Below are positions 1 to 64,000 of a stretch of 64,000 nt of DNA, one piece after another. The notes under the pieces were generated by a model, which was given only the letters and a program-made list of their open reading frames with translations, searched no databases and was not told the DNA's origin. The translations under genes and the position numbers were made by a program. Numbering within the stretch: position 1 is the stretch's first letter; every line of letters starts with the position of its first letter. Source of the stretch: Candidatus Kaftiobacterium secundum (GTDB taxonomy: Bacteria; Sysuimicrobiota; Sysuimicrobiia; Sysuimicrobiales; Kaftiobacteriaceae); contig JAVKHY010000002.1 in the NCBI GenBank assembly GCA_031459765.1, forward strand, positions 257,350-321,349. Reading direction: 5' to 3'.

Positions 1-149
1 CCTCAGGCGCGGTGACCACGGGCGGAGGCGTCGACACCTGCAGGATGACTGTACCACGAGGATTGTCCCGGCGGCGGCCCGAAGCCGGGAATGCTTCGAC
101 CGCCGGGGCGTGTCTGGTATAATCTCTTGGTAGACAACTGCATAGGCAT

Positions 150-255
150 GTCTCCGGGGAGCTCGGGAGAGCCGGGCTGAGAGGGCATCCAGATCCGATG
201 CCGACCCTTCGGACCCGATCCAGGTAATGCTGGCGTGGGGAAGTTGCAGCGATCT
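150..255 (+). promoter_or_regulatory. TPP (THI-box) riboswitch upstream of the thiamine operon
   Basis: Contains the conserved CTGAGA motif followed by ACCCTTCGGACCCGATCCAGGTAATGCTGGCGTGGGGAAG, matching the THI-box consensus (ACCYTTTGAACCTGATCTGGATAATGCCAGCGNAGGGAA). It lies directly 5' of the first thi gene, whose RBS AGGAGGGGA is at ~312-320. Confidence 0.6.
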
Positions 256-325
256 CGCCGACCGCCGGCCCGGACTCGGGCCGGCGGTTTCCTTTCCCCG
301 CGACCGACTTCAGGAGGGGAGAGCG

Positions 326-829
326 ATGTCCGCCCGCAGGCTGGTCCTCAGCGCGCTGTTTGCCGCGCTGCCGGTGGTCTTTTCCTTCGTCCCCGGCGCG
401 ATCCCCGTGGCCGGGGCCAAGGTGCTTCCCTGGCAACACATGGTCAACGCCATCGCCGGAGTGCTCGTGGGGCCGTGGTACGCAGCGGTGAGCGCCACCA
501 TCGCCGCGATCCTGCGCAACGCCCTGGGCGTGGGAACCCTGCTCGCCTTCCCCGGCGGGATCCCCGGGGCGCTGGTCGTGGGTTTCGCCTATCGGTACTG
601 GAAGCGTGAGTGGACGGGGCTGCTGGAGCCCCTCGGCACCGGGCCGGTCGGGGCGACGATCGGTGCCCTCCTGGTCGCACCGGCCCTGATGGGCCGGGCC
701 ATCCCGCTGGCGGCGCTGCTGCCGGCATTCCTCGCCAGCTCGATCCCCGGAGCCGTCCTCGGCGTGATCGTCCTGAAGGTCCTGCAGCGGGCCGGCGCGC
801 TCCGCTGGGCCGTTGAGGGAGGACACTAG
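326..829 (+). CDS. thiW: ECF-transporter S component, ThiW-like (thiazole/thiamine-precursor uptake), ~168 aa
   Basis: ATG at 326 with strong RBS. Small polytopic membrane protein (GAIPVAG..., several hydrophobic helices). First gene after the TPP riboswitch, in operon with cytX/thiM/thiE. The ORF-table start at 227 lies inside the riboswitch and is rejected. Confidence 0.5.
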   Translation: MSARRLVLSALFAALPVVFSFVPGAIPVAGAKVLPWQHMVNAIAGVLVGPWYAAVSATIAAILRNALGVGTLLAFPGGIPGALVVGFAYRYWKREWTGLLEPLGTGPVGATIGALLVAPALMGRAIPLAALLPAFLASSIPGAVLGVIVLKVLQRAGALRWAVEGGH

Positions 830-830
830 G

Positions 831-2267
831 GTGGCGGTGCAGACGCGGGCCCGGCCGTGGATTCAGGCCCCGCCGGAGTGGGGGATCGAACCCGTTCCGG
901 CCGTCCACCGCCAACTCGGCCTGCTGGATTACTTCGCGCTGTGGTCGAGCCTCGGCGTGGGCCTGCTCGTCCTGCTGGCCGGGACGCTCCTTGTGCCCGG
1001 GCTGGGATTCCGGGACGCGCTGGCCGCGATCGTCGTCGGCACGCTGGCCGGGAACCTCCTGCTGGCGCTGGCCGGCGTCATCGGCAGCGCCACCGCGGTA
1101 CCCACGATGGTCCTCCTGCGCCCCGCGCTCGGGGTGCGCGGGTCGTACCTGCCGACGGTCCTCAACGTCGTGCAGCTCATCGGCTGGGGATCCTTTGAGG
1201 TCTTCATCATGGCCCGCGCCGCCGACGGGATCAGCAGGGCGCTCTTCGGCCTGGAGAACTTCGTGGGCTGGGCCTTCGTCTTCGCCGCCTTCTGCACGCT
1301 GCTGGCCATCGGCGGCCCGCTGGTGGTGGTCCGGCGCTGGCTGGAGCGGTTTGCGATCTGGCTGGTGTACCTCAGCACCGGCTACCTCACCTGGTACCTG
1401 ATCACCCACGCCGACCTGGCCGCGATCCTGGCCCGGCCGGGCGACGGCAGCCTGTCCTTCTGGCTGGCCGTCGATCTGGTGATCGCGATGCCGGTCTCGT
1501 GGCTGCCGCTGGTCGCGGACTACAACCGGTTCGCCCGCCGTCCGGGGGCGGCATTCGCGGGGACCTATGCCGGCTATCTGGTGGCGAACGTCTGGTTCTA
1601 CGCCCTGGGGGCCCTCTTCGTCCTGGCGCTCCACACCACCGACCTCGTCCCGGCGATCATGAGCCTGACCGGCGGGTGGGCGGCCCTGGTGCTGCTGCTG
1701 GTGGACGAGACCGACAACGCCTTCGCCAACATCTACTCCACGGCGGTCAGCCTGCAGAACATCTTCCCCCGCGCCCGGCAGCGGTGGCTGGCCGTGCTCG
1801 TCGGCGCCCTCTGCTTCCTGCTGGCGATCCGGGTGAACGTCCTGCAGTATGAGAGCTTCCTGTTCCTCATCGGAGCCTTCTTCGTCCCGCTCTTCGGTGT
1901 GCTGGCCGCGGACTTCTTCGTGGTGCGCCGGCAGCGTTACGACATCCCCGCCCTGTACCGGGAGCACGGCCCCTACTGGTACCGGACCGGCATCAACGGG
2001 TGGGCGCTGGCGGCCTGGCTGGCCGGTTTCGTGGTCTACCAGTGGATCGTGCCCACGGAAATTCCCGGCTGGAAGGCGTTGCTCCAGAGCCTCTTCAGTG
2101 CCGTCGGCCTGCCCTTTCCGTTGAGCGCGCGCTATCCGTGGCTCGGGGCGTCGATCCCCGGGTTCCTCCTCGCCGCCGCGCTGTATCTGGTCGCCACACC
2201 TGCCGTGCGGCGCCGTGATCTGGTGCAGGCGGCCGCCGCGGGGCCAGATGCGCCGGATTCCCGATGA
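831..2267 (+). CDS. cytX: NCS1-family permease, probable hydroxymethylpyrimidine transporter CytX
   Basis: ~12-TM protein with NCS1 (cytosine/purine/thiamine permease) features. GTG at 831 preceded by GAGGGAGG; the alternative TTG at 813 overlaps the thiW stop. Sits inside the thiamine operon. Confidence 0.6.
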   Translation: MAVQTRARPWIQAPPEWGIEPVPAVHRQLGLLDYFALWSSLGVGLLVLLAGTLLVPGLGFRDALAAIVVGTLAGNLLLALAGVIGSATAVPTMVLLRPALGVRGSYLPTVLNVVQLIGWGSFEVFIMARAADGISRALFGLENFVGWAFVFAAFCTLLAIGGPLVVVRRWLERFAIWLVYLSTGYLTWYLITHADLAAILARPGDGSLSFWLAVDLVIAMPVSWLPLVADYNRFARRPGAAFAGTYAGYLVANVWFYALGALFVLALHTTDLVPAIMSLTGGWAALVLLLVDETDNAFANIYSTAVSLQNIFPRARQRWLAVLVGALCFLLAIRVNVLQYESFLFLIGAFFVPLFGVLAADFFVVRRQRYDIPALYREHGPYWYRTGINGWALAAWLAGFVVYQWIVPTEIPGWKALLQSLFSAVGLPFPLSARYPWLGASIPGFLLAAALYLVATPAVRRRDLVQAAAAGPDAPDSR

Positions 2268-3130
2268 CCCCCTCCCCGTCGCCCGAAGCGGTGTTCGGTG
2301 GCCGGCTGCTCGATGAGATCCGCCGCCGCCGTCCCATCATCCACCACCTGGCGAACTTCGTGACGATGAACGATGTGGCCGCGGCCACGCGCGCCGTCGG
2401 GGCGATGCCCATCATGGCGATGAGTCCGGCGGAGGTTGAGGAGGTCGCGGGCCGGGCCGACGCGCTGGTCATCAGCCTGGGGACGCCGACCGACGACCGT
2501 CTAAAGGCCATCGACCTGGCCGTCACCGTGGCCCGAAGGCGCGGCATCCCCGTGATCATCGACCCCGTGGGCGCGGGGGCGTCCGGACTGCGCACGGAGC
2601 GGGCGTTGGCCGTGATCCGCGCCATCCCCCGGCCGATCATCCGGGCCAACCCGGCCGAAGCCGCGGCGCTGGTGGGCGAGGCCGCGGACCTCCGGGGGGT
2701 GGAGTCCATCGGTGCGGCCGACCCCGCGGCCCTGGCCCTCAAACTGGTCCGGGAAGGCGGTGTGGCGGTGATCACGGGACGGCGCGACATCATCACCGAC
2801 GGCAGGCGGACGCTGGCCGTCGACAACGGCCATGCCTGGCTGGCCGCCCTGCCGGGCGCGGGCTGCATGGCCACGGCGGTTGTCGGGGCCTTCGCCGCGG
2901 TCGGGAGCGGGGACGCTGTAACCGCGGCCGCCGCGGGGATCGCCTCGTTCGGCCTGGCCGCCGAACAGGCCGCCGGCCGGGCCCGGGGACCGGGGACGCT
3001 CAAGCCCGCCCTTCTCGATGCGCTGTTTGCGATGACGGGGAGGGAACTGGCGGCCGGGATGCGGTGCGTGCCCGTGACCTCACCGGCCGCACCTCCTGCT
3101 CCGCGGAGGACAACCCGTGCGCCGCGTTGA
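2264..3130 (+). CDS. thiM: hydroxyethylthiazole kinase
   Basis: NFVTMNDVAAA... motif and length (288 aa) typical of ThiM. ATG overlaps the cytX stop (ATGA). Confidence 0.85.
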   Translation: MTPSPSPEAVFGGRLLDEIRRRRPIIHHLANFVTMNDVAAATRAVGAMPIMAMSPAEVEEVAGRADALVISLGTPTDDRLKAIDLAVTVARRRGIPVIIDPVGAGASGLRTERALAVIRAIPRPIIRANPAEAAALVGEAADLRGVESIGAADPAALALKLVREGGVAVITGRRDIITDGRRTLAVDNGHAWLAALPGAGCMATAVVGAFAAVGSGDAVTAAAAGIASFGLAAEQAAGRARGPGTLKPALLDALFAMTGRELAAGMRCVPVTSPAAPPAPRRTTRAPR

Positions 3131-3767
3131 CTACAGCGTCTATGTGATCACCGACCGCAGCATCGGGGGCGGCCGCAGCCACGAGGAGATGGTTGCCGCC
3201 GCCATCGCCGGCGGGGCCACGATCGTCCAGGTGCGAGAAAAGCGCCTGCCCACGCGGGCCTTCGTCGAGGCGGTGGCGCGTGCGCGCGCCGTCGCCGTCG
3301 CGGCGGGGATCCCCCTGATCGTCAACGACCGGGTCGATGTGGCGCTGGCGGTCGATGCGGACGGCGTCCACGTCGGTCCCGACGACCTCCCGGTGGCGGT
3401 GGCACGGCGGCTGCTGGGTCGGCACAAGATCGTGGGCGCCTCGGCGGGGACGGTGGAAGAAGCGGTGGCCGCCGAGCGCGACGGCGCCACCTACCTGGGG
3501 GTCGGCAGCGTCTTTGCCACATCGTCGAAACCCGATGCCGGCGCGCCGATCGGCGTCGCCGCGCTGCAGGAGATTGTCCGCGCCGTCCGCATCCCCGTTG
3601 TCGGCATCGGCGGGATCACCGCGGCCAATGCTTCCCGGGTGATCGCCGCCGGCGCATCCGGCGTGGCCGTGATCTCGTCGGTCGTGGGTGCAGACGACAT
3701 CACCGCGGCAACGCGACGGCTCGTGGAGGTGGTCCGTGCGGCCCGACACGCAACTGCGTCTGGCTGA
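3117..3767 (+). CDS. thiE: thiamine-phosphate synthase
   Basis: YVITD...IVQVREK...GADGVHVG...GAS...YLGVGSVFAT...GIGGI motifs of the TMP-synthase TIM barrel. GTG start with RBS GCGGAGGA. Confidence 0.85.
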   Translation: MRRVDYSVYVITDRSIGGGRSHEEMVAAAIAGGATIVQVREKRLPTRAFVEAVARARAVAVAAGIPLIVNDRVDVALAVDADGVHVGPDDLPVAVARRLLGRHKIVGASAGTVEEAVAAERDGATYLGVGSVFATSSKPDAGAPIGVAALQEIVRAVRIPVVGIGGITAANASRVIAAGASGVAVISSVVGADDITAATRRLVEVVRAARHATASG

Positions 3768-4761
3768 ACTGGGGGAAGCAGGAGTGCTGGAGGCGATCCG
3801 GCGCATCGCGACCACCACCGATCCCGACGTCATCGTCGGCGTGGGGGACGATGGGGCGGTGGTGCGCTGTCCTGCCGGCCGCCACTTGGTCGCCACCTGC
3901 GACATCCAGATCGACGGCGTGCACTTCCGACGGGCCACCGCCGCGGCCTTCGACATCGGCTGGAAGGCGATGGCCATCAACCTCAGCGATGTGGCAGCGA
4001 TGGGGGGCATCCCGCGGTTCGCCCTGGTCTCGCTGGCCCTGCCGACGGACTTGGCCCTGGCCTGGGTGGAAGAGCTGTACCACGGGTTGACCGGGATCGG
4101 CGGCCGGCACGGGGTCTCCGTGATCGGCGGAAACCTCTCCCGCACCGCGGGGCCGCTCACTGTGGACGTGACGGTTCTGGGAGAGGTCGAGCCCCACGCC
4201 CTCGTCCGTCGCACCGGGGCGCGGCCCGGGGACGCCGTGCTGGTCACCGGGGATCTGGGGGCCTCCGGAGCGGGACGGCGGCTCGCCGAGCGGGGCCTCC
4301 GCTTTCCCGGCAGCGACCGCCTGATCGCCGCGCACCTGCGGCCCTCCCCCCGGATGGACGAAGGGCGGGTGGCCGCGCTGTCGGGGTGGGCCACGGCGAT
4401 GATCGACCTCTCCGACGGCCTGGCCCTGGACCTGAGCCGACTGTGCGATGCCGGAGGCCTCGGCGTCCGCCTCGACGCCCGGGCCCTCCCCATCGGCGAG
4501 GATGTGCGGCGCGCCGCGGCGCTCCTGGGAATGGAGGCCCTTGAGCTCGCGCTGTTCGGCGGGGAGGACTACGAACTGCTCATCGCCTCGCCGCCGACCC
4601 GCGCCGCGGATCTGGCCCGACGCATCACCGCGCAGACGGGGACGCCGGTGACGGCCATCGGGACCTTCGTGCCCCCGGAGGACGGACGGCAGCTGATCAC
4701 CGCCGACGGGCCGACCCCGATCCTCGCCCGGGGCTGGGACCACTTCGGGGAGGCGCGGTGA
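3736..4761 (+). CDS. thiL: thiamine-monophosphate kinase
   Basis: AIR-synthase-related fold (LAELGEAGVLEAIRR..., VGVGDDGAVV, GGNLSRT). GTG at 3736 follows GGAGGTGG; the ORF-table start at 3688 overlaps thiE extensively. Confidence 0.75.
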   Translation: MRPDTQLRLAELGEAGVLEAIRRIATTTDPDVIVGVGDDGAVVRCPAGRHLVATCDIQIDGVHFRRATAAAFDIGWKAMAINLSDVAAMGGIPRFALVSLALPTDLALAWVEELYHGLTGIGGRHGVSVIGGNLSRTAGPLTVDVTVLGEVEPHALVRRTGARPGDAVLVTGDLGASGAGRRLAERGLRFPGSDRLIAAHLRPSPRMDEGRVAALSGWATAMIDLSDGLALDLSRLCDAGGLGVRLDARALPIGEDVRRAAALLGMEALELALFGGEDYELLIASPPTRAADLARRITAQTGTPVTAIGTFVPPEDGRQLITADGPTPILARGWDHFGEAR

Positions 4762-5609
4762 TGGTCATCCCGAGGGCGCTGACGATCGCCGGCTCGGATT
4801 CCGGGGGCGGCGCGGGCATCCAGGCCGACCTGAAGACCTTCGCCGCCCTGGGTGTCTTCGGGACCAGCGCCATCACGGCGCTGACGGCGCAGAATACCTG
4901 CGCCGTCACGGCGGTCGTGGAACTGGACCCGCAGTTCGTGGCGGCACAGATCGACGCCGTGGCCGGGGACATCGGCGTGGATGCAGCGAAGACCGGGATG
5001 CTGGCCAACGCCGCCATCATCGAGACCGTAGCGCAAAAGGTCCGAGAGCACCGCATCGAGCGCCTGGTGGTCGATCCCGTGATGGTGGCGAAGAGCGGCG
5101 CCTCCCTCCTGCGTCCGGAGGCGGTGGAGGCCCTCCGTCGGCTGCTGCTGCCGCTGGCCCTGGTGGTCACGCCCAATCTCCCCGAGGCCTCGGTTCTGGT
5201 CGGACACCCGATCCGGACCGAGGCGGAGATGGAGGCGGCGGCGCGCCGCATCCTGACGCTGGGACCCCGGACCGTGGTGGTGAAGGGCGGCCACCTGCAG
5301 GGAAGCGCCGAGGCGCTGGACCTGTTCTTCGACGGGCAGCGATTCCGCCGCTTCGTCGCCCCGCGCATCCCGACCACGAACACCCACGGGACCGGATGCG
5401 TGTTCTCGGCGGCGATCGCCGCAGGGCTGGCGCAGGGACTGGCCCCGGCGGAGGCCGTGGCGCGGGCGAAGCGATTTGTGACCCTGGCGATCAAAGGCGG
5501 CCTGCCGCTGGGACGAGGGCACGGCCCGGCCAACCCCATGGCCGGATGGCCGCGAGCCGGTCCCGGACGGCGCCGCGCAAGAAGCGAAAAACCGAAGGAG
5601 GCCGGCTGA
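4758..5609 (+). CDS. thiD: hydroxymethylpyrimidine/phosphomethylpyrimidine kinase
   Basis: ALTIAGSDSGGGAGIQADLKT N-terminus and GTGC ribokinase-family motif. Start overlaps the thiL stop. Confidence 0.85.
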   Translation: MMVIPRALTIAGSDSGGGAGIQADLKTFAALGVFGTSAITALTAQNTCAVTAVVELDPQFVAAQIDAVAGDIGVDAAKTGMLANAAIIETVAQKVREHRIERLVVDPVMVAKSGASLLRPEAVEALRRLLLPLALVVTPNLPEASVLVGHPIRTEAEMEAAARRILTLGPRTVVVKGGHLQGSAEALDLFFDGQRFRRFVAPRIPTTNTHGTGCVFSAAIAAGLAQGLAPAEAVARAKRFVTLAIKGGLPLGRGHGPANPMAGWPRAGPGRRRARSEKPKEAG

Positions 5610-6106
5610 TGAAACCCCGGGAGATTGCCGTCGGCGGGTTGCTCACGGCGCTGGCGCTGCTCATTCCCTTCGCCTTCCGCGGGACGCCGCTGCAGCTGTT
5701 CATTCCCACGTTGCAGTACTCCGCGACCTTCGCCTCCCACGTGCCCTCGATGCTGGCCATGCTGGTCGGTCCCGCGGTGGCGGCGATGGTCGGCGTGGGG
5801 TCGGCCCTGGGATTCACCATCACATTGAATCCGGTTATCGGCGCGCGCGCCTTCACCCATGCCGTCTGGGGCGTGCTGGGGGCGGTGATGATCCGGCGCC
5901 GCGCGTCCTTCTGGCTGGCCCTGCTGGCCGCCCTGCCGGTCCACGCTCTGGGGGAAGGCGCGGTCGTCTGGTGGTTGGGCCCCGGGCTTCAGGCCGGCAC
6001 CCTGGTCGCCGCCGGCACGGTGGCCCACCACACGATCGATTCCATCATCAGCCTGGCCGTCTTTCGGCTGGTCCTGCCGGCCCTGCGCCCGCAGCCGGCA
6101 GAGTGA
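5609..6106 (+). CDS. small polytopic membrane protein, probable second ECF S-component (HMP/thiamine-related)
   Basis: ATG at 5609 with strong RBS GAAGGAGG. ~165 aa with 5-6 hydrophobic helices, last gene of the thi operon. No ECF A/T components in the window. Confidence 0.4.
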   Translation: MKPREIAVGGLLTALALLIPFAFRGTPLQLFIPTLQYSATFASHVPSMLAMLVGPAVAAMVGVGSALGFTITLNPVIGARAFTHAVWGVLGAVMIRRRASFWLALLAALPVHALGEGAVVWWLGPGLQAGTLVAAGTVAHHTIDSIISLAVFRLVLPALRPQPAE

Positions 6107-6125
6107 GCTGGGGGAAGCACCCGCC

Positions 6126-8837
6126 CTACCCGATCAGCTTCCGCACCACGTAGGGCAGGATGCCGCCGTGCCGGTAGTATTCCACCTCGATCGGGAGATC
6201 GAGGCGGGAGAGCACCTGGAAGGTGCGCTCCGCTCCGTCGGCCCGCACCGCGCGCACCGTGAGTTTTTGTCCGGGCCGCAGACCTTCGGCGATCCCCAGG
6301 ATATCGAAGGTCTCGGTGCCGTCCAGGCCGAGGGCCTCCGGTCCCTCGCCGGGCAGGAACTCCAGGGGCAGGATGCCCATCTGCACCAGGTTGGCGCGGT
6401 GAATGCGCTCGAAACTCTGGGCGATCACCGCGCGGACACCCAGCAGCAGCGGCCCCTTGGCCGCCCAGTCGCGTGAGCTGCCCGAGCCGTACTCCCTGCC
6501 GGCGAGCACCAGCAGCGGCGTTCCCTCCGCCCGGTAGTGCATCGCGGCGTCGTAGACCGGCAGCACCTCTCCCGAGGGGAGATGGGTCGTCCACCCGCCC
6601 TCCCGGCCGCCGGCCAGGCGGTTGCGCAGGCGGACGTTGGCGAAGGTTCCGCGGACCAGCACGTCGTGGGCCCCGCGCCGCGCGCCGTAGGTGTTGAAGT
6701 CGGCGGGAGCCACCCCGCGCTCGGTGAGGAAGCGACCGGCCGGCGTGTCTCGGGAGAAGGTTCCGGCCGGAGAGATGTGGTCGGTCGTGACCGAGTCGCC
6801 GAGCCAGACCAGCACGCGCGCCCCGCGGATGTCGGCGGGCTCGCCGGGTGTCGCGGCGACCTGCTCGAGGAACGGCGGACGCTGCACATAGGTGGAGTGG
6901 GGATCCCACCGATACACGGTACTCGTCGGTACCGGCAGCGTCCGCCAGGTCTCGTCGCCCCGGAACACCTCGCGGTACCGTTCCGCAAACAACTCCGCCG
7001 ACACGGCGCTGCGGATCACGGCGCGGATCTCCTCCTTCCGCGGCCACAGGTCGCGCAGGAAGACCGGACGGCCGGCACGATCGGTGCCGAGAGGCTCTCG
7101 GGTCAGATCAATGTTCACCGTTCCGGCCAGGGCGAAGGCCACGACCAGAGGCGGGGAGGCTAGGTAGCTGGCGCGCACCAGCGGATGAATCCGTCCCTCG
7201 AAGTTGCGGTTGCCGCTCAGGACGGCGACGGCCACCAGGTTCTGGGCCTGGATGGCCTCGGCCACAGGCTGCGGCAGCGGCCCGCTGTTTCCGATGCAGG
7301 TGGTGCAGCCGTACCCGACGGTGTAGAAGCCCAGCGCCTCCAGGTAGCGCGTCAGCCCGGCGCGCTGGAGGTAGGCGCTGACCACCGCCGATCCCGGCGC
7401 CAGGCTCGTCTTCACGGCGGGACTCACCGAGAGGCCGCGTTCCACGGCCTTCTTCGCCAGCAGCCCCGCGGCGATCATCACCTCCGGGTTCGAGGTGTTC
7501 GTGCAGGAGGTGATCGCGGCGATCACGACAGAACCGTGCGTGAGTTCCGCGGTGCGATCACCGATGCGCACCTGGGTGGCCGGCGGACGCTCGGCGACGG
7601 CGACGCCAGTGCCGGAGGCGCCGGAGGGACCTTCTGGGGCGGCGATCCGGTCGGCGAAGGCGGCGCGAAAGCTCGGGCCGCTGCCGGCCAGCGGCACGCG
7701 GTCCTGGGGCCGCCGCGGGCCGGCCAGGCTCGGCTCGACCGTGGCCAGGTCCAGTTCGACCACCTGATCGAATACGGGCTCAGGCCCTCCGGCTGTGCGG
7801 AACATCCCCTGGGCGCGGGCGTAGGCTTCCACGAGCCGCACCTGCGGCTCGGGGCGCCCCGTCAGCCGGAGGTAGGCCAGCGTCTCCTCGTCGATGGGGA
7901 AGAGGGCGCTGGTGGCCCCGTACTCCGGGCACATGTTGGCGATCGTCGCCCGGTCCGGCAGCGACAGCGCGCGGAGGCCGGGCCCGAAGAACTCCACAAA
8001 CTTGCCCACCACGCCCACCGAACGCAGCCGTTGTGTGATCGTCAGCACCAGATCGGTGGCGGTCACCCCCTCGGCCAGCTCGCCGACCAGCCGGACGCCG
8101 ACCACCTCGGGGCGGGTGAGGAAGATCGGCTGGCCCAGCAGCACGGCTTCGGCCTCGATGCCGCCGACTCCCCAGCCCAGCACCCCCAGGCCGTTGATCA
8201 TCGTGGTGTGCGAGTCCGTCCCGACGACCGTGTCCGGGAATGCGACGAGGGCACCGTCTGCGGCCCGGGTCCCCACGACCGTGGCCAGGTACTCCAGGTT
8301 CACCTGATGCACGATGCCCGTTCCGGGGGGGACGACGCGCAGGTTGTCGAAGGCGCTCTGCGCCCACCGCAGCAGCATGTAGCGCTCCCGATTCCGCTCG
8401 TATTCCAGGGCCACGTTGCGCTCGAAGGCCAGCGGTGTGCCGTAGACGTCCACCTGGACGGAGTGGTCGATGACCAGGTCGGCGGGGACGACCGGATTCA
8501 CCCGGGCCGGGTCCCCGCCGAGACGCTGTACGGCATCGCGCATCGCCGCCAGATCGACCACCACCGGTACGCCGGTGAAGTCCTGCAGCAACACCCGCGC
8601 GGGCAGGAAGGGAAACTCCCCGTCCAGGGTCCGGCCGGGCTCCCAAGCCGCCAGGCGCGCCGCGTGCCCGGCCGCAAACGCCCCGCTCCCGGCATGGCGC
8701 AGGAGGTTCTCCAGCAGCACCTTCACGGTGAAGGGCAGCCGCTCCAGCCCCACCGCAACCCGCCCCTCCAGGGCGGCGAGCGGGACGTACTCGAGCGTTC
8801 TATCGTCGAGACGAAGCACCTGACGCGTCACGGACAT
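6126..8837 (-). CDS. acnA: aconitate hydratase A
   Basis: 903 aa with full-length aconitase/IRP family features throughout the N-terminus and Fe-S ligand regions. ATG with RBS GGGAGG. Confidence 0.9.
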   Translation of the reverse strand: MSVTRQVLRLDDRTLEYVPLAALEGRVAVGLERLPFTVKVLLENLLRHAGSGAFAAGHAARLAAWEPGRTLDGEFPFLPARVLLQDFTGVPVVVDLAAMRDAVQRLGGDPARVNPVVPADLVIDHSVQVDVYGTPLAFERNVALEYERNRERYMLLRWAQSAFDNLRVVPPGTGIVHQVNLEYLATVVGTRAADGALVAFPDTVVGTDSHTTMINGLGVLGWGVGGIEAEAVLLGQPIFLTRPEVVGVRLVGELAEGVTATDLVLTITQRLRSVGVVGKFVEFFGPGLRALSLPDRATIANMCPEYGATSALFPIDEETLAYLRLTGRPEPQVRLVEAYARAQGMFRTAGGPEPVFDQVVELDLATVEPSLAGPRRPQDRVPLAGSGPSFRAAFADRIAAPEGPSGASGTGVAVAERPPATQVRIGDRTAELTHGSVVIAAITSCTNTSNPEVMIAAGLLAKKAVERGLSVSPAVKTSLAPGSAVVSAYLQRAGLTRYLEALGFYTVGYGCTTCIGNSGPLPQPVAEAIQAQNLVAVAVLSGNRNFEGRIHPLVRASYLASPPLVVAFALAGTVNIDLTREPLGTDRAGRPVFLRDLWPRKEEIRAVIRSAVSAELFAERYREVFRGDETWRTLPVPTSTVYRWDPHSTYVQRPPFLEQVAATPGEPADIRGARVLVWLGDSVTTDHISPAGTFSRDTPAGRFLTERGVAPADFNTYGARRGAHDVLVRGTFANVRLRNRLAGGREGGWTTHLPSGEVLPVYDAAMHYRAEGTPLLVLAGREYGSGSSRDWAAKGPLLLGVRAVIAQSFERIHRANLVQMGILPLEFLPGEGPEALGLDGTETFDILGIAEGLRPGQKLTVRAVRADGAERTFQVLSRLDLPIEVEYYRHGGILPYVVRKLIG

Positions 8838-8934
8838 CCTCCCGGCGGACAGGGATCAACCATCACGAGTATACAACCCGCCGACCGGGACGGTCTGCGG
8901 CCGAGCGGATCGGGACCGGGATCCGCCACCGGCC

Positions 8935-9336
8935 CTACGCGGACCGGTCCAGCGCGGCGTGAATCGCGGCGATGAGGTCCCTGCCGACGCGGTTCTTGGG
9001 AACGACCCCGTCGGCGCCCATGGCCCGGGCCGCCTTCACGTAGTCGTCCCCCAGGTCGCCGGGCAGCAGGGCGATAATGACGAGGTTCGGATTGAGTTTC
9101 TTCGCCGCGAGGCAGCCGGGCAGTCCCGCGGCGCCGAACAGCCACGGGTCGACGACCAGCACGTCCGGCCGGCGCTCGCGGATCAGGCGGATGGTCTCCT
9201 CGATCGTCCCCGCGGTGCCGGCGACTTCAAACCGTTGGTCGCCGACCAGGACCATCCCGATGGCCTCGCGCGCCGCAGCATGCGGGTCGGCGACGAGGAC
9301 CCGATACGGTCGGGGAGATGCCTGCGCAGCGGACAT
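8935..9336 (-). CDS. single-domain response-regulator receiver protein
   Basis: VLVADPH...DVLVVDPWL...K(K) receiver-domain layout. Start (ATG 9336 vs the upstream alternative 9387) uncertain. Confidence 0.55.
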   Translation of the reverse strand: MSAAQASPRPYRVLVADPHAAAREAIGMVLVGDQRFEVAGTAGTIEETIRLIRERRPDVLVVDPWLFGAAGLPGCLAAKKLNPNLVIIALLPGDLGDDYVKAARAMGADGVVPKNRVGRDLIAAIHAALDRSA

Positions 9337-9596
9337 AGCCACAGTCGATATGGCGGGCACCGCGCATCGGCCCCCTGTAGAAGTCACGCCCCTGCGGGAC
9401 GTCTGGACGCCCCACGCCTCCGAGGCGGTGCCCGCGCGCCTTTGCAGGCATGGTAGCAGCGAACCGGCCCGGCCACTATCCGCCCCGCGGCTGATTCCCC
9501 TCGGGCCTGGGCCCTATGGGCACGAGCAAACTGAATGGCTGAGGCCGAAGGCGTCGAAGCGGTTCGGCTCGGCGGGCCGGCCAGGACACCGGCGAA

Positions 9597-10976
9597 CTAC
9601 GCCGGCAGCGGCTCGAAGCGGGCCAGGAAATGCCGCAGGGCGGGGGGTTCGGAGACGATCCGCAACCCACGCACCGTCTCGCGGCGGGCAAAAGTCGCGG
9701 CGGCGGTGGCGGCGACGACGGCCAAATGCGACTGGGTATAGACGCGGCGGGGAACGGCCAGGCGCACCAGTTCCAGGCGCGGGAAGCGCTCCTCCCCGGT
9801 GCGCGGATCCCGGCCGGCCATGACTGCGCCGATCTCGACGCCACGCACCCCGCCGTCTTCGTACAGCGCGCAGGCCAGGGCCTGTCCGGGGTACTGCCGC
9901 CGCGGGAGGTGGGGCAGGAAGCGCAGCGCGTCCAGGAAGACGGCGTGTCCGCCGATCGGCTCGACGATGGGAATCCCGCGCTCCAGCATCTGCCCGCCCA
10001 GCCACCGGACCTGGCCGATGCGCCAGGCCAGATAGTGCTCGTCGGTGACCTCGCGGAGACCCTGCGCCATCGCCTCCAGGTCCCGTCCGGCCAGCCCCCC
10101 ATAGGTGGGGAAGCCTTCGAAGAGAACGCCCCAGGGCGCGGCCTGCTCGTAGAGGGCGGGGTGGCGAAGGGCGAGAAAGCCGCCGATGTTGACCAGCGCG
10201 TCCTTCTTCCCGCTGAAGGTGCATCCGTCGGCCAGGTCACAGATTTCGCGGATGATCGAGGCCACGGACCGCCCGGCATATCCGGGCTCCTGTTCCTTGA
10301 TAAAGAAGGCGTTCTCGGCGATCCGGCAGGCGTCCAGGAAGAACGGCAGCCCGTGGCGGTCGGCCAGATTCCGCACCGCGCGCAGGTTGGCCAGCGAGAC
10401 CGGCTGCCCGCCGCCGCTGTTGCAGGTCACCGTCATGTGGAGGAAGGCCACCTGCTCGCGCCCCACGTCGCCGATCAGGGCCTCGGCCCTGGCGATGTCG
10501 AGGTCGCCTTTGAACGGGAGCCGGGCGGTCGGGTCGTGGATGGCTTCCACCGCCAGGTCGTCGGCGATCCCCCCGCGGTGCTCGATGTGGGCCCGGGTGG
10601 TGTCGAAATGCATGTTGCCGATGACGTGCTGGCCGGGACGCACCAACAGAATGCAGAGGATGTGTTCCGCGCCGCGGCCCTGGTGGGTGGGCAGGACGTG
10701 GGGGAAGCCGAAGAGATCCTCCACGGTCTCGCGCAGACGATAGAAGGAGCGGCTCCCGGCGTAGGCTTCGTCGCCCATCATCAGCGCCGCCCACTGGCGG
10801 TCGCTCATCGCGCCGGTCCCGCTGTCCGTGAGGAGGTCGATGCTGACGTCCTCGGCGCGCAGACGGAACAGGTTCCACCCGGCCTCCGCGAGCAGCCGGG
10901 CGCGCTCTTCCCGGGTCGTCCACCGGATCGGTTCGACGACCTTGATGCGGTAGGGTTCGGCGGGAGGAATCGTCAC
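9597..10976 (-). CDS. tnaA: tryptophanase / tyrosine phenol-lyase family beta-eliminating lyase
   Basis: 459 aa. N-terminal PYRIKVVEPI and overall similarity to PLP-dependent beta-eliminating lyases, with a lysine-containing SGKKD region. Confidence 0.8.
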   Translation of the reverse strand: MTIPPAEPYRIKVVEPIRWTTREERARLLAEAGWNLFRLRAEDVSIDLLTDSGTGAMSDRQWAALMMGDEAYAGSRSFYRLRETVEDLFGFPHVLPTHQGRGAEHILCILLVRPGQHVIGNMHFDTTRAHIEHRGGIADDLAVEAIHDPTARLPFKGDLDIARAEALIGDVGREQVAFLHMTVTCNSGGGQPVSLANLRAVRNLADRHGLPFFLDACRIAENAFFIKEQEPGYAGRSVASIIREICDLADGCTFSGKKDALVNIGGFLALRHPALYEQAAPWGVLFEGFPTYGGLAGRDLEAMAQGLREVTDEHYLAWRIGQVRWLGGQMLERGIPIVEPIGGHAVFLDALRFLPHLPRRQYPGQALACALYEDGGVRGVEIGAVMAGRDPRTGEERFPRLELVRLAVPRRVYTQSHLAVVAATAAATFARRETVRGLRIVSEPPALRHFLARFEPLPA

Positions 10977-11341
10977 CGGCGCGCCGCCATCACCCGCGCT
11001 GTGCGTGTCCCCCAGAAGATGGCCCAGGCGGCCAGGAAGGCCACGAGGCCCGCAAGCCGCGTCACGTTGATGATGGGCTGCACCTTGATCTTGCCGTCGA
11101 CCACCTCGACCAGGGCAATCGGCTCGACGCGCGCCATCCCTCCGCCCCCGCCGCCGCCGGGCACCTGGTCCCCCTCGCCCCTGGCGGGGCCCATGCCCCC
11201 GCCCATCCCGAAGGCATAGCGCATGGAGGCCACGGGGATCACGGTGCGGCCGTCGATGGAGATCGGCTCGCCGAAGACGGCGGAGATGCCCGTCCTGGTC
11301 TGCATCTCCGCAAACCGCTTCTGGAGCTCATCGAGAAACAT
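10973..11341 (-). CDS. ytfJ: YtfJ/GerW-family sporulation protein
   Basis: MFLDELQ...FGEPI..GRTVIPV... conserved core of DUF2085/GerW, with a Gly-rich internal linker. Stop overlaps the tnaA start. Confidence 0.5.
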   Translation of the reverse strand: MFLDELQKRFAEMQTRTGISAVFGEPISIDGRTVIPVASMRYAFGMGGGMGPARGEGDQVPGGGGGGGMARVEPIALVEVVDGKIKVQPIINVTRLAGLVAFLAAWAIFWGTRTARVMAARR

Positions 11342-11634
11342 CGACCTCCCCCTCTCCTCCCCCACCTTCTCCCGCCTGGGCGTCGGCATGGCTGTTCTCC
11401 TCCTGACACCAGGACGTACAGATCGGTCCCCAGGGCTTCCGCCTTCTGCAGATGCCCGTCAGGATCCTCGACACCACAGTGACATCATCTGCACAGATCT
11501 CAACGTCTACCCACTGGGTGCGCGGCCGCGGCGGCCATAGACACACGGGGGATCGCCTGGCGCACCGCCGGATCCTTCGATCGCAACAGCCACCCGGCGG
11601 CTGGATCGGCGGTGCGCATAGGGTGCGTCGGCAG

Positions 11635-15225
<3,591 letters not shown>

Positions 15226-15236
15226 GCGCCCCCCTC

Positions 15237-15896
15237 CTACGCCGCGCCCGTCTCCGCCTCAGGCAGCGGAGCCAGGTGCGTCACCTTGATCCCGTGCTCG
15301 CTCAGGGTCTGCACCAGGTGCAGCGGATACGGCGTGTCCACGCGGACGACCACCTGCCCGATGCCGTCCAGCGGATAGGCGGCCAGGCTGCGGATGTTGA
15401 CGTCGCAGTCGCGGATCGTCCGCACCACCTCTTCCAGGGCGCCGATGCGATCCTGGAGTTCGATGGTCAGGCGGGCGCCGCCCCGGCGCAGCCCCATCAA
15501 GTCGATAAAGGCGTCGAAGATGTCGCTCTCGGTGATCACGCCGATCACGCTCCCGCCCTCCACCACCGGCATCCCGCCGATCTTGTGCCGGCGCATCAGG
15601 ACCGCGGCCTCCTCGACCGTCGTGGAGGGGTCCACCGTGATGACGGTCTTCGTCATCACCTCGGCCACCGGCGCCTTCATCAGGAGGTAGGGGATCTCCC
15701 AGACCGTCAGCGAGGTGGCCGGCGAGGGCGAGGCGCGCATGAGATCGGTCCAGGTGACGATCCCGACCAGCCGGCGCCCTTTGACGATTGGCAGCCGGCG
15801 GATCCGCCGCTCCTTCATCAGCGCCAGCGCGTCATAGATCGAGGTCTTGGGCTCGACGGTGATGGCCGGTGCCGACATCCGGTCGCGCACGAGCAT
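15237..15896 (-). CDS. CBS-pair plus ACT-domain protein (AcuB-like)
   Basis: Two CBS motifs (RIRRLPIV..., HKIGGMPVVE...) followed by a C-terminal ACT-like segment. Confidence 0.65.
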   Translation of the reverse strand: MLVRDRMSAPAITVEPKTSIYDALALMKERRIRRLPIVKGRRLVGIVTWTDLMRASPSPATSLTVWEIPYLLMKAPVAEVMTKTVITVDPSTTVEEAAVLMRRHKIGGMPVVEGGSVIGVITESDIFDAFIDLMGLRRGGARLTIELQDRIGALEEVVRTIRDCDVNIRSLAAYPLDGIGQVVVRVDTPYPLHLVQTLSEHGIKVTHLAPLPEAETGAA

Positions 15897-16003
15897 GGCA
15901 CACCCTCCTCACATCCACCGCTGGCTTCACACTACCCCCGCCCTGCCACGGGAGGCATCGGGCCCAGGCCTTATTTGGCCGTCAGGCCCGGCCTGAGCTG
16001 CCT

Positions 16004-16423
16004 CTAAGCACCGCCGAAAGTCGGCTCCGGGGCTGAGGCCGGGCCCATTCCTCCGGCCAGACGTTCCGCCCGGCCGGCCGGGCGATCGAAGAGGACGATC
16101 TCGTAGGTCAGGGCCGCCGTGGGCCGGAGCATCGCGGCCACCGAGCAGTACTTCTCCTGGGAGAGCCGGACGGCGCGTTCCACCTGCCGGGGGGTCAACC
16201 CTTTCCCCCGCACCTCATAGCGAAGGTGGATTCTGGTGAAAACCTTGGGATGCGTCTCGGCGCGCTCGCCGGTGACGGTGATCGTGAGCCCTTCCAGCGG
16301 CGCGCGCATCTTCTCCAGGATCCCGACCACATCGGCCCCGGTGCACCCGCCCAGGGCGATGAGCAGGGTCTCCATGGGCGTTGGAGCGCTGCCCTCTCCC
16401 CCCGCGTCCGGCCGCGTGTCCAT
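16004..16423 (-). CDS. OsmC/Ohr-family peroxiredoxin-like protein
   Basis: LLIALGGCTG...KYCSV motif pair typical of the OsmC family. Start approximate. Confidence 0.6.
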   Translation of the reverse strand: MDTRPDAGGEGSAPTPMETLLIALGGCTGADVVGILEKMRAPLEGLTITVTGERAETHPKVFTRIHLRYEVRGKGLTPRQVERAVRLSQEKYCSVAAMLRPTAALTYEIVLFDRPAGRAERLAGGMGPASAPEPTFGGA

Positions 16424-16513
16424 CGGCACGACGGCCGGCGTCGGGCTGCACCCCTCGAATCGCCGCCGACCGATCCAGCTGGTCGTGACGGACCACGCAC
16501 TCACGGCGAGGCG

Positions 16514-17185
16514 TCAGGCCGCCACCGCCACTCCGGCGTCGCGCAGGATCGCCTCGGTGTGACTCGTCCCGATGACGTCCGCGCCGGCCTGGAGCAGGGC
16601 CAGGGCATCGGCGTAGGTCTTGATCCCCCCCGCGGCCTTGATCTTCATTCCCCGGGGCAGGATGCGGCGCAGCAGGGCCACGTCGGCGGCGGTGGCGCCC
16701 CTGGGCGCGAACCCCGTGCTGGTCTTCACGTAGGCCGCGCCGGCCCGGGCGGCGAGCCGGCAGGCCAGGCGCTTCTCCGCATCCGTGAGGTAGGCGGTCT
16801 CGATGATGGCCTTCACCGGTCGGCCCTCCGCCGCCTCAACCACGCTGCGGAGGTCGAAGAAAACTGTCCCCGTCTGCCGCCCGCGCAGAGCCCCGATGTC
16901 GATGACCACGTCGATCTCGTCGGCGCCGTGGGCCACGGCCTGCCGCGTCTCCGCCACCTTGGTGGCCGTCGTGCTCCCTCCGTGGGGGAACCCGACCACG
17001 GCGACGGTCTTGATCCCGGTCCCGAAGAGCTGCCGGGCCGCCTCCGCCACGTGGCAGGGTTTCACGACCAGCGCGCGGACCTTCCACCGCGTGGCCACCT
17101 GCACCCCTGCCTCCAGGTCCTGCCTCGTGGCCTGCGGGGCCAGCACCGCATGTTCAAGACGGGCGGCCAGCTCGCTGGCATCCAT
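16514..17185 (-). CDS. deoC: deoxyribose-phosphate aldolase
   Basis: IDHTLL-like N-terminus, active-site lysine region KTSTGF, ~224 aa. The ORF-table extension upstream of the ATG at 17185 is rejected. Confidence 0.8.
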   Translation of the reverse strand: MDASELAARLEHAVLAPQATRQDLEAGVQVATRWKVRALVVKPCHVAEAARQLFGTGIKTVAVVGFPHGGSTTATKVAETRQAVAHGADEIDVVIDIGALRGRQTGTVFFDLRSVVEAAEGRPVKAIIETAYLTDAEKRLACRLAARAGAAYVKTSTGFAPRGATAADVALLRRILPRGMKIKAAGGIKTYADALALLQAGADVIGTSHTEAILRDAGVAVAA

Positions 17186-17190
17186 GCCGA

Positions 17191-17889
17191 TCACCTCGCT
17201 GGCGGCCAGGGCGCGGCCAGGGTCACGTCGCGGTCGTCGTATTCGAAGGTCAGGCGGTTCTCCACGGCGACGACGCCGTCGAGGGCGGCGACCCACCGGC
17301 CGGCGAGTTCGCGCTCCGACCGGCGTTCCACCGTCCCCTCCAGCGTGACGACCCCGTCGCGCACCGCGACCGTAATCCTGTGGACATCCAGCCACAGGTC
17401 GTGCAGAAGCGCCTCGCGCACCGCCCGGGCCAGTTCCTCATCGTCCCGGGTGAGGGCGCGCAGGACGTCGGCGCGGCTGACAATGCCGACGAGCCGGCCG
17501 TCGCGGATCACCGGCACCCGGTTGATCCTGCGGCGCACCATGAGGGCGGCCACTTCGCGGAGCGGCGTTGCTTCCCCGACGGTGACGACAGGAGCGGTCA
17601 TGACGTCCTGTGCCCTCACCCCTTCGGCCTTGCGCACCGCCTCGGCCGCGCGCCCGAGGGGAAGCAACCCGCGCCGGGGACGGCCGCCCTCGGATTCGGG
17701 GGGTGTCTCCTTGTACAGGAGGTCGGCCTCGGTGACGATGCCGACCAGTTCCCCGGTCAAGGTCACCACGGGCAGGCCGCTGACCCGGTGGGTGAGCATC
17801 AGGCCGGCCACCTCTTTGACCGGCGTCTCCGGGCGGACGGTGATCACCTGGCGTGTCATGACGTCGCGCGCGCACAGTCGCCCGATCAT
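17191..17889 (-). CDS. CBS-pair plus BON-domain protein
   Basis: Two CBS motifs, then a C-terminal VAVRDGVVTLEGTV...VAALDGVVAVENRL segment resembling a BON domain. Confidence 0.6.
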   Translation of the reverse strand: MIGRLCARDVMTRQVITVRPETPVKEVAGLMLTHRVSGLPVVTLTGELVGIVTEADLLYKETPPESEGGRPRRGLLPLGRAAEAVRKAEGVRAQDVMTAPVVTVGEATPLREVAALMVRRRINRVPVIRDGRLVGIVSRADVLRALTRDDEELARAVREALLHDLWLDVHRITVAVRDGVVTLEGTVERRSERELAGRWVAALDGVVAVENRLTFEYDDRDVTLAAPWPPAR

Positions 17890-18359
17890 GCGGCGTGCAC
17901 CTCCGTCGTCCTCAGTTCCTCCAGCGCGGCGAGGGGGACGATCAACACCGGCGTGCGGGCGTGGCGGAGGACCTCCTCGGCCACACTGCCCTCAAGCGCC
18001 CGGCGCAGCCCCGTGCGCCCGTGTGTGGCCATGACGATCAGCGCGGCCCGCTCCTGCCCGGCACGGTCGAGGATCGCCTCCGGCACCGACCAGCTTTCCG
18101 CCACCTCGCAACGCACGCGGCCGGCCGGCAGGCCGGCCCGGTCGGCCTGGAACCGCATCTCGGCTTTCAGGTTGGCCACGTATTGATCCACCGGCATCCC
18201 GGTCTCGCGATGGACCTCCAGGTAGTCCTCCGGCGAGTAGACGTGCAGGGCCACGATCTCGGCGTCCGGGCCGCCCAGACGTCGGGCGACCGCGAACAGC
18301 CCGGCCGCCTGCGAAGAGAGATCCGTGGCGACGAGAATGGGCCGTCCACCCTCTCCCAT
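17886..18359 (-). CDS. universal stress protein (UspA family)
   Basis: ILVATDLS...ALHV...LIVMATHGRTGL..GSVAEEVLRHARTPVLIV signature. ATG at 18359. Confidence 0.7.
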   Translation of the reverse strand: MGEGGRPILVATDLSSQAAGLFAVARRLGGPDAEIVALHVYSPEDYLEVHRETGMPVDQYVANLKAEMRFQADRAGLPAGRVRCEVAESWSVPEAILDRAGQERAALIVMATHGRTGLRRALEGSVAEEVLRHARTPVLIVPLAALEELRTTEVHAA

Positions 18360-18921
18360 ACCGGTCACGCTCCCGGTGGCGCGCTCTTGCCCAGTGCCCA
18401 GCATACGCCCCCTCCCGGGAGGGGCCCATCGGGCGCGGGCCGGATTGGCCGGTCCGTTTTGGGACTGAACCGGAAATCGGCCCGGGCCGGCGAATCCACT
18501 GCGTGGCATGGGGAGGGCCCGGCAGCGGCGATGTCCCTGAAGAAGACGGTCGGCCTGAGTACTACCGGGTTCCGGTCGGAACACCTGCCGCGGCGGGCAG
18601 ATAAACTGCGGACAGACACGAAGGAGGAGCGCTTGCTTTCTCCAGCTTTTCACCGTCTTCCACCGCGCCGCCGGTTTCTACCGCCTGTTGGTATCCTCCG
18701 GGATTACTCCCGGAGTAATCGCGAGGCTCTCGAAGTCCACGTGCGCGGTATTTGAATCGGCTACTTTGCTGTTAGGCTTGCGCTCCTCCTGCTCCTTACC
18801 CTACGCGCCTTGGCCCTTCCGGTCAATCCTGAACATCTGTTCACGCCGAAAGCCGGACGCCCCCCTGCCTTGTGTTGTGGCAACCGGGGCCAGGGGACGG
18901 TACACTGGGAAGGAGGGTGCC

Positions 18922-19470
18922 GTGGACCTGCCCCGATTGCTGAAGCGTTATCCGCGCCCCGCCGAGCTCCGCGACGGCACGACCGTCATCCTGCGGCCTC
19001 TCGTGGCCGCGGACGAACCGGCGCTGGTGGACCTCTTCAGGGGGATCCCTGCGGACGAGGTCGTCAATCTCCGGGACAACGTGGCCGAACCCGCCGTGAT
19101 CCGGGCCTGGTGCCGCCACATCAACTACGAACGGGTCCTGCCCATCGTGGCCGAGGCCAACGGCGTCATCGTCGCCGATGCCACCCTCCACCGCCGCCGG
19201 GTGGGGCTCCTGCGCGACGTCGGACGGCTGCGCGGCTACGTGCACCCCCGCTACCGCCGGCGGGGCCTGGGCGCCGTCCTCCTGCACGAACTCCTCGAGG
19301 TCGGCCGGCTGCTCGGGCTGGCCCAGGTGGTTGTCGAACTGGTTGAGGACCAGCACGTGCTGGTGCAGATGTTCCGGCGCTACGGGTTCCGCATCGACGG
19401 GCACCTCCCCGTCTACCACATGGTCATCCTCGTCCGCGATATCGCCCCGGCCCAGCGGGCCACGGCGTGA
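18922..19470 (+). CDS. GNAT-family N-acetyltransferase
   Basis: RRRGLGAVLLHEL acetyl-CoA binding motif. GTG with RBS AGGAGGG; the upstream low-complexity extension is rejected. Confidence 0.6.
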   Translation: MDLPRLLKRYPRPAELRDGTTVILRPLVAADEPALVDLFRGIPADEVVNLRDNVAEPAVIRAWCRHINYERVLPIVAEANGVIVADATLHRRRVGLLRDVGRLRGYVHPRYRRRGLGAVLLHELLEVGRLLGLAQVVVELVEDQHVLVQMFRRYGFRIDGHLPVYHMVILVRDIAPAQRATA

Positions 19471-19483
19471 CGGAGGCCAGGTC

Positions 19484-19942
19484 GTGACGGCCCAGGTCGC
19501 TCCCCGGCGCATCCTCGTCCCCACCGACTTCTCCCCCGGGGCGGAAGGCGCGCTGGCCTGGGCCCAGGCGCTGGGATCGGCCTTCGGCGCCGAGGTGGTG
19601 CTGTTGCACGTGCTGGACCTCAGCATCGCCGCGCTGGCGGGGTTTCCCAGCAGCCTGGCCATGGTCCCCGCGGCGGGCGAGCTGCTCGACCGCATTCGGG
19701 GGGAGACCGCCCGGGAGATGGCCAACCTCGCCGCCCGCCTGCCCGGCGCCCGTTCCATCATCCGGGAGGGGACCCCGCGCACGGTGATCCTCGAGGTGGC
19801 CGGCGAAATCCAGGCCGACCTCATCGTGATGGGCACCCACGGACGCACGGGCCTGACCCATCTGTTCTTCGGCAGTGTCGCCGAGCACGTCGTCCGGCAC
19901 AGCCGCATCCCCGTCCTCATCGTCCGGCAGCGCAGCGATTGA
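19484..19942 (+). CDS. universal stress protein (UspA family)
   Basis: RILVPTDFS...LLHV...LIVMGTHGRTGL..GSVAEHVVRHSRIPVLIV. Confidence 0.75.
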   Translation: MTAQVAPRRILVPTDFSPGAEGALAWAQALGSAFGAEVVLLHVLDLSIAALAGFPSSLAMVPAAGELLDRIRGETAREMANLAARLPGARSIIREGTPRTVILEVAGEIQADLIVMGTHGRTGLTHLFFGSVAEHVVRHSRIPVLIVRQRSD

Positions 19943-19961
19943 CGCGGCGGCCGCGATCCGC

Positions 19962-20135
19962 TAGGCTCTGTCCCGAAGGGGAGTAGCCGCGGGCGTCTAT
20001 CCCGCTGGTCGGGCCGTCAGCACGATCACGAAGGTGATCCGGCCCGTCCACCCATGTCCTGCGGGGGCGAGACCTTCGCCTGACCGTCCATCACGGCGAG
20101 GGCCTCGCCCCTTTTGTGTCGGCGACCCTCCCCCA
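19962..20135 (+). promoter_or_regulatory. probable yybP-ykoY (Mn2+) riboswitch leader of terC
   Basis: GGGGAGTAGCC near the 5' end, and TTGTGTC plus GAGACC in the 3' half, match conserved yybP-ykoY elements. Lies immediately 5' of a TerC-family gene, a classic regulon member. Confidence 0.5.
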
Positions 20136-20152
20136 GGAGGTTGACGCACTCC

Positions 20153-21142
20153 ATGTCGTCGATCGGCACCCCCCTGTTGTGGGCCGCGTTCCTCCTCTTC
20201 GTCGCGGCGATGCTCGCCCTCGACCTCGGCGTCTTCCACCGGCGGGCCCATACTATCCGTCCCCGCGAAGCGCTGGGCTGGAGCATCTTCTGGATCGTCC
20301 TGGCCCTGGTGTTCGCCGTCGGGATGTGGCGCTGGTTCGGCCCGCAGCGCGGGCTCGAGTTCCTGACCGGCTACCTGATCGAGAAGGCCCTCAGCGTGGA
20401 CAACATCTTCGTCTTCCTCGTCATCTTCTCGTACTTCGGGGTGCCCACCGCCTACCAGCACCGCGTCCTGTTCTGGGGCATCGTCGGCGCCGTCGTCTTC
20501 CGCCTGGCCTTCATCCTGGCCGGGGCGGCCCTGCTCGCCGCCTTCCACTGGATCATCTATGTCTTCGGAGGCCTGCTCATCGTCACCGGCCTGCGCATGC
20601 TGCGCAGCGGCGAGGAGGTCCATCCTGAGCGCAACCGTCTGGTGGGGCTCGCCCGGCGGCTTCTGCCTGTGGTCCCGCGCTATCACGGCGCGGCGTTCTT
20701 CGTGCGCGAAGGCGGGCGCCGGGCGGCGACGCCGCTGATGATCGCCCTGCTCACCGTGGAGGCGACCGACATCGTGTTCGCCGTGGACTCCATCCCCGCC
20801 ATCTTCGCCATCACCACGGACCCGTTCATCGTCTTCACCTCCAACCTCTTCGCCATCCTGGGGTTGCGCGCGCTGTACTTCCTGCTGGCCGGCCTGCTGC
20901 ACCGCTTCCACTACCTCAAGGTGGGGCTCAGCCTGGTCCTGGTCTTCGTGGGACTGAAGATGCTGATCAGCCCCGTCCTGAGGATCCCGATCGTGCTCTC
21001 CCTGGGCGTGGTGGCGTTGCTGATCGGGGTCTCCGTGGCGGCGTCGCTGCTGCGCAGGCCGCCGCTCCCGGGCCCGGTGCCCGTGGGGGAACCCTCTGCG
21101 GCGCCCTCGTCATCCTGGACGCCGCAGGACCCCGTCGGGTAG
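20153..21142 (+). CDS. terC: TerC-family membrane protein (Alx/MntP-like putative Mn exporter)
   Basis: Multi-TM protein with a duplicated ...DNIFVF.../...DSIPAIFAIT... TerC signature. ATG with RBS CAGGAGG. Confidence 0.8.
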   Translation: MSSIGTPLLWAAFLLFVAAMLALDLGVFHRRAHTIRPREALGWSIFWIVLALVFAVGMWRWFGPQRGLEFLTGYLIEKALSVDNIFVFLVIFSYFGVPTAYQHRVLFWGIVGAVVFRLAFILAGAALLAAFHWIIYVFGGLLIVTGLRMLRSGEEVHPERNRLVGLARRLLPVVPRYHGAAFFVREGGRRAATPLMIALLTVEATDIVFAVDSIPAIFAITTDPFIVFTSNLFAILGLRALYFLLAGLLHRFHYLKVGLSLVLVFVGLKMLISPVLRIPIVLSLGVVALLIGVSVAASLLRRPPLPGPVPVGEPSAAPSSSWTPQDPVG

Positions 21143-21186
21143 CATCGAAGGTGGCTCGACAACAGAGCGAGACCGCCGGGGGAGCC

Positions 21187-22455
21187 ATGGCCCACGCCAA
21201 GATCGCCGTGACGCGGGAGAATCCCTGGGAGATGGCGCTGCGGCAATTCAACCGCGCTGCAGACCACCTCCCCCTCAAGCGCGGCATCCGCGACTTCCTC
21301 GTCTATCCCCACCGCGAACTCACCGTCAACTTCCCGGTGAAGATGGACGACGGCTCGGTGCGCATCTTCACCGGCTACCGCGTCCACCACAGCACGGTGC
21401 TGGGCCCCACCAAGGGCGGCCTCCGGTACGCCCCCCAGGTGGACCTGGACGAGGTCCGGGCCCTGGCCATGTGGATGACCTGGAAGTGCGCGCTCATGCA
21501 CCTCCCCTACGGCGGCGCCAAGGGCGGCGTCGCCGTGGACCCGACGGCGCTCTCCCCGGCCGAGCTGGAGCGCCTGACCCGGCGCTTCGCCACCGAGATC
21601 AGCGTGGTCATGGGTCCCCAGAGCGACATCCCTGCCCCCGACGTAGGCACCAACGAGCAGATCATGGCCTGGGTCATGGACACCTACAGCATGCACCGCG
21701 GCCACTCCGTGCCCGCCGTCGTGACCGGCAAACCGGTCAGCATCGGCGGCTCGGCGGGGCGGCGTGAGGCTACCGGTCGGGGCGTGATGATCGTCGCGCG
21801 GGAAGCGGCACGGCGGTGGGAGCGACCCTTCGCCGGCGCCTCCGTGGTCGTGCAGGGCTTCGGCAACGTCGGTTCGGTAGCCGCCACGTTGCTCCACGAT
21901 CAGGGCTGCCGGATCGTCGCCCTGAGCGACATCCACGGCGGCGTCTACAACCCCCGGGGCCTCGACCCGCGGCGGGTGCTGGCCCACGTCCGGGACACCG
22001 GACGCATCGCCGGCTTCCCGGAGGGGGAAGCCGTCACGAACCAGGAACTCCTGGAGCTACCCTGCGACATCCTCGTCCCCGCGGCCATCGAGGGCCAGAT
22101 CACCCGCGCCAACGCCTCGCGGATCCAGGCGAAGATCGTCGTCGAAGGCGCCAACGGTCCCACCACCCCCGACGCCGACGACATCCTCACCGACCGCGGC
22201 GTCCTCGTCGTCCCCGACATCCTGGCCAACGCCGGCGGGGTGATCGTCTCCTACTTCGAGTGGGTCCAGGACCTCAGCTCGCTGTTCTGGAGCGAGGAGG
22301 AGATCACCGCGCGCCTGGAACCCATCATGATCAACGCCTTCGACCGCGTCGTCCGCACCGCGCAGGAGCATGAGGTCGATCTGCGCACCGGCGCGATGAT
22401 CTGCGCCGTGCGCCGTGTCGCCGACGCGCTGATGACGAGGGGCATCTACCCCTGA
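21187..22455 (+). CDS. gdhA: glutamate dehydrogenase (Glu/Leu/Phe/Val dehydrogenase family)
   Basis: GGAKGG catalytic-lysine motif, GFGNVG Rossmann, ~422 aa. Confidence 0.85.
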   Translation: MAHAKIAVTRENPWEMALRQFNRAADHLPLKRGIRDFLVYPHRELTVNFPVKMDDGSVRIFTGYRVHHSTVLGPTKGGLRYAPQVDLDEVRALAMWMTWKCALMHLPYGGAKGGVAVDPTALSPAELERLTRRFATEISVVMGPQSDIPAPDVGTNEQIMAWVMDTYSMHRGHSVPAVVTGKPVSIGGSAGRREATGRGVMIVAREAARRWERPFAGASVVVQGFGNVGSVAATLLHDQGCRIVALSDIHGGVYNPRGLDPRRVLAHVRDTGRIAGFPEGEAVTNQELLELPCDILVPAAIEGQITRANASRIQAKIVVEGANGPTTPDADDILTDRGVLVVPDILANAGGVIVSYFEWVQDLSSLFWSEEEITARLEPIMINAFDRVVRTAQEHEVDLRTGAMICAVRRVADALMTRGIYP

Positions 22456-22458
22456 CGG

Positions 22459-22689
22459 TCACTCCCTCGCGGCCCGGATCTTCGTCCCGCGGAATGGCCC
22501 CCCGAACAGCGGGGCGAACAGGCAGACATCGAAGAGACCGGCCAGCAGGGGGACGACCCCGACGACGGTCACCACGATCCCCGCGGTGCCCCTGAGCCCC
22601 AGCAGCCCCCAGCCCATCAGCGCCAGACCCGCGACGATGCGGACCAGGCGACCGGCGGCCGAGGCCATGAACCTGACGAACGGATTCAT
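22459..22689 (-). CDS. small membrane protein, DUF2892/YgaP-like
   Basis: 76 aa, two hydrophobic helices, GWG...G pattern. Confidence 0.4.
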   Translation of the reverse strand: MNPFVRFMASAAGRLVRIVAGLALMGWGLLGLRGTAGIVVTVVGVVPLLAGLFDVCLFAPLFGGPFRGTKIRAARE

Positions 22690-22762
22690 CTTCTCCTCCC
22701 CCCTTCAAACCTGCTGCTCATCCTCATGATGGGACAGGGAGGAGTCCCTGTCGGTGACAAGG

Positions 22763-23461
22763 TCACCGAGCCGCACGCGCCTCCAGCCCCGCGGCGTCCA
22801 GCACCCGGATCTCCCTCCGGCCGACCCGCAGCAACCCGGCGCGGGCGAACTCTTCCAGCAGGCGGCTGACAACCTCGCGGGAGCTGCCCAGCTCCGAAGC
22901 GATCTGCTGATGGGTCATGCGCACCGGGTTCTGCAGGCGCGCCTGCGCCAGCAGCAGGGCGGCCAGGCGGCTGTCCAGGCGGCGGAAGACCGCCTCGTCC
23001 AGGGTCTCCATCACGCGGGCCAACCGCTGCAGGAGCATCTCGAAGACGAAATCCTGCCACAGATCAACATGGCGGACCCAGCGCCGGAAGGTCTCGGCGG
23101 GAATGAACAGGGCCTCGGCGTCCTGCTCGACCGTGGCCACGGCAGGGAACGCCCTCCGGTTCAGGATGGCGCCGGCCGTGAGCACGCAGGACTGGCCCGT
23201 CCCGAACCGGTAGAGGGTAATCTCCCGGCCGCCCGACCCGATGGCGTAGACGCGGACCACACCCGAGAGGAGCAGCGCGATTCCTTCCACCCGGTCGCCT
23301 TCGACGAAGATATCGCGGCCCGCCCGGAGGCGGACAAGGGAGGCGGCCTCGCGGATCTCCTCGGCCAGCCGGGGGTCGGCGCGCCGCAGGAGGGGCAGCG
23401 ACTGGAGGACCCGGTCGTAGCTCTGCTCGTCAAGCATCGGCGCGTCTATCGTTCCATCCAT
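22763..23461 (-). CDS. Crp/Fnr-family transcription regulator (no N-terminal Cys cluster; DNR/NnrR-like)
   Basis: cNMP-binding-like beta-roll plus C-terminal HTH (HQQIASELGSSREVVSRLL). No FNR-type Cys cluster. ATG at 23461. Confidence 0.7.
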   Translation of the reverse strand: MDGTIDAPMLDEQSYDRVLQSLPLLRRADPRLAEEIREAASLVRLRAGRDIFVEGDRVEGIALLLSGVVRVYAIGSGGREITLYRFGTGQSCVLTAGAILNRRAFPAVATVEQDAEALFIPAETFRRWVRHVDLWQDFVFEMLLQRLARVMETLDEAVFRRLDSRLAALLLAQARLQNPVRMTHQQIASELGSSREVVSRLLEEFARAGLLRVGRREIRVLDAAGLEARAAR

Positions 23462-23585
23462 GGGGACCGCTTCCCTGGAGGCGGCCGGGGTCCGACCCAC
23501 CCCAGGCGGGAGGGGCCGGAAGACGGCCGAAGAGGAGAAGGCGGCGCGGGCGTCGGATAGCGTCACGTCCTCACGGAGGTGCGGC

Positions 23586-24008
23586 ATGGAGATCGCGTGC
23601 ATCCTCTACGCCACCGACGGATCGTCCCACGCGCGAAAAGCGCTGGACTGGGTGGTGGACATCGCCCGGCGTCGGCGGGCCCGGGTGATCGTGGTCACGG
23701 CCTATGAGCCGATTCCGCGGGAGCTGGGGTCGCCATACCTGGAGGAGTTGATGGCCCGTCGCCCGGCGGAAGCCCGGGCCACCGCGGCGGAGGCCGAGGC
23801 CGTGCTGCGCCGCGAAGGGATTGACCATGAGCTGGAAGTGCTGGAGGGACCCGCCGCCGACGCCATCCTGAGGGTGGCACGCACCCGCCGCTGCGACCTC
23901 ATCGTCATGGGCTCCCGGGGACTGGGACGGCTGGAGGTCGCCCTGCTGGGCTCGGTGAGCCAGCGTGTCGTGCAGGAAGCCCCCTGCCCCGTCCTGATCG
24001 TGCGCTGA
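23586..24008 (+). CDS. universal stress protein (UspA family)
   Basis: ILYATDGS...VVTA...LIVMGSRGLGRLE..GSVSQRVVQEAPCPVLIV. Confidence 0.75.
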   Translation: MEIACILYATDGSSHARKALDWVVDIARRRRARVIVVTAYEPIPRELGSPYLEELMARRPAEARATAAEAEAVLRREGIDHELEVLEGPAADAILRVARTRRCDLIVMGSRGLGRLEVALLGSVSQRVVQEAPCPVLIVR

Positions 24009-24024
24009 CCTCAGACGCGGCGGG

Positions 24025-24408
24025 TTACTCTATGCCGACATGGATCGGGATTTGGGCGGCGAACGCCCGCCCTCCGACGACCCCCCGGATCTGCAGTTGC
24101 CACACCCCGTCCATGGAGAAGGTGTGCGAGGCCTCGTACCGCCCCGCCCCCGCCGGGTGCAGGACGATGCGCTCCGCGCCGTGGGACATCTCCGGCATCG
24201 CGAGGCGTGCCTCGCTGATCCGCACGGCCACGGGGCGGCCGGCGCGATCCCGACAGCGCACCACAAGCGTGACCGGACGCAGCGCCGCGACCGCCCTCGG
24301 CACCGTGGATACCTCCACCGTGATGTCGTCGGAGGCCGCGGCCTGCGGGCGGCCGCCGCACCCGGCGGCCAGGACCGCGATCGCGGCGAGCACGACGAGG
24401 CGGCTCAT
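24025..24408 (-). CDS. YtkA/FixH-like lipoprotein, last gene of the nos operon (possible Cu-handling substitute for NosL)
   Basis: Lipobox LAAGC, ~105-aa periplasmic beta-rich domain with a Met/His patch (LAMPEMSHG). 4-nt overlap with nosY. Confidence 0.4.
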   Translation of the reverse strand: MSRLVVLAAIAVLAAGCGGRPQAAASDDITVEVSTVPRAVAALRPVTLVVRCRDRAGRPVAVRISEARLAMPEMSHGAERIVLHPAGAGRYEASHTFSMDGVWQLQIRGVVGGRAFAAQIPIHVGIE

Positions 24409-25229
24409 CCCTCCACCGCCGCGAGAAACCGGGCCCGTCCGGCCAGGTAGGCGACTGCCGTCCACAGGATCAGGACCAGGACGAGCGCGGCCGCGAGCCC
24501 CGCCGACCCGAGACGGTCCACGGCGTAGAGACCCACGGGACCGGTGAGGTCTGCGCTGCCGGTGATTCCGACGATGGCGGCCAGCCGGTAGGCGCCGACC
24601 GGGTTCAGGGACCCCAGGATGAGGAGCGCCGGCGCCGGCAGACGCAGCACCATCGCCGTCCCCAGCAGGCCGAGATCGCTGAGGACCACCAGCCCCAGCC
24701 ACGCGCCCAGCGCCGCTCCGAGCGCGCGGCTCCGCGACGGGGAGGCGGCCGAGATCAAGAAGCCCGTGGCCAGCATGGCCAGCGCCAGCAGGACGGACAG
24801 CGCCACCAGCCAGAGGAAGGCCGGGATTCGCTCCGTCCCGGCGCGGAGGGCGAGGAGCAGGCCGGCCGCGCCGAATCCCACGACGACCGCCGCCGTCATG
24901 CCCCAGGCCACGCCGCAGAACTTCCCGGAGAAGACGATCCGGCGGTCCACAGGCTGACTGAGGACCAGGGTCAGCGACCCGCTCTCACGCTCGCCGGCGA
25001 TCCACACCGCCCCGACCGTGAGCCCGATCAGCGGAATGAAGAGCATGCCCAGGTGGATCAGCGTGGCGGCGGCGCGACCGAAGGCCGAAACGCCCAGGAC
25101 GTCCACGGCGGCCAGGGCGACCAAGGCGGAAGCCAGGACGAGCAGGCCGAAGGCACCGGCCGCCGCCAGGAACCACCGGTCGCGCAGCACGGCGCGCGCC
25201 TCCCAGCGGGCAACCGCTGGCAGGCTCAT
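24405..25229 (-). CDS. nosY: ABC-2-type permease NosY
   Basis: 6-TM ABC-2 permease directly downstream of nosF/nosD, translationally coupled. Confidence 0.7.
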   Translation of the reverse strand: MSLPAVARWEARAVLRDRWFLAAAGAFGLLVLASALVALAAVDVLGVSAFGRAAATLIHLGMLFIPLIGLTVGAVWIAGERESGSLTLVLSQPVDRRIVFSGKFCGVAWGMTAAVVVGFGAAGLLLALRAGTERIPAFLWLVALSVLLALAMLATGFLISAASPSRSRALGAALGAWLGLVVLSDLGLLGTAMVLRLPAPALLILGSLNPVGAYRLAAIVGITGSADLTGPVGLYAVDRLGSAGLAAALVLVLILWTAVAYLAGRARFLAAVEG

Positions 25230-26071
25230 CGGGTCGCCTCCCGCAGCACGTCGAGGAGCGCCGGCTCGTGGATGTCCACGGGACGACGGCCGAGGGCCTC
25301 GAGCACGGCGCCCAACGCGCCGTCGCGCACCCGCAGGTGGTGTGTCCCGTTACTGCCGGACACGACGATGACGCCGTCCGGTAGCACCGGCAACGGCCCG
25401 GAGGTCGTGAGCTCCAGCCAGCGGGCCGACCGCACCGTCTCCATCGCCGCGTCCGCGCGGACCGCGCCCTCCTCCAGCAGCACGACGCGGTCGACGAGCG
25501 ACTGGAGGCCGTTCAGGTGATGCGTGGCCACCAGCACGGTGCGCCCCTCGGCCTGCGCCTCTTCGAGCCACGCTCGGAGCAGTCCCTCCCCGCCGGCATC
25601 CAGATGGCTGGCCGGCTCGTCCATCAAGATCACGGGGGGATCCCCGACCCGGGCCACGGCCAGCGCCAGTCGTCGTCCCATCCCCCCGGACAGGTGCCCC
25701 ACGGGCGTGGCCGCCTCCCGATCGAGGCCGACCCTGGCCAGCACCGGCAGCGGATCGGCCGGAAGGCCCCTGATTTCCTGGACGTAGGCGACGACCTCGC
25801 CCGTCGTGAGATGGGGCGGGAACGCCGGCGTCTGCGGGACATAGCCCACCAGCGCCCGGGCCCGCAGCCCCTCGGCGCGGGCGTCGTGTCCGCCGATGGC
25901 GACCGCGCCCTCGTAAGGGATGAGGGCCAGCAACGCGCGCAGCAGCGTGGTCTTGCCGGCCCCGTTCGGGCCGACCAGGGCCACCCGCTGTCCGGCCGGA
26001 ACGGTCAGGGTCACAAACCGCAGCGCCTCGCGTTCGCCGAATCGCACCGTCAGGTCACGGACCGTGATCAT
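25226..26071 (-). CDS. nosF: ABC ATPase NosF
   Basis: Walker A GPNGAGKTT, signature LSGGMGRR, Walker B ILMDEP. Coupled to nosD and nosY. Confidence 0.8.
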   Translation of the reverse strand: MITVRDLTVRFGEREALRFVTLTVPAGQRVALVGPNGAGKTTLLRALLALIPYEGAVAIGGHDARAEGLRARALVGYVPQTPAFPPHLTTGEVVAYVQEIRGLPADPLPVLARVGLDREAATPVGHLSGGMGRRLALAVARVGDPPVILMDEPASHLDAGGEGLLRAWLEEAQAEGRTVLVATHHLNGLQSLVDRVVLLEEGAVRADAAMETVRSARWLELTTSGPLPVLPDGVIVVSGSNGTHHLRVRDGALGAVLEALGRRPVDIHEPALLDVLREATR

Positions 26072-27432
26072 GCCGCCGACCTCCGGGAAGCCGTCGACCC
26101 CCGGAAAGATGAGCGCGCCGCGCCCATCGCCGCCAGGCCGGCGGCGGTCAGGGCCAGCGAGACGAGGGCAAAGGGCAGGCTGGCTCCGGCGCCGCGGAAG
26201 GCCCGGGGGACGTCGGGACGCATGAGGGGGGAGGGGTCCTCGAGCAGGACCTCCGGGGCGAAGATCGGCAGCGCCCGCGCGGCGAAGTCCACGGCCGCCG
26301 CGGCAATGCTCCCGCGCAGCCAGGCCAGTTCCGGAATGCGGTCGCCCAGCGCTTCGAACCACTGGCGGGCCCGGTAGGGGGTGTCGCCGACGCCGTCACC
26401 CCGGAGGTCCAGTCCGGCGTAATCGCTCCAGTAGTTCCCGCGCCCGCCCCGGCTCCAGCGGTGCGCGCCGGACCGGCCGCCGTCGATCCGCACCTGGAGG
26501 ACGTTCCCGTCCAGAACGTTGCCCGCGACGACGTTCCCTCCGGCGCTGCCCAGCACCTGCAGCCCGATCTCGTTGCCAGCGATGACGTTGTCGATGATCT
26601 CGCTCCGCGCGGTGAGCAGGCGGGGCGTGCCGTCGATGTACAGACCGACGTGGTTGCCGGCCAGCAGGTTGGACCGGATCAGCACGTCGTCAGACTCCTT
26701 GAGGGCCAGACCGACGCCCGTGCTCCCCCGGTGGCGCAGGAAACGGTTCCCTTCCACCCGCACGCCGGTGCTGTACATGATGTAGGCCCCGACGGCGTTG
26801 TCCTCAAAGTGGCCGTCCAGCAGCCGCGCCGCGTCCGCGTACATCAGGTGCACGCCGTAGCGGGAGCGCCGGATGTCGGCGGCGTACAGCGTGGTGCCCC
26901 GGGCAAACCACAGCAACAGGTCGCGCACCCGCTCCAGGCGCAGCTCCGACAGCGTCACCCCGTGGCTGTACCAGAGCCGGATGCCGTCGCCGCGGCGGCT
27001 GAGGGGAAGGTCGTACCCGCGCACCGCCACTCGCCGGATCACGGCTCCGTGCGCCTGCTTCAGATTCACCCCGAAGAGCACCTCCTCCAGGGCGAGGTCT
27101 TCCAGCACGACGCCCGGGGCGCCGACGAAGATCCCGGCATCCTCGGTGTTGAGGTCGCGGCCGCTGCGGCGCAGGGTCAGCCGGCTGAGGACCACATCCG
27201 GCGCTTCGATCCGGACGATCGTGCCCCGCCCCCCGCCGTCGATCACCGCGCCGGGTGCCCCGACGATCCGCAGCGGCTTGCGGATGACCACCGGCCCCGC
27301 GGCCACGCCGGCGACCACGATCTCGCTCCCGGGCGGCGCCCGATCGATGCGGGCCTGCAGCGCATCGGCGGCGGCGGCCGGAGGGGAGCTGGTCAGGACG
27401 CCCAGGATGGCCAGGAGCAGGAGGGGCCTCAT
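26068..27432 (-). CDS. nosD: periplasmic copper-binding maturation protein NosD (right-handed beta-helix repeats)
   Basis: Signal peptide, then repeated NxxxGxxI/V parallel beta-helix repeats and C-terminal TM. Canonical position between nosZ/nosB and nosFY. Confidence 0.8.
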   Translation of the reverse strand: MRPLLLLAILGVLTSSPPAAAADALQARIDRAPPGSEIVVAGVAAGPVVIRKPLRIVGAPGAVIDGGGRGTIVRIEAPDVVLSRLTLRRSGRDLNTEDAGIFVGAPGVVLEDLALEEVLFGVNLKQAHGAVIRRVAVRGYDLPLSRRGDGIRLWYSHGVTLSELRLERVRDLLLWFARGTTLYAADIRRSRYGVHLMYADAARLLDGHFEDNAVGAYIMYSTGVRVEGNRFLRHRGSTGVGLALKESDDVLIRSNLLAGNHVGLYIDGTPRLLTARSEIIDNVIAGNEIGLQVLGSAGGNVVAGNVLDGNVLQVRIDGGRSGAHRWSRGGRGNYWSDYAGLDLRGDGVGDTPYRARQWFEALGDRIPELAWLRGSIAAAAVDFAARALPIFAPEVLLEDPSPLMRPDVPRAFRGAGASLPFALVSLALTAAGLAAMGAARSSFRGSTASRRSAA

Positions 27433-28019
27433 CTCCGTCGCCACCGGACCAGGTTGTACAGGGCCAGCAGGGCCGTCGCCGCCGCACAGAGGAAGCCCCA
27501 GCTGAACATCGCGTAGGTGGAGAACTGCATCACCGTCCCCCTGCCGACAATCGCCGGCATGAAGGGGTCCACCCGAATGGGCGCGGCGGGATCGAGGGAG
27601 TGGCCGAAGGTCCACAACCAGTAGGCCAGATCGCCGACCACGCCCAGGGGAAAGACCACCGCCGGCGCCTGGAGCAGCGGGCCGAGCCGGCCCAGGAACG
27701 GCGAGGCGCCCACGGCCAGCACCCCGCCGAGGACGATCGGGACGGCCAGGCGGCGCTCCAGCGGCGCGGCCACCTCGAGAGGCTTCATCCCGATGTAGTG
27801 GTTGAGAATGCTGATCTCCGACGATTCGCCGGTCACTCGGGTCAGGTAGACTGAGGCGCGCAGGCCGCCCGGATACTGGGGGGCATACAGGGTGATCCGC
27901 CAGTAGGGGAGGATCAGCGACAGGCCCAGCAGCGCCGCCGCCACCCAGGAGCGGAGGTGAAGGCCCGTGGGGCGGCGGGCCTGCGCCAGTTCGCTCCGAA
28001 CGACGGCGAGTGTCACCAC
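27429..28019 (-). CDS. nosB: NosB-like transmembrane protein (clade-II nos hallmark)
   Basis: ~196 aa with 4-5 TM helices, immediately downstream of nosZ and overlapping nosD by 4 nt. Confidence 0.45.
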   Translation of the reverse strand: MVTLAVVRSELAQARRPTGLHLRSWVAAALLGLSLILPYWRITLYAPQYPGGLRASVYLTRVTGESSEISILNHYIGMKPLEVAAPLERRLAVPIVLGGVLAVGASPFLGRLGPLLQAPAVVFPLGVVGDLAYWLWTFGHSLDPAAPIRVDPFMPAIVGRGTVMQFSTYAMFSWGFLCAAATALLALYNLVRWRRR

Positions 28020-28080
28020 AGTTCGCGTCCTCCCGCCGAAGAAGATTCTGGACAGGGGGCCGGACTCCGGCCCCCTGCCG

Positions 28081-30057
28081 TCACGGCGCCACTTCCAGGT
28101 ACCCGGCCATCTCCAGGTGCAGCGCCGAGCAGAACTCGGTGCAGTAGAAGGGGAACACCCCGGGCTTATCCGCGACGAACTTCACCGTTTCGAACTTCCC
28201 GGGCTCCAGGCTCAGGTTGATGTTGTAGCGGTCGATGGCGAAGCCGTGGATCGCGTCCTTGGCCCGCTCGATGTTCGTGATGTGCAGAATCACGGTGTCC
28301 CCGCGCCTGACCTGGATGCGGTCCGGCGTGAAGTGGCTGCGCATCGCGGTCATCCAGACCTCGACGGTGGTGCCCTTACGCACGATGCGCTCCTTCCCGG
28401 CGCCTGTCGTGTTGGGGTCCACCTTCATGGTCAGAGGGTTGGTGCCGACCTCGGGGTAGACCGCCCAGGACTTCACCCTGTCCAGAGGGATGATCTGCGC
28501 CAGGTGCGGTTCGGCCAGCCCCACCGGGGTGTCGCTGAGGAGCACCATCTTCTCCCCGCTGATGTCGATGAGCTGGAGGTTCTGCGGGAACAGCGGGCCG
28601 ACGTTGCTGTACCGGTCCACCGACCACTTGTTCAGGGCTACCAGGTACCTGCCGCCCGGCTTCGCCGTATCCCCGGTCACCGCGGCCAGGTGCCCGATGT
28701 TGTAGTGCACGGGCAGCTTGTCCACGAGCTTCCAGGCCTCCCCGCCCTTCTTGTAGGGGGCGCCCAGCGTCCACTTGGCCACCGCGCTGTCCAGGAACAG
28801 GCTGGTGTAGGCGTTGCCCTTGTCATCGAACTGGGTGTGCAGCGGCCCCAGGCCGATCTTCACCTGCGCCTCGACGACCCGGTCGAAGGCCAGGATCGGC
28901 ACCCCGTAGGGGTCGGTCCCGCTGAAGGCCTTGTCCTTGATCGCCTGCTGGATCTTGCGGTGACTGTAGATGGTGACGTTGGGATCGAGCTTGCCGCCGA
29001 CGACGATGTAGTCTCCCCGCGGGGCGATGTCGTTCCCGTGCGGGCTCTTCGGCTCCGGCGCAAAATAGAGGACCCCGTTGGCCACCGCGTCCTTCAGGGA
29101 GAGGACCTTCATCCCGTTGACCACGGTCCCCCGGCCCTGGGCGATGAGCTGGGCGGCCTTCTTGTAGTGGATGATGTGCAGGTAGTCCATGTCCCGGGCC
29201 GAGGCCCCGATCTCCACCGGGGGCTGCTTGGCCAGGGTGCCGCCGATGGCGCGCTCCGTGTTGAAGGAGTTCATGTACACCCAGCCGTCGCTCTCGAACT
29301 TGCCGAAGTCGGCCAGGTCCTGCCAGTAGGGCGGGAGCTCGATCTGGAAGGACTGGGCCGGGTCGATGCGCCCCCGGGCGCGGTCGAACTTCCAGAAGGT
29401 GGCCAGGCCGCGGTAGTGCTGGTTGTAGTTCTCCTGGGTCAGCGGCACGTAGCGGAACGGGAAGGGGGCCGCGTACTGTGTGGCCTCCAGGACGTACTCG
29501 GTGTTGGGGCTGACCACCGCCCCGTGGTTGCTGGCGGCGTTGGGGTTGCGCACGATCTGCTTGGTGGAGAAGTCCCGCAGATCGATCACCGCCATCCGGG
29601 CGTTGGCCTTATCGTTGATGAACAGGAACTGGCCGTCGTACTCGGCGTTGGTCTCGCTGATCGCCGGGTGGTGCGTGTCCCCCCAGCTCAGGGCGTCGCG
29701 GAGCTCCGCCTGCTCGCGGAGGATCTCCGCCGTTTCCTTGCTGAAACCGTAGCCCTGCCAGGATTCGGGGCTGAAGACGCCGATCACGCGCAGGAGGCGC
29801 ATCGACGGCAACCCGAAGACCAGCACCTGCCCGGACTGCCCGCCGGAACTGAACATGAGGTAGTCGTCGTACTTGCCCGGCGGCACATAGGTCTGGACCG
29901 CGGCGCGGACCTGGTCGGGGGTCAGCCCCTTGGCCTTGATCAGTTGCTCCAGGCTCGGCGCCGTCGTGGCCGTGGACACCGTGAACCGCCCCCCCGCGGC
30001 CGCCAGGACCAGCAGGACCAGTGCCGCTCCTCCTGCCACCAGCCATCGTCTCCTCAT
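28081..30057 (-). CDS. nosZ: nitrous-oxide reductase NosZ
   Basis: 658 aa. C-terminal CuA motif FYCTEFCSALHLEMAG (Cx3Cx3Hx2M). Seven-bladed propeller region with the conserved His clusters expected for the CuZ site. N-terminal signal MRRRWLVAGGAALVLLVLAAA. RBS GGGGAGG. Confidence 0.9.
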   Translation of the reverse strand: MRRRWLVAGGAALVLLVLAAAGGRFTVSTATTAPSLEQLIKAKGLTPDQVRAAVQTYVPPGKYDDYLMFSSGGQSGQVLVFGLPSMRLLRVIGVFSPESWQGYGFSKETAEILREQAELRDALSWGDTHHPAISETNAEYDGQFLFINDKANARMAVIDLRDFSTKQIVRNPNAASNHGAVVSPNTEYVLEATQYAAPFPFRYVPLTQENYNQHYRGLATFWKFDRARGRIDPAQSFQIELPPYWQDLADFGKFESDGWVYMNSFNTERAIGGTLAKQPPVEIGASARDMDYLHIIHYKKAAQLIAQGRGTVVNGMKVLSLKDAVANGVLYFAPEPKSPHGNDIAPRGDYIVVGGKLDPNVTIYSHRKIQQAIKDKAFSGTDPYGVPILAFDRVVEAQVKIGLGPLHTQFDDKGNAYTSLFLDSAVAKWTLGAPYKKGGEAWKLVDKLPVHYNIGHLAAVTGDTAKPGGRYLVALNKWSVDRYSNVGPLFPQNLQLIDISGEKMVLLSDTPVGLAEPHLAQIIPLDRVKSWAVYPEVGTNPLTMKVDPNTTGAGKERIVRKGTTVEVWMTAMRSHFTPDRIQVRRGDTVILHITNIERAKDAIHGFAIDRYNINLSLEPGKFETVKFVADKPGVFPFYCTEFCSALHLEMAGYLEVAP

Positions 30058-30083
30058 GGTGACCTCCCCTCTCGAGATGCCGG

Positions 30084-30482
30084 TTACTTTACGACCAGCT
30101 GGATGTGCATGCCCGCTTCCTTATGGCCGGCCACCTTGCAGAAGATGGTGTACGTGCCGGGTTTGAGATCCACGGTGAGCGTGGTGGACTGTCCGGGGCG
30201 CAGCGCCTCGGTGCCCTTGTCCAGCCCCTCGATCAGGAAGTCGTGCTCCACGGTGCCCACGTTCTCGATCCGGAAGGTGACGGGGCCGGCGGAGACCTCC
30301 GTGGGCTGCATCTCGTACTTGAACTCGCTCATCTTCACCGTGACGGTCTGACCGGCCGCCGTGGGCGCGGCCGGGGGCTGCGCGGCCGGCGGGGTCGGCT
30401 GCTGGGCCGGCTGCTTTCCTCCGCAGGCCGCCGCCAGCAGGGCGACCATCACCATCAGGATCACCGCACCATACCTCACCAT
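30084..30482 (-). CDS. lipoprotein type-1 (blue) cupredoxin, likely electron donor to NosZ
   Basis: Lipobox LAAAC, Pro/Ala linker, cupredoxin fold with His...Cys-x4-His-x4-Met (EHDF...CKVAGHKEAGM). Immediately upstream of nosZ. Confidence 0.7.
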   Translation of the reverse strand: MVRYGAVILMVMVALLAAACGGKQPAQQPTPPAAQPPAAPTAAGQTVTVKMSEFKYEMQPTEVSAGPVTFRIENVGTVEHDFLIEGLDKGTEALRPGQSTTLTVDLKPGTYTIFCKVAGHKEAGMHIQLVVK

Positions 30483-30519
30483 TCCTCACCTCCGTGTTCT
30501 GTGCCGTTCCTGCGTGCCG

Positions 30520-30957
30520 CTACCCCGCCGCGCGCGCCTGAGGCGCCCGCCTGCCGCGGCCGTTCTCCGGCAGCTGCGCGGCCAGCTCCGCGACCGTCAC
30601 CGCCAGTTCCCGTTCCACCGCGGCCTCGGCGCGCGCCAGGGTCGCCCGCACGGGGCACGGCTGCTGGCACGGGCAGTCCCCCCACAGCGCACACAGGTTG
30701 AGGGCCAGCGGGCCCTCGGCCGCCTCCAGCACGGCGCGCAGGGTCAGGCCGGCCGCAGGCCGGGCCAGTTCCACTCCGCCCCGGATCCCCCGGAACGTGC
30801 GCAGGATGCCGGCCCGGCCCAGACCCTGGACGACCTTGGCCATGTAGGCCGGCGGGATCCCCTGACGCCGCGCGATCTCCGACGAGCGGGCCCGCCCGTG
30901 GCGGGCAAGGTCCAGCACGGTGCGGAAGGCGTAGTGGGCGTTGCGGCTGAGTCGCAT
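30520..30957 (-). CDS. Rrf2-family transcription regulator with cluster-ligating Cys triad (NsrR/IscR-like)
   Basis: N-terminal wHTH (YAFRTVLDLARHG), Cys residues in CALWGDCPCQQPC. First gene of the nos operon. Confidence 0.75.
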   Translation of the reverse strand: MRLSRNAHYAFRTVLDLARHGRARSSEIARRQGIPPAYMAKVVQGLGRAGILRTFRGIRGGVELARPAAGLTLRAVLEAAEGPLALNLCALWGDCPCQQPCPVRATLARAEAAVERELAVTVAELAAQLPENGRGRRAPQARAAG

Positions 30958-30967
30958 GGAGAAATTG

Positions 30968-30988
30968 GACAAAGTCTCTATCTTTGTC
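30968..30988 (-). promoter_or_regulatory. perfect 7-bp inverted repeat GACAAAG-N7-CTTTGTC in an AT-rich patch ~15 bp upstream of the rrf2 start; candidate Rrf2 operator
   Basis: Read directly from sequence. Locally low GC within a 70% GC genome. Confidence 0.35.
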
Positions 30989-31088
30989 GGATTGAGCCTA
31001 CAGGAGGCGCGGCCGGGCGGGTATCAGGCGGGCGTCCGAATTGCATCGGGCCTGCGCCCGATAGAACCGATCAGAGCGGGAGGAGGCT

Positions 31089-31502
31089 TCAAAGGGATTG
31101 CAGGCGGCAAAGACGGCGGGGACCGGGATCAGACCGCCGGAGGCCACCCGTAGCGCCGACGAATCCCTCGACGGAAACGAGCCGTTTGGCCACCGGATCG
31201 ACGGCCAGGAACAGGCTCTCCAGGGCCACGGCTCCCAGCAGCGGCGGGCCAGCCGGAGCTACGAAGCAGGGCGTCGTGACCTCCTGACCGTCCAACGCCA
31301 GTCGCACCTCGGCCACCGGCCAGATCTCCCGCCGCCCCCCGGCGATGACAACGGGATGGCGGCGGTGCGGCGCGAGCCCGAGGGCGCTGGCGAGATCCTG
31401 AGGCACCACGAGCAAAGTGGCTCCCGTGTCCACCAGGAGTTCGACCTCCTGGCTGGACCCGGTGGGCCCCGTCAGCCGCCCGCGCACGCGAAAGAGACCC
31501 AT
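31089..31502 (-). CDS. retropepsin-like (clan AA) aspartic protease domain protein
   Basis: LLVDTGA catalytic motif and size ~137 aa. Confidence 0.5.
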   Translation of the reverse strand: MGLFRVRGRLTGPTGSSQEVELLVDTGATLLVVPQDLASALGLAPHRRHPVVIAGGRREIWPVAEVRLALDGQEVTTPCFVAPAGPPLLGAVALESLFLAVDPVAKRLVSVEGFVGATGGLRRSDPGPRRLCRLQSL

Positions 31503-31541
31503 CGCAATCTATCCTACCACGAAGGGTGCGCGGGACGCGGG

Positions 31542-32441
31542 CTATCGCCGCGGGACGCGGACGAGGAGCACCGGGCGGGTGCTGTGCCCGACGATGCGCG
31601 CCGCGACGCTGCCGGCCCACATCGCGTCCACCCCGGAGCGGCCGTGGGTCGCCATCACAATGAGATCCACCGCCCGCCGCGCCGCGACATCCAGCAGGGT
31701 CCCGACGGGCTCGCCCCGCTCGACGAGGACCTGGCTCCTCGCCCCGACCGCCTTCGCCGCCGCTGTGGACTGCAGGTAGTCCACGGCATCGGCGGCCTCC
31801 GAGTCGAGCAGGGCGGCGGCCGCGGTGGGCATGAGCCGGGTGGAGGCGGCCCGTTCGCCGGAGATGGTCTGCACCGTCGGCACCACCATCACCAGGAGGA
31901 GCTCCGCATCGCAGGCCCGCCCGATCTCGACCGCCGCAGGGAGGGCGGCCTCGGCCGTGGGGCTGCCGTCCAGGGGCACCATGATCCGCCGGCAGGCAAA
32001 GGGTTGCTCCCGCCCGGCCGGCGTGGGCCGCACCAGGAGGATCGGGATCTGGCCGCGTCGCAGCACCTGTTCGGCGACGCGGCCGAACAACAGGCCGCGC
32101 AGCCCGCCGCGGCCGTGCGTGCACAGCACCACCAGGTCGGCGGCCTCCTCGGCGCCGCCGCTCACGATGCTGGCGGCCACGTCGTCCGTGGAGGCATCGA
32201 GGTGCGTGCGGACGGCGACGCCGCCTGCGCGCAGCCAGGAGGCCACCTCCGCGAGGTACGCGGCGGCCTCGGCTTCGGCGGTGAGGTGCCGCTGACCGTG
32301 GATCGTCACGGGCGCGCCCCGCTCCACGGCATGGAACAGGGTGATCTCCGCCCCCAGATGCCGGGCCAGGGCGAGGGTGGCGGGGAGGGCCGCTTCTGCC
32401 AGAGGGGAACCGTCCAGGGGCACCAGCAGGCGCCGGAACAT
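31542..32441 (-). CDS. tandem universal stress protein (two UspA domains)
   Basis: Two repeats each with ...LVPLDGS...HGR(G/S)G...G(R/S)VA..V....PVLLVR. Confidence 0.75.
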   Translation of the reverse strand: MFRRLLVPLDGSPLAEAALPATLALARHLGAEITLFHAVERGAPVTIHGQRHLTAEAEAAAYLAEVASWLRAGGVAVRTHLDASTDDVAASIVSGGAEEAADLVVLCTHGRGGLRGLLFGRVAEQVLRRGQIPILLVRPTPAGREQPFACRRIMVPLDGSPTAEAALPAAVEIGRACDAELLLVMVVPTVQTISGERAASTRLMPTAAAALLDSEAADAVDYLQSTAAAKAVGARSQVLVERGEPVGTLLDVAARRAVDLIVMATHGRSGVDAMWAGSVAARIVGHSTRPVLLVRVPRR

Positions 32442-32442
32442 C

Positions 32443-33726
32443 CTATCCTCCCACCGCCAGCCGTACCAGGAGGAAGATGTTGAGGGCGATGATCACCGTC
32501 GTGGCAAAGACGGCCGCCGTCGTCGTGATACGCCGGTTGACCAGCGGCCCCATGATCTCCTTCCGGCTGGTGAACAGGACCAGGGGGACGAGGGCGAAGG
32601 GCAGCCCGAAGCTCAACACCACCTGACTGATCACCAGGGTGCGCGTCGGGTCCAGCCCCAGGCCGATCACGATCAGCGCGGGCAGCATGGTCACCAGCCG
32701 GCGGATCCAGATCGGAATCTGGCGGTGCAGAAACCCCTGCATGATCACCTGTCCCGACATCGTGCCCACCGTGGAGGAGGAAAGACCCGAAGCCAGCAGC
32801 GAGACGGCAAAGACCGTGCTGGACAGGGGGCCCAGCAGCGGCTGGAGCGTCCGGTGCGCTTCCTCGATGCTGGCCACGTGAACCAGCCCGGTGCGGTGAA
32901 AGGTGGACGCCGCCATGATCAGCATCGCGGCGTTCACCAGGCCGGCCAGCCCCATGGCGATCACCACGTCGAGCACCTCGTAGCGGAACAGGCGCGCCGC
33001 CTGCTCTGGATCCCGGGGAATGATGCGTCGCTGGGTCAGCGCGGAGTGGAGGAAGACCACATGGGGCATGACGGTGGCGCCGAGGATCCCGGTGGCCAGC
33101 AGGACGCTCTCCGTGCCGGCAAAACGTGGGACCACCGCGGAGAGGGCCACGGCCCGCCAGTCGGGCCGGTCCAGGATCGTTTCGATGACGTACGAGGCGG
33201 CGATGATCCCGACGAAGCCCGTGATGACCGCCTCCACCGGCCGGTAGCCGTACCGTTCCAGGGCCAGGATGACCATCGTCACCACGCCGGTGAGCAGTGC
33301 GGCCAGGAACAGCGGCAGGTGGAAGAGCAGGTACAGCCCCAGCGCCGCCCCCAGGAATTCCGCCAGGTCGGTGGCCATGGCGACCAGCTCACTGATCACC
33401 CACATCCCCCAGACGACGGGCGGGGAGAATTGTTCCCGGCACATCTCCGCGAGGTTGCGGCCGGTGGCAATGCCCAGTTTGGCGGAGAGGGCCTGCACCA
33501 GCATCGCCGTGAGGTTGCTGGCGGCGATCACCCACAGGAGCATGTAGCCGAACTCCGCGCCGCCCTGGATGTTCGTGGCGAAGTTGCCCGGATCGATGTA
33601 GGCGACACAGGCGACGAAGGCCGGTCCCAGGAAGGGGAGGATCCGGGCCAGGCCGCGCCGGCCGCGGCCTTCCAGCACCGCCCGGGCGGCTTCCACCGTC
33701 GCAGCGGGATCCAGACGATCCTTCAT
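32443..33726 (-). CDS. mntH: NRAMP-family divalent metal (Mn2+/Fe2+) transporter
   Basis: DPGNFATNIQGGA NRAMP signature, 11-12 TM helices. Confidence 0.85.
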   Translation of the reverse strand: MKDRLDPAATVEAARAVLEGRGRRGLARILPFLGPAFVACVAYIDPGNFATNIQGGAEFGYMLLWVIAASNLTAMLVQALSAKLGIATGRNLAEMCREQFSPPVVWGMWVISELVAMATDLAEFLGAALGLYLLFHLPLFLAALLTGVVTMVILALERYGYRPVEAVITGFVGIIAASYVIETILDRPDWRAVALSAVVPRFAGTESVLLATGILGATVMPHVVFLHSALTQRRIIPRDPEQAARLFRYEVLDVVIAMGLAGLVNAAMLIMAASTFHRTGLVHVASIEEAHRTLQPLLGPLSSTVFAVSLLASGLSSSTVGTMSGQVIMQGFLHRQIPIWIRRLVTMLPALIVIGLGLDPTRTLVISQVVLSFGLPFALVPLVLFTSRKEIMGPLVNRRITTTAAVFATTVIIALNIFLLVRLAVGG

Positions 33727-33753
33727 CCCGGAAGGCTCGGGATACCGGAGGGA

Positions 33754-34392
33754 TCAGGCGATCCTGGCCTGCTCGCCGGACGCCGGCGCGCGCAGCTCGA
33801 AGGTACAGCGCGGGTCGCCCCGGAGGATCCACTCCGTCTGACCGATCTCGGCACCGGTCATCCGCTCCAGGACGCCCCGGGCCAGGCAGCACAGATCGCG
33901 GAACTCCATCGCCACCGCGGCCAGGGGGCAGGTGTACAGGGAGAACTGATAGCCCGCCTCCGTCTGCTCCACCGCGGTGGATTCGGCGTCCGGGAAGAAA
34001 ATCCGCCGCGCCGCCTCCAGCCGCGCACCCGGGTCGGGCAGGCGGCGGATCTCCGGATGTCGCGCGGCCAGATGCTCGCCCATCTCGTCGAAAACCTCCT
34101 CGATGCGCGACCGATCCCCCATGGCCGCGAACAGCGCCCGCAGGAAGGCGGCATAGGTCTGGGGCGCGGCGAGTTCCGCCCTCGGGGTGAGACGGTAGAG
34201 CAGCGGCGGTCGTCCGGTGCGCTGCCGGATGAACTGCGCCGTGACCAGTCCGTCACGGGCCAGGACGCTGAGGTGCTGGCGCAGCGTCGAGCGCGACAGG
34301 CCCGTCTGCCGGCGCAGCTCGCTCAGGGTGATCCCCCCGCTGCCCCTGATCAGCCTGAGGATGCGCGTTCGCGTGGGATGCATCTCGGCCAT
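33754..34392 (-). CDS. winged-helix (ArsR-like) transcription regulator with C-terminal sensor domain
   Basis: N-terminal TRTRILRLIRGSGGITLSELRRQTGLSRSTLRQHLSVLARDGLV HTH. Upstream of and co-directional with mntH. Confidence 0.55.
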   Translation of the reverse strand: MAEMHPTRTRILRLIRGSGGITLSELRRQTGLSRSTLRQHLSVLARDGLVTAQFIRQRTGRPPLLYRLTPRAELAAPQTYAAFLRALFAAMGDRSRIEEVFDEMGEHLAARHPEIRRLPDPGARLEAARRIFFPDAESTAVEQTEAGYQFSLYTCPLAAVAMEFRDLCCLARGVLERMTGAEIGQTEWILRGDPRCTFELRAPASGEQARIA

Positions 34393-34508
34393 GGTCGCCT
34401 CCCGCCGGCTTTCGGTGGCCTTTACCGTCAAATCTACCGTACCGCGGTCGGAGGGACCCCGGTATCGGGCCGCTGCCCTATTTCGCCGTCTTCGGGTATA
34501 GTAACGGC

Positions 34509-35090
34509 GTGTCGATCCGCCGCCTCCGGCCCTGGCCGGTCACCGTCCTGCTCCTGACCGCTGCGGCGATTACTTTCGGGCTCTGGACGCGCAGCCCCCA
34601 GGCTCCGCGGGGTCCCGGCCCCGGCCCCGGTCCTGCGCCGGCCGTCCCGGCCCCCGCCGCCCGCCCGGCGCCGGAGTTCCGCCTGCGGGGATTCGACAAC
34701 CGGCTGATCGCCCTCTCCGACTACCGCGGGAAGATCGTGGTGCTGAACTTCTGGGCCTCGTGGTGCGCGCCGTGCCGGCAGGAGATGCCCAATCTCGAAC
34801 GCGTCTGGCGGGAGTTCCGCGCCCGGGGCGTGGTGGTGCTGGGCGTGGACGTGCTGGACGACCCCGACGAGGCCAGGGCGTTTGTGGAAGCGTTGCGGAT
34901 CACCTACCCCAACGTCTACGATCCCGAGCAGACCCGGATGACCGCCTACCGCGTCACCGGGCTGCCCACGACGATCTTCATCGACCGACGCGGGCGCATC
35001 CGCGGCCGGTTCGTCGGCGGCTACCTCGGCCCGGAGGGCCACGCCGCGCTTCGACGCCAGGTGCTCGAGTTGCTCTCCGAACCTCCCTAA
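34509..35090 (+). CDS. TlpA/ResA-like periplasmic thiol-disulfide oxidoreductase
   Basis: N-terminal TM, Pro-rich linker, thioredoxin fold with FWASWCAPC active site. Confidence 0.75.
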   Translation: MSIRRLRPWPVTVLLLTAAAITFGLWTRSPQAPRGPGPGPGPAPAVPAPAARPAPEFRLRGFDNRLIALSDYRGKIVVLNFWASWCAPCRQEMPNLERVWREFRARGVVVLGVDVLDDPDEARAFVEALRITYPNVYDPEQTRMTAYRVTGLPTTIFIDRRGRIRGRFVGGYLGPEGHAALRRQVLELLSEPP

Positions 35091-35137
35091 CCTCCGCGGG
35101 GCGAGACCCTGGAGCCCGATCGGGCGTCATCGTCCGC

Positions 35138-35536
35138 CTAGTTCACCGGCTTCAGCTGTGTCGTCGTGATACAGGTACGGTCCTTAGGAAAGGTGCTGAT
35201 GGTGTCCGTGCCCCGCAGAGACCCGAAGGCGAAGGTCACCACGTAGGTCTTGTTGGCGGGCAGCCACCACTCGATGAATCCGTCGGCCCCGGTGCGCGCG
35301 AGCCCGGCGCGGTTCACGGTGCCGTCGGTGGAGCGGAGCCAGAATCGGAGGGTGGTGTTCTTCAACTCGGCCTGGCAGGAGCCCTTGACGTGATAGGTGC
35401 AGGGATGTGTCGTCGTGATGTATGGGGCGACGGCCACATAGAATTCCTGCCCGGCCGTGGCCGGGACGGCGGGAAGAACGGTCACCAGCAGCAGACTCAG
35501 CGCTGCGGTCAACGCCAGACGGGTCATCGAAGGCAC
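35138..35536 (-). CDS. secreted hypothetical protein with Cys pair (HPCTYHVKGSC)
   Basis: Signal peptide plus ~105-aa beta-rich domain. No recognisable family. Co-directional, immediately downstream of hypE. Confidence 0.35.
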   Translation of the reverse strand: MPSMTRLALTAALSLLLVTVLPAVPATAGQEFYVAVAPYITTTHPCTYHVKGSCQAELKNTTLRFWLRSTDGTVNRAGLARTGADGFIEWWLPANKTYVVTFAFGSLRGTDTISTFPKDRTCITTTQLKPVN

Positions 35537-35706
35537 CTCCTCGGTGCGGCGACTTTGAGATGAATGCTACCCGCTGCCGCCGACGCCGCGCATCGGGCGG
35601 CGGCCCGAATCGGTCTCGGGAAACTGCCGGATGCTTCGGCGGCCGGGGATCCCCCTGCCCCGTCCTGCCGGGCACCGGGGACCGGCGGCGGAGACCCCGC
35701 CGACCC

Positions 35707-37851
<2,145 letters not shown>

Positions 37852-37855
<4 letters not shown>

Positions 37856-38130
37856 TGCCTTCCCGGCCCCTCCGGTCCTGGCTCCCGGACCTCCAGCTCC
37901 CGCAGCCCCTCGATTTCGGTGAGATATTCGAAGACCCGGGCCGCTTCGCGTTCGTCCACGACGGAGAGGGCCACGCCCACATGGACGATCACATAGTCGC
38001 CCACCCTCGCCTCCGGCACGAAGGCCAGGCTGACCTCTTTGACGATGCCGCCGAAATCCACCCGCCCGCGCCGCGTGAGCTCGCCGTCGTCGGCGATGGT
38101 GAGGATCCGGCCGGGGATGGCCAGGCACAT
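37852..38130 (-). CDS. hypC: [NiFe]-hydrogenase maturation chaperone HypC
   Basis: N-terminal MCLAIP motif, ~92 aa. Confidence 0.85.
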
Positions 38131-38135
38131 CGCCG

Positions 38136-40418
38136 CTACCCCCCCTCTCCCGCGGCCAGCGCCTGCCCGACGGCCAGTCCGCCGTCATTGGGCGGGACGC
38201 GCCGCGGGCAGAACACCGCGAAGCCGGCACGCCGCAGCTCCGCGGCCGCGGAGCGGACCAGCCGGGCGTTCTGAAAGCACCCGCCGCTGAGGACCACTTG
38301 CGATTCGTCCACCATCCGGGCAGCCAGGACGATCATCCGGGCCAGGGTGTTGTGGAACCGGGCGGCGATGGTCGACCGCGGCGTTCCGCAGCGGAGGTCG
38401 GCGAGAATTTCCTCAATCATCGGCCCCCAGTCCAGGACGGCCGGCGCCCCCAGGGGCGTCTGCACCGCGAAGGGGTAGATCCCGTCGTCGTCGCACCCGT
38501 ACGCGGCGTCCTCCACGGCGGCCGCCGCCTGCCCTTCGTAGCCGGCGCGCTGGCGCAGGTCGAGCAGCGAGGCCACAGCGTCGAAGAGCCGCCCGGCGCT
38601 GCTGGTCCGCGGCGTGTTGAGCCCGCCCCGTGATCCAGCCCCGCGCAGCAGCGCGGAGAAGATCCGTCGCTCGGCGGCGGAGCAGGCGCGGACCGGCGCC
38701 AGGTCGTCGCGGCCCCACACCCCGTCTCCGTATAGCTCATAGAGCATGCCGAGCGCCGCCCGCCGCGGTTCCCGGACCGCCGCCTCGCCGCCGGGGAGGC
38801 CGAAGGTCCGCAGGTGCGCCGTCCGCTCGCATCCGCGGCCGGTCAGGCGCAGAAACTCGCCGCCCCAGACCGTTCCGTCCGGCCCGTAGCCCGTCCCATC
38901 CCAGGCCACGCCGAAGACCGGCGGCCGCAGGCGGTGCTCGGCCATCACCGCCAGAAGATGCGCCTGATGATGCTGGACCGCATGCCGGGGCAGCCCGGAG
39001 GCCTCGGCGACCTGCGTAGAGGCGTAGTCGGGATGCAGGTCGCACACGACCTTTGTCGGGCGGAGGTCATAGAGGGTGGTCAGCGCCTCGAGCGTCCCAC
39101 GGTGGACCTGGCGGGAGCGGGCGCTGTCCAGGTCGCCCACATGCTGGCTCAGGATGATCTCGCCGCCGCGCGCCACGGCCACGGAGTTCTTCAGGTGCCC
39201 GCCGACGGCCACGAGCGGGGAGAGTTCGACTTCGATGGACAGGGACAGGGGGGCGTATCCCCGGGCGGCGCGCAGGACGACGGGCTCGCCGTCCATCACC
39301 CGCACCACGGAGTCGTCCACCGGCCGGGCGATGGGCCGGTCGTGGATGAGGAAGAGGTCGGCCACGCCGGCCAGGCGTGCGCACGCTTCGCCGTTGTCGG
39401 TGCAGATCGGTTCGTCGGAGAGGTTGCCGCTGGTGGCCACCACCGGAGTCTGCAGCTCCGCCATCAGGAGCACGTGCAGCGGCGTGTAGGGCAGCATGAT
39501 GCCCAGCGTGGCCCGGCCGGGCGCCACGGAAGGCGCAAGATCGTTGTCCGCCTCCGGCCGCCGACCCAGCAGCACGATCGGCGCCGCGGCCGAGGTGAGG
39601 AGGGCCTCCTCCGGCGGCGAGACGACGGCGTGGCGGACGGCCAGCTCGAGCGAGGGGTACATCAGGGCGAACGGTTTCTCCTCGCGTCCCTTGCGGGTCC
39701 GCAACCGCCGGACGGCATCCTCATTGCCTGCGTCCACGAGCAGCTGGAAGCCCCCGAGCCCCTTGAGCGCGACAATGAGGCCGTCCCGCACGGCCCGGGC
39801 GGCGATGTGAAGAGCCTGGTCGCCTTCGGCCAGGACGGCTCCGCCGGGGTCCCACAGCTCGAGGTGCGGACCGCAGGCCGGGCAGGCGATGGGCTCGGCG
39901 TGGAAGCGGCGGTTGCCGGGATCGTCATATTCCGCCCGGCACCGGGCGCACATCACGAAGGCCGCCATCGTGGTGCGCGCGCGGTCGTAGGGCAACGCCG
40001 TGATGATGGAGTATCGCGGCCCGCAGCGGGTGCAGTTGATAAAGGGGTAGCGGTAGCGGCGGTCGGCGGGGTCGCGGAGTTCGCGCAGACAGTCGGGACA
40101 GACGGCCAGATCCACGGGGACTACGACCGTCGGGGCGCCGTCGCGCTCGCTCGGGGCGATGACGAAGACGCCGTCCCCCACCGCCGGGACGACGGTGCGA
40201 TCGATCTCCAGGATGCGCGCGTGAGGCGGCGCCTCGCGTATCAGACGCTCGACGAACGCCTCCACAGACTCCGGCTGCCCCTCGACCTCGATGCGTACGC
40301 CGGCCGGACCGTTCCGCACCCATCCGGACAGGCCCAACTCGGTGGCCAGCCGATAGACAAAGGGGCGGAAGCCCACCCCCTGCACGGCCCCGCGGACGTC
40401 GAGCGCCAGCCGGGTCAT
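38136..40418 (-). CDS. hypF: carbamoyltransferase HypF
   Basis: Acylphosphatase domain (VQGVGFRPF), two Zn-finger CxxC...CxxC pairs, YrdC and Kae1-like carbamoyltransferase domains; 760 aa. Confidence 0.9.
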
Positions 40419-40678
40419 GCTTCCGCAACCTCCACCTCGACGCTGTCCGGCCCCACGTCGTAGGCGAAGAGCGCCCGGTCCTCGCGGCGGCGGAGGCGGT
40501 AGGTCTCACCCGAGCGCTCACAAGCGTACCGCATCCGAGATTAGCCTACTCTCGGGACGGCAAGCCCTTCATCAGGCCTCCGCCCGATTCGGCACCCCGT
40601 AGCGCCTACATTGGACGTACGGCTCGCTCGTGGGCGATGATCGCGGCCGTCATGCCGGCTCTCTCGGCGCGTCCACCT

Positions 40679-42040
40679 TCACACCGGCTCCTGTTGCACC
40701 GCAGCGGCCCGCCGGGCCCGCACCGTGGCCCAGGCCAGGCGGGCGACTAGGCGCGGGTCGACGGCCCGGAGGAAGATGCTGCGGTACGGCGCGCTGCCGG
40801 AGAACATGTCCCAGAGGACGCCGCTGAGCCGCGGGTCGCGGTCGCGGCCGGTTTGTTCCGCCGCCGTGGTATGGAGGACCGCTCCGCGGAGAAGGCGGAC
40901 GGTCTTCAGCAGCCCGGCGAGGAGGAACATCACCCGGCCGAAGCGGTTGTCCCAGGCGATGGAGCGGTAGACGGGTCCGAAGTGTCGGCGGAACGCCCGG
41001 GCCGAGATCCCATGGAACACCGCCGTCTGCGCGGCGGCCCGTGCGGTGCGGTAGGCGGCGCCGATGCCGTCCTTGTACAGCCTGGTCACACCGCAGTCCC
41101 CTACGAGGACGACCCGGTCGGCGAAGGGCCGGGCGGCCTCCCGCACGTTGATGTTGGGCCGGCAGTGGCAGACGCCTTCGTGGGACGTCCCGGGCGGCAG
41201 CCACCGGGTCACGGCCGGATGGGCGAAGAAGACCCGGATCAGCAGGTGGTCGATGTTGCGGCCGAGCAGGCAGACGGTCACGAAGTCGCCCTTGGGGATG
41301 ATGGCCGCAAACTCCAACCGGGGAATATCGAGGAGAAAGATGTGCATCGCGGCGCCGAAGATGCGCGTCACCGTTTCGAACCCGAGCCGGATCTCCGTGA
41401 TGTAGGCGCGGCTGGTTTCCGCCGGCCGGTGTCGCAGGCCGAGACCCGCGAAGAGCGGCTCGGAGGCCACGTTGACGCCGGTGGCGACGACGATGAGATC
41501 GTAGACCGTCGACGCTCCCCGCACCTGCAGCGACGGCCGTCCCCCCTGCCACCGGGCACCGGTGACGCGGGCGGGGATGACGCGGGCCCCCAGGCGCTGC
41601 GCCTCGGAGAGCAGGAAGCCGTCCAGCCCGCCCCAGCGCAGCACGCTCAGATCGCGCGGCCCGCCCCCGCGGTGGAGGGTCGCAATCCGTGCCTCACGCC
41701 GCGGGGTGCGGATTCTCACCGACCCCTCGTCGGTGTTCAGGACGTAGGCCGCGATGCCGCGCTGCACGACCGTGGCCGGGAGGTCGATCCCTTCCGCCGC
41801 CAAGCCTTGCACCAGCGCCTCGGAGACCACGCCCCCGCACATGTTGCACCCGCGAGGACCGGTCGCCGCGAAGTCTCTGGGTTCGTAGATGTCGACGGCC
41901 AGCCGGAGATTCTGCTGCTCGGCGAAACGGAGGAGGAAATACGCAGACAACGATCCGGCGGGGCCGCCCCCGATAACGGCGACGCGGCTCCCGTCCTGCA
42001 GGCGCATCGGCCCCCGGGCCGGAGGGGCTCTGGCGATCAT
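40679..42040 (-). CDS. FAD-dependent oxidoreductase (geranylgeranyl-reductase-like flavoprotein) with CNMCGG motif
   Basis: Rossmann VAVIGGGPAGS near the N-terminus; GDxG-like VLVGDCGV region. ATG at 42040 has RBS GGGGAGGA. Last gene of the cupredoxin/NrfCD block. Confidence 0.6.
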   Translation of the reverse strand: MIARAPPARGPMRLQDGSRVAVIGGGPAGSLSAYFLLRFAEQQNLRLAVDIYEPRDFAATGPRGCNMCGGVVSEALVQGLAAEGIDLPATVVQRGIAAYVLNTDEGSVRIRTPRREARIATLHRGGGPRDLSVLRWGGLDGFLLSEAQRLGARVIPARVTGARWQGGRPSLQVRGASTVYDLIVVATGVNVASEPLFAGLGLRHRPAETSRAYITEIRLGFETVTRIFGAAMHIFLLDIPRLEFAAIIPKGDFVTVCLLGRNIDHLLIRVFFAHPAVTRWLPPGTSHEGVCHCRPNINVREAARPFADRVVLVGDCGVTRLYKDGIGAAYRTARAAAQTAVFHGISARAFRRHFGPVYRSIAWDNRFGRVMFLLAGLLKTVRLLRGAVLHTTAAEQTGRDRDPRLSGVLWDMFSGSAPYRSIFLRAVDPRLVARLAWATVRARRAAAVQQEPV

Positions 42041-42131
42041 CCCCGGTCCTCCCCTGGGCGATTTCTCAGGCTCTTCTCGACCAGCTCGAAGGGCCCTGCC
42101 ATCGCGCCGCAGGGGCGCCCCGTTCCCCCTG

Positions 42132-42665
42132 CTACGACGCCCGGCGAATGCCCATGAGCAATGCGACCAGGTAGGCGTACGTCGTCCAGATTCCGCCGAG
42201 CAGCACAGCAACGACCAGAATCTGGACAGGGGGATAGGGACTGATGAACCCCGGTTGCGGGCTCATCCCGCGAAGCACATCCAGTCCGGGGCGTCGCTGC
42301 GGATCCCGCACTCTGGGCGAGAGGAGCTGGAGGCCGGCCTGGAGGGTCGCGCTCTCGCCGGCGACCGCCCGCACCTCGGTGTAGCGCGGCGGGTCGTTCA
42401 GCGTGACGGACGCCGTCCCGGCGGCGTCCGCCTCCACCTCTGCCAGCTCCAGCCATCCGAAGGCCGTCCGGGCCAGGAACGTCACCGCCGTCCCGCCGGC
42501 GGGCGCTCCCGCGTCGTCCTGCACGGTAGCCACGACGCGCGTCGAGCCGTCGGCGCGGACCTCCTTGAGCAGTGAGATCCTGGCCGGCTCCGCCCCGTCC
42601 GCGGCGGAGGCGCCGCCCGCGACGAGCAACAGGCCCAGGACCGCGAGGCTACGGAACAGGCGCAT
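42132..42665 (-). CDS. exported protein with C-terminal membrane anchor, unknown function
   Basis: Signal peptide, Ala/Gly-rich ~120-aa domain, terminal TM (ILVVAVLLGGIWTTYAYLVALLMGI). Overlaps the 3' end of the nrfD-like gene by 17 nt. Confidence 0.35.
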   Translation of the reverse strand: MRLFRSLAVLGLLLVAGGASAADGAEPARISLLKEVRADGSTRVVATVQDDAGAPAGGTAVTFLARTAFGWLELAEVEADAAGTASVTLNDPPRYTEVRAVAGESATLQAGLQLLSPRVRDPQRRPGLDVLRGMSPQPGFISPYPPVQILVVAVLLGGIWTTYAYLVALLMGIRRAS

Positions 42666-44217
42666 GCGCCACCTCTCCGGCACTGGCCTCAGTCCCCCGC
42701 TCTTCCCGCGTCTCCCAGATCGAGACGATCGGGAACAGTTTGCTGAACAGGATGTAAATGAGTGCAAAGCCCGCCAGGGCCGCCGCCGTGATCGACCACT
42801 CCACCCACGTCGGCCGGTAGACCGCCCAGCCCACTGGAGCACGCCGGATCGGTAAGAACGGATACTGAAGGGTGGGCACGATGATGACGAAGCGCTTCAG
42901 CCAGGCTCCGACGTTGACCAGGAGCGAGGCCACGACCGCGGCCGCGATCGGGCGCGCTCGGAAAAACGGCAGCAGCGCGACAAAGAGCCAGATGCCAGCG
43001 GCGGTCAACACCCACGGCAGCAGCGCACGCAGGGCGGCGACGTCGCCCAGGGCCGCGGCGGGCGACCCCGAGGACGAGACGAAGACGCGCAGGCCGAGGG
43101 TGGCGGCCAGCGCGGCCAGCGCCGGTCTGGGCTGAAGCAGGGGGGCGCTCTGCAGGCGCGGCACCCAGGAGATCGTCGGCAGTGTGAGGAGCAGCACGGG
43201 GACCAGCAGTCCGCCGATCTGTGTAAACCAGAAGATGCGCGCATAGGGCCCGCTGACCACCGCGCTCAGGTAGCCGCGCTCGTGTGTCGCCAGTTTGTAC
43301 AGCGGCGTCCAGTACTCGTTGAAGGTGAAGTAGGCGTAGATCAGGCCCAGCGCGATAAGAAGATAGCCCATCCGCTTGAAGTGGCGCACCGTAATGTAGT
43401 CCTCCAGATGGTACGCCCACCGGAAGGCGGCCATCGCGGTGATCACGGCGGCTGCGCCGCTGAACAAGGCCCCCGAGACGAAGTACGGCCCGAAGATCGT
43501 ACTGTTCCATCCCGCGCGCAGCGTCATCGCCATGATCCAGGACACCACCGTGTGCACCGAGATCGCCACGGGGATGATCAGCACCGCCAGCACGCCGATG
43601 ATCGTTTCCAACTGGTGCTTCTGCCCGGGCGTCCCGCGCCACCCTAGGGCCAGGATCGTGTACAATCGCCGCCGCCACGCCGGCCCCCGCGCATAGTGCT
43701 CCCGCAGCAGCGCGATGTCCGGGATCATGGGCACGTACAGGAACAGCGTGCTGCCGGTCAGGTACGTCGTGATCGACATGATGTCCCACAGGATGGGCGA
43801 CTGCAGCCGGCCGTGCAGGAGGAGATTCAGGATGCGGTCCGGCCGCCCCATGTCCACGAAGGGCATCAGCGCTCCCATCAGCAGCGAGGCGAAGGTAATC
43901 GCCTCGGCCATCCGCGTGATCGGCCGCCGCCACTCCGCCCCGGTGAGGCGCAGGATGGCGGACATCAGCGCACCGACGTGGCTGACGCCGATGAAAAAGA
44001 CGAAGTTGGTGATGTAGACGCCCCACATGAAATTGTCGCGCAGCCCGGTCACGCCCAGCCCGTAACGCAGCTGCACGCCGTAGGCGATGAGCCCCCAGAG
44101 GATGATGGCCACGAGCCCGCCGACCAGCGCGTAGTAGCGCGGGCCGGTCGCCTGCAGCGAGTCGAGCAGGCGCTGCTCGCGAGGTGCGAACGCCTGACGG
44201 CGGCGCCCGTCGATCAC
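42649..44217 (-). CDS. NrfD/PsrC-family polytopic membrane subunit (quinol-interacting), ~12 TM
   Basis: 522 aa with ~12 hydrophobic helices typical of NrfD/PsrC/ActC-type quinol oxidoreductase subunits. GTG start overlaps the stop of the FeS gene (GTGA). Confidence 0.7.
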   Translation of the reverse strand: MIDGRRRQAFAPREQRLLDSLQATGPRYYALVGGLVAIILWGLIAYGVQLRYGLGVTGLRDNFMWGVYITNFVFFIGVSHVGALMSAILRLTGAEWRRPITRMAEAITFASLLMGALMPFVDMGRPDRILNLLLHGRLQSPILWDIMSITTYLTGSTLFLYVPMIPDIALLREHYARGPAWRRRLYTILALGWRGTPGQKHQLETIIGVLAVLIIPVAISVHTVVSWIMAMTLRAGWNSTIFGPYFVSGALFSGAAAVITAMAAFRWAYHLEDYITVRHFKRMGYLLIALGLIYAYFTFNEYWTPLYKLATHERGYLSAVVSGPYARIFWFTQIGGLLVPVLLLTLPTISWVPRLQSAPLLQPRPALAALAATLGLRVFVSSSGSPAAALGDVAALRALLPWVLTAAGIWLFVALLPFFRARPIAAAVVASLLVNVGAWLKRFVIIVPTLQYPFLPIRRAPVGWAVYRPTWVEWSITAAALAGFALIYILFSKLFPIVSIWETREERGTEASAGEVAHAPVP

Positions 44218-45146
44218 GGGTGGACCCCCCTGGTCGCCGGCTGCGGCTCATCCGGCGGCGCCGGATAGACCCGCTTGCGCGGCGGCAGGTAGTATACGCG
44301 CGGCTCGGTGCCCAGCTCTTCCAGGAACCGATAACCGGCGTTCTGGCGGATCAGCTCGGAAAACCGCACCGTCTCCCCCTGGGAGTTGGTTACGGCATCC
44401 TCCTCCTGGTCGCCGAAGTAGATGGCGCCCATCGGACAGGCCGCCACACAGGCCGGCAGCCTTCCCTCTTTGACGAGCCCCGGACAGAAGATGCACTTCT
44501 CGGTGGTGCCCTTGCGGTGGCGTTGGTTCCATTCGTCGGAGTACGGGAGGCTCTGCTGCGCCTCGGTCTCGGGCGGCTGGACCCAGTTGAAACTCCGTGC
44601 CCCGTACGGACAGGCGGCGATGCAGAAGCGGCAGCCGATGCAGCGCGAGGTGTCCTGCATCACGATCCCGTCCTCGCGCTTCCAGGCCGCGCTGACCGGA
44701 CAGACCTTGACGCACGGCGCGTTGTCGCACTGCATGCAGGGCCGGGGAAACCAGTACGGGGCGGCGACCTCATTGTCCCGCAGCTCGTAGACGCGGATCC
44801 ACTCCTGCCCGGCGGGGGTGAAGTGCATCCCCTGGCAGGCACGGGTGCACTCCCGGCACCCGTCGCACCTGGCGAGGTCGATAACCATCACCCACCGCCG
44901 CCCCGGGATGCCCGGCCCCGTGGGCTGCGGGGGCGATGCGGCGTAGGCCACCGCTGCCGCCCCGGCCCCGCCGGTCAGACCGTTCAGCTCGACCAGCGTG
45001 CGGTCCACCGTGGGCGCGGCGACGAGCGCGGGCACCGGCGACCTTCGGCCAAGGGGCAGGCGGCGGAGGAAGCGGCCGCCGCCCAGCGGGACGAGGGTCG
45101 CGGCGCCCGCCGCCAGCGTCCGCAGGAAGGTCCGCCGGGTGAGCAT
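44214..45146 (-). CDS. TAT-exported 4Fe-4S cluster protein, NrfC/PsrB/ActB-like
   Basis: Twin-arginine signal MLTRRTFLRTLAAGAATLVP. Four ferredoxin-type Cys motifs (CDGCRECTRAC, CMQCDNAPC, CIGCRFCIAACP, CIFCPG...CVAACP). No CxxCH. Confidence 0.75.
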   Translation of the reverse strand: MLTRRTFLRTLAAGAATLVPLGGGRFLRRLPLGRRSPVPALVAAPTVDRTLVELNGLTGGAGAAAVAYAASPPQPTGPGIPGRRWVMVIDLARCDGCRECTRACQGMHFTPAGQEWIRVYELRDNEVAAPYWFPRPCMQCDNAPCVKVCPVSAAWKREDGIVMQDTSRCIGCRFCIAACPYGARSFNWVQPPETEAQQSLPYSDEWNQRHRKGTTEKCIFCPGLVKEGRLPACVAACPMGAIYFGDQEEDAVTNSQGETVRFSELIRQNAGYRFLEELGTEPRVYYLPPRKRVYPAPPDEPQPATRGVHP

Positions 45147-45150
45147 GGGC

Positions 45151-45600
45151 TCACCGGCCGGGCAGGACGACGAACTGCCCGATCTGATCGGGATGATCCC
45201 GGGCGCATCCGGCCAGAGTGCACGCATAGTGGTAGATGCCGGGCCGGGCGGCCACAAACCGCAGCGTAACGGTCTCCCCCGGCGCGATGGTCGGAACGGC
45301 GACGTTCAACGCCCCCAGACCGAAGCCGTGGGAATCCTCCTCGTCGGTGTTGGTGACCCGCAGGATGACGGTGTCGCCGGCGTTGACGACAATCACATCG
45401 GGTATCCAGTGGTGGACTTTCCGCTCGCCCGCCTCGAAGGAGTGCAGGTAGAGGCCGACCTGCCGGACCTCGGGCGTGACCGGCGCCGTGGCCGAGACCG
45501 GAGGCACGTAAATCTGGAAGACGACATACGCGCCCCCGATGGCCAGCAGCGCGGCGAGCAGGACCGCCCCGAAGATCGTCCATCCGCCGCTATTCATCAC
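45151..45600 (-). CDS. membrane-anchored CuA-like cupredoxin (paralog A; axial Gln variant)
   Basis: N-terminal TM, cupredoxin strands (IPDVIVVNAGDTVILRVTN), upstream His (SHGF), then C-x4-C-x3-H-x2-Q (CTLAGCARDHPDQ). Confidence 0.5.
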   Translation of the reverse strand: MMNSGGWTIFGAVLLAALLAIGGAYVVFQIYVPPVSATAPVTPEVRQVGLYLHSFEAGERKVHHWIPDVIVVNAGDTVILRVTNTDEEDSHGFGLGALNVAVPTIAPGETVTLRFVAARPGIYHYACTLAGCARDHPDQIGQFVVLPGR

Positions 45601-46073
45601 TTCACCACGACCACGCCCTTCATGCCCTGCTCGTAGTGGCCTTCCACCATGCAGCCCATCTCAAAGGTGCCGGTGCGCCTGGGGGTGAACGTCAGCTCGG
45701 CCGACCGGCCGGGGCCGACCTCCACCTCGAAGATCTCCTCCCCTTCGACGGCAATGCCGCCACCTTCCACCTCGACCTCAACCCCCTTGAAGTACGAGTG
45801 CTCCTCCGCCCAGGCGTGCATCTCGCTCTCGTCCATCTTGCCCGCGGGCGTGTCGTAAACCATGAACTCGTGCTTGACCTTGCCCTTGTTGAGGAGCGTA
45901 ATCTGCGTCTTGGTCCCGGCCTGCAGCGTGACCCTGGCGGGAGTGAAGCTCATCTCGCGCAGGGTGATGGTCAGCTTCTGCGCCTTCGCCGCGCCCAGCG
46001 CGCTGCCCACCGGCAGCGTCGCCAGAAGCACGGTCACCGCCAGGAGACCCGTCCACCACCGCATCGTCCTCAC
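45597..46073 (-). CDS. secreted type-1 cupredoxin (paralog of the gene at 30084-30482)
   Basis: Signal peptide, His (KHEF), then C-x4-H-x4-M (CMVEGHYEQGM). C-terminal region aligns with the nosZ-adjacent cupredoxin (TFEMGCMVEGHYEQGMKGVVVVK vs TIFCKVAGHKEAGMHIQLVVK). Confidence 0.65.
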   Translation of the reverse strand: MRTMRWWTGLLAVTVLLATLPVGSALGAAKAQKLTITLREMSFTPARVTLQAGTKTQITLLNKGKVKHEFMVYDTPAGKMDESEMHAWAEEHSYFKGVEVEVEGGGIAVEGEEIFEVEVGPGRSAELTFTPRRTGTFEMGCMVEGHYEQGMKGVVVVK

Positions 46074-46225
46074 CTCCGCTCGTCGTCACACCACCCCCAG
46101 GGTACGATCCGGGCGGACGCCGCGACAACGCACCGGCGGGTAGTCTTGGCGGGGCCGCACCTACCCGTCCGGGTAGGCGGAGACGGGCGGGCAGAACGTT
46201 GGCCAGCTCCAAAGACGCGCCGCGG

Positions 46226-46867
46226 TCAGCCGGGATCCTCCGGCAGCAACCCCCGGCGCGCCGCGTAGGCGATGACCTCGGCGCGGCTGCGGAGGTGGAG
46301 CTTGTCCAGGATGTTCTTCATGTGGAACTTGACGGTGTTCTCCGAAATGTGCAGGGCCGCGGCCACCTCGCGGTTGCTGGCCCCCCGGCTCACGGCCTGC
46401 AGCACCTCGCGCTCCCGGTCGGTCAGCGCCTCCGGAGGTGGCGCCTGCGGCTGCTGTCCGGCGAACTCCTCGAGGATCCGCGCGGCGAGGGTGCGGGTGA
46501 TCGGCGCCTCCCCGCGCTCCACCCCGCTCAACAGGTCGAAGAACTCCCCGGCCCGGAGGTTCTTGAGCAGGTAGCCCTGTGCTCCGCTCTTGATCGCTTC
46601 GAACACCATCCGGTCTTCATCGGAAACGGTGAGCATGACGATCTTGATTTGCGGGGCCTGGGCCTTGATCAGCCGCGTTGCCTCGAGGCCGCTCATGCGT
46701 GGCATGGCGATGTCCATGAGCACGACATCCGGGCGCAGGCGCAGCGCCGCCTCCACCGCCTGCAGGCCGTCGCCGGCCTCGCCCACGACCTCCACTCCCC
46801 GCGTGGCCAGCAGGCTGCGCACCCCGTCGCGGAAGAGGGCGTGATCGTCAACCAGCAGCACGCGCAC
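46226..46867 (-). CDS. NarL/FixJ-family response regulator (REC + LuxR HTH)
   Basis: MRVLLVDDH...DVVLMDIAMP receiver and C-terminal LTDREREVL...NISENTVKFH LuxR-type HTH. Confidence 0.85.
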   Translation of the reverse strand: MRVLLVDDHALFRDGVRSLLATRGVEVVGEAGDGLQAVEAALRLRPDVVLMDIAMPRMSGLEATRLIKAQAPQIKIVMLTVSDEDRMVFEAIKSGAQGYLLKNLRAGEFFDLLSGVERGEAPITRTLAARILEEFAGQQPQAPPPEALTDREREVLQAVSRGASNREVAAALHISENTVKFHMKNILDKLHLRSRAEVIAYAARRGLLPEDPG

Positions 46868-48626
46868 GCCGGCCCTCCTCCATTCCCGGGAGCACCACCT
46901 CGACGACGGTGCCTCCGCCAGCTCGGACGCCGACGGTCATCGTGCCGCCGATGGCTTCCGCCCGCTCCCGCATCGTCTGCAAGCCGAACCCTGCGGTCGG
47001 GGGCGCGGCCTTCCCGCCAATCCCCACGCCGTCGTCTTCCACGGCGACCACAATCGCCCCGCCCCGCGCCGCCAGCCGGACCACCGCGTGGCGCGCTGCG
47101 GCGTGCTTGCGGACGTTGGTCAACGCCTCCTGGACGATGCGAATGAGGTGGACTTCCGTCGTGGGCGGGAATTCGACCTCGTCGATCTCGACGACGAGCC
47201 GGGTGTCGACGCCGCTGAGCTCGGTGAACCGCCGGGTGTAATCGGCCAGGACCGGAATCAGGCGGCGATCCGGCCCCGTGGTGGTGCGCAGGCTCAGGAT
47301 GGCTTCCCGCAGGTCGGCGTAGACCGAGCGCGCAGCCAGCTCCAGCTCCTCCAGGTGGGCCAGGGCCTCCGGGATCTGGCCCTGGCTCACCAGCGCATGG
47401 ACCGCCTGCACCTTGGTGTTTACGTAGCCCAGCACCTGCCCGACGCTGTCGTGCATCTCCCGGGCAATACGCTCCCGTTCCTCCACCATGGCCACGGATC
47501 GCAGGCGCTCCTGCAGACGGGCGTTCTCCTCCAGGGAGCGGAGCAGCCGGAGGCGCATCGTCTCGAAGCTCTGGCCGAGCGCGCCGAGCTCGTCCCCCCG
47601 ACGCACCTCGATGCGCTGCGCCAGATCGCCTGCGGCGATACGCTCCGCCCCCCGCTGCAGGAGCCGCAGCGGGGCCACCACCGCTCCGGTGTCGAGCCAG
47701 GCGAAGAGCAGGGCCACGGCGAGCACGACGACCTCAAAGAGGAGGACGCGGTCGCGCAGACGCCAGAGCGGGCCAAAGGTTTCGGCCTCACTCTGTCCGA
47801 TCCCAAGCCCCCACGGCGCCGACGCCAGGGGCGCAAAGGCCATGAGGTGAAGGGGACTGCGGCCCTTCGGCTCACGCCGCTCCTCGCTCGCCCCCACCAG
47901 CGGCCGGCCCTCGGCGATCAAGCGGGCAAAAAAGTCGGGATGCTCGTTCCGGGAGAACACCTCATCAGGGTCGGTCCCGGCAAGTACGATGCCGTCCGGG
48001 CCCACGAGGACGGCATGGCCGGTTTCCCCGATGGGCAATCCCCTGATAAACGTGAACAGCGCCGGTGTGGTGAGGTCGATCGCCCCGAGCAATGCTCCGG
48101 CGATCCACTGCGGACCGTCGAAGACTGGCACGGCGAAGAAGACCACAGGCCTGCCGTCGGCCCGCCGGATGAGGCTGCTCGCCTGCGGCCGGCCCGAAGT
48201 CAGCACCTGCTGCAGCAGGGGGGAGCGCGCCAGAGGCTCGAACAGGACCGCCTCCTCCGGTTCGGCGACCCGGATCTTCGATCCTCGATCGAGGTAGGCG
48301 ATCCCCCCGGAGAACAGCGGCATCTGCAGGTAGGAGACCGCCAGCTCGCGCCGGAGGGCCCGGAAGTCGGACCGCGCCAGGTGCGGGCTGAGGCGCGCGC
48401 TCAACCCGTTCAGGGACCGCCAGCCCTGGGCCAGTTCCTGATCGATGTGTTCGGCGGTGGTGCGCGCCATGACCAGGCGTTCGGCCAGCACCCGGTCGGT
48501 CGCGGCCCGCACCATCGCCAGACCCATCACCCCCAGCGGGGCGGTGGCGACGAGCACCCCCAGCGCCACGAGGAGCATGATGCGGTTGCGCAATCCCACC
48601 GCGACCACCACCCTCGCAGACATCAT
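46848..48626 (-). CDS. sensor histidine kinase (periplasmic Cache-like domain, HAMP, HisKA_3, HATPase)
   Basis: Two TM segments flanking a ~270-aa periplasmic domain. HAMP (IAAGDLAQRIEV), HisKA_3 H-box (REMHDSVGQ), and a C-terminal HATPase region with the conserved catalytic Asn and Gly-rich motifs. 20-nt overlap with the response regulator. Confidence 0.8.
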   Translation of the reverse strand: MMSARVVVAVGLRNRIMLLVALGVLVATAPLGVMGLAMVRAATDRVLAERLVMARTTAEHIDQELAQGWRSLNGLSARLSPHLARSDFRALRRELAVSYLQMPLFSGGIAYLDRGSKIRVAEPEEAVLFEPLARSPLLQQVLTSGRPQASSLIRRADGRPVVFFAVPVFDGPQWIAGALLGAIDLTTPALFTFIRGLPIGETGHAVLVGPDGIVLAGTDPDEVFSRNEHPDFFARLIAEGRPLVGASEERREPKGRSPLHLMAFAPLASAPWGLGIGQSEAETFGPLWRLRDRVLLFEVVVLAVALLFAWLDTGAVVAPLRLLQRGAERIAAGDLAQRIEVRRGDELGALGQSFETMRLRLLRSLEENARLQERLRSVAMVEERERIAREMHDSVGQVLGYVNTKVQAVHALVSQGQIPEALAHLEELELAARSVYADLREAILSLRTTTGPDRRLIPVLADYTRRFTELSGVDTRLVVEIDEVEFPPTTEVHLIRIVQEALTNVRKHAAARHAVVRLAARGGAIVVAVEDDGVGIGGKAAPPTAGFGLQTMRERAEAIGGTMTVGVRAGGGTVVEVVLPGMEEGRRARAAG

Positions 48627-49076
48627 CTAGCGCGGCGGCGCGTCGAGGACGACCAGGTGCCCGATCATTCGCTCATGGTCCGGCGAGCAGGACCCGGCGG
48701 CCGGGTCGTAGGGCAGATAGCACCGGTATTCGAAGATCCCCGCGCGGTCCGCGCGGAAGGTCACCTCATCCACGTCCCCGCCGGCCAGGACCTTCGTGCG
48801 GACGTTGAGGCCCCTGAACTCGATGGCGTGGCTGAACAGAGACTGGTTCATCACGCGCAGGCGGACCGTGTCGCCCCGGCGCACGACGAGCATCTGGGGA
48901 TCATAGAGGTGGCTGGTGGCCGGGCCGCCGATGCCCCCCTGCCCGGTGATGAGCATCGCCAGGTCGATGGTCGGGGCGCCGGAGGGGCGCCGTTCCGCCG
49001 GGCGAAGCGCGAACAGACCGACCGCGATCGCCGCCGCCGACACCATCGTCGCCGTCCACGCGACCATCTTGCTCAT
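48627..49076 (-). CDS. membrane-anchored CuA-like cupredoxin (paralog B)
   Basis: N-terminal TM; upstream His (SHAIEF); C-x10-C-x3-H-x2-M (CYLPYDPAAGSCSPDHERM), i.e. the CuA ligand set with an expanded Cys-Cys loop. Abuts the histidine kinase start with zero gap. Confidence 0.5.
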   Translation of the reverse strand: MSKMVAWTATMVSAAAIAVGLFALRPAERRPSGAPTIDLAMLITGQGGIGGPATSHLYDPQMLVVRRGDTVRLRVMNQSLFSHAIEFRGLNVRTKVLAGGDVDEVTFRADRAGIFEYRCYLPYDPAAGSCSPDHERMIGHLVVLDAPPR

Positions 49077-49080
49077 CCCG

Positions 49081-49518
49081 TCACTCCGTGACGAGGAGAT
49101 AGCCGCGCATCAGATCGTGATCGGGCGTGCAGTCGCCCGTGGCGGGGTTGTGGGGCAGTGCGCACCGGAAGAGAAACACCCCCGTCCGGTCGGCGACGAA
49201 ACGCAGAGACCGGCTGCTGCCCGGCCTGAGTTTCCCGGTCCTGAGGTTGTACCCCGTCAGTTCGAAGTCGTGGTTGTACCTGTCGGGGTTGCCGACGGCG
49301 AGATCGACGGTGTCCCCGCGGCGCACGACGAGCATCGTCGGGTACCAGCGGTGGGCGGCCACCCCCTGCCCCGAGAAGGTGGCGACAACCATGGACAGGG
49401 TCAGCGTGGCGGGGGGCCGGGGGCCGACCGCCTCGGGCGGACCCTGTCCCCGTCCGGCCAGGGCCGCCACACTGACGACCAGCGCCAGGACGCTCAGGAC
49501 GAGGGCGATCCGCTCCAT
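49081..49518 (-). CDS. membrane-anchored CuA-like cupredoxin (paralog C)
   Basis: Collinear with paralog B (MLVVRRGDTVxL...FRxDRxG(I/V)F(E/L)(Y/F)RC.LP..PA.G.C.PDH..M). First gene of the block. Confidence 0.5.
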   Translation of the reverse strand: MERIALVLSVLALVVSVAALAGRGQGPPEAVGPRPPATLTLSMVVATFSGQGVAAHRWYPTMLVVRRGDTVDLAVGNPDRYNHDFELTGYNLRTGKLRPGSSRSLRFVADRTGVFLFRCALPHNPATGDCTPDHDLMRGYLLVTE

Positions 49519-49768
49519 GGACGCCGCCTCCCCTTGTAGGAATTACTCTACGCGCGCTCTGCGCGCATCGACTATAGGGTGTGGAACGGATTCGACGCCC
49601 GGCCGGAGCCCGAGGACAAGATGCCGCCGCAGCCCGATAGCCCCCGGATCATCCGGACCATAGGCTGGCAGTGGACCAAGGAAACGCAGCGTTCAGAGTG
49701 AACACGCTGTGTACAGGGTGAACACCGCGGGCGAGACGACCGCCCGGACCCAAAGGAGGGGAGCACAA

Positions 49769-50356
49769 ATGGCGAAGGTAGAGTCGGCGCTGGTCGAGGT
49801 CTACAGCGACCCGCCCTTCGCACGGACCCTGTTCAGCACCACCCGGTTCGCCTGGCTGTGGGCGGCCGTCCGGATCTGGCTCGGCTGGCAGTGGATCGAG
49901 GCCGCCCGGCACAAGGTCGGGGTGGAGGCCTGGACGGGCACCGGCATGGCCCTGAAGGGATTCTGGGAGCGGGCGATCCAGGTGCCGCCGCCTCCGGCAC
50001 GGCCGCCGATCGCCTTCGACTGGTACCGCACCTTCATCCAGTACCTGCTGGACACGCAGTCCTACACCTGGTTCGCCAAGCTGGTGGCCTACGGGGAGCT
50101 GGCCGTCGGCATCGCCCTCATCGTCGGCGCCTTCGTGGGCATCGCCGCCTTCTTCGGCGCCTTCATGAACTGGAACTTCATGATGGCGGGAACGGCCAGC
50201 ACCAACCCGCTGCTCTTCACGGCCGCGATGCTGCTGATCCTGTCCTGGAAGGTCGCGGGGCACTACGGGCTCGACCGGGTGCTCCTGCCGCTCCTGGGCA
50301 CGCCCTGGAGGCCGGGGAAGGCGTTCATCGGTCGCACCGCTTCCGCCGCATCCTAG
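49769..50356 (+). CDS. DoxX-family membrane protein (TQO small-subunit DoxD-like)
   Basis: ATG with strong RBS AAAGGAGGGGA. ~195 aa, 4 hydrophobic helices, DoxX-like WLWAAVRIWLGWQWIEA N-terminus. Divergent from the cupredoxin block. Confidence 0.45.
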   Translation: MAKVESALVEVYSDPPFARTLFSTTRFAWLWAAVRIWLGWQWIEAARHKVGVEAWTGTGMALKGFWERAIQVPPPPARPPIAFDWYRTFIQYLLDTQSYTWFAKLVAYGELAVGIALIVGAFVGIAAFFGAFMNWNFMMAGTASTNPLLFTAAMLLILSWKVAGHYGLDRVLLPLLGTPWRPGKAFIGRTASAAS

Positions 50357-50511
50357 CGGAGCGGTCGATCACCGGGAGGGACCCCGGGGGGGCGGGGTCC
50401 CTTTCCTCTTTCTTGAGGCAGGAATGGGGCCGGCCTGTGGAATAGTGTAAGACCTTCGACGGGTATGAACTGACCGGTGATTCCACCATCGTCTGTGGGT
50501 GAGGTTCAGAG

Positions 50512-50676
50512 ATGGTCCTGTTCGTGCTGGTGAACTGCCTGATCGTCCTCCCCCTGACCTGGATGTCGCTGCGCTGGCTGGGCGTTCCGGACCGGCACGA
50601 ACTGGTCGCCGGGATCTTCCTGACGATCGTGTACGCCCTGTTTGCCTCGACGCTGTTCGGCATCTTTTCAGGGTAG
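50512..50676 (+). CDS. possible small hydrophobic protein (54 aa), not in the ORF table
   Basis: ATG preceded by GGTGAGGT. Two predicted TM helices. Followed by an unusual AT-rich stretch. Speculative. Confidence 0.2.
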   Translation: MVLFVLVNCLIVLPLTWMSLRWLGVPDRHELVAGIFLTIVYALFASTLFGIFSG

Positions 50677-50842
50677 GAAAAAATAAATTAACGGCGACAA
50701 GCCTGCCTGCCATTCCCTTTCCTCCCCAGCGCGGCCCGCCTCCGGGCGCGCGACGGGATTGACCTCGCCCGTCCGCGGAGGAACACTAGAGGGTGGAGCG
50801 GAAGGCGCTGTCCGGTTGGGTGCAGACCGGAGGTGACGGACG

Positions 50843-51193
50843 ATGGTGTGGGCAAACGTGGTCAATGCCCTGCTCGGACTCTGGTTCGTCGTGGCGCCGT
50901 TCGCGCTCGGCTTCCAGAATCGCCCCGGCCCGATGTGGGCCAGTATCATCGGCGGGGCGGTGCTGTTCATCCTGGCGGGCTGGGCGGCGCTGGACAAGCG
51001 GATGCGCCTCCAGGCCTGGGTGCAGTATGTAAACGGTCTGGTAGGCATCTGGTTCATCATCTTTACCTATGTCTTCGCGGACGTCGCCGGGGTCGCCCAT
51101 GCGCGCTGGACCACCGTGCTCGGTGGCCTCATCGCGCTGGTGCTCGCGGCCTGGCTGGCGTTCGGCGCCCTTCCGAAGGAGGCCAAGGCCTGA
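50843..51193 (+). CDS. small 4-TM membrane protein (SPW-repeat-like)
   Basis: ATG with RBS GGAGGTGA. 116 aa with a duplicated W..V(V/A)PF/W..F motif. Confidence 0.4.
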   Translation: MVWANVVNALLGLWFVVAPFALGFQNRPGPMWASIIGGAVLFILAGWAALDKRMRLQAWVQYVNGLVGIWFIIFTYVFADVAGVAHARWTTVLGGLIALVLAAWLAFGALPKEAKA

Positions 51194-51336
51194 CCGGAAG
51201 ACCGGGCGCCTTCCGCTCCCCGTTTACAGGATCCCGTCGTCCGCACGAAAAGTCCTGACCATCGGCCGGAAGACCGACAGGGAGCCGGCGGGACCCTGCT
51301 GAATCCGTCTACATCCACCAACCTCGACGTCCGGCG

Positions 51337-52875
51337 TTGATGTCAAGCGCATCGCGGCCTGCAGGGTCCGCTCCCCCGCTCCTGCTGCTGAAGGAGATCA
51401 CCAAACAGTTTCCGGGGGTGGTGGCCAACGACCGCGTGACGGTTGACGTCCAGGCGGGCGAAGTGCACGCGCTGTTGGGCGAGAACGGCGCCGGCAAGAC
51501 CACGCTGGTCAAGGTGCTGTACGGAATCCACCAGCCCGACGCCGGCGAGATCCTCCTGCGCGGCCGGCCGGTACGGATCCGGGCCCCCCGCGACGCCCTG
51601 CGCCTGGGCATCGGCATGGTTCCCCAGCACTTCCTCCTGGTCCGCCGGCACACGGTGGCGGAGAACGTGTGCCTGGGGCTGGAGGGGACTCCGGCCCTGT
51701 TCCCGGCCCGTCAGGTGGAACGGCGCATCAGGGAACTGGGCGACCGGTACGGTCTGGTCGTGGATCCCCGCGCCCCGGTCTGGAGCCTCTCCATCAGCGA
51801 GCAGCAGCGGGTGGAGATCCTCAAGGCGCTGATGCGCGGCGCGGAGATTCTCGTCCTGGACGAGCCAACGAGCGTGCTCACCCCGCAGGAGGCGCAGGGC
51901 CTCTTCGCCGTGATGCGCCGGATGACGGAGGAAGGCCACGCCGTGATCTTCATCACCCACAAGCTGGACGAGGTCCTGGCCGTGGCCGACCGCATCACCG
52001 TGCTGCGCAAGGGCCGGGTGGTGGAGACGCTGGCCGCCGGGAGCGCCGACAAGCGCCTGCTGGCGCGGATGATGGTCGGGCGCGATGTGGAGTTCCGGCT
52101 CACCCGGGCCCCGGCCGCGCCCCGGGGCGAGGGCCTCCGGCTCGAGGAGGTCTGGGCGCTGAACGACCGCGGCCTGCCGGCACTGCGGGGCGCGTCCTTC
52201 ACCGTGCAGCGGGGGGAGATCGTCGGGGTGGCGGGCGTGGCCGGGAACGGCCAGCGGGAACTGGTCGAGGTGATCACCGGGCTGCGCCGGATCCTGCGGG
52301 GCCGGGTATGGGTGCTGGGGCGGGACGTCACCAACGGCGACGCCCGGATGGTCCTGGAGACCGGGGCGGCCCACATTCCGGAAGAACGGATGCGGGCGGG
52401 GATCGTGGGCGCGATGTCGGTGGCCGAGAACCTGGTGCTGCGCCGCTACCGCGAGGCACCCTTTTCCCGCGGCCCGCTGCTCAACCCTCAGGCCATCCAC
52501 GGCTTCGCCCTGCGCATGATGAGCGCCTACGGCATCGCCGCGCCGTCCCCGCGCGCCCCGGCGCGGACCCTCTCCGGCGGCAATGTCCAGCGGCTGATCC
52601 TGGCGCGGGAACTGTCCGGAGAGCCGGGCCTTGTGATCGCCGCCCACCCCACCTCGGGGCTGGACATCAGCGCCACGGAGCAGATCCACACGCTGCTGCT
52701 CCGCCGGCGCGAGGAGGGCGCCGGGATCCTCCTGGTCTCGGAGGACCTGGACGAGATCCTTACCCTCTCCGACCGCATTGTGGTCATGTTCGGCGGCCAG
52801 GTCGTGGCCGTCGTGCCCGCCGCCGAGGCCGACCGGGAACGGATCGGACTGATGATGACGGGACAGCGGCCGTGA
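51337..52875 (+). CDS. ABC transporter ATP-binding protein with duplicated NBD (nucleoside/BMP-type)
   Basis: Two Walker A motifs (GENGAGKTT; GVAGNGQRE), LSGG signatures, ~512 aa. Confidence 0.85.
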   Translation: MMSSASRPAGSAPPLLLLKEITKQFPGVVANDRVTVDVQAGEVHALLGENGAGKTTLVKVLYGIHQPDAGEILLRGRPVRIRAPRDALRLGIGMVPQHFLLVRRHTVAENVCLGLEGTPALFPARQVERRIRELGDRYGLVVDPRAPVWSLSISEQQRVEILKALMRGAEILVLDEPTSVLTPQEAQGLFAVMRRMTEEGHAVIFITHKLDEVLAVADRITVLRKGRVVETLAAGSADKRLLARMMVGRDVEFRLTRAPAAPRGEGLRLEEVWALNDRGLPALRGASFTVQRGEIVGVAGVAGNGQRELVEVITGLRRILRGRVWVLGRDVTNGDARMVLETGAAHIPEERMRAGIVGAMSVAENLVLRRYREAPFSRGPLLNPQAIHGFALRMMSAYGIAAPSPRAPARTLSGGNVQRLILARELSGEPGLVIAAHPTSGLDISATEQIHTLLLRRREEGAGILLVSEDLDEILTLSDRIVVMFGGQVVAVVPAAEADRERIGLMMTGQRP

Positions 52876-54011
52876 GAGTCGGGCCCGTGGTCGTCGAGCG
52901 TCGGGACGCCCCCTCCTGGAGCTGGACGTTGGCGATCTCCGCCCTGGCCGTGGGGATGGCCCTGACCCTGGCCGGCGCCATCTTCTGGAGTTACGGCGTC
53001 CCGCCGCTGCGGGCCTACGGCGTCATCGTCCGGGGCACCCTGTTCAATGCGCGCGCCGCGCCGGAGATCGTGCGCAACGCCATCCCTCTGCTGCTGGCCG
53101 GGGTGGGGCTGGTGCTGGCCTTTCGCGCGCTGTTCTGGAACATCGGCGCGGAGGGCCAGATCCTCCTGGGGGCCACGGCCGCCACCTGGGTGGCGCTCTT
53201 CTCCCCGGTCCCCGACGCCTGGAAGCTCCCGGCGATGTTCGCCGCCGGCTTCGTCGGCGGCGCGCTGTGGGGGCTGATCCCCGCGCTCCTCAAGCTGCGC
53301 TTCGCGGTGAACGAGGTCATCTCCACGCTGATGATGAACTACATCGCCCTGTACCTGGTGTCGTGGCTGGTGCACGGTCCGTGGAAGGGCCCGGAGATGC
53401 GGGGCTTCGCCTTCACCAACGCCTTCCCCGCCGCGGCCCGGATCCCGACGATCGCCGACACGCGCGTCCACTGGCCCACGCTGATGCTGGGGCTCCTGCT
53501 GGCTGCGGCGGTGGCGTACCTGCTGGCCCGGACGCGGGCCGGCTTCGAGATCCGGATGCAGGGGGAGAACCCCGAGGCGGCCCGCTACGCCGGGGTCGAC
53601 CCGCTGCGGACCACGATGCTGGTGATGGTGATCGCCGGAGGGGCGGCGGGCCTGGCCGGCGTGGGGGAGGTGGGCGGCATCCATCACCGACTGCTCGACC
53701 CCACCCAGATCTCCCTGGGATTCGGCTACGCGGCGATCATTGTCGCCTGGCTGGCCCGCGGGAGCCCCCTGGCGGCAATCGGGACGGCCGCATTCCTGGG
53801 CCTGATTTTCGCCAGCGGCGACGTGATGCGCGTGGCGCTGCAGATGCCGGCCCGCGTCACCGACGTCTTCAACGGACTGATCCTGTTCTGCCTCATCGGC
53901 AGCGAGCGCGCCCTCTCCTGGCGGCTGCGCTGGGCCCCCGGGGGGGCCCGGCAGCCCGCGGCCGCCCCGCCCGAGACCGTCGCCTCCGAGGCGCCGGGGA
54001 GTGATCGCTGA
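52872..54011 (+). CDS. ABC transporter permease (BMP/nucleoside uptake system)
   Basis: GTG overlapping the ATPase stop (GTGA). ~10 TM branched-chain/ribose-type permease fold. The long frame-0 ORF 51669-54011 is real only from 52872 onward. Confidence 0.7.
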   Translation: MRVGPVVVERRDAPSWSWTLAISALAVGMALTLAGAIFWSYGVPPLRAYGVIVRGTLFNARAAPEIVRNAIPLLLAGVGLVLAFRALFWNIGAEGQILLGATAATWVALFSPVPDAWKLPAMFAAGFVGGALWGLIPALLKLRFAVNEVISTLMMNYIALYLVSWLVHGPWKGPEMRGFAFTNAFPAAARIPTIADTRVHWPTLMLGLLLAAAVAYLLARTRAGFEIRMQGENPEAARYAGVDPLRTTMLVMVIAGGAAGLAGVGEVGGIHHRLLDPTQISLGFGYAAIIVAWLARGSPLAAIGTAAFLGLIFASGDVMRVALQMPARVTDVFNGLILFCLIGSERALSWRLRWAPGGARQPAAAPPETVASEAPGSDR

Positions 54012-54874
54012 TGGCCGGCGAGTGGATCCTCAACACGATCGTGCGCGGGATCGCCCTGGGCACGCCCCTGCTCTGGGCGGCGCTGGGGGAGGTCTACGCG
54101 GAACGCTCCGGGGTGGTCAACCTCGGGGTCGAAGGGATGATGGTCCTCGGCGCCTTCGCCGCCTTCGCCCTGGCCCAGGCCAGCGGGCTTCCCTACCTGG
54201 GTCTGCTGCTCGCCGCAGGCGTGGGGGCGCTGGCCGCCCTGCTGCACGCCTTCGTCGTGATCACCCTTCGGGCCAACCAGTACGTCTCCGGTCTAGCCCT
54301 GACGATGCTCGGCCTGGGCCTCTCCGCCCTGCTGGGACGGCGCTGGGAGGGGCTGCCGCTGCTGAACACGCTGCCGGAGATTTCCCCGCTCACCTACGGC
54401 GGCCTGCTGCTGGCCGGGATGCTGTGGCTCGTCCTGTATCACACGCGCTGGGGCATCATCCTCCGCTCCACGGGGGAGTCGCCGGCCGCCGTGGACACCA
54501 TGGGGTTGAACGTCTTCTTGGTGCGCTACTTGGCCGTCGTCTTCGGCGGCGCCCTGGCCGGCGTGGGCGGAGGCCTGCTCTCCGTGGCCTACCGGCCGTC
54601 GTGGACGGAGGGGATGACCGTGGGGTTGGGCTGGATCGCCATCGCCATCACGATCTTCGCCTCCTGGGATCCGCTGCGGGCCGCGACCGGCGCCTTCCTG
54701 TTCGGGGCGCTGTTCCACCTCTCGTTTCGCCTCCAGACCTGGGTGGCTCCGGAACCGCTGCAGATGATGCCCTTCGCCGTCACCATCCTGGTGCTGGCTG
54801 TGGTCACCCGGCGGGGCGGCGCCCAGGGCGTCCCGGAGGCGCTGGGGATCCCCTACACGCGCGGAGAATCTTGA
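54011..54874 (+). CDS. ABC transporter permease (second subunit)
   Basis: Polytopic permease, translationally coupled to the preceding gene. Confidence 0.8.
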   Translation: MAGEWILNTIVRGIALGTPLLWAALGEVYAERSGVVNLGVEGMMVLGAFAAFALAQASGLPYLGLLLAAGVGALAALLHAFVVITLRANQYVSGLALTMLGLGLSALLGRRWEGLPLLNTLPEISPLTYGGLLLAGMLWLVLYHTRWGIILRSTGESPAAVDTMGLNVFLVRYLAVVFGGALAGVGGGLLSVAYRPSWTEGMTVGLGWIAIAITIFASWDPLRAATGAFLFGALFHLSFRLQTWVAPEPLQMMPFAVTILVLAVVTRRGGAQGVPEALGIPYTRGES

Positions 54875-54935
54875 AGAAGGAGGTGCAGAGGCGGGCGAGG
54901 TAGGATAGTGCAGCGTCGGACGGGGGAGGGAAACG

Positions 54936-56084
54936 ATGCGAGTGCTCAGAGCGTTGCTCGTCGTGGTGGTGATCCTCACCTTCGCCGCATCCGGGGGGGC
55001 TCAGGCGAAGCTGAAGGTGGGCTTCATCTACGTCGGACCGATCGGCGACTACGGCTGGACGCACGCCCACGACCAGGGCCGGAAGATCGCCGAAAAACAG
55101 CTGCCCATCGAAACGCTCTACGTCGAATCGGTGCCTGAGGCGCAGGTCGAGCCCTTCATCGACAAGCTGATCCAGCAGGGCGCCCGGGTCGTGCTGACGA
55201 CCAGCTTCGGCTTCATGGACGGCACCCTGGCCATGGCCAAGCGCTACCCCAACATCATCTTCGGCCACGCCAGCGGGTTCAAGCGCAACCACAATATGTT
55301 CACCTACATGGCCGACTTCTACCAGGTCTACTACCTGAACGGGCTGATGGCCGGCGCGCTGACCCGAAGCGGCAAGGTAGGGTACGTGGGGGCCTTCCCC
55401 ATCCCCGAGGTCAAACGGCACATGGGCGCCTTCGCCCTGGGCGTGCGGGCCGTCAATCCCCGGGCCACCGTGCATGTCCGCTGGCTGTTCTCCTGGTTCG
55501 ACCCGGCGAAGGCCAAGGAGGCCACCGAGGCGCTGATCGCCGAGGGCGTCGACGTCTTCGCCTTCACGGAAGACTCGCCCACCGTGGTGCAGGTCGCCAG
55601 CAAGCGCAACCTTCCCAGCTTCGGCCACTACTCGCCGATGCAACGCTTCGCCCCGCGCCACGTCGTCTCGGGACAGCTGGTGCACTGGGAGCGCATCTAC
55701 ATCGACTTCCTCTCCAAGGTGCTGGCCGGCAGATACACCGCGGAGAACCTGCAGAACGTCGACTACTGGTGGCTGCTGGCGGAGAAGGCGGTGGAACTCG
55801 GCGGCGACTTCGGCGTGCCCGTCAACCCCGTCTGGATCCCGAAACTGCAGGCGGTGAAGGTGCAGACCCGGGAGTTCGGCCAGATCTCCGTCTACGACCT
55901 GGTGAACCGCCGCCTGGCGCAGATGTCGAGGACGCCGGTGGCCTTCGACCCCTTCACCGGACCGATCCGGGACCGCAAGGGGCGCCTGGTGGTCCCGGCG
56001 GGGAAGACGATGACCGTCGCGGAACTGACCACGATGGAATGGGCCGCGCCGGGTATCGTCGGTCCCTGGCCCAAGGAACCGTAA
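54936..56084 (+). CDS. BMP-family (PnrA/Med-like) ABC substrate-binding lipoprotein
   Basis: Signal peptide; KVGFIYVGPIGDYGW...VVLTTSFGF...AFPIPEV hallmarks of basic-membrane-protein SBPs. RBS GGGGGAGGG. Confidence 0.8.
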   Translation: MRVLRALLVVVVILTFAASGGAQAKLKVGFIYVGPIGDYGWTHAHDQGRKIAEKQLPIETLYVESVPEAQVEPFIDKLIQQGARVVLTTSFGFMDGTLAMAKRYPNIIFGHASGFKRNHNMFTYMADFYQVYYLNGLMAGALTRSGKVGYVGAFPIPEVKRHMGAFALGVRAVNPRATVHVRWLFSWFDPAKAKEATEALIAEGVDVFAFTEDSPTVVQVASKRNLPSFGHYSPMQRFAPRHVVSGQLVHWERIYIDFLSKVLAGRYTAENLQNVDYWWLLAEKAVELGGDFGVPVNPVWIPKLQAVKVQTREFGQISVYDLVNRRLAQMSRTPVAFDPFTGPIRDRKGRLVVPAGKTMTVAELTTMEWAAPGIVGPWPKEP

Positions 56085-56150
56085 AGTTCGCGCACCCGTA
56101 ACGGAGGCACGGCGGGATTCCCGGTGGGGAGGCCCGCCGTGCCTGCCCCC

Positions 56151-56774
56151 ATGGCAGACGTCTCTGGCATCATCCTGGCCGGGGGACGGAGCCGCCGCCT
56201 GGGCCGGGACAAGCGCGACGTCATCGTGGGCGGCGTGGCGCTGCTGGATCGGGCCGTAGCCCTGTGCGCGCCGCTCGTCGACGGGCTCCTGATCGTGGCC
56301 CGCGAGGCCGGTCCGCCCCGCCGCGGCGTCCCCGTCGTCGCCGACGAGATATCCGATCGCGGGCCGATGGCCGGCGTGCTGACCGGCCTGCGCCGCAGCC
56401 GGCACCCCAGGATGCTGGTCATCCCGGTGGACATGCCGCTGCTGACGGCGGAGTTTCTGCGCTTTCTGATCCGGATCGCCCCCGAGGCCGAGATCACCGT
56501 CCCCAGGTGGGAGCGGGGGATCGAACCGCTCGTCGCGGTCTACACGCGGTCCTGTCTCGGCCCGCTCGCCGACGCCCTGGCCCGCGGCGCGACCGCCCTG
56601 CACGCCTTCATCCAGTCCGCGGGCCGCTCCGTGCGGTTCGTGGACGCCTCGGAGATCGCACCCTTCGGCCGGCCGGAACGGCTGTTCTTCAACATCAACA
56701 CGGCGGAGGAGGTCGCCGCGGCGGAGGCGATGCTGGCGGAGGAGATCAGGCCTTCGCGATCTGCACCGCCGTGA
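56151..56774 (+). CDS. mobA: molybdenum-cofactor guanylyltransferase
   Basis: N-terminal GIILAGGRSRRLG..DK motif, ~207 aa. Confidence 0.75.
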   Translation: MADVSGIILAGGRSRRLGRDKRDVIVGGVALLDRAVALCAPLVDGLLIVAREAGPPRRGVPVVADEISDRGPMAGVLTGLRRSRHPRMLVIPVDMPLLTAEFLRFLIRIAPEAEITVPRWERGIEPLVAVYTRSCLGPLADALARGATALHAFIQSAGRSVRFVDASEIAPFGRPERLFFNINTAEEVAAAEAMLAEEIRPSRSAPP

Positions 56775-59409
56775 CTTTGTACTCCGGGGTGGCGGTCTGG
56801 GGATCGCGGTGCGGGCCGGTGACGCGGTTCAGGAAGATCTCCGCCGTGTGAAAGGTGGCGAAGACCACACCCGGTCCGACGGCCGTGGTCAGGCGTACGG
56901 GGAGGACGGCGGCGCCGTAGCGGCTGCGGACCGCGGCCCGCTCGCCGTCCCGCAGCCCCAGCGCCCGGGCGTCCTCCGGGTGGAGATCCAGCACGTCGGA
57001 GGGACGCAGCTCGCTGTTGGCCGTACGGGCGGTCATCGTGCCGGCGTTGAATTGATAGAGATTCCGGCCGGTGATCAGCACAAAGGGGAACTCCGCGCTC
57101 GGCGCTTCGGGGGTCGGCCGGTACGCGATGCGGCGCAGCGTCGCCCGCGCCCCGATCGGGAAACCCCGGCCGTGGAGCAGGGGCGTGCCGGGATGGTCCT
57201 CCGAAGGGCACGGCCACTGCAACCCGCCCTGCTCCAGCCGGGCAAAGGAGATGCCGGCGCCGGCGGGCCAGACCCTGCGGATCTCATTCCAGATCTCCTC
57301 GGCGGACCGAAAGGCAAAGTGCTCCCCCTTCCCCATCGCCGCGGCCACGGCGCAGAGGATCTGCCAGTCGGGCCGGGACTGGCCGACCGGCGGCAGCGCC
57401 TGCCGGATCCGCTGCACGCGCCGTTCCGAGTTCATGAACGTGCCGTCCTTCTCGAACGACGAGGCGCAGGGGAAGAAGACCGTGCCGTACCGGCGGGCCG
57501 TCTCCTGGAGGAAAAGGTCCTGGACGATGACCAGGTCCATCGCGGCGAAGGCCTGCTCCGTCGTCCCGGCGTCGGGATTGGTGAGGAGGACGTCCCAGCC
57601 GATGACCCACAGCGCCCGGAACGCGCCGGCCCGGGCGGCGTCCAGCATCTGCATCGCGTTCAGGCCTCCGGCCGCGGGGATCGGCGCCCCCCAGACCTGC
57701 TCGAACAGCGCCCGGCCGTCCGCGACCGGCACGAACCCGGTCAGGTTGTCCGGCTCGCAGCCCATATGGGCCGCGCCCTGCACGTTGTTCTGCCCCCGCA
57801 GCGGATTGATCCCCGTGCCGGGCCGGCCGACGTTGCCGGTGAGCAGGGCCAGATTCGCCAGGCACATCACACCCTCCGTGCCCTGCGTGTGCTCGGTGAC
57901 GCCCAGCCCGTGAAACATGAGCGACGGCTTCTCGGTCGCATACAGGCGCGCGGCGTCCCGGATGGACCGCGCCTCGACGCCGCACAGGTCCGCCACCCGC
58001 TCCGGCGCGTAGGTCCGGATGAACTCCCGGTAGGCCTCCACGCCGTCGGCCCGCAGCGCCAGGAAGGCCTCGTCGGCCAGCCCCTCTTCCAGGACGGCGG
58101 CGGCCATGGCGTTGAGCAGCGGCACGTTCGTGCCCGGCCGCAGCTGCAGGTGGTAATCGGCGTAGTCGGCCAGCTCGATCCGGCGCGGGTCGATCACGAT
58201 CAGCCGGGCGCCGCGCAACACGGCCTGCTTGATGCGCGCGCCCACGATGGGGTGGTTCTCGGTGGCGTTGGTCCCGCAGAGCAGGATCGTTCGGGCGCGC
58301 TCAATGTCGTCGAAGGAGGAGGTGGCCGCCCCCGTGCCCAGCATCGCCCGGAGGGCCGCGGCGCTGGGCGCGTGGCAGACGCGGGCGCAGCAGTCCACGT
58401 TGTTGGTCTGCAGCACGACCCGCGCGAACTTCTGGGCCAGGTAGTTCTCCTCGTTGGTGGCGCGCGCCGACCCCAGCACCCCGACGCTTGGCGGGCCGTG
58501 CTGCGCCGCGATCTCCCGCAGCCGCCGGGCGGCAAAGGAGATCGCCTCATCCCACGAGGTCTCGCGCCAGCGCGCACCCTCTCGAATCAGCGGTGTGGTG
58601 ATCCGGTCCGGCGCGTGCACGAAGGTGAAGGCATAGCGCCCTTTCACGCACAGATGCCCCTTGTTCACCGGCGCCTCCAGGACGGGTTTCACCTGGACGA
58701 GACGGCCATTCCGCGTGCCGGCGAGCAGCTCGCAGCCCACACCGCAATAGGGGCAGGTCGTCCGGGTCCACGTCGTCGGCGCGCCCTCGGCCAGCACCGA
58801 CCGGTCCTCAAGGGCCCCGGTCGGACAGGTATCGACGCAGGCCCCGCAGCTCACGCAGGTGCTGTCGGCGAAGGCGCCGCCGGAGTCGGGGACGATCTTA
58901 CTGCGGTCTCCACGCTCCCACACCTGCCAGACGAACTGCCCCTGCACCTCCTCGCAGATCCGCACACAGCGGTAGCACGAAATACACTGCGCCATGTCCA
59001 CCCGGAGATACGGGTGTGACTCGTCCACCTCAGGGGCCACAGACCCGGGCAGCTCGTCCGTGAGCCCGTAGGCTCGCAGGTAGCGATGGAACTCCTTGTC
59101 CGGATCCCGCAGGACGGCGTCCCGAGGGTACCGGCGGGCCAGCATCCGCAGGAGGCTGCGGCGCAGCGACTCCACTTCCGGCGCGTGGCTCTCGATCACC
59201 ATGCCGTCGGCGAGCGGCGTGGTGCAGGCCGTCGGGGGGCGCGGGAAGCCGTCGATCTTCACCGCGCAGAGCCGGCACCCCCCGTAGGGCGCGAGCCGGG
59301 GATCAAAACACACCTGCGGAACGTGGACGCCGATGGACTCCAGCGCAGCCAGCACGGTCAGACCGTCCCGGAACTCGCAGGTCCGACCGTTTACCGTGAC
59401 CCGAACCAC
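56746..59409 (-). CDS. fdsA: NAD-dependent formate dehydrogenase alpha subunit (FdsA type: 2Fe-2S, 4Fe-4S and Mo-bisPGD domains)
   Basis: N-terminal plant-ferredoxin-like 2Fe-2S (VTVNGRT...CRLC), ferredoxin CxxCxxC motifs, CPYCGVGC molybdopterin-domain cluster. GTG start with AAAGGA RBS. Confidence 0.85.
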   Translation of the reverse strand: MVRVTVNGRTCEFRDGLTVLAALESIGVHVPQVCFDPRLAPYGGCRLCAVKIDGFPRPPTACTTPLADGMVIESHAPEVESLRRSLLRMLARRYPRDAVLRDPDKEFHRYLRAYGLTDELPGSVAPEVDESHPYLRVDMAQCISCYRCVRICEEVQGQFVWQVWERGDRSKIVPDSGGAFADSTCVSCGACVDTCPTGALEDRSVLAEGAPTTWTRTTCPYCGVGCELLAGTRNGRLVQVKPVLEAPVNKGHLCVKGRYAFTFVHAPDRITTPLIREGARWRETSWDEAISFAARRLREIAAQHGPPSVGVLGSARATNEENYLAQKFARVVLQTNNVDCCARVCHAPSAAALRAMLGTGAATSSFDDIERARTILLCGTNATENHPIVGARIKQAVLRGARLIVIDPRRIELADYADYHLQLRPGTNVPLLNAMAAAVLEEGLADEAFLALRADGVEAYREFIRTYAPERVADLCGVEARSIRDAARLYATEKPSLMFHGLGVTEHTQGTEGVMCLANLALLTGNVGRPGTGINPLRGQNNVQGAAHMGCEPDNLTGFVPVADGRALFEQVWGAPIPAAGGLNAMQMLDAARAGAFRALWVIGWDVLLTNPDAGTTEQAFAAMDLVIVQDLFLQETARRYGTVFFPCASSFEKDGTFMNSERRVQRIRQALPPVGQSRPDWQILCAVAAAMGKGEHFAFRSAEEIWNEIRRVWPAGAGISFARLEQGGLQWPCPSEDHPGTPLLHGRGFPIGARATLRRIAYRPTPEAPSAEFPFVLITGRNLYQFNAGTMTARTANSELRPSDVLDLHPEDARALGLRDGERAAVRSRYGAAVLPVRLTTAVGPGVVFATFHTAEIFLNRVTGPHRDPQTATPEYKVTAVQIAKA

Positions 59410-60860
59410 GAGGCCACATCCTTTCCGTAGTAGCGCACGATGCTCTCGACGAACTCCCCCAGCCCGATTCCGTGGCCGCACAGGCTGGTCTGGCGCAGCG
59501 CCGGGACGATCGCCTCGAACTCGGCACGCGCCGCCGCCGGCAGGCGGCCCTGCATCCCCTCTGCCAGCATGCGCTCCACCGCGGCGGAGCCCACCCGGCA
59601 GGGCGTGCACTTGCCGCAGGACTCAAAGGCCGCGAAGCGGAAGACGTGGTGGACGAGCTCCAGGATCGAGGTGTGGCCGTCGAAGGCCACCACGCCCCCG
59701 TGCCCCACGGCCGCGCCGGCCGCCCGCAGTTCCTCGAAGCCGAAGGGCGTGTCGAACTGCTCCGGCGGGAGCACCCCGGCCAGCGGGCCGCCGATGATGA
59801 CGCCGCGGACCGGCCCGGTCGTCAACCCGCCCCCCAGTTCCTCGACGATGTGGCGCACCGAGACCCCGAACTCGATTTCGTACAGTCCCGGCCGCCGGAA
59901 CAGGGAGTTGAGCGAGACGACCTTCGTGCCGCGGCTGCGCGAGAATCCCAGGCGCCGATAGGCCTCGGGGCCGTGGCGGACGATCCAGGGGATGCTGGCC
60001 AGCGTCTCCACGTTGTTGACGAGCGTGGGACGGCCAAAGAGACCGGAGGTGGCGGGATAGGGCGGACGCGTGCGGACTTCCGGCCGTTTCCCCTCGATCG
60101 CGTTCAGCAGGGCCGTCTCTTCCCCGCAGACGTAGCTCCCCTGGCCGAGGACGAGCTCCACCTCGAAGGAGAACGGCGAGCCCAGAATCCGGTCCCCGAG
60201 CAGCCCGGCGCGCCGCGCCTCGTCGAGCGCCCTGACGAGAACTTCGCGGGCCTGAGGATATTCCTTGCGCAGGTAGATGTAGCCCCGACGCGCGCCGGTG
60301 GCGTGCCCGGCGATGGTCATCGCTTCGATCAGGCAGAAGGGATCCTCCTCGAGGATGAACCGGTCGATATAGGCGCCCGGATCGCCCTCATCGGCGTTGG
60401 CCACGACGTACTTGACGGACCCGGGCTCCGCCGCGACGGCACGCCACTTCCTTCCCGTCGGAAAGCCGGCGCCGCCGCGGCCGCGCAGGTCCGCGCGTTC
60501 CACCGCCTGCACCACCTCCACGGGAGGCTGTCGCAGCGCCGCCTCCAGCGCGGCGTAGCCGCCCCCGGCGGTGTAGGAGGCCAGCGTCGTCGCCCCGCCC
60601 TCGACGAGGCGCTCCAGGACAATCGTCTGCGGGGCCCGGGCTTCGATCCGCGGCCGCAGGCTGTCCTCGTTCGCGGCGGGGGCCAGGTAGCACTTGCCCA
60701 GGCAATAGACCCGTGCGATCCCGGAGGTGGCCGCGGCCCACCGGGCGGCATTGAGGTGCCGGGCCACGAAACAGGCCGTGCCCTGGCAGGCCCGACCGTC
60801 GAGCGAGAGGTCTCGCAGGTGATAGAAGGACTCGACGGGCCGGCGGGCGCCGCGGCTCAC
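59391..60860 (-). CDS. fdsB: formate dehydrogenase beta subunit (NuoF-like, FMN/NAD-binding) with fused NuoE-like 2Fe-2S N-terminus
   Basis: GRGGAGFPTG FMN site, 4Fe-4S CGKCTPCR motif. N-terminal CQGTAC...CLGKC thioredoxin-like 2Fe-2S region. GTG overlaps the stop of the upstream gene (GTGA). Confidence 0.8.
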   Translation of the reverse strand: MSRGARRPVESFYHLRDLSLDGRACQGTACFVARHLNAARWAAATSGIARVYCLGKCYLAPAANEDSLRPRIEARAPQTIVLERLVEGGATTLASYTAGGGYAALEAALRQPPVEVVQAVERADLRGRGGAGFPTGRKWRAVAAEPGSVKYVVANADEGDPGAYIDRFILEEDPFCLIEAMTIAGHATGARRGYIYLRKEYPQAREVLVRALDEARRAGLLGDRILGSPFSFEVELVLGQGSYVCGEETALLNAIEGKRPEVRTRPPYPATSGLFGRPTLVNNVETLASIPWIVRHGPEAYRRLGFSRSRGTKVVSLNSLFRRPGLYEIEFGVSVRHIVEELGGGLTTGPVRGVIIGGPLAGVLPPEQFDTPFGFEELRAAGAAVGHGGVVAFDGHTSILELVHHVFRFAAFESCGKCTPCRVGSAAVERMLAEGMQGRLPAAARAEFEAIVPALRQTSLCGHGIGLGEFVESIVRYYGKDVASWFGSR

Positions 60861-61438
60861 GCGATCTCCTCGTGGTAGTAGGTGTCCCCGGCGCAGGCCC
60901 GGCACAGGATCCGACCGTTTACGACGACTTCACGCCCGTTGATGACCTCCTCTTCGCACCCCGCGCATGTCACCCGTGCGCTGGCCCGGCCGAGGAGGTC
61001 GTCCAGCGCGACCGTGAGGGCCACCGGTCGTACCGTGAGTAACTCCTCCACCGGCAGGCGCTGGTAGGCGTCCAGTTGAGCGTGCCAGCCGCTGCGCGCC
61101 CCCGGCGACACCTCCAGGGCCCGCTGGCGGATCTGCGGGCGCGGGGCGGCGCGCACCGCCCGCCGGGTGCGCAGATCGACCACCGTCGCCGCCACCCGGC
61201 CGAGGTCTACCAGGCGCATCGTCCGATGGCCGAGGGTGCAGCCGGTCGCCGCCGCGATCCCGTCCGCGAAGCAGCCGTCGGTCTCCACGAAGACATACAG
61301 GCGCCGGCGCGGCGGCGGCAGTGACACCCCCAGCGCCTCTGCCGCGGCCAGCCCGATCCGCGCGCCGAGCACCTGACGGGGGCAGAGGTGCCGATGTTGG
61401 GAGGCCGACCGAGCGAGGATCTCCTGTAACAGTGCCAT
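60857..61438 (-). CDS. FmdE-family protein (FwdE-like, putative FDH accessory/Zn-ribbon)
   Basis: HLCPRQVLGARIG motif (FmdE HxCPGxxLGxRxG) and C-terminal CAGC...CRAC zinc ribbon. 193 aa; the long ORF-table extension to 62194 is rejected. Confidence 0.7.
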   Translation of the reverse strand: MALLQEILARSASQHRHLCPRQVLGARIGLAAAEALGVSLPPPRRRLYVFVETDGCFADGIAAATGCTLGHRTMRLVDLGRVAATVVDLRTRRAVRAAPRPQIRQRALEVSPGARSGWHAQLDAYQRLPVEELLTVRPVALTVALDDLLGRASARVTCAGCEEEVINGREVVVNGRILCRACAGDTYYHEEIA

Positions 61439-61538
61439 GGTGCTCACCCCGTATTGCGGACTTTCCTCTCGACGGCACGGCCTCCTCTCCCGGGCTGCCA
61501 GGGGACGGCCCCGGACTGCTACAATGGCTGGTGCAGCT

Positions 61539-62099
61539 ATGCGCATTCTGGCCTGTGCCGATCTCCACGGGCGAGCGGAGCGGATCGCCCGCGTCCGGAG
61601 CCTCGTGGCGCAGCATTCGCCTGCGGTGGTCCTCCTGCCGGGGGATCTGACCCATGCCGGTTTCGGCAAGGAGGCCCTGGCCCTGTTGCACGATCTCCCC
61701 GTCCCGGTTCTGGCGGTGCCGGGCAACATGGATGCGCCCTTCGCCGCAGGCGAGATCCGGCGGGCCGGCGGACTGGCCGGCGCGGAGCCGATCACGATCG
61801 GAGGCGTCACCTTCGGCGGGCCGTCGGTGAACGGCGCGGTAGACGTGCTGGTGGTGCACGAGCCTCCCCGGGGCACGCTCGACCTCGTGCCCACCGGCCG
61901 GCACATCGGCTCGGCGCAGGTGCTGGAAATGATGACGCGCCTGCGCCCGCGGGTGCTGACCTGCGGGCATGTGCACGAGTCGCCCGGGATCGTGCGGGTT
62001 GGTCCCACCCTCGTCGTCAACTGCACGATGGGCGATGGGAAGACGCAGGGGGCGCTGATCGAGATCACCGCGGAGGAGGTCGGCGCGCGGCTGCTCTGA
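61539..62099 (+). CDS. calcineurin-like metallophosphoesterase (YfcE-like)
   Basis: MRILACADLHG, GDLTH, GNMD, VLVVHEPP, GHVHE motifs. Confidence 0.65.
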   Translation: MRILACADLHGRAERIARVRSLVAQHSPAVVLLPGDLTHAGFGKEALALLHDLPVPVLAVPGNMDAPFAAGEIRRAGGLAGAEPITIGGVTFGGPSVNGAVDVLVVHEPPRGTLDLVPTGRHIGSAQVLEMMTRLRPRVLTCGHVHESPGIVRVGPTLVVNCTMGDGKTQGALIEITAEEVGARLL

Positions 62100-62782
62100 T
62101 GGAGCCCTGGCCGGCCACGTCGGAGGAACTGGAAGAGGTGCAGCGGGAGCTGGCCGCGCTCGCGCCGCCGCCCTGGCGGCCTCCGGAAGACCACTGGTCA
62201 GCGGCGGGATGCTTCGTCTGCTTCGTCCGCGGCACCCGCGGCCCGGGGTCGGCAGGCGATCGCGGCTGGGCGGCGGCGGCCCTGGTGCGGGGCGACGAGG
62301 TCGTCGTGGGGCCCGTCATCCGGCAGCTGGCGGGATATGCCTACATTCCGGGACTGCTGGCGTTACGCCAGGGGCCCCTGCTGGAAGCGGCGGTGCGCGC
62401 CCTCCCCGGGCGGCCCGACGTCCTCCTCGTCGACGCCACCGGCCGCGACCATCCCCGCCGGGCCGGCCTGGCCCTGCACCTGGGAGCGCGCCTGGACCTG
62501 CCGTCGGTGGGGGTGACACACCGGCCGCTGCTGGCCGACGGCCCCCCGCCCGCCGACGACGACGGAGCGACAACTCCGCTGTGCATCGGCGACGAAGTCG
62601 TGGCCTCCTGGGTGCGCCCGCGGCGCGGCCTCCGCCCCCTCGTCGCCCACGCCGCGTGGCGCACCAGCGCCGAGGTCGCCGCCGCCGTCGTCCTCGCGCT
62701 GGGGCGCGGGCGAAGAACCCCCGAGCCTCTGCGCGCGGCCCGGCGGGCGGCGCGCGCCGCACGCGCGCATGACGAGCGCTGA
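62099..62782 (+). CDS. nfi: endonuclease V
   Basis: YIPGLLALRQGP motif and overall deoxyinosine 3'-endonuclease layout. ATG overlaps the upstream stop. Confidence 0.65.
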   Translation: MEPWPATSEELEEVQRELAALAPPPWRPPEDHWSAAGCFVCFVRGTRGPGSAGDRGWAAAALVRGDEVVVGPVIRQLAGYAYIPGLLALRQGPLLEAAVRALPGRPDVLLVDATGRDHPRRAGLALHLGARLDLPSVGVTHRPLLADGPPPADDDGATTPLCIGDEVVASWVRPRRGLRPLVAHAAWRTSAEVAAAVVLALGRGRRTPEPLRAARRAARAARAHDER

Positions 62783-62818
62783 CCGGCCGGGCCGCCCGCC
62801 GGCGGCCGTCGGCGGGGT

Positions 62819-63229
62819 TCAGACCGCGCCCAGGATCTGCGCCGCCTTCTTCACGTCACGCGGGCCGACCCACAGGATCGCGCCGTAGTACCCGCTCACG
62901 GCAACGGCGTCCGTGGCGACGACGTTGATCTTTGCCTGCGCCAGTTTGTTGTAGTGGTCCACCAGCGCGCCGGTGCGGTCGTCGCCGGTGAGCAGGAATG
63001 CCTTCTTCGGGCCCACCAGCTTCCACTTCGCCTTCCGCGCGGCGGCCCGCAGCGCCGCCGCATCCGACGGCACCAGGTTCAACTGCGCCCGTCGGCCGCT
63101 GGGGAAGGCGTGAAAGGCCAGCAGGTTGACGCCGGCATCCTTGAGGTGGCCGAGGACCCGGGCACCTTCGCCGGGCCGGTCCGCGGTCATGACATAGTAA
63201 TAGTCAACCAGACGGATCGTGTCTGGCAT
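62819..63229 (-). CDS. tandem ACT-like small-molecule-binding domain protein
   Basis: Two ~65-aa repeats resembling ACT folds. Low-confidence family call. Confidence 0.3.
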   Translation of the reverse strand: MPDTIRLVDYYYVMTADRPGEGARVLGHLKDAGVNLLAFHAFPSGRRAQLNLVPSDAAALRAAARKAKWKLVGPKKAFLLTGDDRTGALVDHYNKLAQAKINVVATDAVAVSGYYGAILWVGPRDVKKAAQILGAV

Positions 63230-63299
63230 CTGGCATCCCCCCCGATGCGCACTGTTCCGTGCGGCCCGCCCGGTCTCCTTGATCCGCCGGCGCCGACCC

Positions 63300-64000
63300 C
63301 TACCGCAGCGCGGCGGATCCCCCCGCCAGCACCGCCGCGACCAGCGCCGAGGCGAGGATGGAAATCAGCCACCCGGCGGGGATGATCCAGACCATCCGGC
63401 GGTCAATCCCGGCGAGTCCTTTGGACAGGCCGACCCCGATGACCGCGCCGACGATCGACTGGGATGTCGAGACCGGGACGCCGACCTGGGTGAACAGATG
63501 GGCGGTGATGGCGGTGGCGGCCGAGGCCACCAGCGCGCTGTAGGGCCCCAGCGGGGTGATCTGCTTGCCGACGAGCATGATCACCCGGTGGCTGAAGGTC
63601 AGCGCCCCCGCCGCGATGGCCGCCCCGCCCAGCGCCGCCCCCACCCCGGGGCCGACCACCCCGACGGCGACAAAGGGGGCCATGGCGTTGCCCACGTTGT
63701 TTGCGCCCAGGGCGTAGGAAGCATAACAGCCCACGACCACTCCCGCGGCGCGCACGACCCCGGGGTAGAAGATGATTGTGCCGAACCTCCTGGCCCCCGT
63801 CCTGGCCAGCAGGCGGTAGAGGAGGTTGGCGATCACGGCGGCGGCCAGCGGGGCCGTGACGATGGCCACGCTAAGTTTGGCCAGGGCGGCCGTCTGGATC
63901 CCCCTCCCCGCCGCCAGCCCCTGGGCCGCGAGTGCTCCAACGATGGCGTGCGAGGTCGAGATGGGCAGGCCGAAGGCGGTGAGGATGTTGACGGTCAGGC
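63300..64000 (-). CDS. pitA: PiT-family inorganic phosphate transporter (N-terminus beyond window end)
   Basis: GANNVGNAMAPFV and duplicated GxPxSTSxxIVGA motifs. The reading frame continues upstream through position 64000 (LTVNILTAFGLPISTSHAIVG...), so the gene is truncated by the window. Confidence 0.8.
   Translation of the reverse strand, partial: LTVNILTAFGLPISTSHAIVGALAAQGLAAGRGIQTAALAKLSVAIVTAPLAAAVIANLLYRLLARTGARRFGTIIFYPGVVRAAGVVVGCYASYALGANNVGNAMAPFVAVGVVGPGVGAALGGAAIAAGALTFSHRVIMLVGKQITPLGPYSALVASAATAITAHLFTQVGVPVSTSQSIVGAVIGVGLSKGLAGIDRRMVWIIPAGWLISILASALVAAVLAGGSAALR

Follow-up and report, generated by a model that had tools for sequence, protein, structure and literature searches.

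A clade II nitrous oxide reductase operon of Sysuimicrobiota with a YtkA-family lipoprotein gene at the usual nosL position and a cupredoxin gene before nosZ

Nos operons reduce nitrous oxide, a greenhouse gas. The nos cluster of Wolinella succinogenes, reportedly described by Hein et al. in 2017, has the order nosZ-B-D-G-C1-C2-H-F-Y-L. Geobacillus thermodenitrificans NG80-2 and clusters 2 and 3 of Bacillus azotoformans have compact nosZ-nosB-nosD clusters with nosF and nosY, without nosR, nosX, or nosGH. In these Gram-positive clade II clusters, the gene for a lipoprotein electron carrier, the monohaem cytochrome NosC, lies directly before nosZ, and nosL is absent (PMC13068155, PMC3475470, 10.1101/2024.05.17.594689). 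A YtkA-domain protein has been stated to replace NosL in G. thermodenitrificans (PMC13068155), nosL-less nos clusters have been reported in Bacillota (10.1101/2024.05.17.594689), and Rrf2 genes have been reported to be overrepresented next to clade II nos clusters (PMC6264515). In Bacillus subtilis, CuA assembly requires the lipoprotein YtkA/CtaK (PMC13344008, PMC9145763). Because these precedents are in print, the novelty of the locus described here was overstated in an earlier sequence-only reading. What it offers is an interesting variant from a little-studied phylum, in which other copper proteins would supplant the NosL chaperone and the haem electron carrier.

The 64-kb window, which is the whole stretch of DNA that was analyzed, contains a tightly packed eight-gene nos operon on its minus strand (24025-30957). 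The genes are transcribed in the order rrf2, type 1 (T1) cupredoxin lipoprotein, nosZ, nosB, nosD, nosF, nosY, and YtkA-domain lipoprotein (Table 1). From rrf2 to the last gene, neighbors either overlap or are separated by no more than 61 nt. The nine ORFs claimed earlier, from a retropepsin-like gene to the YtkA/FixH-like lipoprotein gene, are all present on this strand, and their family assignments stand. The core order nosZ-B-D-F-Y is kept in ~80 loci from many phyla. The full order rrf2-cupredoxin-nosZ-B-D-F-Y-ytkA occurs in L001, L083, L085, and L086, and L002 has all eight genes with rrf2 inverted; the relatives that share the eight-gene order are CSP1-3/Sysuimicrobiota MAGs, and their YtkA-like proteins are only 35 to 40% identical. 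L081 ends within nosZ, so that the genes upstream of nosZ fall outside its sequence. L089 lacks rrf2 and the cupredoxin gene and L090 lacks the cupredoxin gene; therefore, neither gene is obligatory. Over all of these relatives, identity of the YtkA-like protein ranges from 35 to 45%. The recurrence of this order in independent, diverged contigs means that the arrangement is not due to chance. The eight-gene module is real and conserved, and it is of a clade II kind that is already known. Sysuimicrobiota nosZ has been inferred to be mostly horizontally acquired (PMC11604079), and the cluster might be a decaying or silent remnant of such a transfer. We regard this as highly improbable given that all frames are intact with high codon-usage (coding-potential) scores, metal ligands are kept, and the module and its candidate operator are conserved over diverged genomes. 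It is likely that the locus is instead a working N2O-reductase operon, a lineage-specific variant of the nosZ-B-D-F-Y core that would function by the mechanism outlined below.

Table 1. Features of the nos operon and its surroundings (window coordinates)
Feature	Position	Strand	Description and evidence
YtkA/CrdA-type (YtkA/FixH-like) lipoprotein	24025-24408	-	127 aa; PF13115 44 bits vs cut-off 25.9
nosY	24405-25229	-	ABC-2 permease; ABC2_membrane_2 E 5.7e-25; position conserved
nosF	25226-26071	-	ABC ATPase; ABC_tran E 3.8e-26; position conserved
nosD	26068-27432	-	Periplasmic beta-helix maturation protein; TIGR04247 358 bits vs 300; PF05048 E 5.7e-31
nosB-like	27429-28016	-	Integral membrane protein, ~195 aa; position after nosZ
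nosZ	28081-30057	-	658 aa; clade II (Sec) N2O reductase; TIGR04246 837 bits vs cut-off 625
T1 (blue) cupredoxin lipoprotein	30084-30482	-	132 aa; cut-offs exceeded for Cupredoxin_1 (48.8 bits) and Copper-bind (24 bits)
rrf2	30520..30957	-	Rrf2-family regulator, 145 aa; PF02082 E 7e-28; TIGR00738 93 bits vs cut-off 73
Candidate operator	30968..30988	.	GACAAAG-N7-CTTTGTC, a perfect palindrome whose end lies 11 nt ahead of the rrf2 ATG
TAnnnT hexamer TAGGCT	30995..31000	-	Possible -10 element directly 5' of the palindrome
Second palindrome	31045..31062	.	ATCGGG-N6-CCCGAT, within the spacer 5' of rrf2
Retropepsin-like gene	31089-31502	-	Asp_protease_2 E 3.5e-10; outside the conserved module
Candidate upstream electron input	42132..46064	-	Pfam matches and NosZ CuA-domain alignment; inferred, not nos-specific

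The assignment of NosZ to clade II, with nosB directly downstream, was borne out by its scores, which exceed the cut-off of the clade II model and fall below those of the TAT-type (424 bits; cut-off, 625) and clade III (194 bits; cut-off, 700) models. The protein has the CuA motif C-x3-C-x3-H-x2-M; an N-terminal RRR is not kept in its orthologs. The NosB-like protein has no Pfam or NCBIfam match. Three of its segments exceed the hydropathy threshold, from which we infer ~4 transmembrane helices, and a homolog is found right behind nosZ in nearly all of 80 related loci; nosB is regarded in the literature as a hallmark of clade II. The Sec-type NosZ, the position of nosB, and maturation by NosDFY resemble W. 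succinogenes, and the order D-F-Y differs from the D-Y-F of the Gram-positive clusters. In the mechanism that we propose, Sec would export NosZ unfolded, and its copper centers would be assembled outside the cytoplasm by NosDFY and a Met-rich, membrane-tethered member of the YtkA/CtaK/CrdA family that acts as a Cu(I) chaperone. NosB would support activity, as it does elsewhere in clade II.

Unlike W. succinogenes, this locus has no genes for the NosGH quinol dehydrogenase, the NosC1/C2 cytochromes, or NosL. As had been claimed, no NosL, NosR, NosX/ApbE, NosGH, or CxxCH cytochrome is encoded in the cluster or elsewhere in the window. A NosL HMM based on 39 sequences from related loci, which detects NosL in 55 of 80 such loci, had no match in the window at an E value of ≤10. 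Pfam scans across most of the other window genes revealed no FMN_bind/NosR, ApbE, or NapGH-like protein, and no CxxCH motif was present in six-frame ORFs of at least 60 amino acids in the window. Nor do nosL and nosR lie just outside, as neither they nor ApbE was found in the ~10 kb flanking each window end; a NosL gene could be present in other parts of the 421-kb contig or of the genome, beyond the ~82 kb examined. The description of the locus as lacking cytochromes holds for the cluster and the window but not for the genome, in which a decahaem and another multihaem cytochrome are encoded ~7 kb outside each window edge.

At the usual site of nosL, which directly follows nosY in 39 of 54 related loci, the operon encodes a lipoprotein whose gene overlaps nosY by 4 nt. 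Its recognition as a Met/His-bearing protein of the YtkA family withstood a profile check, in which PF13115 matched and the NosL HMM did not. The lipobox cysteine (Cys17) and M71, M74, and M99 are invariant, the methionines belonging to the family motifs MPxM...SMDGxW, and H76 is kept in ~90%. The family consists of 42 protein clusters, and in every readable neighborhood the gene is the last of a nos operon; family searches recovered no Bacillota members of this narrow subfamily. The profile matches Helicobacter pylori CrdA, deposited as “Copper resistance protein” (E 2e-8), with MPEM and SM[DN]GxW in common. The AF2 model (pLDDT 86) has as its best Foldseek matches the apo and Ag-bound structures of CrdA (9ll2/9ll4; TM, 0.64 to 0.75). 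The lipoprotein is homologous to copper/silver-binding CrdA and the CuA-assembly factor CtaK; all three have a YtkA domain and a Met/His-rich Ig-like fold located outside the cytoplasm, and all are linked to copper. The nos lipoprotein differs in being only ~20% identical to CrdA, in lacking the His-rich C-terminal tail of CtaK, and in its genomic setting, which is a nos operon and not an oxidase or copper resistance context. NosL, too, is a small lipoprotein whose gene directly follows nosY, and it is presumed to supply Cu(I) to NosZ maturation (PMC6530538, PMC8457098); its fold and sequence, however, are unrelated to those of the YtkA-like protein.

We propose that the YtkA-like lipoprotein is a Cu(I) chaperone that replaces NosL and would deliver copper to NosZ. 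In the 62 loci that are readable after nosY, the two are strictly either/or: NosL occurs alone in 49 and YtkA alone in 13, and no locus has both. This pattern, together with the placement of the gene at the normal nosL site and the absence of NosL across ~82 kb, argues against a chaperone that is specific for CuA, like CtaK, with NosDFY as the sole route of copper to CuZ or with a NosL from another part of the genome supplying it. Such specificity is possible, though we doubt it. It would be in keeping with the role of CtaK/YtkA in CuA assembly in B. subtilis and with PMC6530538, where NosL is said to be CuZ specific. Further, an outside nos cluster (L080) encodes NosL together with a distant YtkA-like lipoprotein, and the two proteins may therefore differ in function rather than being interchangeable.

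The electron carrier encoded directly before nosZ is a type 1 cupredoxin, in contrast to the monohaem NosC of the Gram-positive clusters. It has a lipobox cysteine (Cys20), a Pro/Ala/Gln tether, and the type 1 ligands H80, C115, H120, and M125; the motif VEH..C-x4-H-x4-M is invariant in six orthologs, and the gene precedes nosZ in L001, L002, L059, L083, and L085. We propose that this membrane-tethered protein is the direct electron donor to NosZ, passing electrons to CuA. Its reductant might be encoded 12 kb away, where an NrfCD-type module comprises a Big_1-like transmembrane protein, an NrfD-like quinol-interacting subunit, a TAT-exported NrfC-like 4Fe-4S protein, a CuA-like cupredoxin, and a T1 cupredoxin that is a close paralogue of the nos cupredoxin. 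By oxidizing quinol, this module, which has cupredoxins of its own, would probably reduce the nos cupredoxin, as a possible stand-in for the NosGH and NosC of Wolinella that is not specific to nos. Its linkage to nos is not tight: it is 6 kb from nos in L089 and ~50 kb away on the L085 contig, and in L093 it adjoins an aa3 oxidase operon. Alternatively, the nos cupredoxin might be a copper-handling or resistance protein like CopI or EfeO, with NosZ receiving electrons from c-type cytochromes or other cupredoxins. The genome does encode multihaem cytochromes, L089 and L090 lack the cupredoxin gene, and weak matches to EfeO (44 bits) and CopI (30 bits) were obtained. These scores are far under the cut-offs of 270 to 280, and the complete, invariant ligand set, the position corresponding to that of the donor NosC, and the close paralogue within the NrfCD module make this alternative quite improbable.

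Also distinguishing the operon from the Gram-positive clusters are the rrf2 gene and the candidate operator at its head. As had been proposed, rrf2 is the first gene of the conserved operon and is preceded by a palindrome. A start at TTG 30972 was rejected in favor of ATG 30957, which agrees with the database gene call. Rrf2 genes are also adjacent to nosZ in marine Bacteroidetes scaffolds (PMC6264515), and eight Phycisphaerales loci have one after nosY or nosL. The protein resembles RsrR, NsrR, and IscR in its winged-helix fold and C-terminal cysteine cluster, and it probably carries an Fe-S cluster. It departs from them in its candidate operator sequence, in scoring under every equivalog cut-off tested, and in its four conserved cysteines (C89, C95, C97, and C101), whose motif C-x5-C-x-C-x3-C is kept in six orthologs. 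Family membership, the cysteine cluster, the location ahead of a denitrification enzyme, and the fact that PMC6264515 discusses Rrf2/NsrR regulators in connection with clade II nos clusters favor the view, in line with the earlier reading, that this is a true NsrR orthologue that derepresses nos upon NO. The label “NsrR-like” did not survive comparison with the models: the protein scores 38 bits with the NsrR equivalog model (cut-off, 182), lower than with the RirA, SufR, and IscR models, and the closest solved structure is the redox sensor RsrR (6hsd; E 2e-13), far ahead of NsrR (E 5e-5). The four cysteines also contrast with a three-Cys pattern, and we take the palindrome to be unlike an NsrR site. 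NsrR orthology is therefore unlikely, and NO sensing by this regulator is a guess; the signal may be redox, O2, or NO-type.

The candidate operator occurs once in the window and at the same site in four other genomes (L001, L059, L083, and L085), among which the spacer varies and the innermost arm base shows a paired G/C swap. Directly 5' of it, the T, A, and T of the TAnnnT hexamer are invariant in a five-genome alignment. A consensus scan found no full sigma-70 promoter, so that a -10 role for TAGGCT stays putative. An Rrf2 dimer, probably with an Fe-S cluster, would bind this 7-N7-7 palindrome between the -10-like element and the rrf2 start codon, and would thereby control the whole operon.

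The retropepsin-like gene had been listed ahead of rrf2 in the operon, a placement that conservation does not support. It does not occur between the USP gene and rrf2 in L001, L059, and L085, and in the window it is upstream of the conserved promoter-proximal DNA. Found only in this same genome (L086), it is a genome- or lineage-specific insert. The second palindrome is kept in the window, L001, and L085 and, with one mismatch, in L059.

Nine ORFs lie on the minus strand within 24025-31502 of the window, which has a G+C content of 70%, and their Pfam and NCBIfam assignments agree with the nine-gene list proposed by the sequence-only reading. Starting at rrf2, the first three intergenic gaps measure 37, 26, and 61 nt and all later genes overlap, a spacing typical of one operon. 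The NosZ protein scored 837 bits against the Sec-dependent model TIGR04246 (cut-off, 625) and remained under the cut-offs of the TAT-type model TIGR04244 (424 bits; cut-off, 625) and the clade III model NF052460 (194 bits; cut-off, 700), so that the curated NCBIfam models place it in clade II, as had been proposed. Its N terminus, MRRRWLV, includes three consecutive arginines, which raised the possibility of Tat export, and the arginine pair is not conserved among orthologs (MKRNVW, MRWSRIG, and MVSMTRTRL). The C-terminal cupredoxin domain carries the CuA ligand motif HGF...YCTEFCSALHLEM. A nosB-position gene begins 61 nt after nosZ, the arrangement that had been taken as typical of clade II, and almost all of the 80 related loci have a homolog there. 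NosDFY is represented by a NosD that exceeds its model's cut-off and, after it, an ABC ATPase and an ABC-2 permease, and the order nosZ-nosB-nosD-nosF-nosY is almost universal in these 80 loci, which contain the nearest NosZ relatives.

Features of the nos region, its surroundings, and the compared loci (window positions unless a locus handle, L, is given)
Feature	Position	Strand	Basis or remark
YtkA lipoprotein, 127 aa	24025-24408	-	Pfam PF13115, 44.2 bits (gathering score, 25.9); FixH more weakly
ABC-2 permease (NosY)	24405-25229	-	ABC2_membrane_2
ABC ATPase (NosF)	25226-26071	-	ABC_tran
NosD	26068-27432	-	TIGR04247, 358 bits (cut-off, 300)
nosB-position membrane protein	27429-28016	-	no family match
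NosZ	28081-30057	-	NCBIfam models
Cupredoxin lipoprotein	30084-30482	-	family match
Rrf2 regulator	30520-30957	-	family match from ATG at 30957; public gene call, 145 aa
Palindrome, candidate operator	30968-30988		GACAAAG-N7-CTTTGTC
Conserved block	31020-31031		CCGCCTGATACC
Second palindrome	31045-31062		ATCGGG-N6-CCCGAT
Retropepsin-like protein	31089-31502	-	domain match
Universal stress protein (USP) genes	17886-24008, 31542-32441		five, one with tandem domains
Crp/Fnr-family gene	22763-23602
TlpA/ResA-like thioredoxin	34509-35090	+	WCxPC
CueP-like copper-binding protein	35138-35527	-	PF21172, E 1.5e-22
hypE, hypD, hypC, hypF	35707-40418	-	hydrogenase maturation
NrfCD-cupredoxin module	42132-46064	-
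NrfCD-cupredoxin module, L089	14955-18402
NrfCD-cupredoxin module, L092	9537-13466
NrfCD-cupredoxin module, L093	8560-13408
CuA-like cupredoxins, two-component system	46226-49518
NrfCD-cupredoxin module, second segment	48627-49518	-
TPP riboswitch	145-259	+	Rfam RF00059, 57 bits
ThiW-like transporter, thiamine genes	326-5609
Decahaem cytochrome c, L094	3573-4628		ten CxxCH
Second multihaem protein, L095	2577-3704
YtkA-like lipoprotein, L080	~15850-16269	+	WMPAMGHG...MPGMW
nos cluster, L063	1000-4200		rrf2-nosZ-nosL-nosB

The layout is similar to that of the compact clade II nos operon of Gram-positive bacteria, but here a blue copper protein replaces the haem carrier, a nos-dedicated YtkA/CrdA-type lipoprotein takes the place of NosL, and a four-cysteine Rrf2 regulator with a conserved candidate operator heads the operon. 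Precedents or close analogues exist for all of these substitutions; the operon itself is a variant, and the core of the earlier interpretation stands. The retropepsin-like gene, which had been listed as the first member of the operon, has a real domain match but is absent from the compared loci L001, L059, and L085, where a tandem-USP gene is followed by a conserved spacer and then by rrf2. In the source genome, it is inserted 5' of that spacer, and it should not be regarded as a member of the operon.

The complete set rrf2-cupredoxin-nosZ-B-D-F-Y-ytkA was found in the source genome and in L001, L083, and L085. L002 contains the same eight genes with rrf2 in the opposite orientation, L090 is without the cupredoxin, and L089 is without both rrf2 and the cupredoxin. 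An identical YtkA-like protein is on record in a MAG labelled "Armatimonadota bacterium" (GCA_031081605.1, contig JAVHMC010000001.1). By NosZ, the nearest named genome is that of Candidatus Calidihabitans tengchongensis (80% identical), a member of CSP1-3/Sysuimicrobiota (PMC11604079). Two papers on the phylum, PMC11604079 among them, describe nosZ as widespread, and text searches of both yielded no description of the cluster. A locus from the same phylum, L063 (Candidatus Fervidifonticultor), has neither a cupredoxin nor a YtkA gene and carries a different palindrome, AAGAAT-N6-ATTCTT, 5' of rrf2; there are thus at least two types of nos cluster within the phylum.

The absence of NosL, NosR, and NosX from the cluster, as claimed earlier, was borne out by profile searches. 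An HMM built from 39 NosL (PF05573) sequences of related loci matched in 55 of the 80 related loci, whereas the window, L001, and L002 were all without a match, even at E<=10. Pfam scans of most window genes (the remainder being small or assigned by eye) returned no FMN_bind/NosR-type, ApbE-type, or NapGH-type proteins, and the public gene calls for approximately 10 kb past either window edge include no NosL, NosR, ApbE, or NapGH-type protein, so that nosL and nosR are not found just outside the window either. NosGH and NosC are likewise missing from the cluster: no six-frame ORF of at least 60 aa across the 64-kb window contains CxxCH, and no Fe-S gene lies within 24025-31502, the sole Fe-S/quinol module of the window being NrfCD-like and located at 42.6-45.1 kb. 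Sequence 3' of nosY was readable in 54 loci; the next ORF is NosL-like in 39 of them, and a cytochrome c then follows in 21. Where 700 nt or more were available 3' of nosY, 49 loci had NosL only, 13 had a YtkA-like gene only, none had both, and 2 had neither. A deltaproteobacterial MAG outside that count, L080, has a nos cluster with NosL and a distant YtkA-like lipoprotein, which suggests that NosL and YtkA-type chaperones can coexist and may differ in role.

The protein encoded 3' of nosY matched YtkA above cut-off, FixH more weakly, and the NosL HMM not at all, in line with its earlier description as a YtkA/FixH-like lipoprotein. Only 42 relatives at 90% clustering were found among 5.8 billion proteins, and every family member (P0001-P0040) whose contig is long enough to read is encoded directly 3' of nosY. 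Genes of this type adjoin nosY in L001, L002, L081 (42% identical), L083 (37%), L085, L089 (34%), and L090. Across 40 sequences, there is no variation at C17 (the lipobox cysteine), M71, M74, or M99, and about 90% have H76, the Met/His residues falling within the motifs MPxMxH and TFSMDGxW. A confident AlphaFold model from the 40-sequence alignment (pLDDT 86) is an all-beta sandwich whose best solved-structure matches in Foldseek are the apo and silver-bound forms of the copper resistance determinant CrdA of Helicobacter pylori (E 1.8e-5; TM 0.64/0.74). The family profile also reaches CrdA (9ll2) by sequence alone (E 2e-8), with MPEM aligned to MPEM and SMDGxW to SMNGTW. The most economical reading is that this protein is a membrane-tethered Cu(I) chaperone, predicted to be dedicated to NosZ maturation. 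The B. subtilis YtkA lipoprotein CtaK is needed, with Sco, for assembly of the cytochrome oxidase CuA site (PMC13344008, PMC9145763), and the nos-linked protein may either feed NosD as NosL does or serve CuA only. For the predicted NosZ chaperone itself, a precedent for exchange of NosL for a YtkA domain is Geobacillus, on a statement in PMC13068155, and nosL-less clusters have been reported in other Bacillota (10.1101/2024.05.17.594689, PMC3475470).

This substitution bears on how N2O consumption is predicted from genomes, since genomes that really use N2O can be predicted only with knowledge of the accessory genes needed. In a phylum widespread in soil and hot springs and reported just as "nosZ-positive", the conserved nos module has neither NosL nor a cytochrome donor, and genomes of this kind would be misjudged by any survey in which nosL or nosC/nosGH is required. 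N2O reductase is the only known biological sink for N2O. The nos-restricted YtkA subfamily, being small and having clear candidate ligands, would make it easy to test whether NosDFY must receive its copper from NosL itself or can receive it from any Cu(I) lipoprotein.

In other bacteria, pseudoazurin and similar cupredoxins are established electron donors to N2O reductase. The nos cupredoxin scored above the cut-offs of both the Cupredoxin_1 and Copper-bind models and has a lipobox cysteine (Cys20), a tether rich in Pro, Ala, and Gln, and a complete set of type 1 ligands (H80, C115, H120, and M125); VEH...C-x4-H-x4-M is invariant in 6 orthologs. In Bacillus and Geobacillus clusters, its position is occupied by the monohaem lipoprotein NosC (10.1101/2024.05.17.594689, PMC3475470). 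This shared position makes the cupredoxin a natural candidate for the direct electron donor to the CuA site of NosZ.

A plausible, though unproven, electron source for the nos cupredoxin lies 12 kb upstream, in a module encoding an NrfD-like membrane subunit, an NrfC-like four-cluster (4Fe-4S) ferredoxin with a TAT signal, a Big_1-like transmembrane protein, a paralogue of the nos type 1 cupredoxin, and a membrane-anchored cupredoxin whose ligand pattern can be aligned to that of the NosZ CuA site. Two further CuA-like cupredoxins and a two-component system are adjacent. The conserved module has up to three membrane-anchored cupredoxins, which are 30-38% identical to the NosZ domain that contains the binuclear CuA site and match that site in Cys/His pattern. 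The conserved set, comprising the type 1 cupredoxin and the NrfD-like, NrfC-like, and Big_1-like proteins, is without haem c, and the module looks like a quinol:cupredoxin oxidoreductase, an analogue of complex III without haem c. Its distance from nos is 6 kb in L089 and approximately 50 kb on the L085 contig, and in L093 it is directly 3' of an aa3-type oxidase operon (COX2-COX1-COX4-COX3). The 50-kb distance and the oxidase-adjacent copy rule out a nos-specific module; scattered as it is relative to nos, it looks like a general component rather than a part of the nos system. This copper-based quinol-to-cupredoxin module is a more novel lead than the nos operon.

The earlier statement that cytochromes are lacking holds within the 64-kb window and fails in its flanks. 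On the same contig, approximately 7 kb past the window edges, a decahaem cytochrome c is encoded in a TusA/DsrE/Hdr-like sulfur cluster (L094) and a second multihaem protein is encoded in L095. The organism is thus able to produce cytochromes c, and only the nos neighbourhood is without them, which rules out a cytochrome-c-free lineage. We regard as rather unlikely a wider scheme in which N2O and aerobic respiration in CSP1-3/Sysuimicrobiota would run on a haem-c-free, copper-only periplasmic chain, with a minimal NrfC/NrfD-type quinol dehydrogenase and stand-alone CuA-like and type 1 cupredoxins serving as a complex III analogue that feeds the nos cupredoxin/NosZ and an aa3 oxidase, and with a dedicated YtkA/CrdA-type chaperone, not NosL, loading NosZ with copper via NosDFY.

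The regulator at the head of the operon belongs to the Rrf2 superfamily (TIGR00738, 93 bits versus 73.3; PF02082, 97.9 bits versus 30), but it is not NsrR, and the proposed likeness to NsrR was not borne out: it reached 38 bits against NF008240 (cut-off, 182), and the RirA, SufR, and IscR models scored higher, all below cut-off. Its nearest solved relative is RsrR, a [2Fe-2S] redox sensor (E 2e-13), with NsrR (5n07) at E 5e-5. Four cysteines, C-x5-C-x-C-x3-C, are common to 6 nos-linked orthologs, which rules out the three-cysteine NsrR pattern. Rrf2 genes adjoining clade II nos clusters have already been reported (PMC6264515), and a different Rrf2 type lies 3' of nosY or nosL in 8 Phycisphaerales loci.

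The upstream palindrome of the sequence-only reading proved to be a perfect inverted repeat just 5' of the rrf2 ATG. L001, L059, L083, and L085 have it in the corresponding position with a variable spacer sequence, and both arms carry a swap of their innermost base in L001 and L083 (GACAAAC...GTTTGTC). Such a paired swap keeps the symmetry, the pattern that a dimer-binding operator would show, making the palindrome a candidate operator of Rrf2. A conserved TAnnnT hexamer lies directly 5' of it; if this hexamer is a -10 element, the transcription start would be covered by any protein that occupies the palindrome. A consensus scan found no full sigma-70 promoter, promoter and terminator scans gave nothing useful, and the window contains no further operator copies, even at 2 mismatches, that would be a sign of a regulon. 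The regulation of clade II nos genes is poorly known, and the conserved pair of Rrf2 and candidate operator offers a ready system for its study. The spacer 5' of rrf2 also contains a second palindrome and a conserved block, both common to the window, L001, L059, and L085, which could be an activator site or a hairpin ending the upstream gene. In Wolinella, Nss proteins regulate nos, and by analogy the Crp/Fnr-family gene among those flanking nos could encode a second regulator.

The surroundings contain several further genes of possible relevance. The periplasmic CueP-like protein and the thioredoxin are encoded 4 to 5 kb upstream of nos, and L001 and L085 share the gene order tlpA-arsR-nramp-USP-rrf2; given this conservation, the thioredoxin may help to keep the CuA cysteines reduced. 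USP genes flank nos. An Rfam scan identified only a TPP riboswitch, unrelated to nos, before the ThiW-like transporter and thiamine salvage/biosynthesis genes. Between nos and the NrfCD-cupredoxin module are hyp genes, in keeping with proposals that members of the phylum oxidise hydrogen.

Follow-up and report, generated by a model that had tools for sequence, protein, structure and literature searches.

What does an NrfC/NrfD-type protein pair do in a locus that encodes several cupredoxins? We addressed this question for a minus-strand gene block of Candidatus Kaftiobacterium secundum, the window being the whole analysed stretch of 64,000 nt (GCA_031459765.1 JAVKHY010000002.1:257350-321349; positions are counted from its first letter). 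A preliminary description of this DNA had read the block as a cytochrome-free, copper-only module transferring electrons from quinol to N2O. All ten genes it named are present, each encoded by the minus strand and located where it had been placed or close by. The features of the block and of the nos cluster are as follows, with Pfam and NCBIfam matches in brackets:

49081..49518, minus strand: cupA, membrane-anchored CuA-like cupredoxin of 145 aa (Cupredoxin_1, weak; NCBIfam also weak)
48627..49076, minus strand: cupB, 149 aa, a cupA paralogue (Cupredoxin_1, 32.5 bits, cut-off 27)
46848..48626, minus strand: sensor histidine kinase (dCache_1, HAMP, HisKA_3, HATPase_c)
46226..46867, minus strand: NarL/FixJ-type response regulator (Response_reg and GerE; best NCBIfam match NarL)
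46100..46200, minus strand: regulatory spacer with a perfect palindrome, a half site and -35-like and -10-like hexamers
45597..46073, minus strand: T1cup, exported type-1 (blue) cupredoxin (Copper-bind, 30.6 bits, cut-off 21.2)
45151..45600, minus strand: cupC, TM-anchored CuA-like cupredoxin (Cupredoxin_1; NCBIfam matches to the NosZ C-terminus and CoxB)
44214..45146, minus strand: NrfC/PsrB/DsrO-like periplasmic iron-sulfur subunit (Fer4_11, TAT signal)
42649..44217, minus strand: ActC-like NrfD-family membrane subunit of 522 aa (PF03916, 1.8e-27)
42132..42665, minus strand: conserved third subunit, an exported Ig-like protein anchored by its C-terminal TM segment (Big_1, weak)
40679..42040, minus strand: FAD protein of the geranylgeranyl-reductase family (DAO), a peripheral neighbour
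28081..30476, minus strand: lipoprotein type-1 cupredoxin and Sec-type clade II NosZ, context outside the conserved module
30084-30476, minus strand: the lipoprotein type-1 cupredoxin, directly 5' of nosZ
28081-30057, minus strand: NosZ, Sec-type clade II (TIGR04246, 837 bits, cut-off 625)

The genes form two tightly packed groups, cupA/cupB/kinase/regulator and T1cup/cupC/NrfC/NrfD/Ig, with junctions that are gaps of 0-4 nt or overlaps of 4-20 nt. The coupling by 0- to 20-nt overlaps claimed for the whole block holds within both groups but not at the regulator-T1cup junction, where a 152-nt spacer with a conserved operator separates the genes, and not for the FAD gene, which starts about 90-125 nt after the Ig-like gene and is, contrary to the earlier view, not translationally coupled. 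FAD orthologues (81-83% identity) are found 3' of the module in its two closest relatives only, L089 and L094, and are absent next to the module in the other copper-type loci. Four of the five cupredoxins counted previously belong to the block, the fifth being the protein beside nosZ. As described before, the block proteins lack CxxCH, and CxxxCH and CxxCK are absent from them as well; in six frames of the 64 kb, CxxCH occurs once, in a 4-codon ORF, leaving no credible ORF with this motif. The nos cluster indeed has its own type-1 cupredoxin and no CxxCH. We further agree with the preliminary description in that the block resembles an NrfCD-type quinol dehydrogenase without a catalytic molybdo- or haem subunit encoded near it, and that the cupredoxins are its only plausible periplasmic partners. 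Module, nos cluster and the remaining window are all devoid of c-type haem motifs.

The membrane subunit relates the block to alternative complex III (ACIII). Searched against the PDB by sequence, the NrfD-like protein finds only four ActC chains (E 2.7e-58 to 9.4e-56), and its AlphaFold model, consisting of 12 long helices, retrieves ActC at Foldseek ranks 1-4 (TM-scores 0.75-0.80), the next five matches being ActF. The quinol-pocket and proton-path residues W84, I88, F91, H99, P138, D171, H246 and R394 of Roseiflexus ActC (PMC7439408) are kept as W65, I69, F72, H80, P119, D145, H222 and R442, and three pocket or passage residues are changed (His141 to Asp122, Asp252 to Ile228, His262 to Asn238). 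We presume that this subunit contains the quinol site. The translated NrfC-like protein has 16 Cys in four complete ferredoxin motifs, corresponding to 4x[4Fe-4S], and scores 183.7 bits with the DsrO model, under its cut-off of 200. As its start, the ATG at 45146 (MLTRRTFLRTL) is more likely than position 45257. The Ig-like gene starts at 42665 and lies 3' of NrfD in all loci compared; its product has no His, no Cys and no cofactor, and shares the C-terminal motif SPxP..ISPYP..LLGGIWxTYxY with versions that are fused with a monohaem cytochrome c.

CupA has an N-terminal TM helix and the ligand pattern H83, C119-x10-C130-x3-H134-x2-M137, with ligands invariant in alignment A1, and belongs to a small family of 59 cluster representatives (E<1e-10) among 1.84 billion. 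The pattern returns in cupB (C-x10-C-x3-H-x2-M), and the cupA-cupB pair recurs in L006, L008, L010, L089, L090 and many metagenome loci. CupC shows C126-x4-C131-x3-H135-x2-Q138, Gln taking the position equivalent to the Met ligand; across the alignments the H, C, C, H and M/Q ligands of the CuA-like cupredoxins are invariant. With the cupC AF2 model (pLDDT 91), Foldseek ranks the CuA domains of NosZ and subunit II of ba3 oxidase highest, and the likeness extends to the TM-helix-plus-cupredoxin architecture. All three proteins are predicted to bind copper with CuA character, in models that are metal-free and with a non-canonical Cys spacing of x10 or x4. CupC is found directly 5' of NrfC in all 33 loci; we propose it as the electron-exit subunit. 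T1cup possesses the full type-1 ligand set (H68, C141, H146, M151) and a signal peptide without lipobox, its nearest full-length solved relatives by sequence being the oxidase-associated AcoP (5e-11) and auracyanin A (8e-9), and is the likely mobile carrier.

The gene order T1cup-cupC-NrfC-NrfD-Ig is unchanged across 33 loci. A neighbourhood comparison, as suggested earlier, revealed the T1cup-cupC-NrfC adjacency in 32 of 32 further loci with sufficient sequence reach, showing that the arrangement is not due to chance. Homologous NrfC-NrfD-Ig modules of other phyla have a monohaem cytochrome c instead, which shows a swap of the carrier: a cytochrome c gene occupies the cupredoxin position in L001 and L015, a cytochrome c-Ig-TM fusion is found in L004 and many Chloroflexota modules, and L003 encodes an NrfD-cytochrome c fusion. 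Relatives have haem-c versions of the module too, which share one assembly with it in the case of L004/L090 and follow it immediately 3' on its contig in L101 and L103. The term cytochrome-free can thus not be extended to the organism, since haem-c versions occur in relatives and published KO tables of the likely phylum, Sysuimicrobiota, list cytochrome b and haem-copper oxidases. L006 and L010 carry the string HK-RR-ArsR-COX2-COX1-COX4-COX3-operator-cupA-cupB-T1cup-cupC-NrfC-NrfD-Ig, with a COX2 whose CuA site is canonical and which lacks a cytochrome c domain; COX genes are part of the module's string in only two of about 14 loci with long flanks, and NirK is encoded at most 10 kb from the module in L008 and L107.

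In relatives belonging to several phyla the module likewise comes with a kinase of this kind, and regulator orthologues in copper-type loci show 72-85% identity. The spacer contains the perfect palindrome CCTACCCG-NN-CGGGTAGG at 46161-46176, of which the 64-kb window has one exact copy, and the half site GACTACCC. L089, L007, L008, L090, L014 and L006 all keep this operator region ahead of their first cupredoxin gene. We infer that the operator-like palindrome is the binding site of the NarL-type regulator; the dedicated two-component system suggests a conditional role rather than that of a housekeeping complex III.

Our data favour, with a confidence slightly above even, the block encoding an inducible haem-free ACIII relative that acts as menaquinol:cupredoxin oxidoreductase. 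The module is most likely a complex III substitute using cupredoxins instead of cytochromes c as acceptors, and the complex probably serves respiration broadly, i.e. with oxygen, nitrite and N2O, and not N2O alone. According to this model, the ActC-like NrfD subunit would oxidise quinol on its periplasmic side, and the electrons would travel via the four [4Fe-4S] clusters of the NrfC-like subunit, which is TAT-exported, to membrane-anchored cupC and from there to soluble T1cup, while cupA and cupB may be extra anchored relays. The reduced cupredoxin pool would supply the copper-entry terminal enzymes present in the cell, i.e. the CuA of haem-copper oxidase, NirK and NosZ, the last being reached via the cupredoxin encoded next to it. 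The Ig-like anchored protein would be a structural subunit, the counterpart of which bears a monohaem cytochrome c domain in other lineages, and the dCache kinase together with the NarL-type regulator would turn the structural operon on via the palindrome 5' of the first cupredoxin gene. With menaquinol at about -70 mV and cupredoxins at +150 mV or above, such a transfer runs downhill. Deduced within this model are the docking partners of the cupredoxins, the direction in which electrons flow, energy conservation and the identity of the signal.

An N2O-specific role, as claimed originally, is not borne out by the comparison. A dedicated copper-only chain from quinol to N2O, supplying clade II NosZ in place of NosGH/NosC1C2 or a bc complex, would agree with the nos cluster lying 12 kb from the module, having its own cupredoxin and containing no nosG, nosH or cytochrome c genes, and with nosZ in nearly all listed Sysuimicrobiota genomes. 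NosZ takes up electrons at CuA and in some bacteria cupredoxins are known as its donors, which fits as well. However, none of the other copper-type loci compared has NosZ or NosD at a distance of up to 10 kb from the module, NrfCD is found within 10 kb of none of the nos clusters of three relatives (L091-L093), and Hyp, CueP, ArsR, Nramp, Usp and Rrf2 genes intervene between module and nos in the window, where the closest relative (NrfD 89% identity) has a P-type ATPase replacing the hyp genes that lead towards nos. Moreover, nos has its own Rrf2 regulator, the Rrf2-cupredoxin-NosZ order being kept in L091 and L092, no copy of the module's conserved operator precedes nos, and in L006 and L010 it is a haem-copper oxidase operon that is joined to the cassette. 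We judge a dedicated chain distinctly unlikely; the module feeding NosZ is plausible but not specific, NosZ being one possible downstream acceptor. Somewhat less doubtful, yet still unlikely, is an acceptor not encoded nearby, e.g. an extracellular or unknown periplasmic reductase, a cytochrome b-containing complex elsewhere in the genome then being the main quinol oxidiser for NosZ, NirK and COX. In most copper-type loci the 10 kb around the module contain no terminal enzyme, the dedicated regulation argues for a conditional role, and the KO tables list two copies of K00412 (cytochrome b) in nearly all Sysuimicrobiota genomes, a cytochrome b that could be another quinol oxidiser. Rieske and cytochrome c1 KOs are absent from those genomes by KO annotation only, which together with the direct joining of the module with COX genes in two genomes speaks against this explanation.

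A periplasmic copper-stress or copper-handling system, combining CopI-like Cu(I) binding or oxidation and electron exchange with the quinone pool under metal-responsive two-component control, appears very unlikely. CopI is the best NCBIfam match of T1cup (64 bits), but the score is far under the cut-off of 280 and the T1cup insertion is not His/Met-rich (alignment A2). The Chloroflexota homologue L001 is flanked by CopA-type ATPase, HMA and YHS genes, P-type ATPases are encoded near L089 and L090, and CueP lies 7 kb from the module in the window, yet copper ATPases are just as expected for cuproprotein loading. The module being inducible rather than constitutive would suit copper stress, but the kinase, with its dCache sensor, belongs to the HisKA_3/NarL type and not to the CopS/CusS type; an ActC-like quinol subunit together with four [4Fe-4S] clusters is equipment for respiration, and COX in the module's operon in L006 and L010 and the existence of haem-c versions oppose this reading further. 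Highly improbable, finally, is a Qrc-type reverse flow, in which periplasmic oxidation of Fe(II), reduced sulfur or H2 would deliver electrons via cupredoxins to the quinone pool. Type-1 and CuA centres usually are far more positive than menaquinone, making the reverse reaction strongly uphill; the closest relative by sequence and fold is ActC of the quinol-oxidising ACIII and not QrcD/DsrP, and the recurrent neighbours are terminal oxidase and NirK genes and not substrate oxidases. What favours it are weak similarities to QrcC/D and DsrO/P (NCBIfam), the hyp genes adjoining the block, a SoxE-family cupredoxin near L004 and the precedent of QrcCD and DsrOP, NrfCD-type modules that are quinone-reducing or work near equilibrium (PMC6303296).

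The menaquinol:cupredoxin oxidoreductase proposed here has its nearest counterpart in ACIII (ActABCDEF; Chloroflexus, Roseiflexus, Rhodothermus, Flavobacterium), an established menaquinol:auracyanin/cytochrome c oxidoreductase (PMC7439408). Both share an ActC-like membrane subunit by sequence and fold, most of the quinol-pocket and proton-path residues and a periplasmic, TAT-exported iron-sulfur subunit, and the acceptor of Chloroflexi ACIII is a blue copper protein (PMC7439408), T1cup being related to auracyanin A. In contrast to ACIII, the module lacks pentahaem ActA, monohaem ActE, the molybdopterin-like ActB1 domain and the second NrfD-like protein ActF, all four 4-Cys motifs of its iron-sulfur subunit are complete, unlike in ActB with its one [3Fe-4S] cluster, and about 85 extra residues, including two helices, are inserted in its NrfD-like protein. 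The haem subunits are replaced by the Ig-like anchored subunit and anchored CuA-like cupredoxins. Because the family is without ActA, ActB1, ActE and ActF, ACIII mechanisms are not simply transferable.

With NrfCD, PsrBC, DsrOP, QrcCD and MccCD the module has in common a TAT-exported four-cluster ferredoxin, a cofactor-less NrfD-family membrane protein and a periplasmic-side quinone site (PMC8076601). Those modules serve a molybdo- or multihaem catalytic partner or cytochrome c3, whereas the partners here are cupredoxins, and the DsrO, DsrP and QrcC/D models score under their cut-offs. The present type is not among the complexes of the 2021 family review, in which the word 'copper' is absent, and we found a haem-free quinol-to-cupredoxin module of the NrfCD type described nowhere in the searchable literature.

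NosGH-NosC1C2 of Wolinella succinogenes is a proposed route from a quinol dehydrogenase via periplasmic carriers to the CuA of NosZ; it is of the NapGH type, uses c-type cytochrome carriers and is encoded within the nos cluster, whereas the present module is ActC/NrfC-type, copper-based, 12 kb from nos and unlinked to nos in relatives. In the chains of sulfocyanin (Sulfolobus SoxM), halocyanin (haloarchaea) and AcoP (Acidithiobacillus aa3) the quinol oxidiser is a Rieske/cytochrome b complex and not of the NrfCD/ActC type, while cupredoxins replace or supplement cytochrome c on the way from this oxidiser to the CuA-type terminal oxidase, as they would here, AcoP being the closest full-length solved relative of T1cup.

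We suggest that the minus-strand gene block at 42132-49518 encodes a haem-free menaquinol:cupredoxin oxidoreductase related to alternative complex III (ACIII), which is the best-supported reading of the sequence comparisons. Gene calls and a motif scan of the window (70% G+C) bear out the block as laid out in the preliminary description, its coordinates holding overall and requiring small start-site corrections, and its reported lack of CxxCH motifs is confirmed since no credible ORF across the whole 64-kb window contains one. Translational coupling had been proposed for the entire block and does not extend throughout, a 152-nt spacer parting the regulator from the type-1 cupredoxin (T1cup).

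Genes of the module and neighbouring genes
49081-49518, minus strand: cupA, membrane-anchored CuA-like cupredoxin
48627-49076, minus strand: cupB, membrane-anchored CuA-like cupredoxin
46848-48626, minus strand: histidine kinase, dCache_1-HAMP-HisKA_3
46226-46867, minus strand: NarL-type response regulator
45597-46073, minus strand: T1cup, exported type-1 cupredoxin
45151-45600, minus strand: cupC, membrane-anchored CuA-like cupredoxin
44214-45146 (most likely), minus strand: TAT-exported NrfC-like ferredoxin
42649-44217, minus strand: NrfD-family membrane protein, 522 aa
42132-42665, minus strand: Ig-like exported protein with C-terminal anchor
40679-42040, minus strand: geranylgeranyl-reductase-family flavoprotein (in relatives L089 12296-13666, L094 15834-17171)
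35138-35527, minus strand: CueP-family periplasmic copper-binding protein (Pfam 3.2e-24; NCBIfam CueP_fam 98.8 bits vs cut-off 60)

No catalytic subunit of the molybdopterin or multihaem kind (NrfA, PsrA, TtrA, ArrA or MccA type) adjoins the block on either flank, in agreement with the earlier proposal of a module lacking one. On one side lie genes for a 215-aa membrane protein, an SPW-repeat protein and an ABC transporter; on the other, about 90-125 nt from the Ig gene, the flavoprotein gene is followed by hypF, hypC, hypD and hypE, then by genes for the CueP-family protein, an ArsR-type regulator, Nramp, Usp and Rrf2 and by the nos cluster. The sole molybdopterin protein of the window is encoded at 56746-59610, 7 kb from the block and beside a NuoF-like gene. 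This oxidoreductase (954 aa; region 56746-60905, minus strand) has NuoG-like N-terminal 2Fe-2S/4Fe-4S domains and a NuoF-like flavoprotein as neighbour. It resembles an NAD-linked formate dehydrogenase of the cytoplasm or an enzyme of electron-bifurcating type and is not a partner of the NrfCD module.

Several further features were observed in the surroundings. Apart from the window, only the two closest relatives have the flavoprotein gene behind the module (81-83% identity), and in L094 it stands after the kinase and regulator genes. Enzymes of the geranylgeranyl reductase family can saturate isoprenoid side chains, e.g. MenJ, and a role of the module-adjacent flavoprotein in quinone modification is conceivable by analogy. 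The CueP-family gene, located between hypE and the ArsR-type regulator upstream of the nos island, belongs to a CueP...ArsR-Nramp-Usp...Rrf2-cupredoxin-NosZ synteny also present in the nos locus of a relative (L091), and its product could supply copper to periplasmic cuproproteins. The sole Rfam match of the window, unrelated to the module, is a TPP riboswitch (RF00059, 57.4 bits vs 54.3) at 145-259 on the plus strand, upstream of genes for a cytosine/purine/thiamine-type permease and hydroxyethylthiazole kinase.

The relationship to ACIII is carried by the membrane subunit. A search of solved structures with the NrfD-like sequence (Pfam NrfD, PF03916, 1.8e-27) returned only four ActC chains of ACIII (E 2.7e-58 to 9.4e-56), ActC and ActF being the NrfD-like membrane subunits of that complex, and its AlphaFold model with 12 long helices (pLDDT 74, pTM 0.78) retrieved ActC as top four Foldseek matches (TM-score 0.75-0.80) followed by ActF, with no other match below E=1e-3. 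Judged by sequence and predicted fold, the subunit is specifically ActC-like. The block contains one NrfD-family gene only and no second one as a counterpart of ActF. In Roseiflexus ActC, His141, Asp171 and Asp252 form the menaquinol pocket and His99, His264 and Arg394 lie mid-passage (PMC7439408). Mapping the ActC residues by alignment to this description (PMC7439408), we found W84, I88, F91, H99, P138, D171, H246 and R394 of ActC being kept (H80, D145, H222 and R442 of the NrfD-like protein corresponding to His99, Asp171, His246 and Arg394), while His141 is changed to Asp122, Asp252 to Ile228 and the GWH histidine to Asn238. Asp122 (within PFVDMGRP; codon near 43852-43854), which replaces the ‘strictly conserved’ pocket His141, is invariant across the family of the window's NrfD-like protein and recalls the Glu found at this position in PsrC.

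The NrfC-like subunit has a TAT signal, a Fer4_11 match (1.2e-20) and 16 Cys in four complete ferredoxin motifs. It is a stand-alone protein of 310 aa, matching only the C-terminal part of ActB (8k9e_B residues 776-953), and is closer to DsrO, ArrB and PsrB than to ActB. We rejected membership in DsrOP or Qrc, as the DsrO (183.7 bits vs cut-off 200), DsrP (95.9 vs 350) and QrcC/D scores all remain under the curated NCBIfam cut-offs and the window contains no DsrMKJ-like genes. The Ig-like protein, for which PADLOC gave no match, contains neither His nor Cys and is therefore unable to carry a redox cofactor.

The cupredoxins show characteristic variations of known copper sites. In the cupA and cupB clades H83, C119, C130, H134 and M137, i.e. 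the CuA ligand set, are invariant; in cupC the His, Cys, Cys and His positions are likewise invariant and Gln replaces the Met. The canonical CuA loop C-x3-C-x3-H-x2-M, present in the window's own NosZ and in COX2 of relative L006, differs in Cys spacing from cupA and cupB (C-x10-C) and from cupC (C-x4-C). The AlphaFold model of cupC comprises a transmembrane helix and a cupredoxin domain (pLDDT 91.4), and Foldseek ranks highest for it NosZ (1fwx, rmsd 2.9, 31% identity), ba3 subunit II and CuA model proteins, the best structural matches being the CuA domains of NosZ and of the oxidase subunit. If this assignment is correct, cupA, cupB and cupC contain putative CuA-type centres with non-canonical loops. 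T1cup (Pfam Copper-bind 30.6 bits vs cut-off 21.2) has the ligands H68, C141 and H146 invariant in its alignment, and M151 gives way to Gln in a single sequence; among solved structures the nearest full-length relatives of T1cup are AcoP and auracyanin A. Relatives of cupA (P0196, P0207, P0209, P0210, P0216 and P0222) have the same C-x10-C-x3-H-x2-M arrangement together with Met/Gln-rich N-terminal extensions (MMGGQ-type repeats), which suggests the long-loop CuA-like proteins may form a wider uncharacterised family in other organisms.

We compared neighbourhoods of NrfD-like homologues, 80 loci obtained by scanning species-representative genomes and 27 that a metagenome scan retrieved with the cupC family, running tblastn with COX, NirK and cytochrome c as queries besides the window proteins; 24 of the 27 metagenome loci carry copper-type modules, i.e. 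modules with cupredoxins. The order T1cup-cupC-NrfC-NrfD-Ig is invariant in 33/33 copper-type loci where the sequence extends far enough, usually with cupA-cupB ahead of it. In the closest relative (L089, 89% NrfD identity) the gene order is the same up to the flavoprotein gene, a P-type ATPase gene then taking the place of hyp. Flanks of copper-type loci are free of CxxCH except for one motif in L006, in an edge ORF that lies on the other strand and is cut off by the end of the locus. Two loci, L006 and L010, connect the module to a terminal oxidase in one tightly spaced co-directional string, HK-RR-ArsR-COX2-COX1-COX4-COX3-cupA-cupB-T1cup-cupC-NrfC-NrfD-Ig (HK and RR, histidine kinase and response regulator). 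The COX2 encoded there, with its canonical CuA site, lacks a cytochrome c domain and therefore needs a periplasmic one-electron donor, the cupredoxins being the only candidates in the string. NirK is encoded less than 10 kb from the copper-type module in L008 and L107.

The NrfC-NrfD-Ig core has more than 7600 homologues at E<1e-10, distributed among Chloroflexota, Bacteroidota, Acidobacteriota, Gemmatimonadota, Symbiobacterium and archaea. In haem-type modules, the homologous modules with cytochrome c, a monohaem cytochrome c gene lies exactly at the cupredoxin position (L001, L015), or a cytochrome c domain is fused to the Ig-TM subunit (L004, many Chloroflexota) or to NrfD (L003); their Ig-TM parts have a C-terminal motif in common with the window's Ig-like protein. 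On these comparisons, the exchange of cytochrome c and cupredoxin is a carrier swap within one homologous complex. Both versions occur together in some organisms: in L101 (2314-8219) and L103 (8052-13948) the copper-type module is immediately followed on its contig by a haem-type one, and L090, whose copper-type module has another NrfC-NrfD pair upstream (2243-4431, 9069-11569), comes from the same assembly (GCA_040961345.1) as the haem-c-type module of L004 (9090-12423), encoded on a different contig. The two types therefore coexist instead of one simply replacing the other, and the lineage as a whole is not cytochrome-c-free.

In six Terriglobia loci we identified an exported protein of 135-149 aa with a canonical CuA motif (VHSFTI...CTVKCGxGHDDM; Pfam Cupredoxin_1 weak, 6.8e-4) encoded directly upstream of NrfC.

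Terriglobia genes for CuA-motif proteins
L033, 7280, plus strand
L035, 8754, plus strand
L041, 8388, plus strand
L044, 7571, plus strand
L056, 8756, plus strand
L060, 8729, plus strand

Multihaem ORFs lie near this gene in L033, L035, L041 and L044. A cupredoxin identity of the N-terminal domains of Ig-TM proteins from archaeal and Chloroflexota loci (L022, L001) is no more than a lead, Pfam giving no support apart from a weak match in L065 (0.0079).

A perfect palindrome, CCTACCCG-NN-CGGGTAGG at 46161-46176, which we take to resemble NarL-type inverted heptamers, lies in the spacer between regulator and T1cup, with the half site GACTACCC and hexamers of -35-like and -10-like sequence after it. 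Seven loci, window included, keep this arrangement ahead of their first cupredoxin gene, L006 having it between COX3 and cupA.

Regions containing the palindrome
46100-46200, window
8034-8125, L089
7895-7990, L007
6985-7085, L008
7045-7135, L090
1235-1330, L014
7085-7175, L006

The palindrome is operator-like and a candidate operator of the structural operon. It occurs as one exact copy in the window and is absent from the region upstream of cupA (49519-49720). This region of about 200 nt, between cupA and the divergent gene of the 215-aa membrane protein (49709-50356; no Pfam or NCBIfam match), is well conserved with L089 4487-4722 and may contain another promoter, under different control, for cupA-cupB-HK-RR. 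A scan of the window for intrinsic terminators and sigma-70 promoters stayed at chance level and is uninformative in DNA of 70% G+C.

The window's nos cluster, about 12 kb away, encodes a lipoprotein cupredoxin, Sec-type NosZ, a membrane protein, NosD, NosF and NosY and belongs to clade II (NosZ TIGR04246 837 bits vs cut-off 625; NosD 359 vs 300). The dedicated quinol-to-N2O chain of the preliminary description is an explanation which is less well supported. Neither NosZ nor NosD is encoded within 10 kb of the homologous modules (88 loci in one comparison, 27 in the metagenome-derived one), nor NrfCD within 10 kb of the nos clusters of three relatives (76-87% NosZ identity), two of which retain the Rrf2-cupredoxin-NosZ order. 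No copy of the module operator precedes nos, matches with up to three mismatches occurring at chance level (9 vs 5.3 expected); with its own Rrf2 regulator, nos thus gives no sign of belonging to the module's regulon, and we regard an N2O-specific wiring as unlikely. From proximity, NosZ, via its own cupredoxin, is plausible as one acceptor in this genome.

Three further explanations are also less well supported than a menaquinol:cupredoxin oxidoreductase. One is a copper-stress system; we rejected an assignment of T1cup to the copper-resistance cuproprotein CopI (NCBIfam 64.1 bits vs cut-off 280). Another is a Qrc-like quinone reductase working in reverse; we favour the direction from quinol to cupredoxin because of the ActC relationship and general redox potentials. 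The module could also be a conditional branch alongside a cytochrome b complex. The window's NrfD-like protein has a 100% identical counterpart in a MAG annotated as Armatimonadota, a lineage that probably belongs to the candidate phylum CSP1-3/Sysuimicrobiota. Relatives include Candidatus Geohabitans tengchongensis (L012), placed in 2024 in this phylum of facultative anaerobes of hot springs and soils. For these organisms the published tables list two cytochrome b KOs and no Rieske or cytochrome c1 KO; cox operons number up to three, almost every listed genome has nirK and nosZ, and neither nirS nor nrfA is present (PMC11604079).

In a menaquinol:cupredoxin oxidoreductase of this kind, quinol would be oxidised at the ActC-like subunit and electrons would pass through four [4Fe-4S] clusters to cupC, from there to T1cup and on to the copper entry sites of whichever terminal enzymes the cell has. 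A more far-reaching joint reading, which we consider possible and on balance somewhat improbable, takes the module as this hot-spring lineage's principal counterpart of complex III. Its core of three subunits (ActC/NrfC/Ig) would then have a new class of anchored CuA-type cupredoxins with expanded Cys loops in place of the haem c exit site, forming an all-copper periplasmic chain from quinol to the CuA/type-1 sites at which electrons enter haem-copper oxidase, NirK and NosZ. On the same reading, the NrfC-NrfD-(cytochrome c/Ig) homologues of Chloroflexota, Bacteroidota, Acidobacteriota and archaea, which number in the thousands, would represent an unrecognised, widespread family of minimal quinol:periplasmic-carrier oxidoreductases. 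If correct, ActC/NrfD machinery oxidises quinol without any haem subunit, cytochrome c or cupredoxin can serve as the electron-exit module of the complex family, and a third link, beside bc complexes and ACIII, leads from the quinone pool to terminal enzymes with copper entry sites, explaining the wiring of organisms with all-copper periplasmic respiratory enzymes (NirK, NosZ, CuA oxidases). The module would then be an annotation marker of respiratory competence for lineages in which complex III is not called, provide candidate physiological donors to clade II NosZ where clusters lack nosGH and nosC, and offer bioinorganic chemists a small, new family of CuA-like centres whose loops are non-canonical. 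We see the main interest in the copper-for-haem substitution within a widespread uncharacterised respiratory module, an N2O-specific pathway being less compelling.

Our search of open-access papers found no description of an NrfCD/ActC-type module with cupredoxins, and a 2021 review of NrfD-like complexes does not list a copper-partnered type and never mentions copper. The module fits NrfCD/PsrBC in its TAT-exported four-cluster ferredoxin and NrfD (PF03916) membrane subunit, and is built like NrfCD, PsrBC, DsrOP and QrcCD but without the catalytic or cytochrome partners of these systems. ACIII contains pentahaem ActA, monohaem ActE and ActF, whereas the module has none of the three, and in ActB (~950-1040 aa) a molybdopterin-like B1 is fused to the iron-sulfur B2, whereas the module's iron-sulfur subunit lacks B1 and a [3Fe-4S] motif. 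Although it thus departs from ACIII in most of the features defining that complex, the module is proposed to work as ACIII does with auracyanin.

Follow-up and report, generated by a model that had tools for sequence, protein, structure and literature searches.

A stand-alone CuA-like cupredoxin with a C-x4-C loop and a candidate axial glutamine, encoded beside a putative ActC-like quinol module in Sysuimicrobiota

Introduction

To our knowledge, CuA centers occur only as the entry ports of heme-copper oxidases, NosZ, and one NO reductase, and in the PmoD dimer. A glutamine in the axial position lowers the reduction potential of a copper site, as seen in stellacyanin and in Met-to-Gln mutants of type 1 and CuA sites, and the only Gln-bearing CuA variants that we know of so far are laboratory mutants. 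The canonical CuA motif is Hx34Cx3Cx3Hx2M (PMC6189053). PmoD resembles the protein described here in that it is cupredoxin-like, is part of neither an oxidase nor NosZ, and can build a CuA-like site on a noncanonical motif (PMC6189053); however, PmoD forms its CuA site as a homodimer and lacks an H...C...C...H...M series on one chain, whereas our protein keeps all of these positions on a single chain.

Two described systems resemble the genes that surround this protein. One is ACIII (ActABCDEF), with the NrfD-family subunit ActC, the FeS subunit ActB, the pentaheme ActA, and the monoheme ActE; in Chloroflexus it uses the blue-copper protein auracyanin. The other is the NosGH-NosC1C2 module of clade II nos clusters, known from Wolinella succinogenes. 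The lineage in which the genes described here are found corresponds to CSP1-3/Sysuimicrobiota, where coxABC is reported to be ancestral and nosZ and nirK to have been acquired horizontally (PMC11604079). The same CSP1-3 paper makes no mention of complex III, NrfD, or cupredoxins, and a review of NrfD proteins lists no copper-containing NrfD complex (PMC8076601). Our full-text literature searches found no description of this gene cassette or of a natural Gln-ligated CuA. The components, a CuA-type cupredoxin and an NrfCD module like that of ACIII, belong to known kinds; their combination and the ligand loop are the novel variants.

Results

An intact gene for a membrane-anchored cupredoxin

The gene for the CuA-like cupredoxin (Table 1) lies in the 64-kb stretch of DNA that we analyzed (hereafter, the window). 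Its GC3 of 0.87 is as in the other coding frames of the window, which has an overall GC content of 70.6%. Two starts are available: GTG at 45600, which gives 149 aa, and ATG at 45597, which gives 148 aa. The 148-aa product is 100% identical to a protein (P0001) from an Armatimonadota MAG (GCA_031081605.1) with the public label "cupredoxin domain-containing protein." Identical proteins are encoded on 16 contigs, and the homologs of this protein fall into 67 clusters, nearly all of them 146 to 150 aa long, with invariant ligand positions. Given these observations and an intact ORF, we dropped the reading of the gene as a pseudogene or artifact, the first of which the original prediction, made from the DNA sequence alone, had named as a possibility. 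One homolog, P0056, departs from the family exactly at the metal-binding loop and may be frameshifted. A scan for promoters and terminators over positions 40400 to 49800 was uninformative in this 70% GC sequence.

In the AF2 model (mean pLDDT of 90.2, and 94 to 97 over residues 121 to 140), an N-terminal transmembrane (TM) helix (residues 4 to 31) is followed by the conserved linker PPxSATAPVTPEVRQ and a cupredoxin domain folded as a beta-sandwich. The linker is near-invariant among 25 aligned orthologs, which suggests that it may present a constant surface for docking, as the linker of a docked subunit would, instead of acting as a loose tether. Two further genes in the window, paralogs B and C, encode proteins of the same architecture (a TM anchor, a cupredoxin domain, and an upstream His), as had been predicted.

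Table 1. Features of the window discussed in the text
Feature	Position	Strand	Evidence or remark
Sec-type (clade II) NosZ (28081-30057) and lipoprotein type 1 cupredoxin (30084-30482)	28081..30482	(-)	Candidate downstream acceptors
DAO/geranylgeranyl-reductase-like flavoprotein	40679..42040	(-)	Adjoins the cassette in some loci only
177-aa protein with signal peptide, Ig-like (Big_1) domain, and C-terminal TM helix	42132..42665	(-)	Conserved; closes the cassette
Integral membrane protein of the NrfD family, 522 aa, closest to ActC of ACIII	42649..44217	(-)	Presumed quinol site
FeS protein of the NrfC/DsrO/ActB-C-terminal type, Tat-exported, four Cys4 motifs, 310 aa	44214..45146	(-)	Starts 4 nt after the CuA-like cupredoxin gene
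CuA-like cupredoxin, membrane-anchored, 148/149 aa	45151..45600	(-)	ORF, translation, homologs, AF2 model
Metal-binding loop, C127-TLAG-C132-ARD-H136-PD-Q139	45184..45222	(-)	Translation, CTLAGCARDHPDQ
His91 codon, upstream His ligand position (invariant HGF)	45328..45330	(-)	Translation, alignment
Secreted type 1 cupredoxin, H68, C141-x4-H146-x4-M151	45597..46073	(-)	Stop overlaps the start of the CuA-like cupredoxin gene
Two-component system: dCache_1-HAMP-HisKA_3 kinase (46848-48626) and NarL/GerE-type regulator (46226-46867)	46226..48626	(-)	Between paralog B and the type 1 cupredoxin gene
Paralog B, TM-anchored CuA-like cupredoxin, C-x10-C-x3-H-x2-M	48627..49076	(-)	Directly upstream of the type 1 cupredoxin gene in many loci
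Paralog C, TM-anchored CuA-like cupredoxin, C-x10-C-x3-H-x2-M	49081..49518	(-)	Alignment, synteny

Conservation, register, and fold of the predicted copper site

The overall motif of the protein is Hx35Cx4Cx3Hx2Q (H91...C127-x4-C132-x3-H136-x2-Q139), with a His-Cys spacing of x35 versus x34 in the canonical motif. Because the 25 aligned orthologs all have H91, C127, C132, D135, and H136, and Q139 is conserved in at least 90% of them, we take it that the motif is not a product of chance. The loop proposed in the original prediction, C-x4-C-x3-H-x2-Q with Gln at the position of the axial Met, is borne out by the translation, by the alignment to NosZ described below, and by the orthologs: 28 of the 29 distinct orthologous loci with a complete loop combine the x4 spacing with Gln, and the remaining one combines it with Met.

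We searched a profile of the family against all PDB sequences, and it matched the CuA domain of NosZ (1qni, 1fwx, and 2iwf; E about 4e-11) and COX2 of the ba3/aa3 type. In the profile alignment, H91, C127, C132, H136, and Q139 fall on the columns of the His, Cys, Cys, His, and Met ligands of CuA in NosZ, with all five positions in register: HGF aligns to HGF, followed by Y-x-C-tlag-C-aad-H-ad-Q in the family versus Y-Y-C-nwf-C-hal-H-me-M in NosZ. The sole indel is one extra residue between the two Cys residues of our protein. The same register was obtained by BLASTP against the NosZ encoded in the window (37% identity over 86 residues, E 6e-15). Structural modeling, which had been proposed as a check on the CuA-like assignment, returned a CuA-domain fold: the top Foldseek matches of the AF2 model in the PDB were NosZ CuA domains (1fwx, with 31% identity and an rmsd of 2.9 Å over 105 columns), ba3 subunit II, and soluble CuA constructs.

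Our protein thus shares with the CuA domains of NosZ and ba3 COX2 the cupredoxin fold, two His and two Cys positions in register on one chain, and the C-x3-H-x2-X arrangement after the second Cys, and with ba3 subunit II it also shares a single N-terminal TM helix that precedes the domain. On the other hand, it stands alone, with neither a catalytic partner domain nor an adjacent COX1 gene, its neighbors being FeS and NrfD genes, and it differs from canonical CuA in having C-x4-C in place of C-x3-C (as do all of its orthologs), Gln139 in place of the axial Met, and an invariant Asp before the second His. It also scores below the cut-offs of all curated families: 13.2 versus 22 for PF00116, 23.8 versus 147.7 for TIGR02866, and 54.7 bits versus 625 for TIGR04246 (NosZ), where the match covers model positions 495 to 576 only. 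All scores for the COX2, NosZ, nitrosocyanin, and NirK families fall far short of the curated cut-offs, with matches confined to the cupredoxin domain, and we therefore dropped these assignments.

Gln139 is predicted to be the axial ligand, and the best available argument for its placement is that it lies as many residues after C132 as the axial residue of CuA lies after the second Cys. Stellacyanin-type sites likewise have Gln at the axial position, but stellacyanin is mononuclear with one Cys, whereas our protein has two invariant Cys residues and its nearest folds are CuA domains. In contrast to the engineered Met-to-Gln CuA variants, the Gln in this family is natural and conserved. A caveat on the CuA assignment is that C-x4-C differs from the spacing of every characterized CuA, which makes it less than certain that the site is binuclear.

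Loop length and axial residue among CuA-like relatives

We searched the profile exhaustively against 1.84 billion representative proteins, obtained 4,206 hits at E<=1e-3, and counted loops by Cys spacing in the best 150 of them. Among these 150, loops of the C-x3-C type predominantly carry an axial Met (M in 100, Q in 6, H in 2, and I in 2), C-x4-C loops mostly Gln (Q in 12 and M in 3), C-x10-C loops either residue (M in 8, Q in 6, and I in 2), and C-x12-C loops Gln in 2 and Met in 1. Judging from these sequences, the range of residues in this column is that expected of an axial copper ligand. Gln-type CuA-like loops therefore recur in nature among the best 150 of the 4,206 relatives, and the combination of x4 with Gln is, on the same basis, the defining mark of the family to which our protein belongs. 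The x4 and x10/12 families have in common an Asp that precedes the second His (C-[AST]-x-D-H), whereas classical loops have C-G-x-G-H.

Some relatives are found in other settings. The gene for P0077, a tandem-CuA relative, immediately precedes Rieske and cytochrome b genes, in the position expected for cytochrome c1. P0084 is a tandem Gln-type CuA protein with unannotated neighbors.

A conserved cassette with ActC-like and FeS subunits

Gene order was compared in 52 fetched loci, which represent 31 distinct cassettes. The usual order, found in many loci, is paralog C, paralog B, type 1 cupredoxin, the CuA-like cupredoxin described here, NrfC-like FeS protein, NrfD protein, and Ig-like TM protein, and the window differs from it only by the kinase and NarL-type regulator genes inserted between paralog B and the type 1 cupredoxin gene. 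The NrfC-like gene comes next after the ortholog of our gene in 25 of 26 distinct loci, and the type 1 cupredoxin gene lies directly upstream in 25 of 26; the NrfD protein (about 520 aa) is present in all 18 and the Ig-like TM protein in all 14 distinct loci. Two distant relatives, P0078 (x4, Gln) and P0085 (x4, Met), likewise precede NrfC-NrfD genes. The association of the flavoprotein gene with the cassette is loose. One of the cassette loci belongs to Ca. Calidihabitans tengchongensis.

In the window, the genes of the cassette around the CuA-like cupredoxin overlap or are 4 nt apart, and the cupredoxin gene is translationally coupled to those for the FeS protein and the ActC-like membrane protein. 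The original prediction had placed the gene immediately before an NrfC-like gene with a gap of 5 nt; the adjacency stands, but the gap is 4 nt (the stop codon ends at 45151 and the ATG is at 45146; 10447 and 10452 in L001). The type 1 cupredoxin is probably a mobile electron carrier. In a locus from an Anaerolineae MAG, its place is taken by a 285-aa c-type cytochrome, which shows that the upstream carrier is interchangeable and can be a type 1 cupredoxin or a cytochrome c. In one genome (GCA_964489355.1), the cassette directly follows the aa3 oxidase operon COX2-COX1-COX4-COX3.

PsrB and ArrB align with the FeS protein, as does ActB, though only over residues about 776 to 1023, its C-terminal FeS half. 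The only PDB matches of the NrfD protein are to ActC of ACIII from four organisms (6btm_C, 6lod_C, 8k9e_C, and 6f0k_C; E from 2.7e-58 to 9.4e-56). Because the NrfD subunit is closest to ActC, the sequence points to a general role like that of complex III. The quinol-site residues named for Rhodothermus marinus ActC are H139, D169, and D253 (PMC8076601), and the cassette protein has Asp, Asp, and Ile at these positions; D169 alone is kept, and therefore the quinol chemistry may differ.

The cassette thus resembles ACIII in its ActC-like NrfD protein, in its Tat-exported FeS subunit, which is like the C-terminal half of ActB, in its small single-TM accessory subunits, and in that it can adjoin aa3 oxidase genes. 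It would also resemble the ACIII of Chloroflexus in using a blue-copper carrier. However, it has neither a pentaheme ActA nor a monoheme ActE, and three CuA-like proteins and a type 1 cupredoxin are found instead; its FeS subunit has no counterpart of the molybdopterin-like half of ActB, no ActF (the second NrfD) is present in the window, and its NrfD protein differs from ActC not only at two of the three named quinol-site residues but also by an insertion of ~80 residues. No CXXCH heme c motif occurs in the about 52 likely genes of the window, those of the cassette included.

The nos cluster of the window

As had been predicted, the window also encodes NosZ and two type 1 cupredoxins, one in the cassette and one next to NosZ. 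The NosZ protein scores 837 bits on the Sec-dependent NCBIfam equivalog (cut-off, 625). Its cluster consists of genes for a Crp/Fnr regulator, NosY, NosF, NosD, a 196-aa membrane protein, NosZ, and the lipoprotein type 1 cupredoxin; no NosGH, NosR, cytochrome c, or quinol dehydrogenase of its own was found in this cluster. It lies 15 kb from the cassette in the same orientation, with genes for Usp, Nramp, ArsR, a TlpA/ResA-like thioredoxin, CueP, and hypFCDE in between. When the NosZ, NosD, NosF, and NosY proteins of the window were used as phmmer queries against the 52 fetched loci, no nosZ was found within 10 kb of the cassette in the other ~30 distinct loci. Apparent "NosZ" matches at L017, L018, and L045 to L047 were dropped as cupredoxin-domain matches in unrelated distant homologs.

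Discussion

Our preferred reading, to which we give about an even chance of being right, is that the CuA-like cupredoxin is a membrane-anchored, periplasm-facing CuA-type subunit of a conserved heme-free complex related to ACIII, a quinol:cupredoxin oxidoreductase. Quinol would be oxidized at the ActC-like NrfD subunit, and electrons would reach the copper center of our protein by way of the four FeS clusters that the Tat-exported NrfC-like subunit carries; on this reading, the copper center would be binuclear and our protein would be in contact with its partner subunits. The two C-x10-C paralogs may also lie on the path. The secreted type 1 cupredoxin would come next and would carry electrons to the copper-accepting terminal enzymes of the cell, candidates being the aa3 oxidase, NosZ (clade II in this genome), or NirK. 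With Gln instead of Met as the axial residue, the site would have a lowered potential, between those of the FeS chain and the blue-copper carrier.

Another interpretation concerns the copper site. The same complex might hold not a binuclear CuA but a mononuclear type 1, green, or red site to which a second thiolate contributes, or the two Cys residues might form a redox-active pair; the role in electron transfer would be kept. The C-x4-C and C-x10/12-C spacings, which have no counterpart among characterized CuA centers (canonical motif in PMC6189053), would agree with this, as would the ability of C132-x3-H-x2-Q to form by itself a workable type 1 loop, and nitrosocyanin, a mononuclear red-copper protein, is the best NCBIfam match of paralog B, though far below the cut-off. 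Yet both Cys and both His residues are invariant together, the loop after the second Cys is wholly in CuA register, the nearest folds are CuA domains and not type 1 proteins, and the nearest large group of relatives consists of classical C-x3-C...M proteins; we regard this alternative as unlikely. The direction of electron flow might also be the reverse, in a lithotrophic chain or in reverse transport: the cupredoxins would feed the quinone pool from a donor in the periplasm or outside the cell, with sulfur compounds, Fe(II), and H2-derived carriers as candidates. CSP1-3/Sysuimicrobiota have been described as chemoautotrophic on H2 or sulfide (PMC11604079), SQR-like and DsrEFH genes lie upstream in one locus, rhodanese and sulfur-carrier genes lie near another, and a low-potential Gln-ligated copper would help uphill transfer. 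Against this, the potentials of cupredoxins are normally well above those of quinones, ACIII, the closest structural relative, is a quinol oxidase, the cassette adjoins an aa3 oxidase operon in one genome, and the tandem-CuA relative P0077 holds the cytochrome c1 position of a Rieske/cytochrome b cluster; taken together, we find the reverse direction improbable.

The remaining alternatives concern what the cassette serves. The original prediction saw the three CuA-like carriers, taken to be graded, and two type 1 cupredoxins as a potential ladder from the FeS subunit to NosZ. The part of it that assigns an electron-transfer role alongside FeS, CuA-like, and type 1 proteins fits the synteny, but NosZ as the specific aim is unsupported because nosZ lies 15 kb away behind unrelated genes and is absent within 10 kb of the cassette elsewhere. 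A dedicated chain of this kind would be a copper analog of NosGH-NosC1C2, with which the cassette shares an NrfC-like and NrfD-like pair, small periplasmic or anchored one-electron carriers, and a genome with clade II NosZ; however, its carriers are copper proteins rather than cytochromes c, and it lies outside the nos cluster. The common orientation of the two clusters, the presence of NosDFY and a lipoprotein cupredoxin beside NosZ, the lack of NosGH, NosR, or cytochrome c there, and the fact that our protein resembles NosZ CuA domains most speak for such a chain. Nevertheless, the regulators differ (the nos cluster has Crp/Fnr, and the cassette has the dCache kinase with a NarL-type regulator), and in CSP1-3, nosZ is reported to be patchy and horizontally acquired and coxABC to be ancestral (PMC11604079), which together with the unlinked loci leaves dedication to NosZ with little probability in our estimate. 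We give least weight of all to a role in periplasmic copper homeostasis, in which CopI-like and other cupredoxins would bind or oxidize Cu(I) and pass electrons to the membrane. It is true that the best NCBIfam match of the type 1 cupredoxin is CopI (E 1e-17, nearly full length), that CueP, CopC, and VKOR genes lie near some loci, and that a dedicated two-component system is linked to the cassette in the window. But the CopI score of 64 bits is far under the cut-off of 280, the copper-gene neighbors are not conserved, a cytochrome c replaces the type 1 cupredoxin in one locus, and the combination of an ActC-like quinol subunit and four FeS clusters is typical of respiration; this role seems very improbable.

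Returning to the reading as a heme-free, ACIII-related complex, we can extend it, tentatively and with a confidence that falls somewhat short of even, to an all-copper equivalent of complex III in CSP1-3/Armatimonadota-type bacteria and some Chloroflexota. It would consist of an ActC-like quinol oxidase and an FeS subunit, three natural CuA-type centers with noncanonical loops, and a blue-copper carrier, with no heme. More generally, stand-alone or tandem CuA cupredoxins might widely replace cytochrome c1 and ActA as the electron-exit subunit, an idea hinted at by the tandem-CuA gene beside Rieske and cytochrome b genes.

If true, the placement of free-standing CuA-like subunits on an NrfCD/ActC-type quinol module would be a new build for the middle of the respiratory chain. 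The family is also a set of natural experiments on the tuning of a CuA site by loop length and by an axial Gln, so far studied only in engineered proteins. The proposal bears on the genome-based prediction of N2O-reducing capacity because the nos cluster of the window has no electron-donor module of its own. Finally, if correct, it would account for the link from quinol to aa3 oxidase and NosZ in a widespread uncultivated phylum that has no visible cytochromes c.

Variation in the cassette and its homologs

The ActC-like NrfD protein encoded in the window carries an insertion of approximately 80 residues (roughly residues 340–420) relative to the solved structures of ActC, an NrfD-type subunit of alternative complex III. 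In this protein, Asp and Ile replace His139 and Asp253, respectively, two of the residues named for the quinol site of R. marinus ActC. An additional, more divergent NrfC-NrfD pair is found near the cassette in several loci carrying homologs of the target cupredoxin (L006, L008, L011, L016/L020, L021, L030, and L032); it lies 3′ of the gene for the Ig-TM protein, except in L006 and L021, where it is located upstream of the cassette. In an Anaerolineae locus, the second pair is followed by a gene for a 1068-aa molybdopterin oxidoreductase.

The axial residue of the cassette T1 cupredoxin varies between Met and Gln among orthologs (window, L004, L006, L007, L011, and L021): the loop is C-x4-H-x4-Met in the window and C-x4-H-x4-Gln in several other genomes. 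One ortholog of the target, P0056, departs from the family exactly at the metal loop (CTLEVAGVRGRRDPVGPCDLRS), which looks like a frameshift, arising through either an assembly error or decay of the copy.

The relative P0077 (427 aa) contains two CuA-like domains in tandem, each with the motif C-x3-C-x3-H-x2-M. In the region L051 566–3683, Rieske and cytochrome b genes are directly downstream of its gene, and P0077 takes the position that a cytochrome c1 would have. The L051 contig is archaeal-looking, with an eRF1 gene close by. Two or three CuA-like domains are also present in many further top matches (P0076, P0079, P0081, P0083, P0087, and P0089).

Genomic neighborhood

Features of the window outside the target gene
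Feature	Position	Strand	Content or remark
Aconitase	6126–8837		
Pyruvate:ferredoxin oxidoreductase	11635–15225		
Clade II nos cluster	22763–30482		Crp/Fnr regulator, NosY, NosF, NosD, 196-aa protein, NosZ, lipoprotein T1 cupredoxin
TlpA/ResA-like membrane thioredoxin	34509–35090	+	
CueP periplasmic copper-binding protein	35138–35536	-	Adjoins TlpA/ResA-like gene
hypE, hypD, hypC, hypF	35707–40418		Hydrogenase maturation; between nos cluster and cassette
ActC-like NrfD protein	42649–44217		
Cassette T1 cupredoxin	45597–46073		
NuoG/formate-dehydrogenase-like molybdopterin protein	56746–59610		2Fe-2S and 4Fe-4S domains

No CXXCH motif for haem-c binding is encoded by any of the approximately 52 likely protein-coding genes in the window (1–64000), among them the genes of the quinol-dehydrogenase-like cassette and of the nos cluster. 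Genes for NosGH, NosR, NosX, or cytochromes are absent from the clade II nos cluster, whose 196-aa protein has three transmembrane segments and no family match. The genes for the aconitase, the pyruvate:ferredoxin oxidoreductase, and the NuoG/formate-dehydrogenase-like protein are further large genes of the window. Beside the hyp genes, no hydrogenase structural genes were identified.

The TlpA protein of Bradyrhizobium acts on CoxB, reducing its CuA cysteines before copper is inserted. By analogy, the TlpA/ResA-like and CueP pair could therefore have a role in the maturation of the many CuA-like sites.
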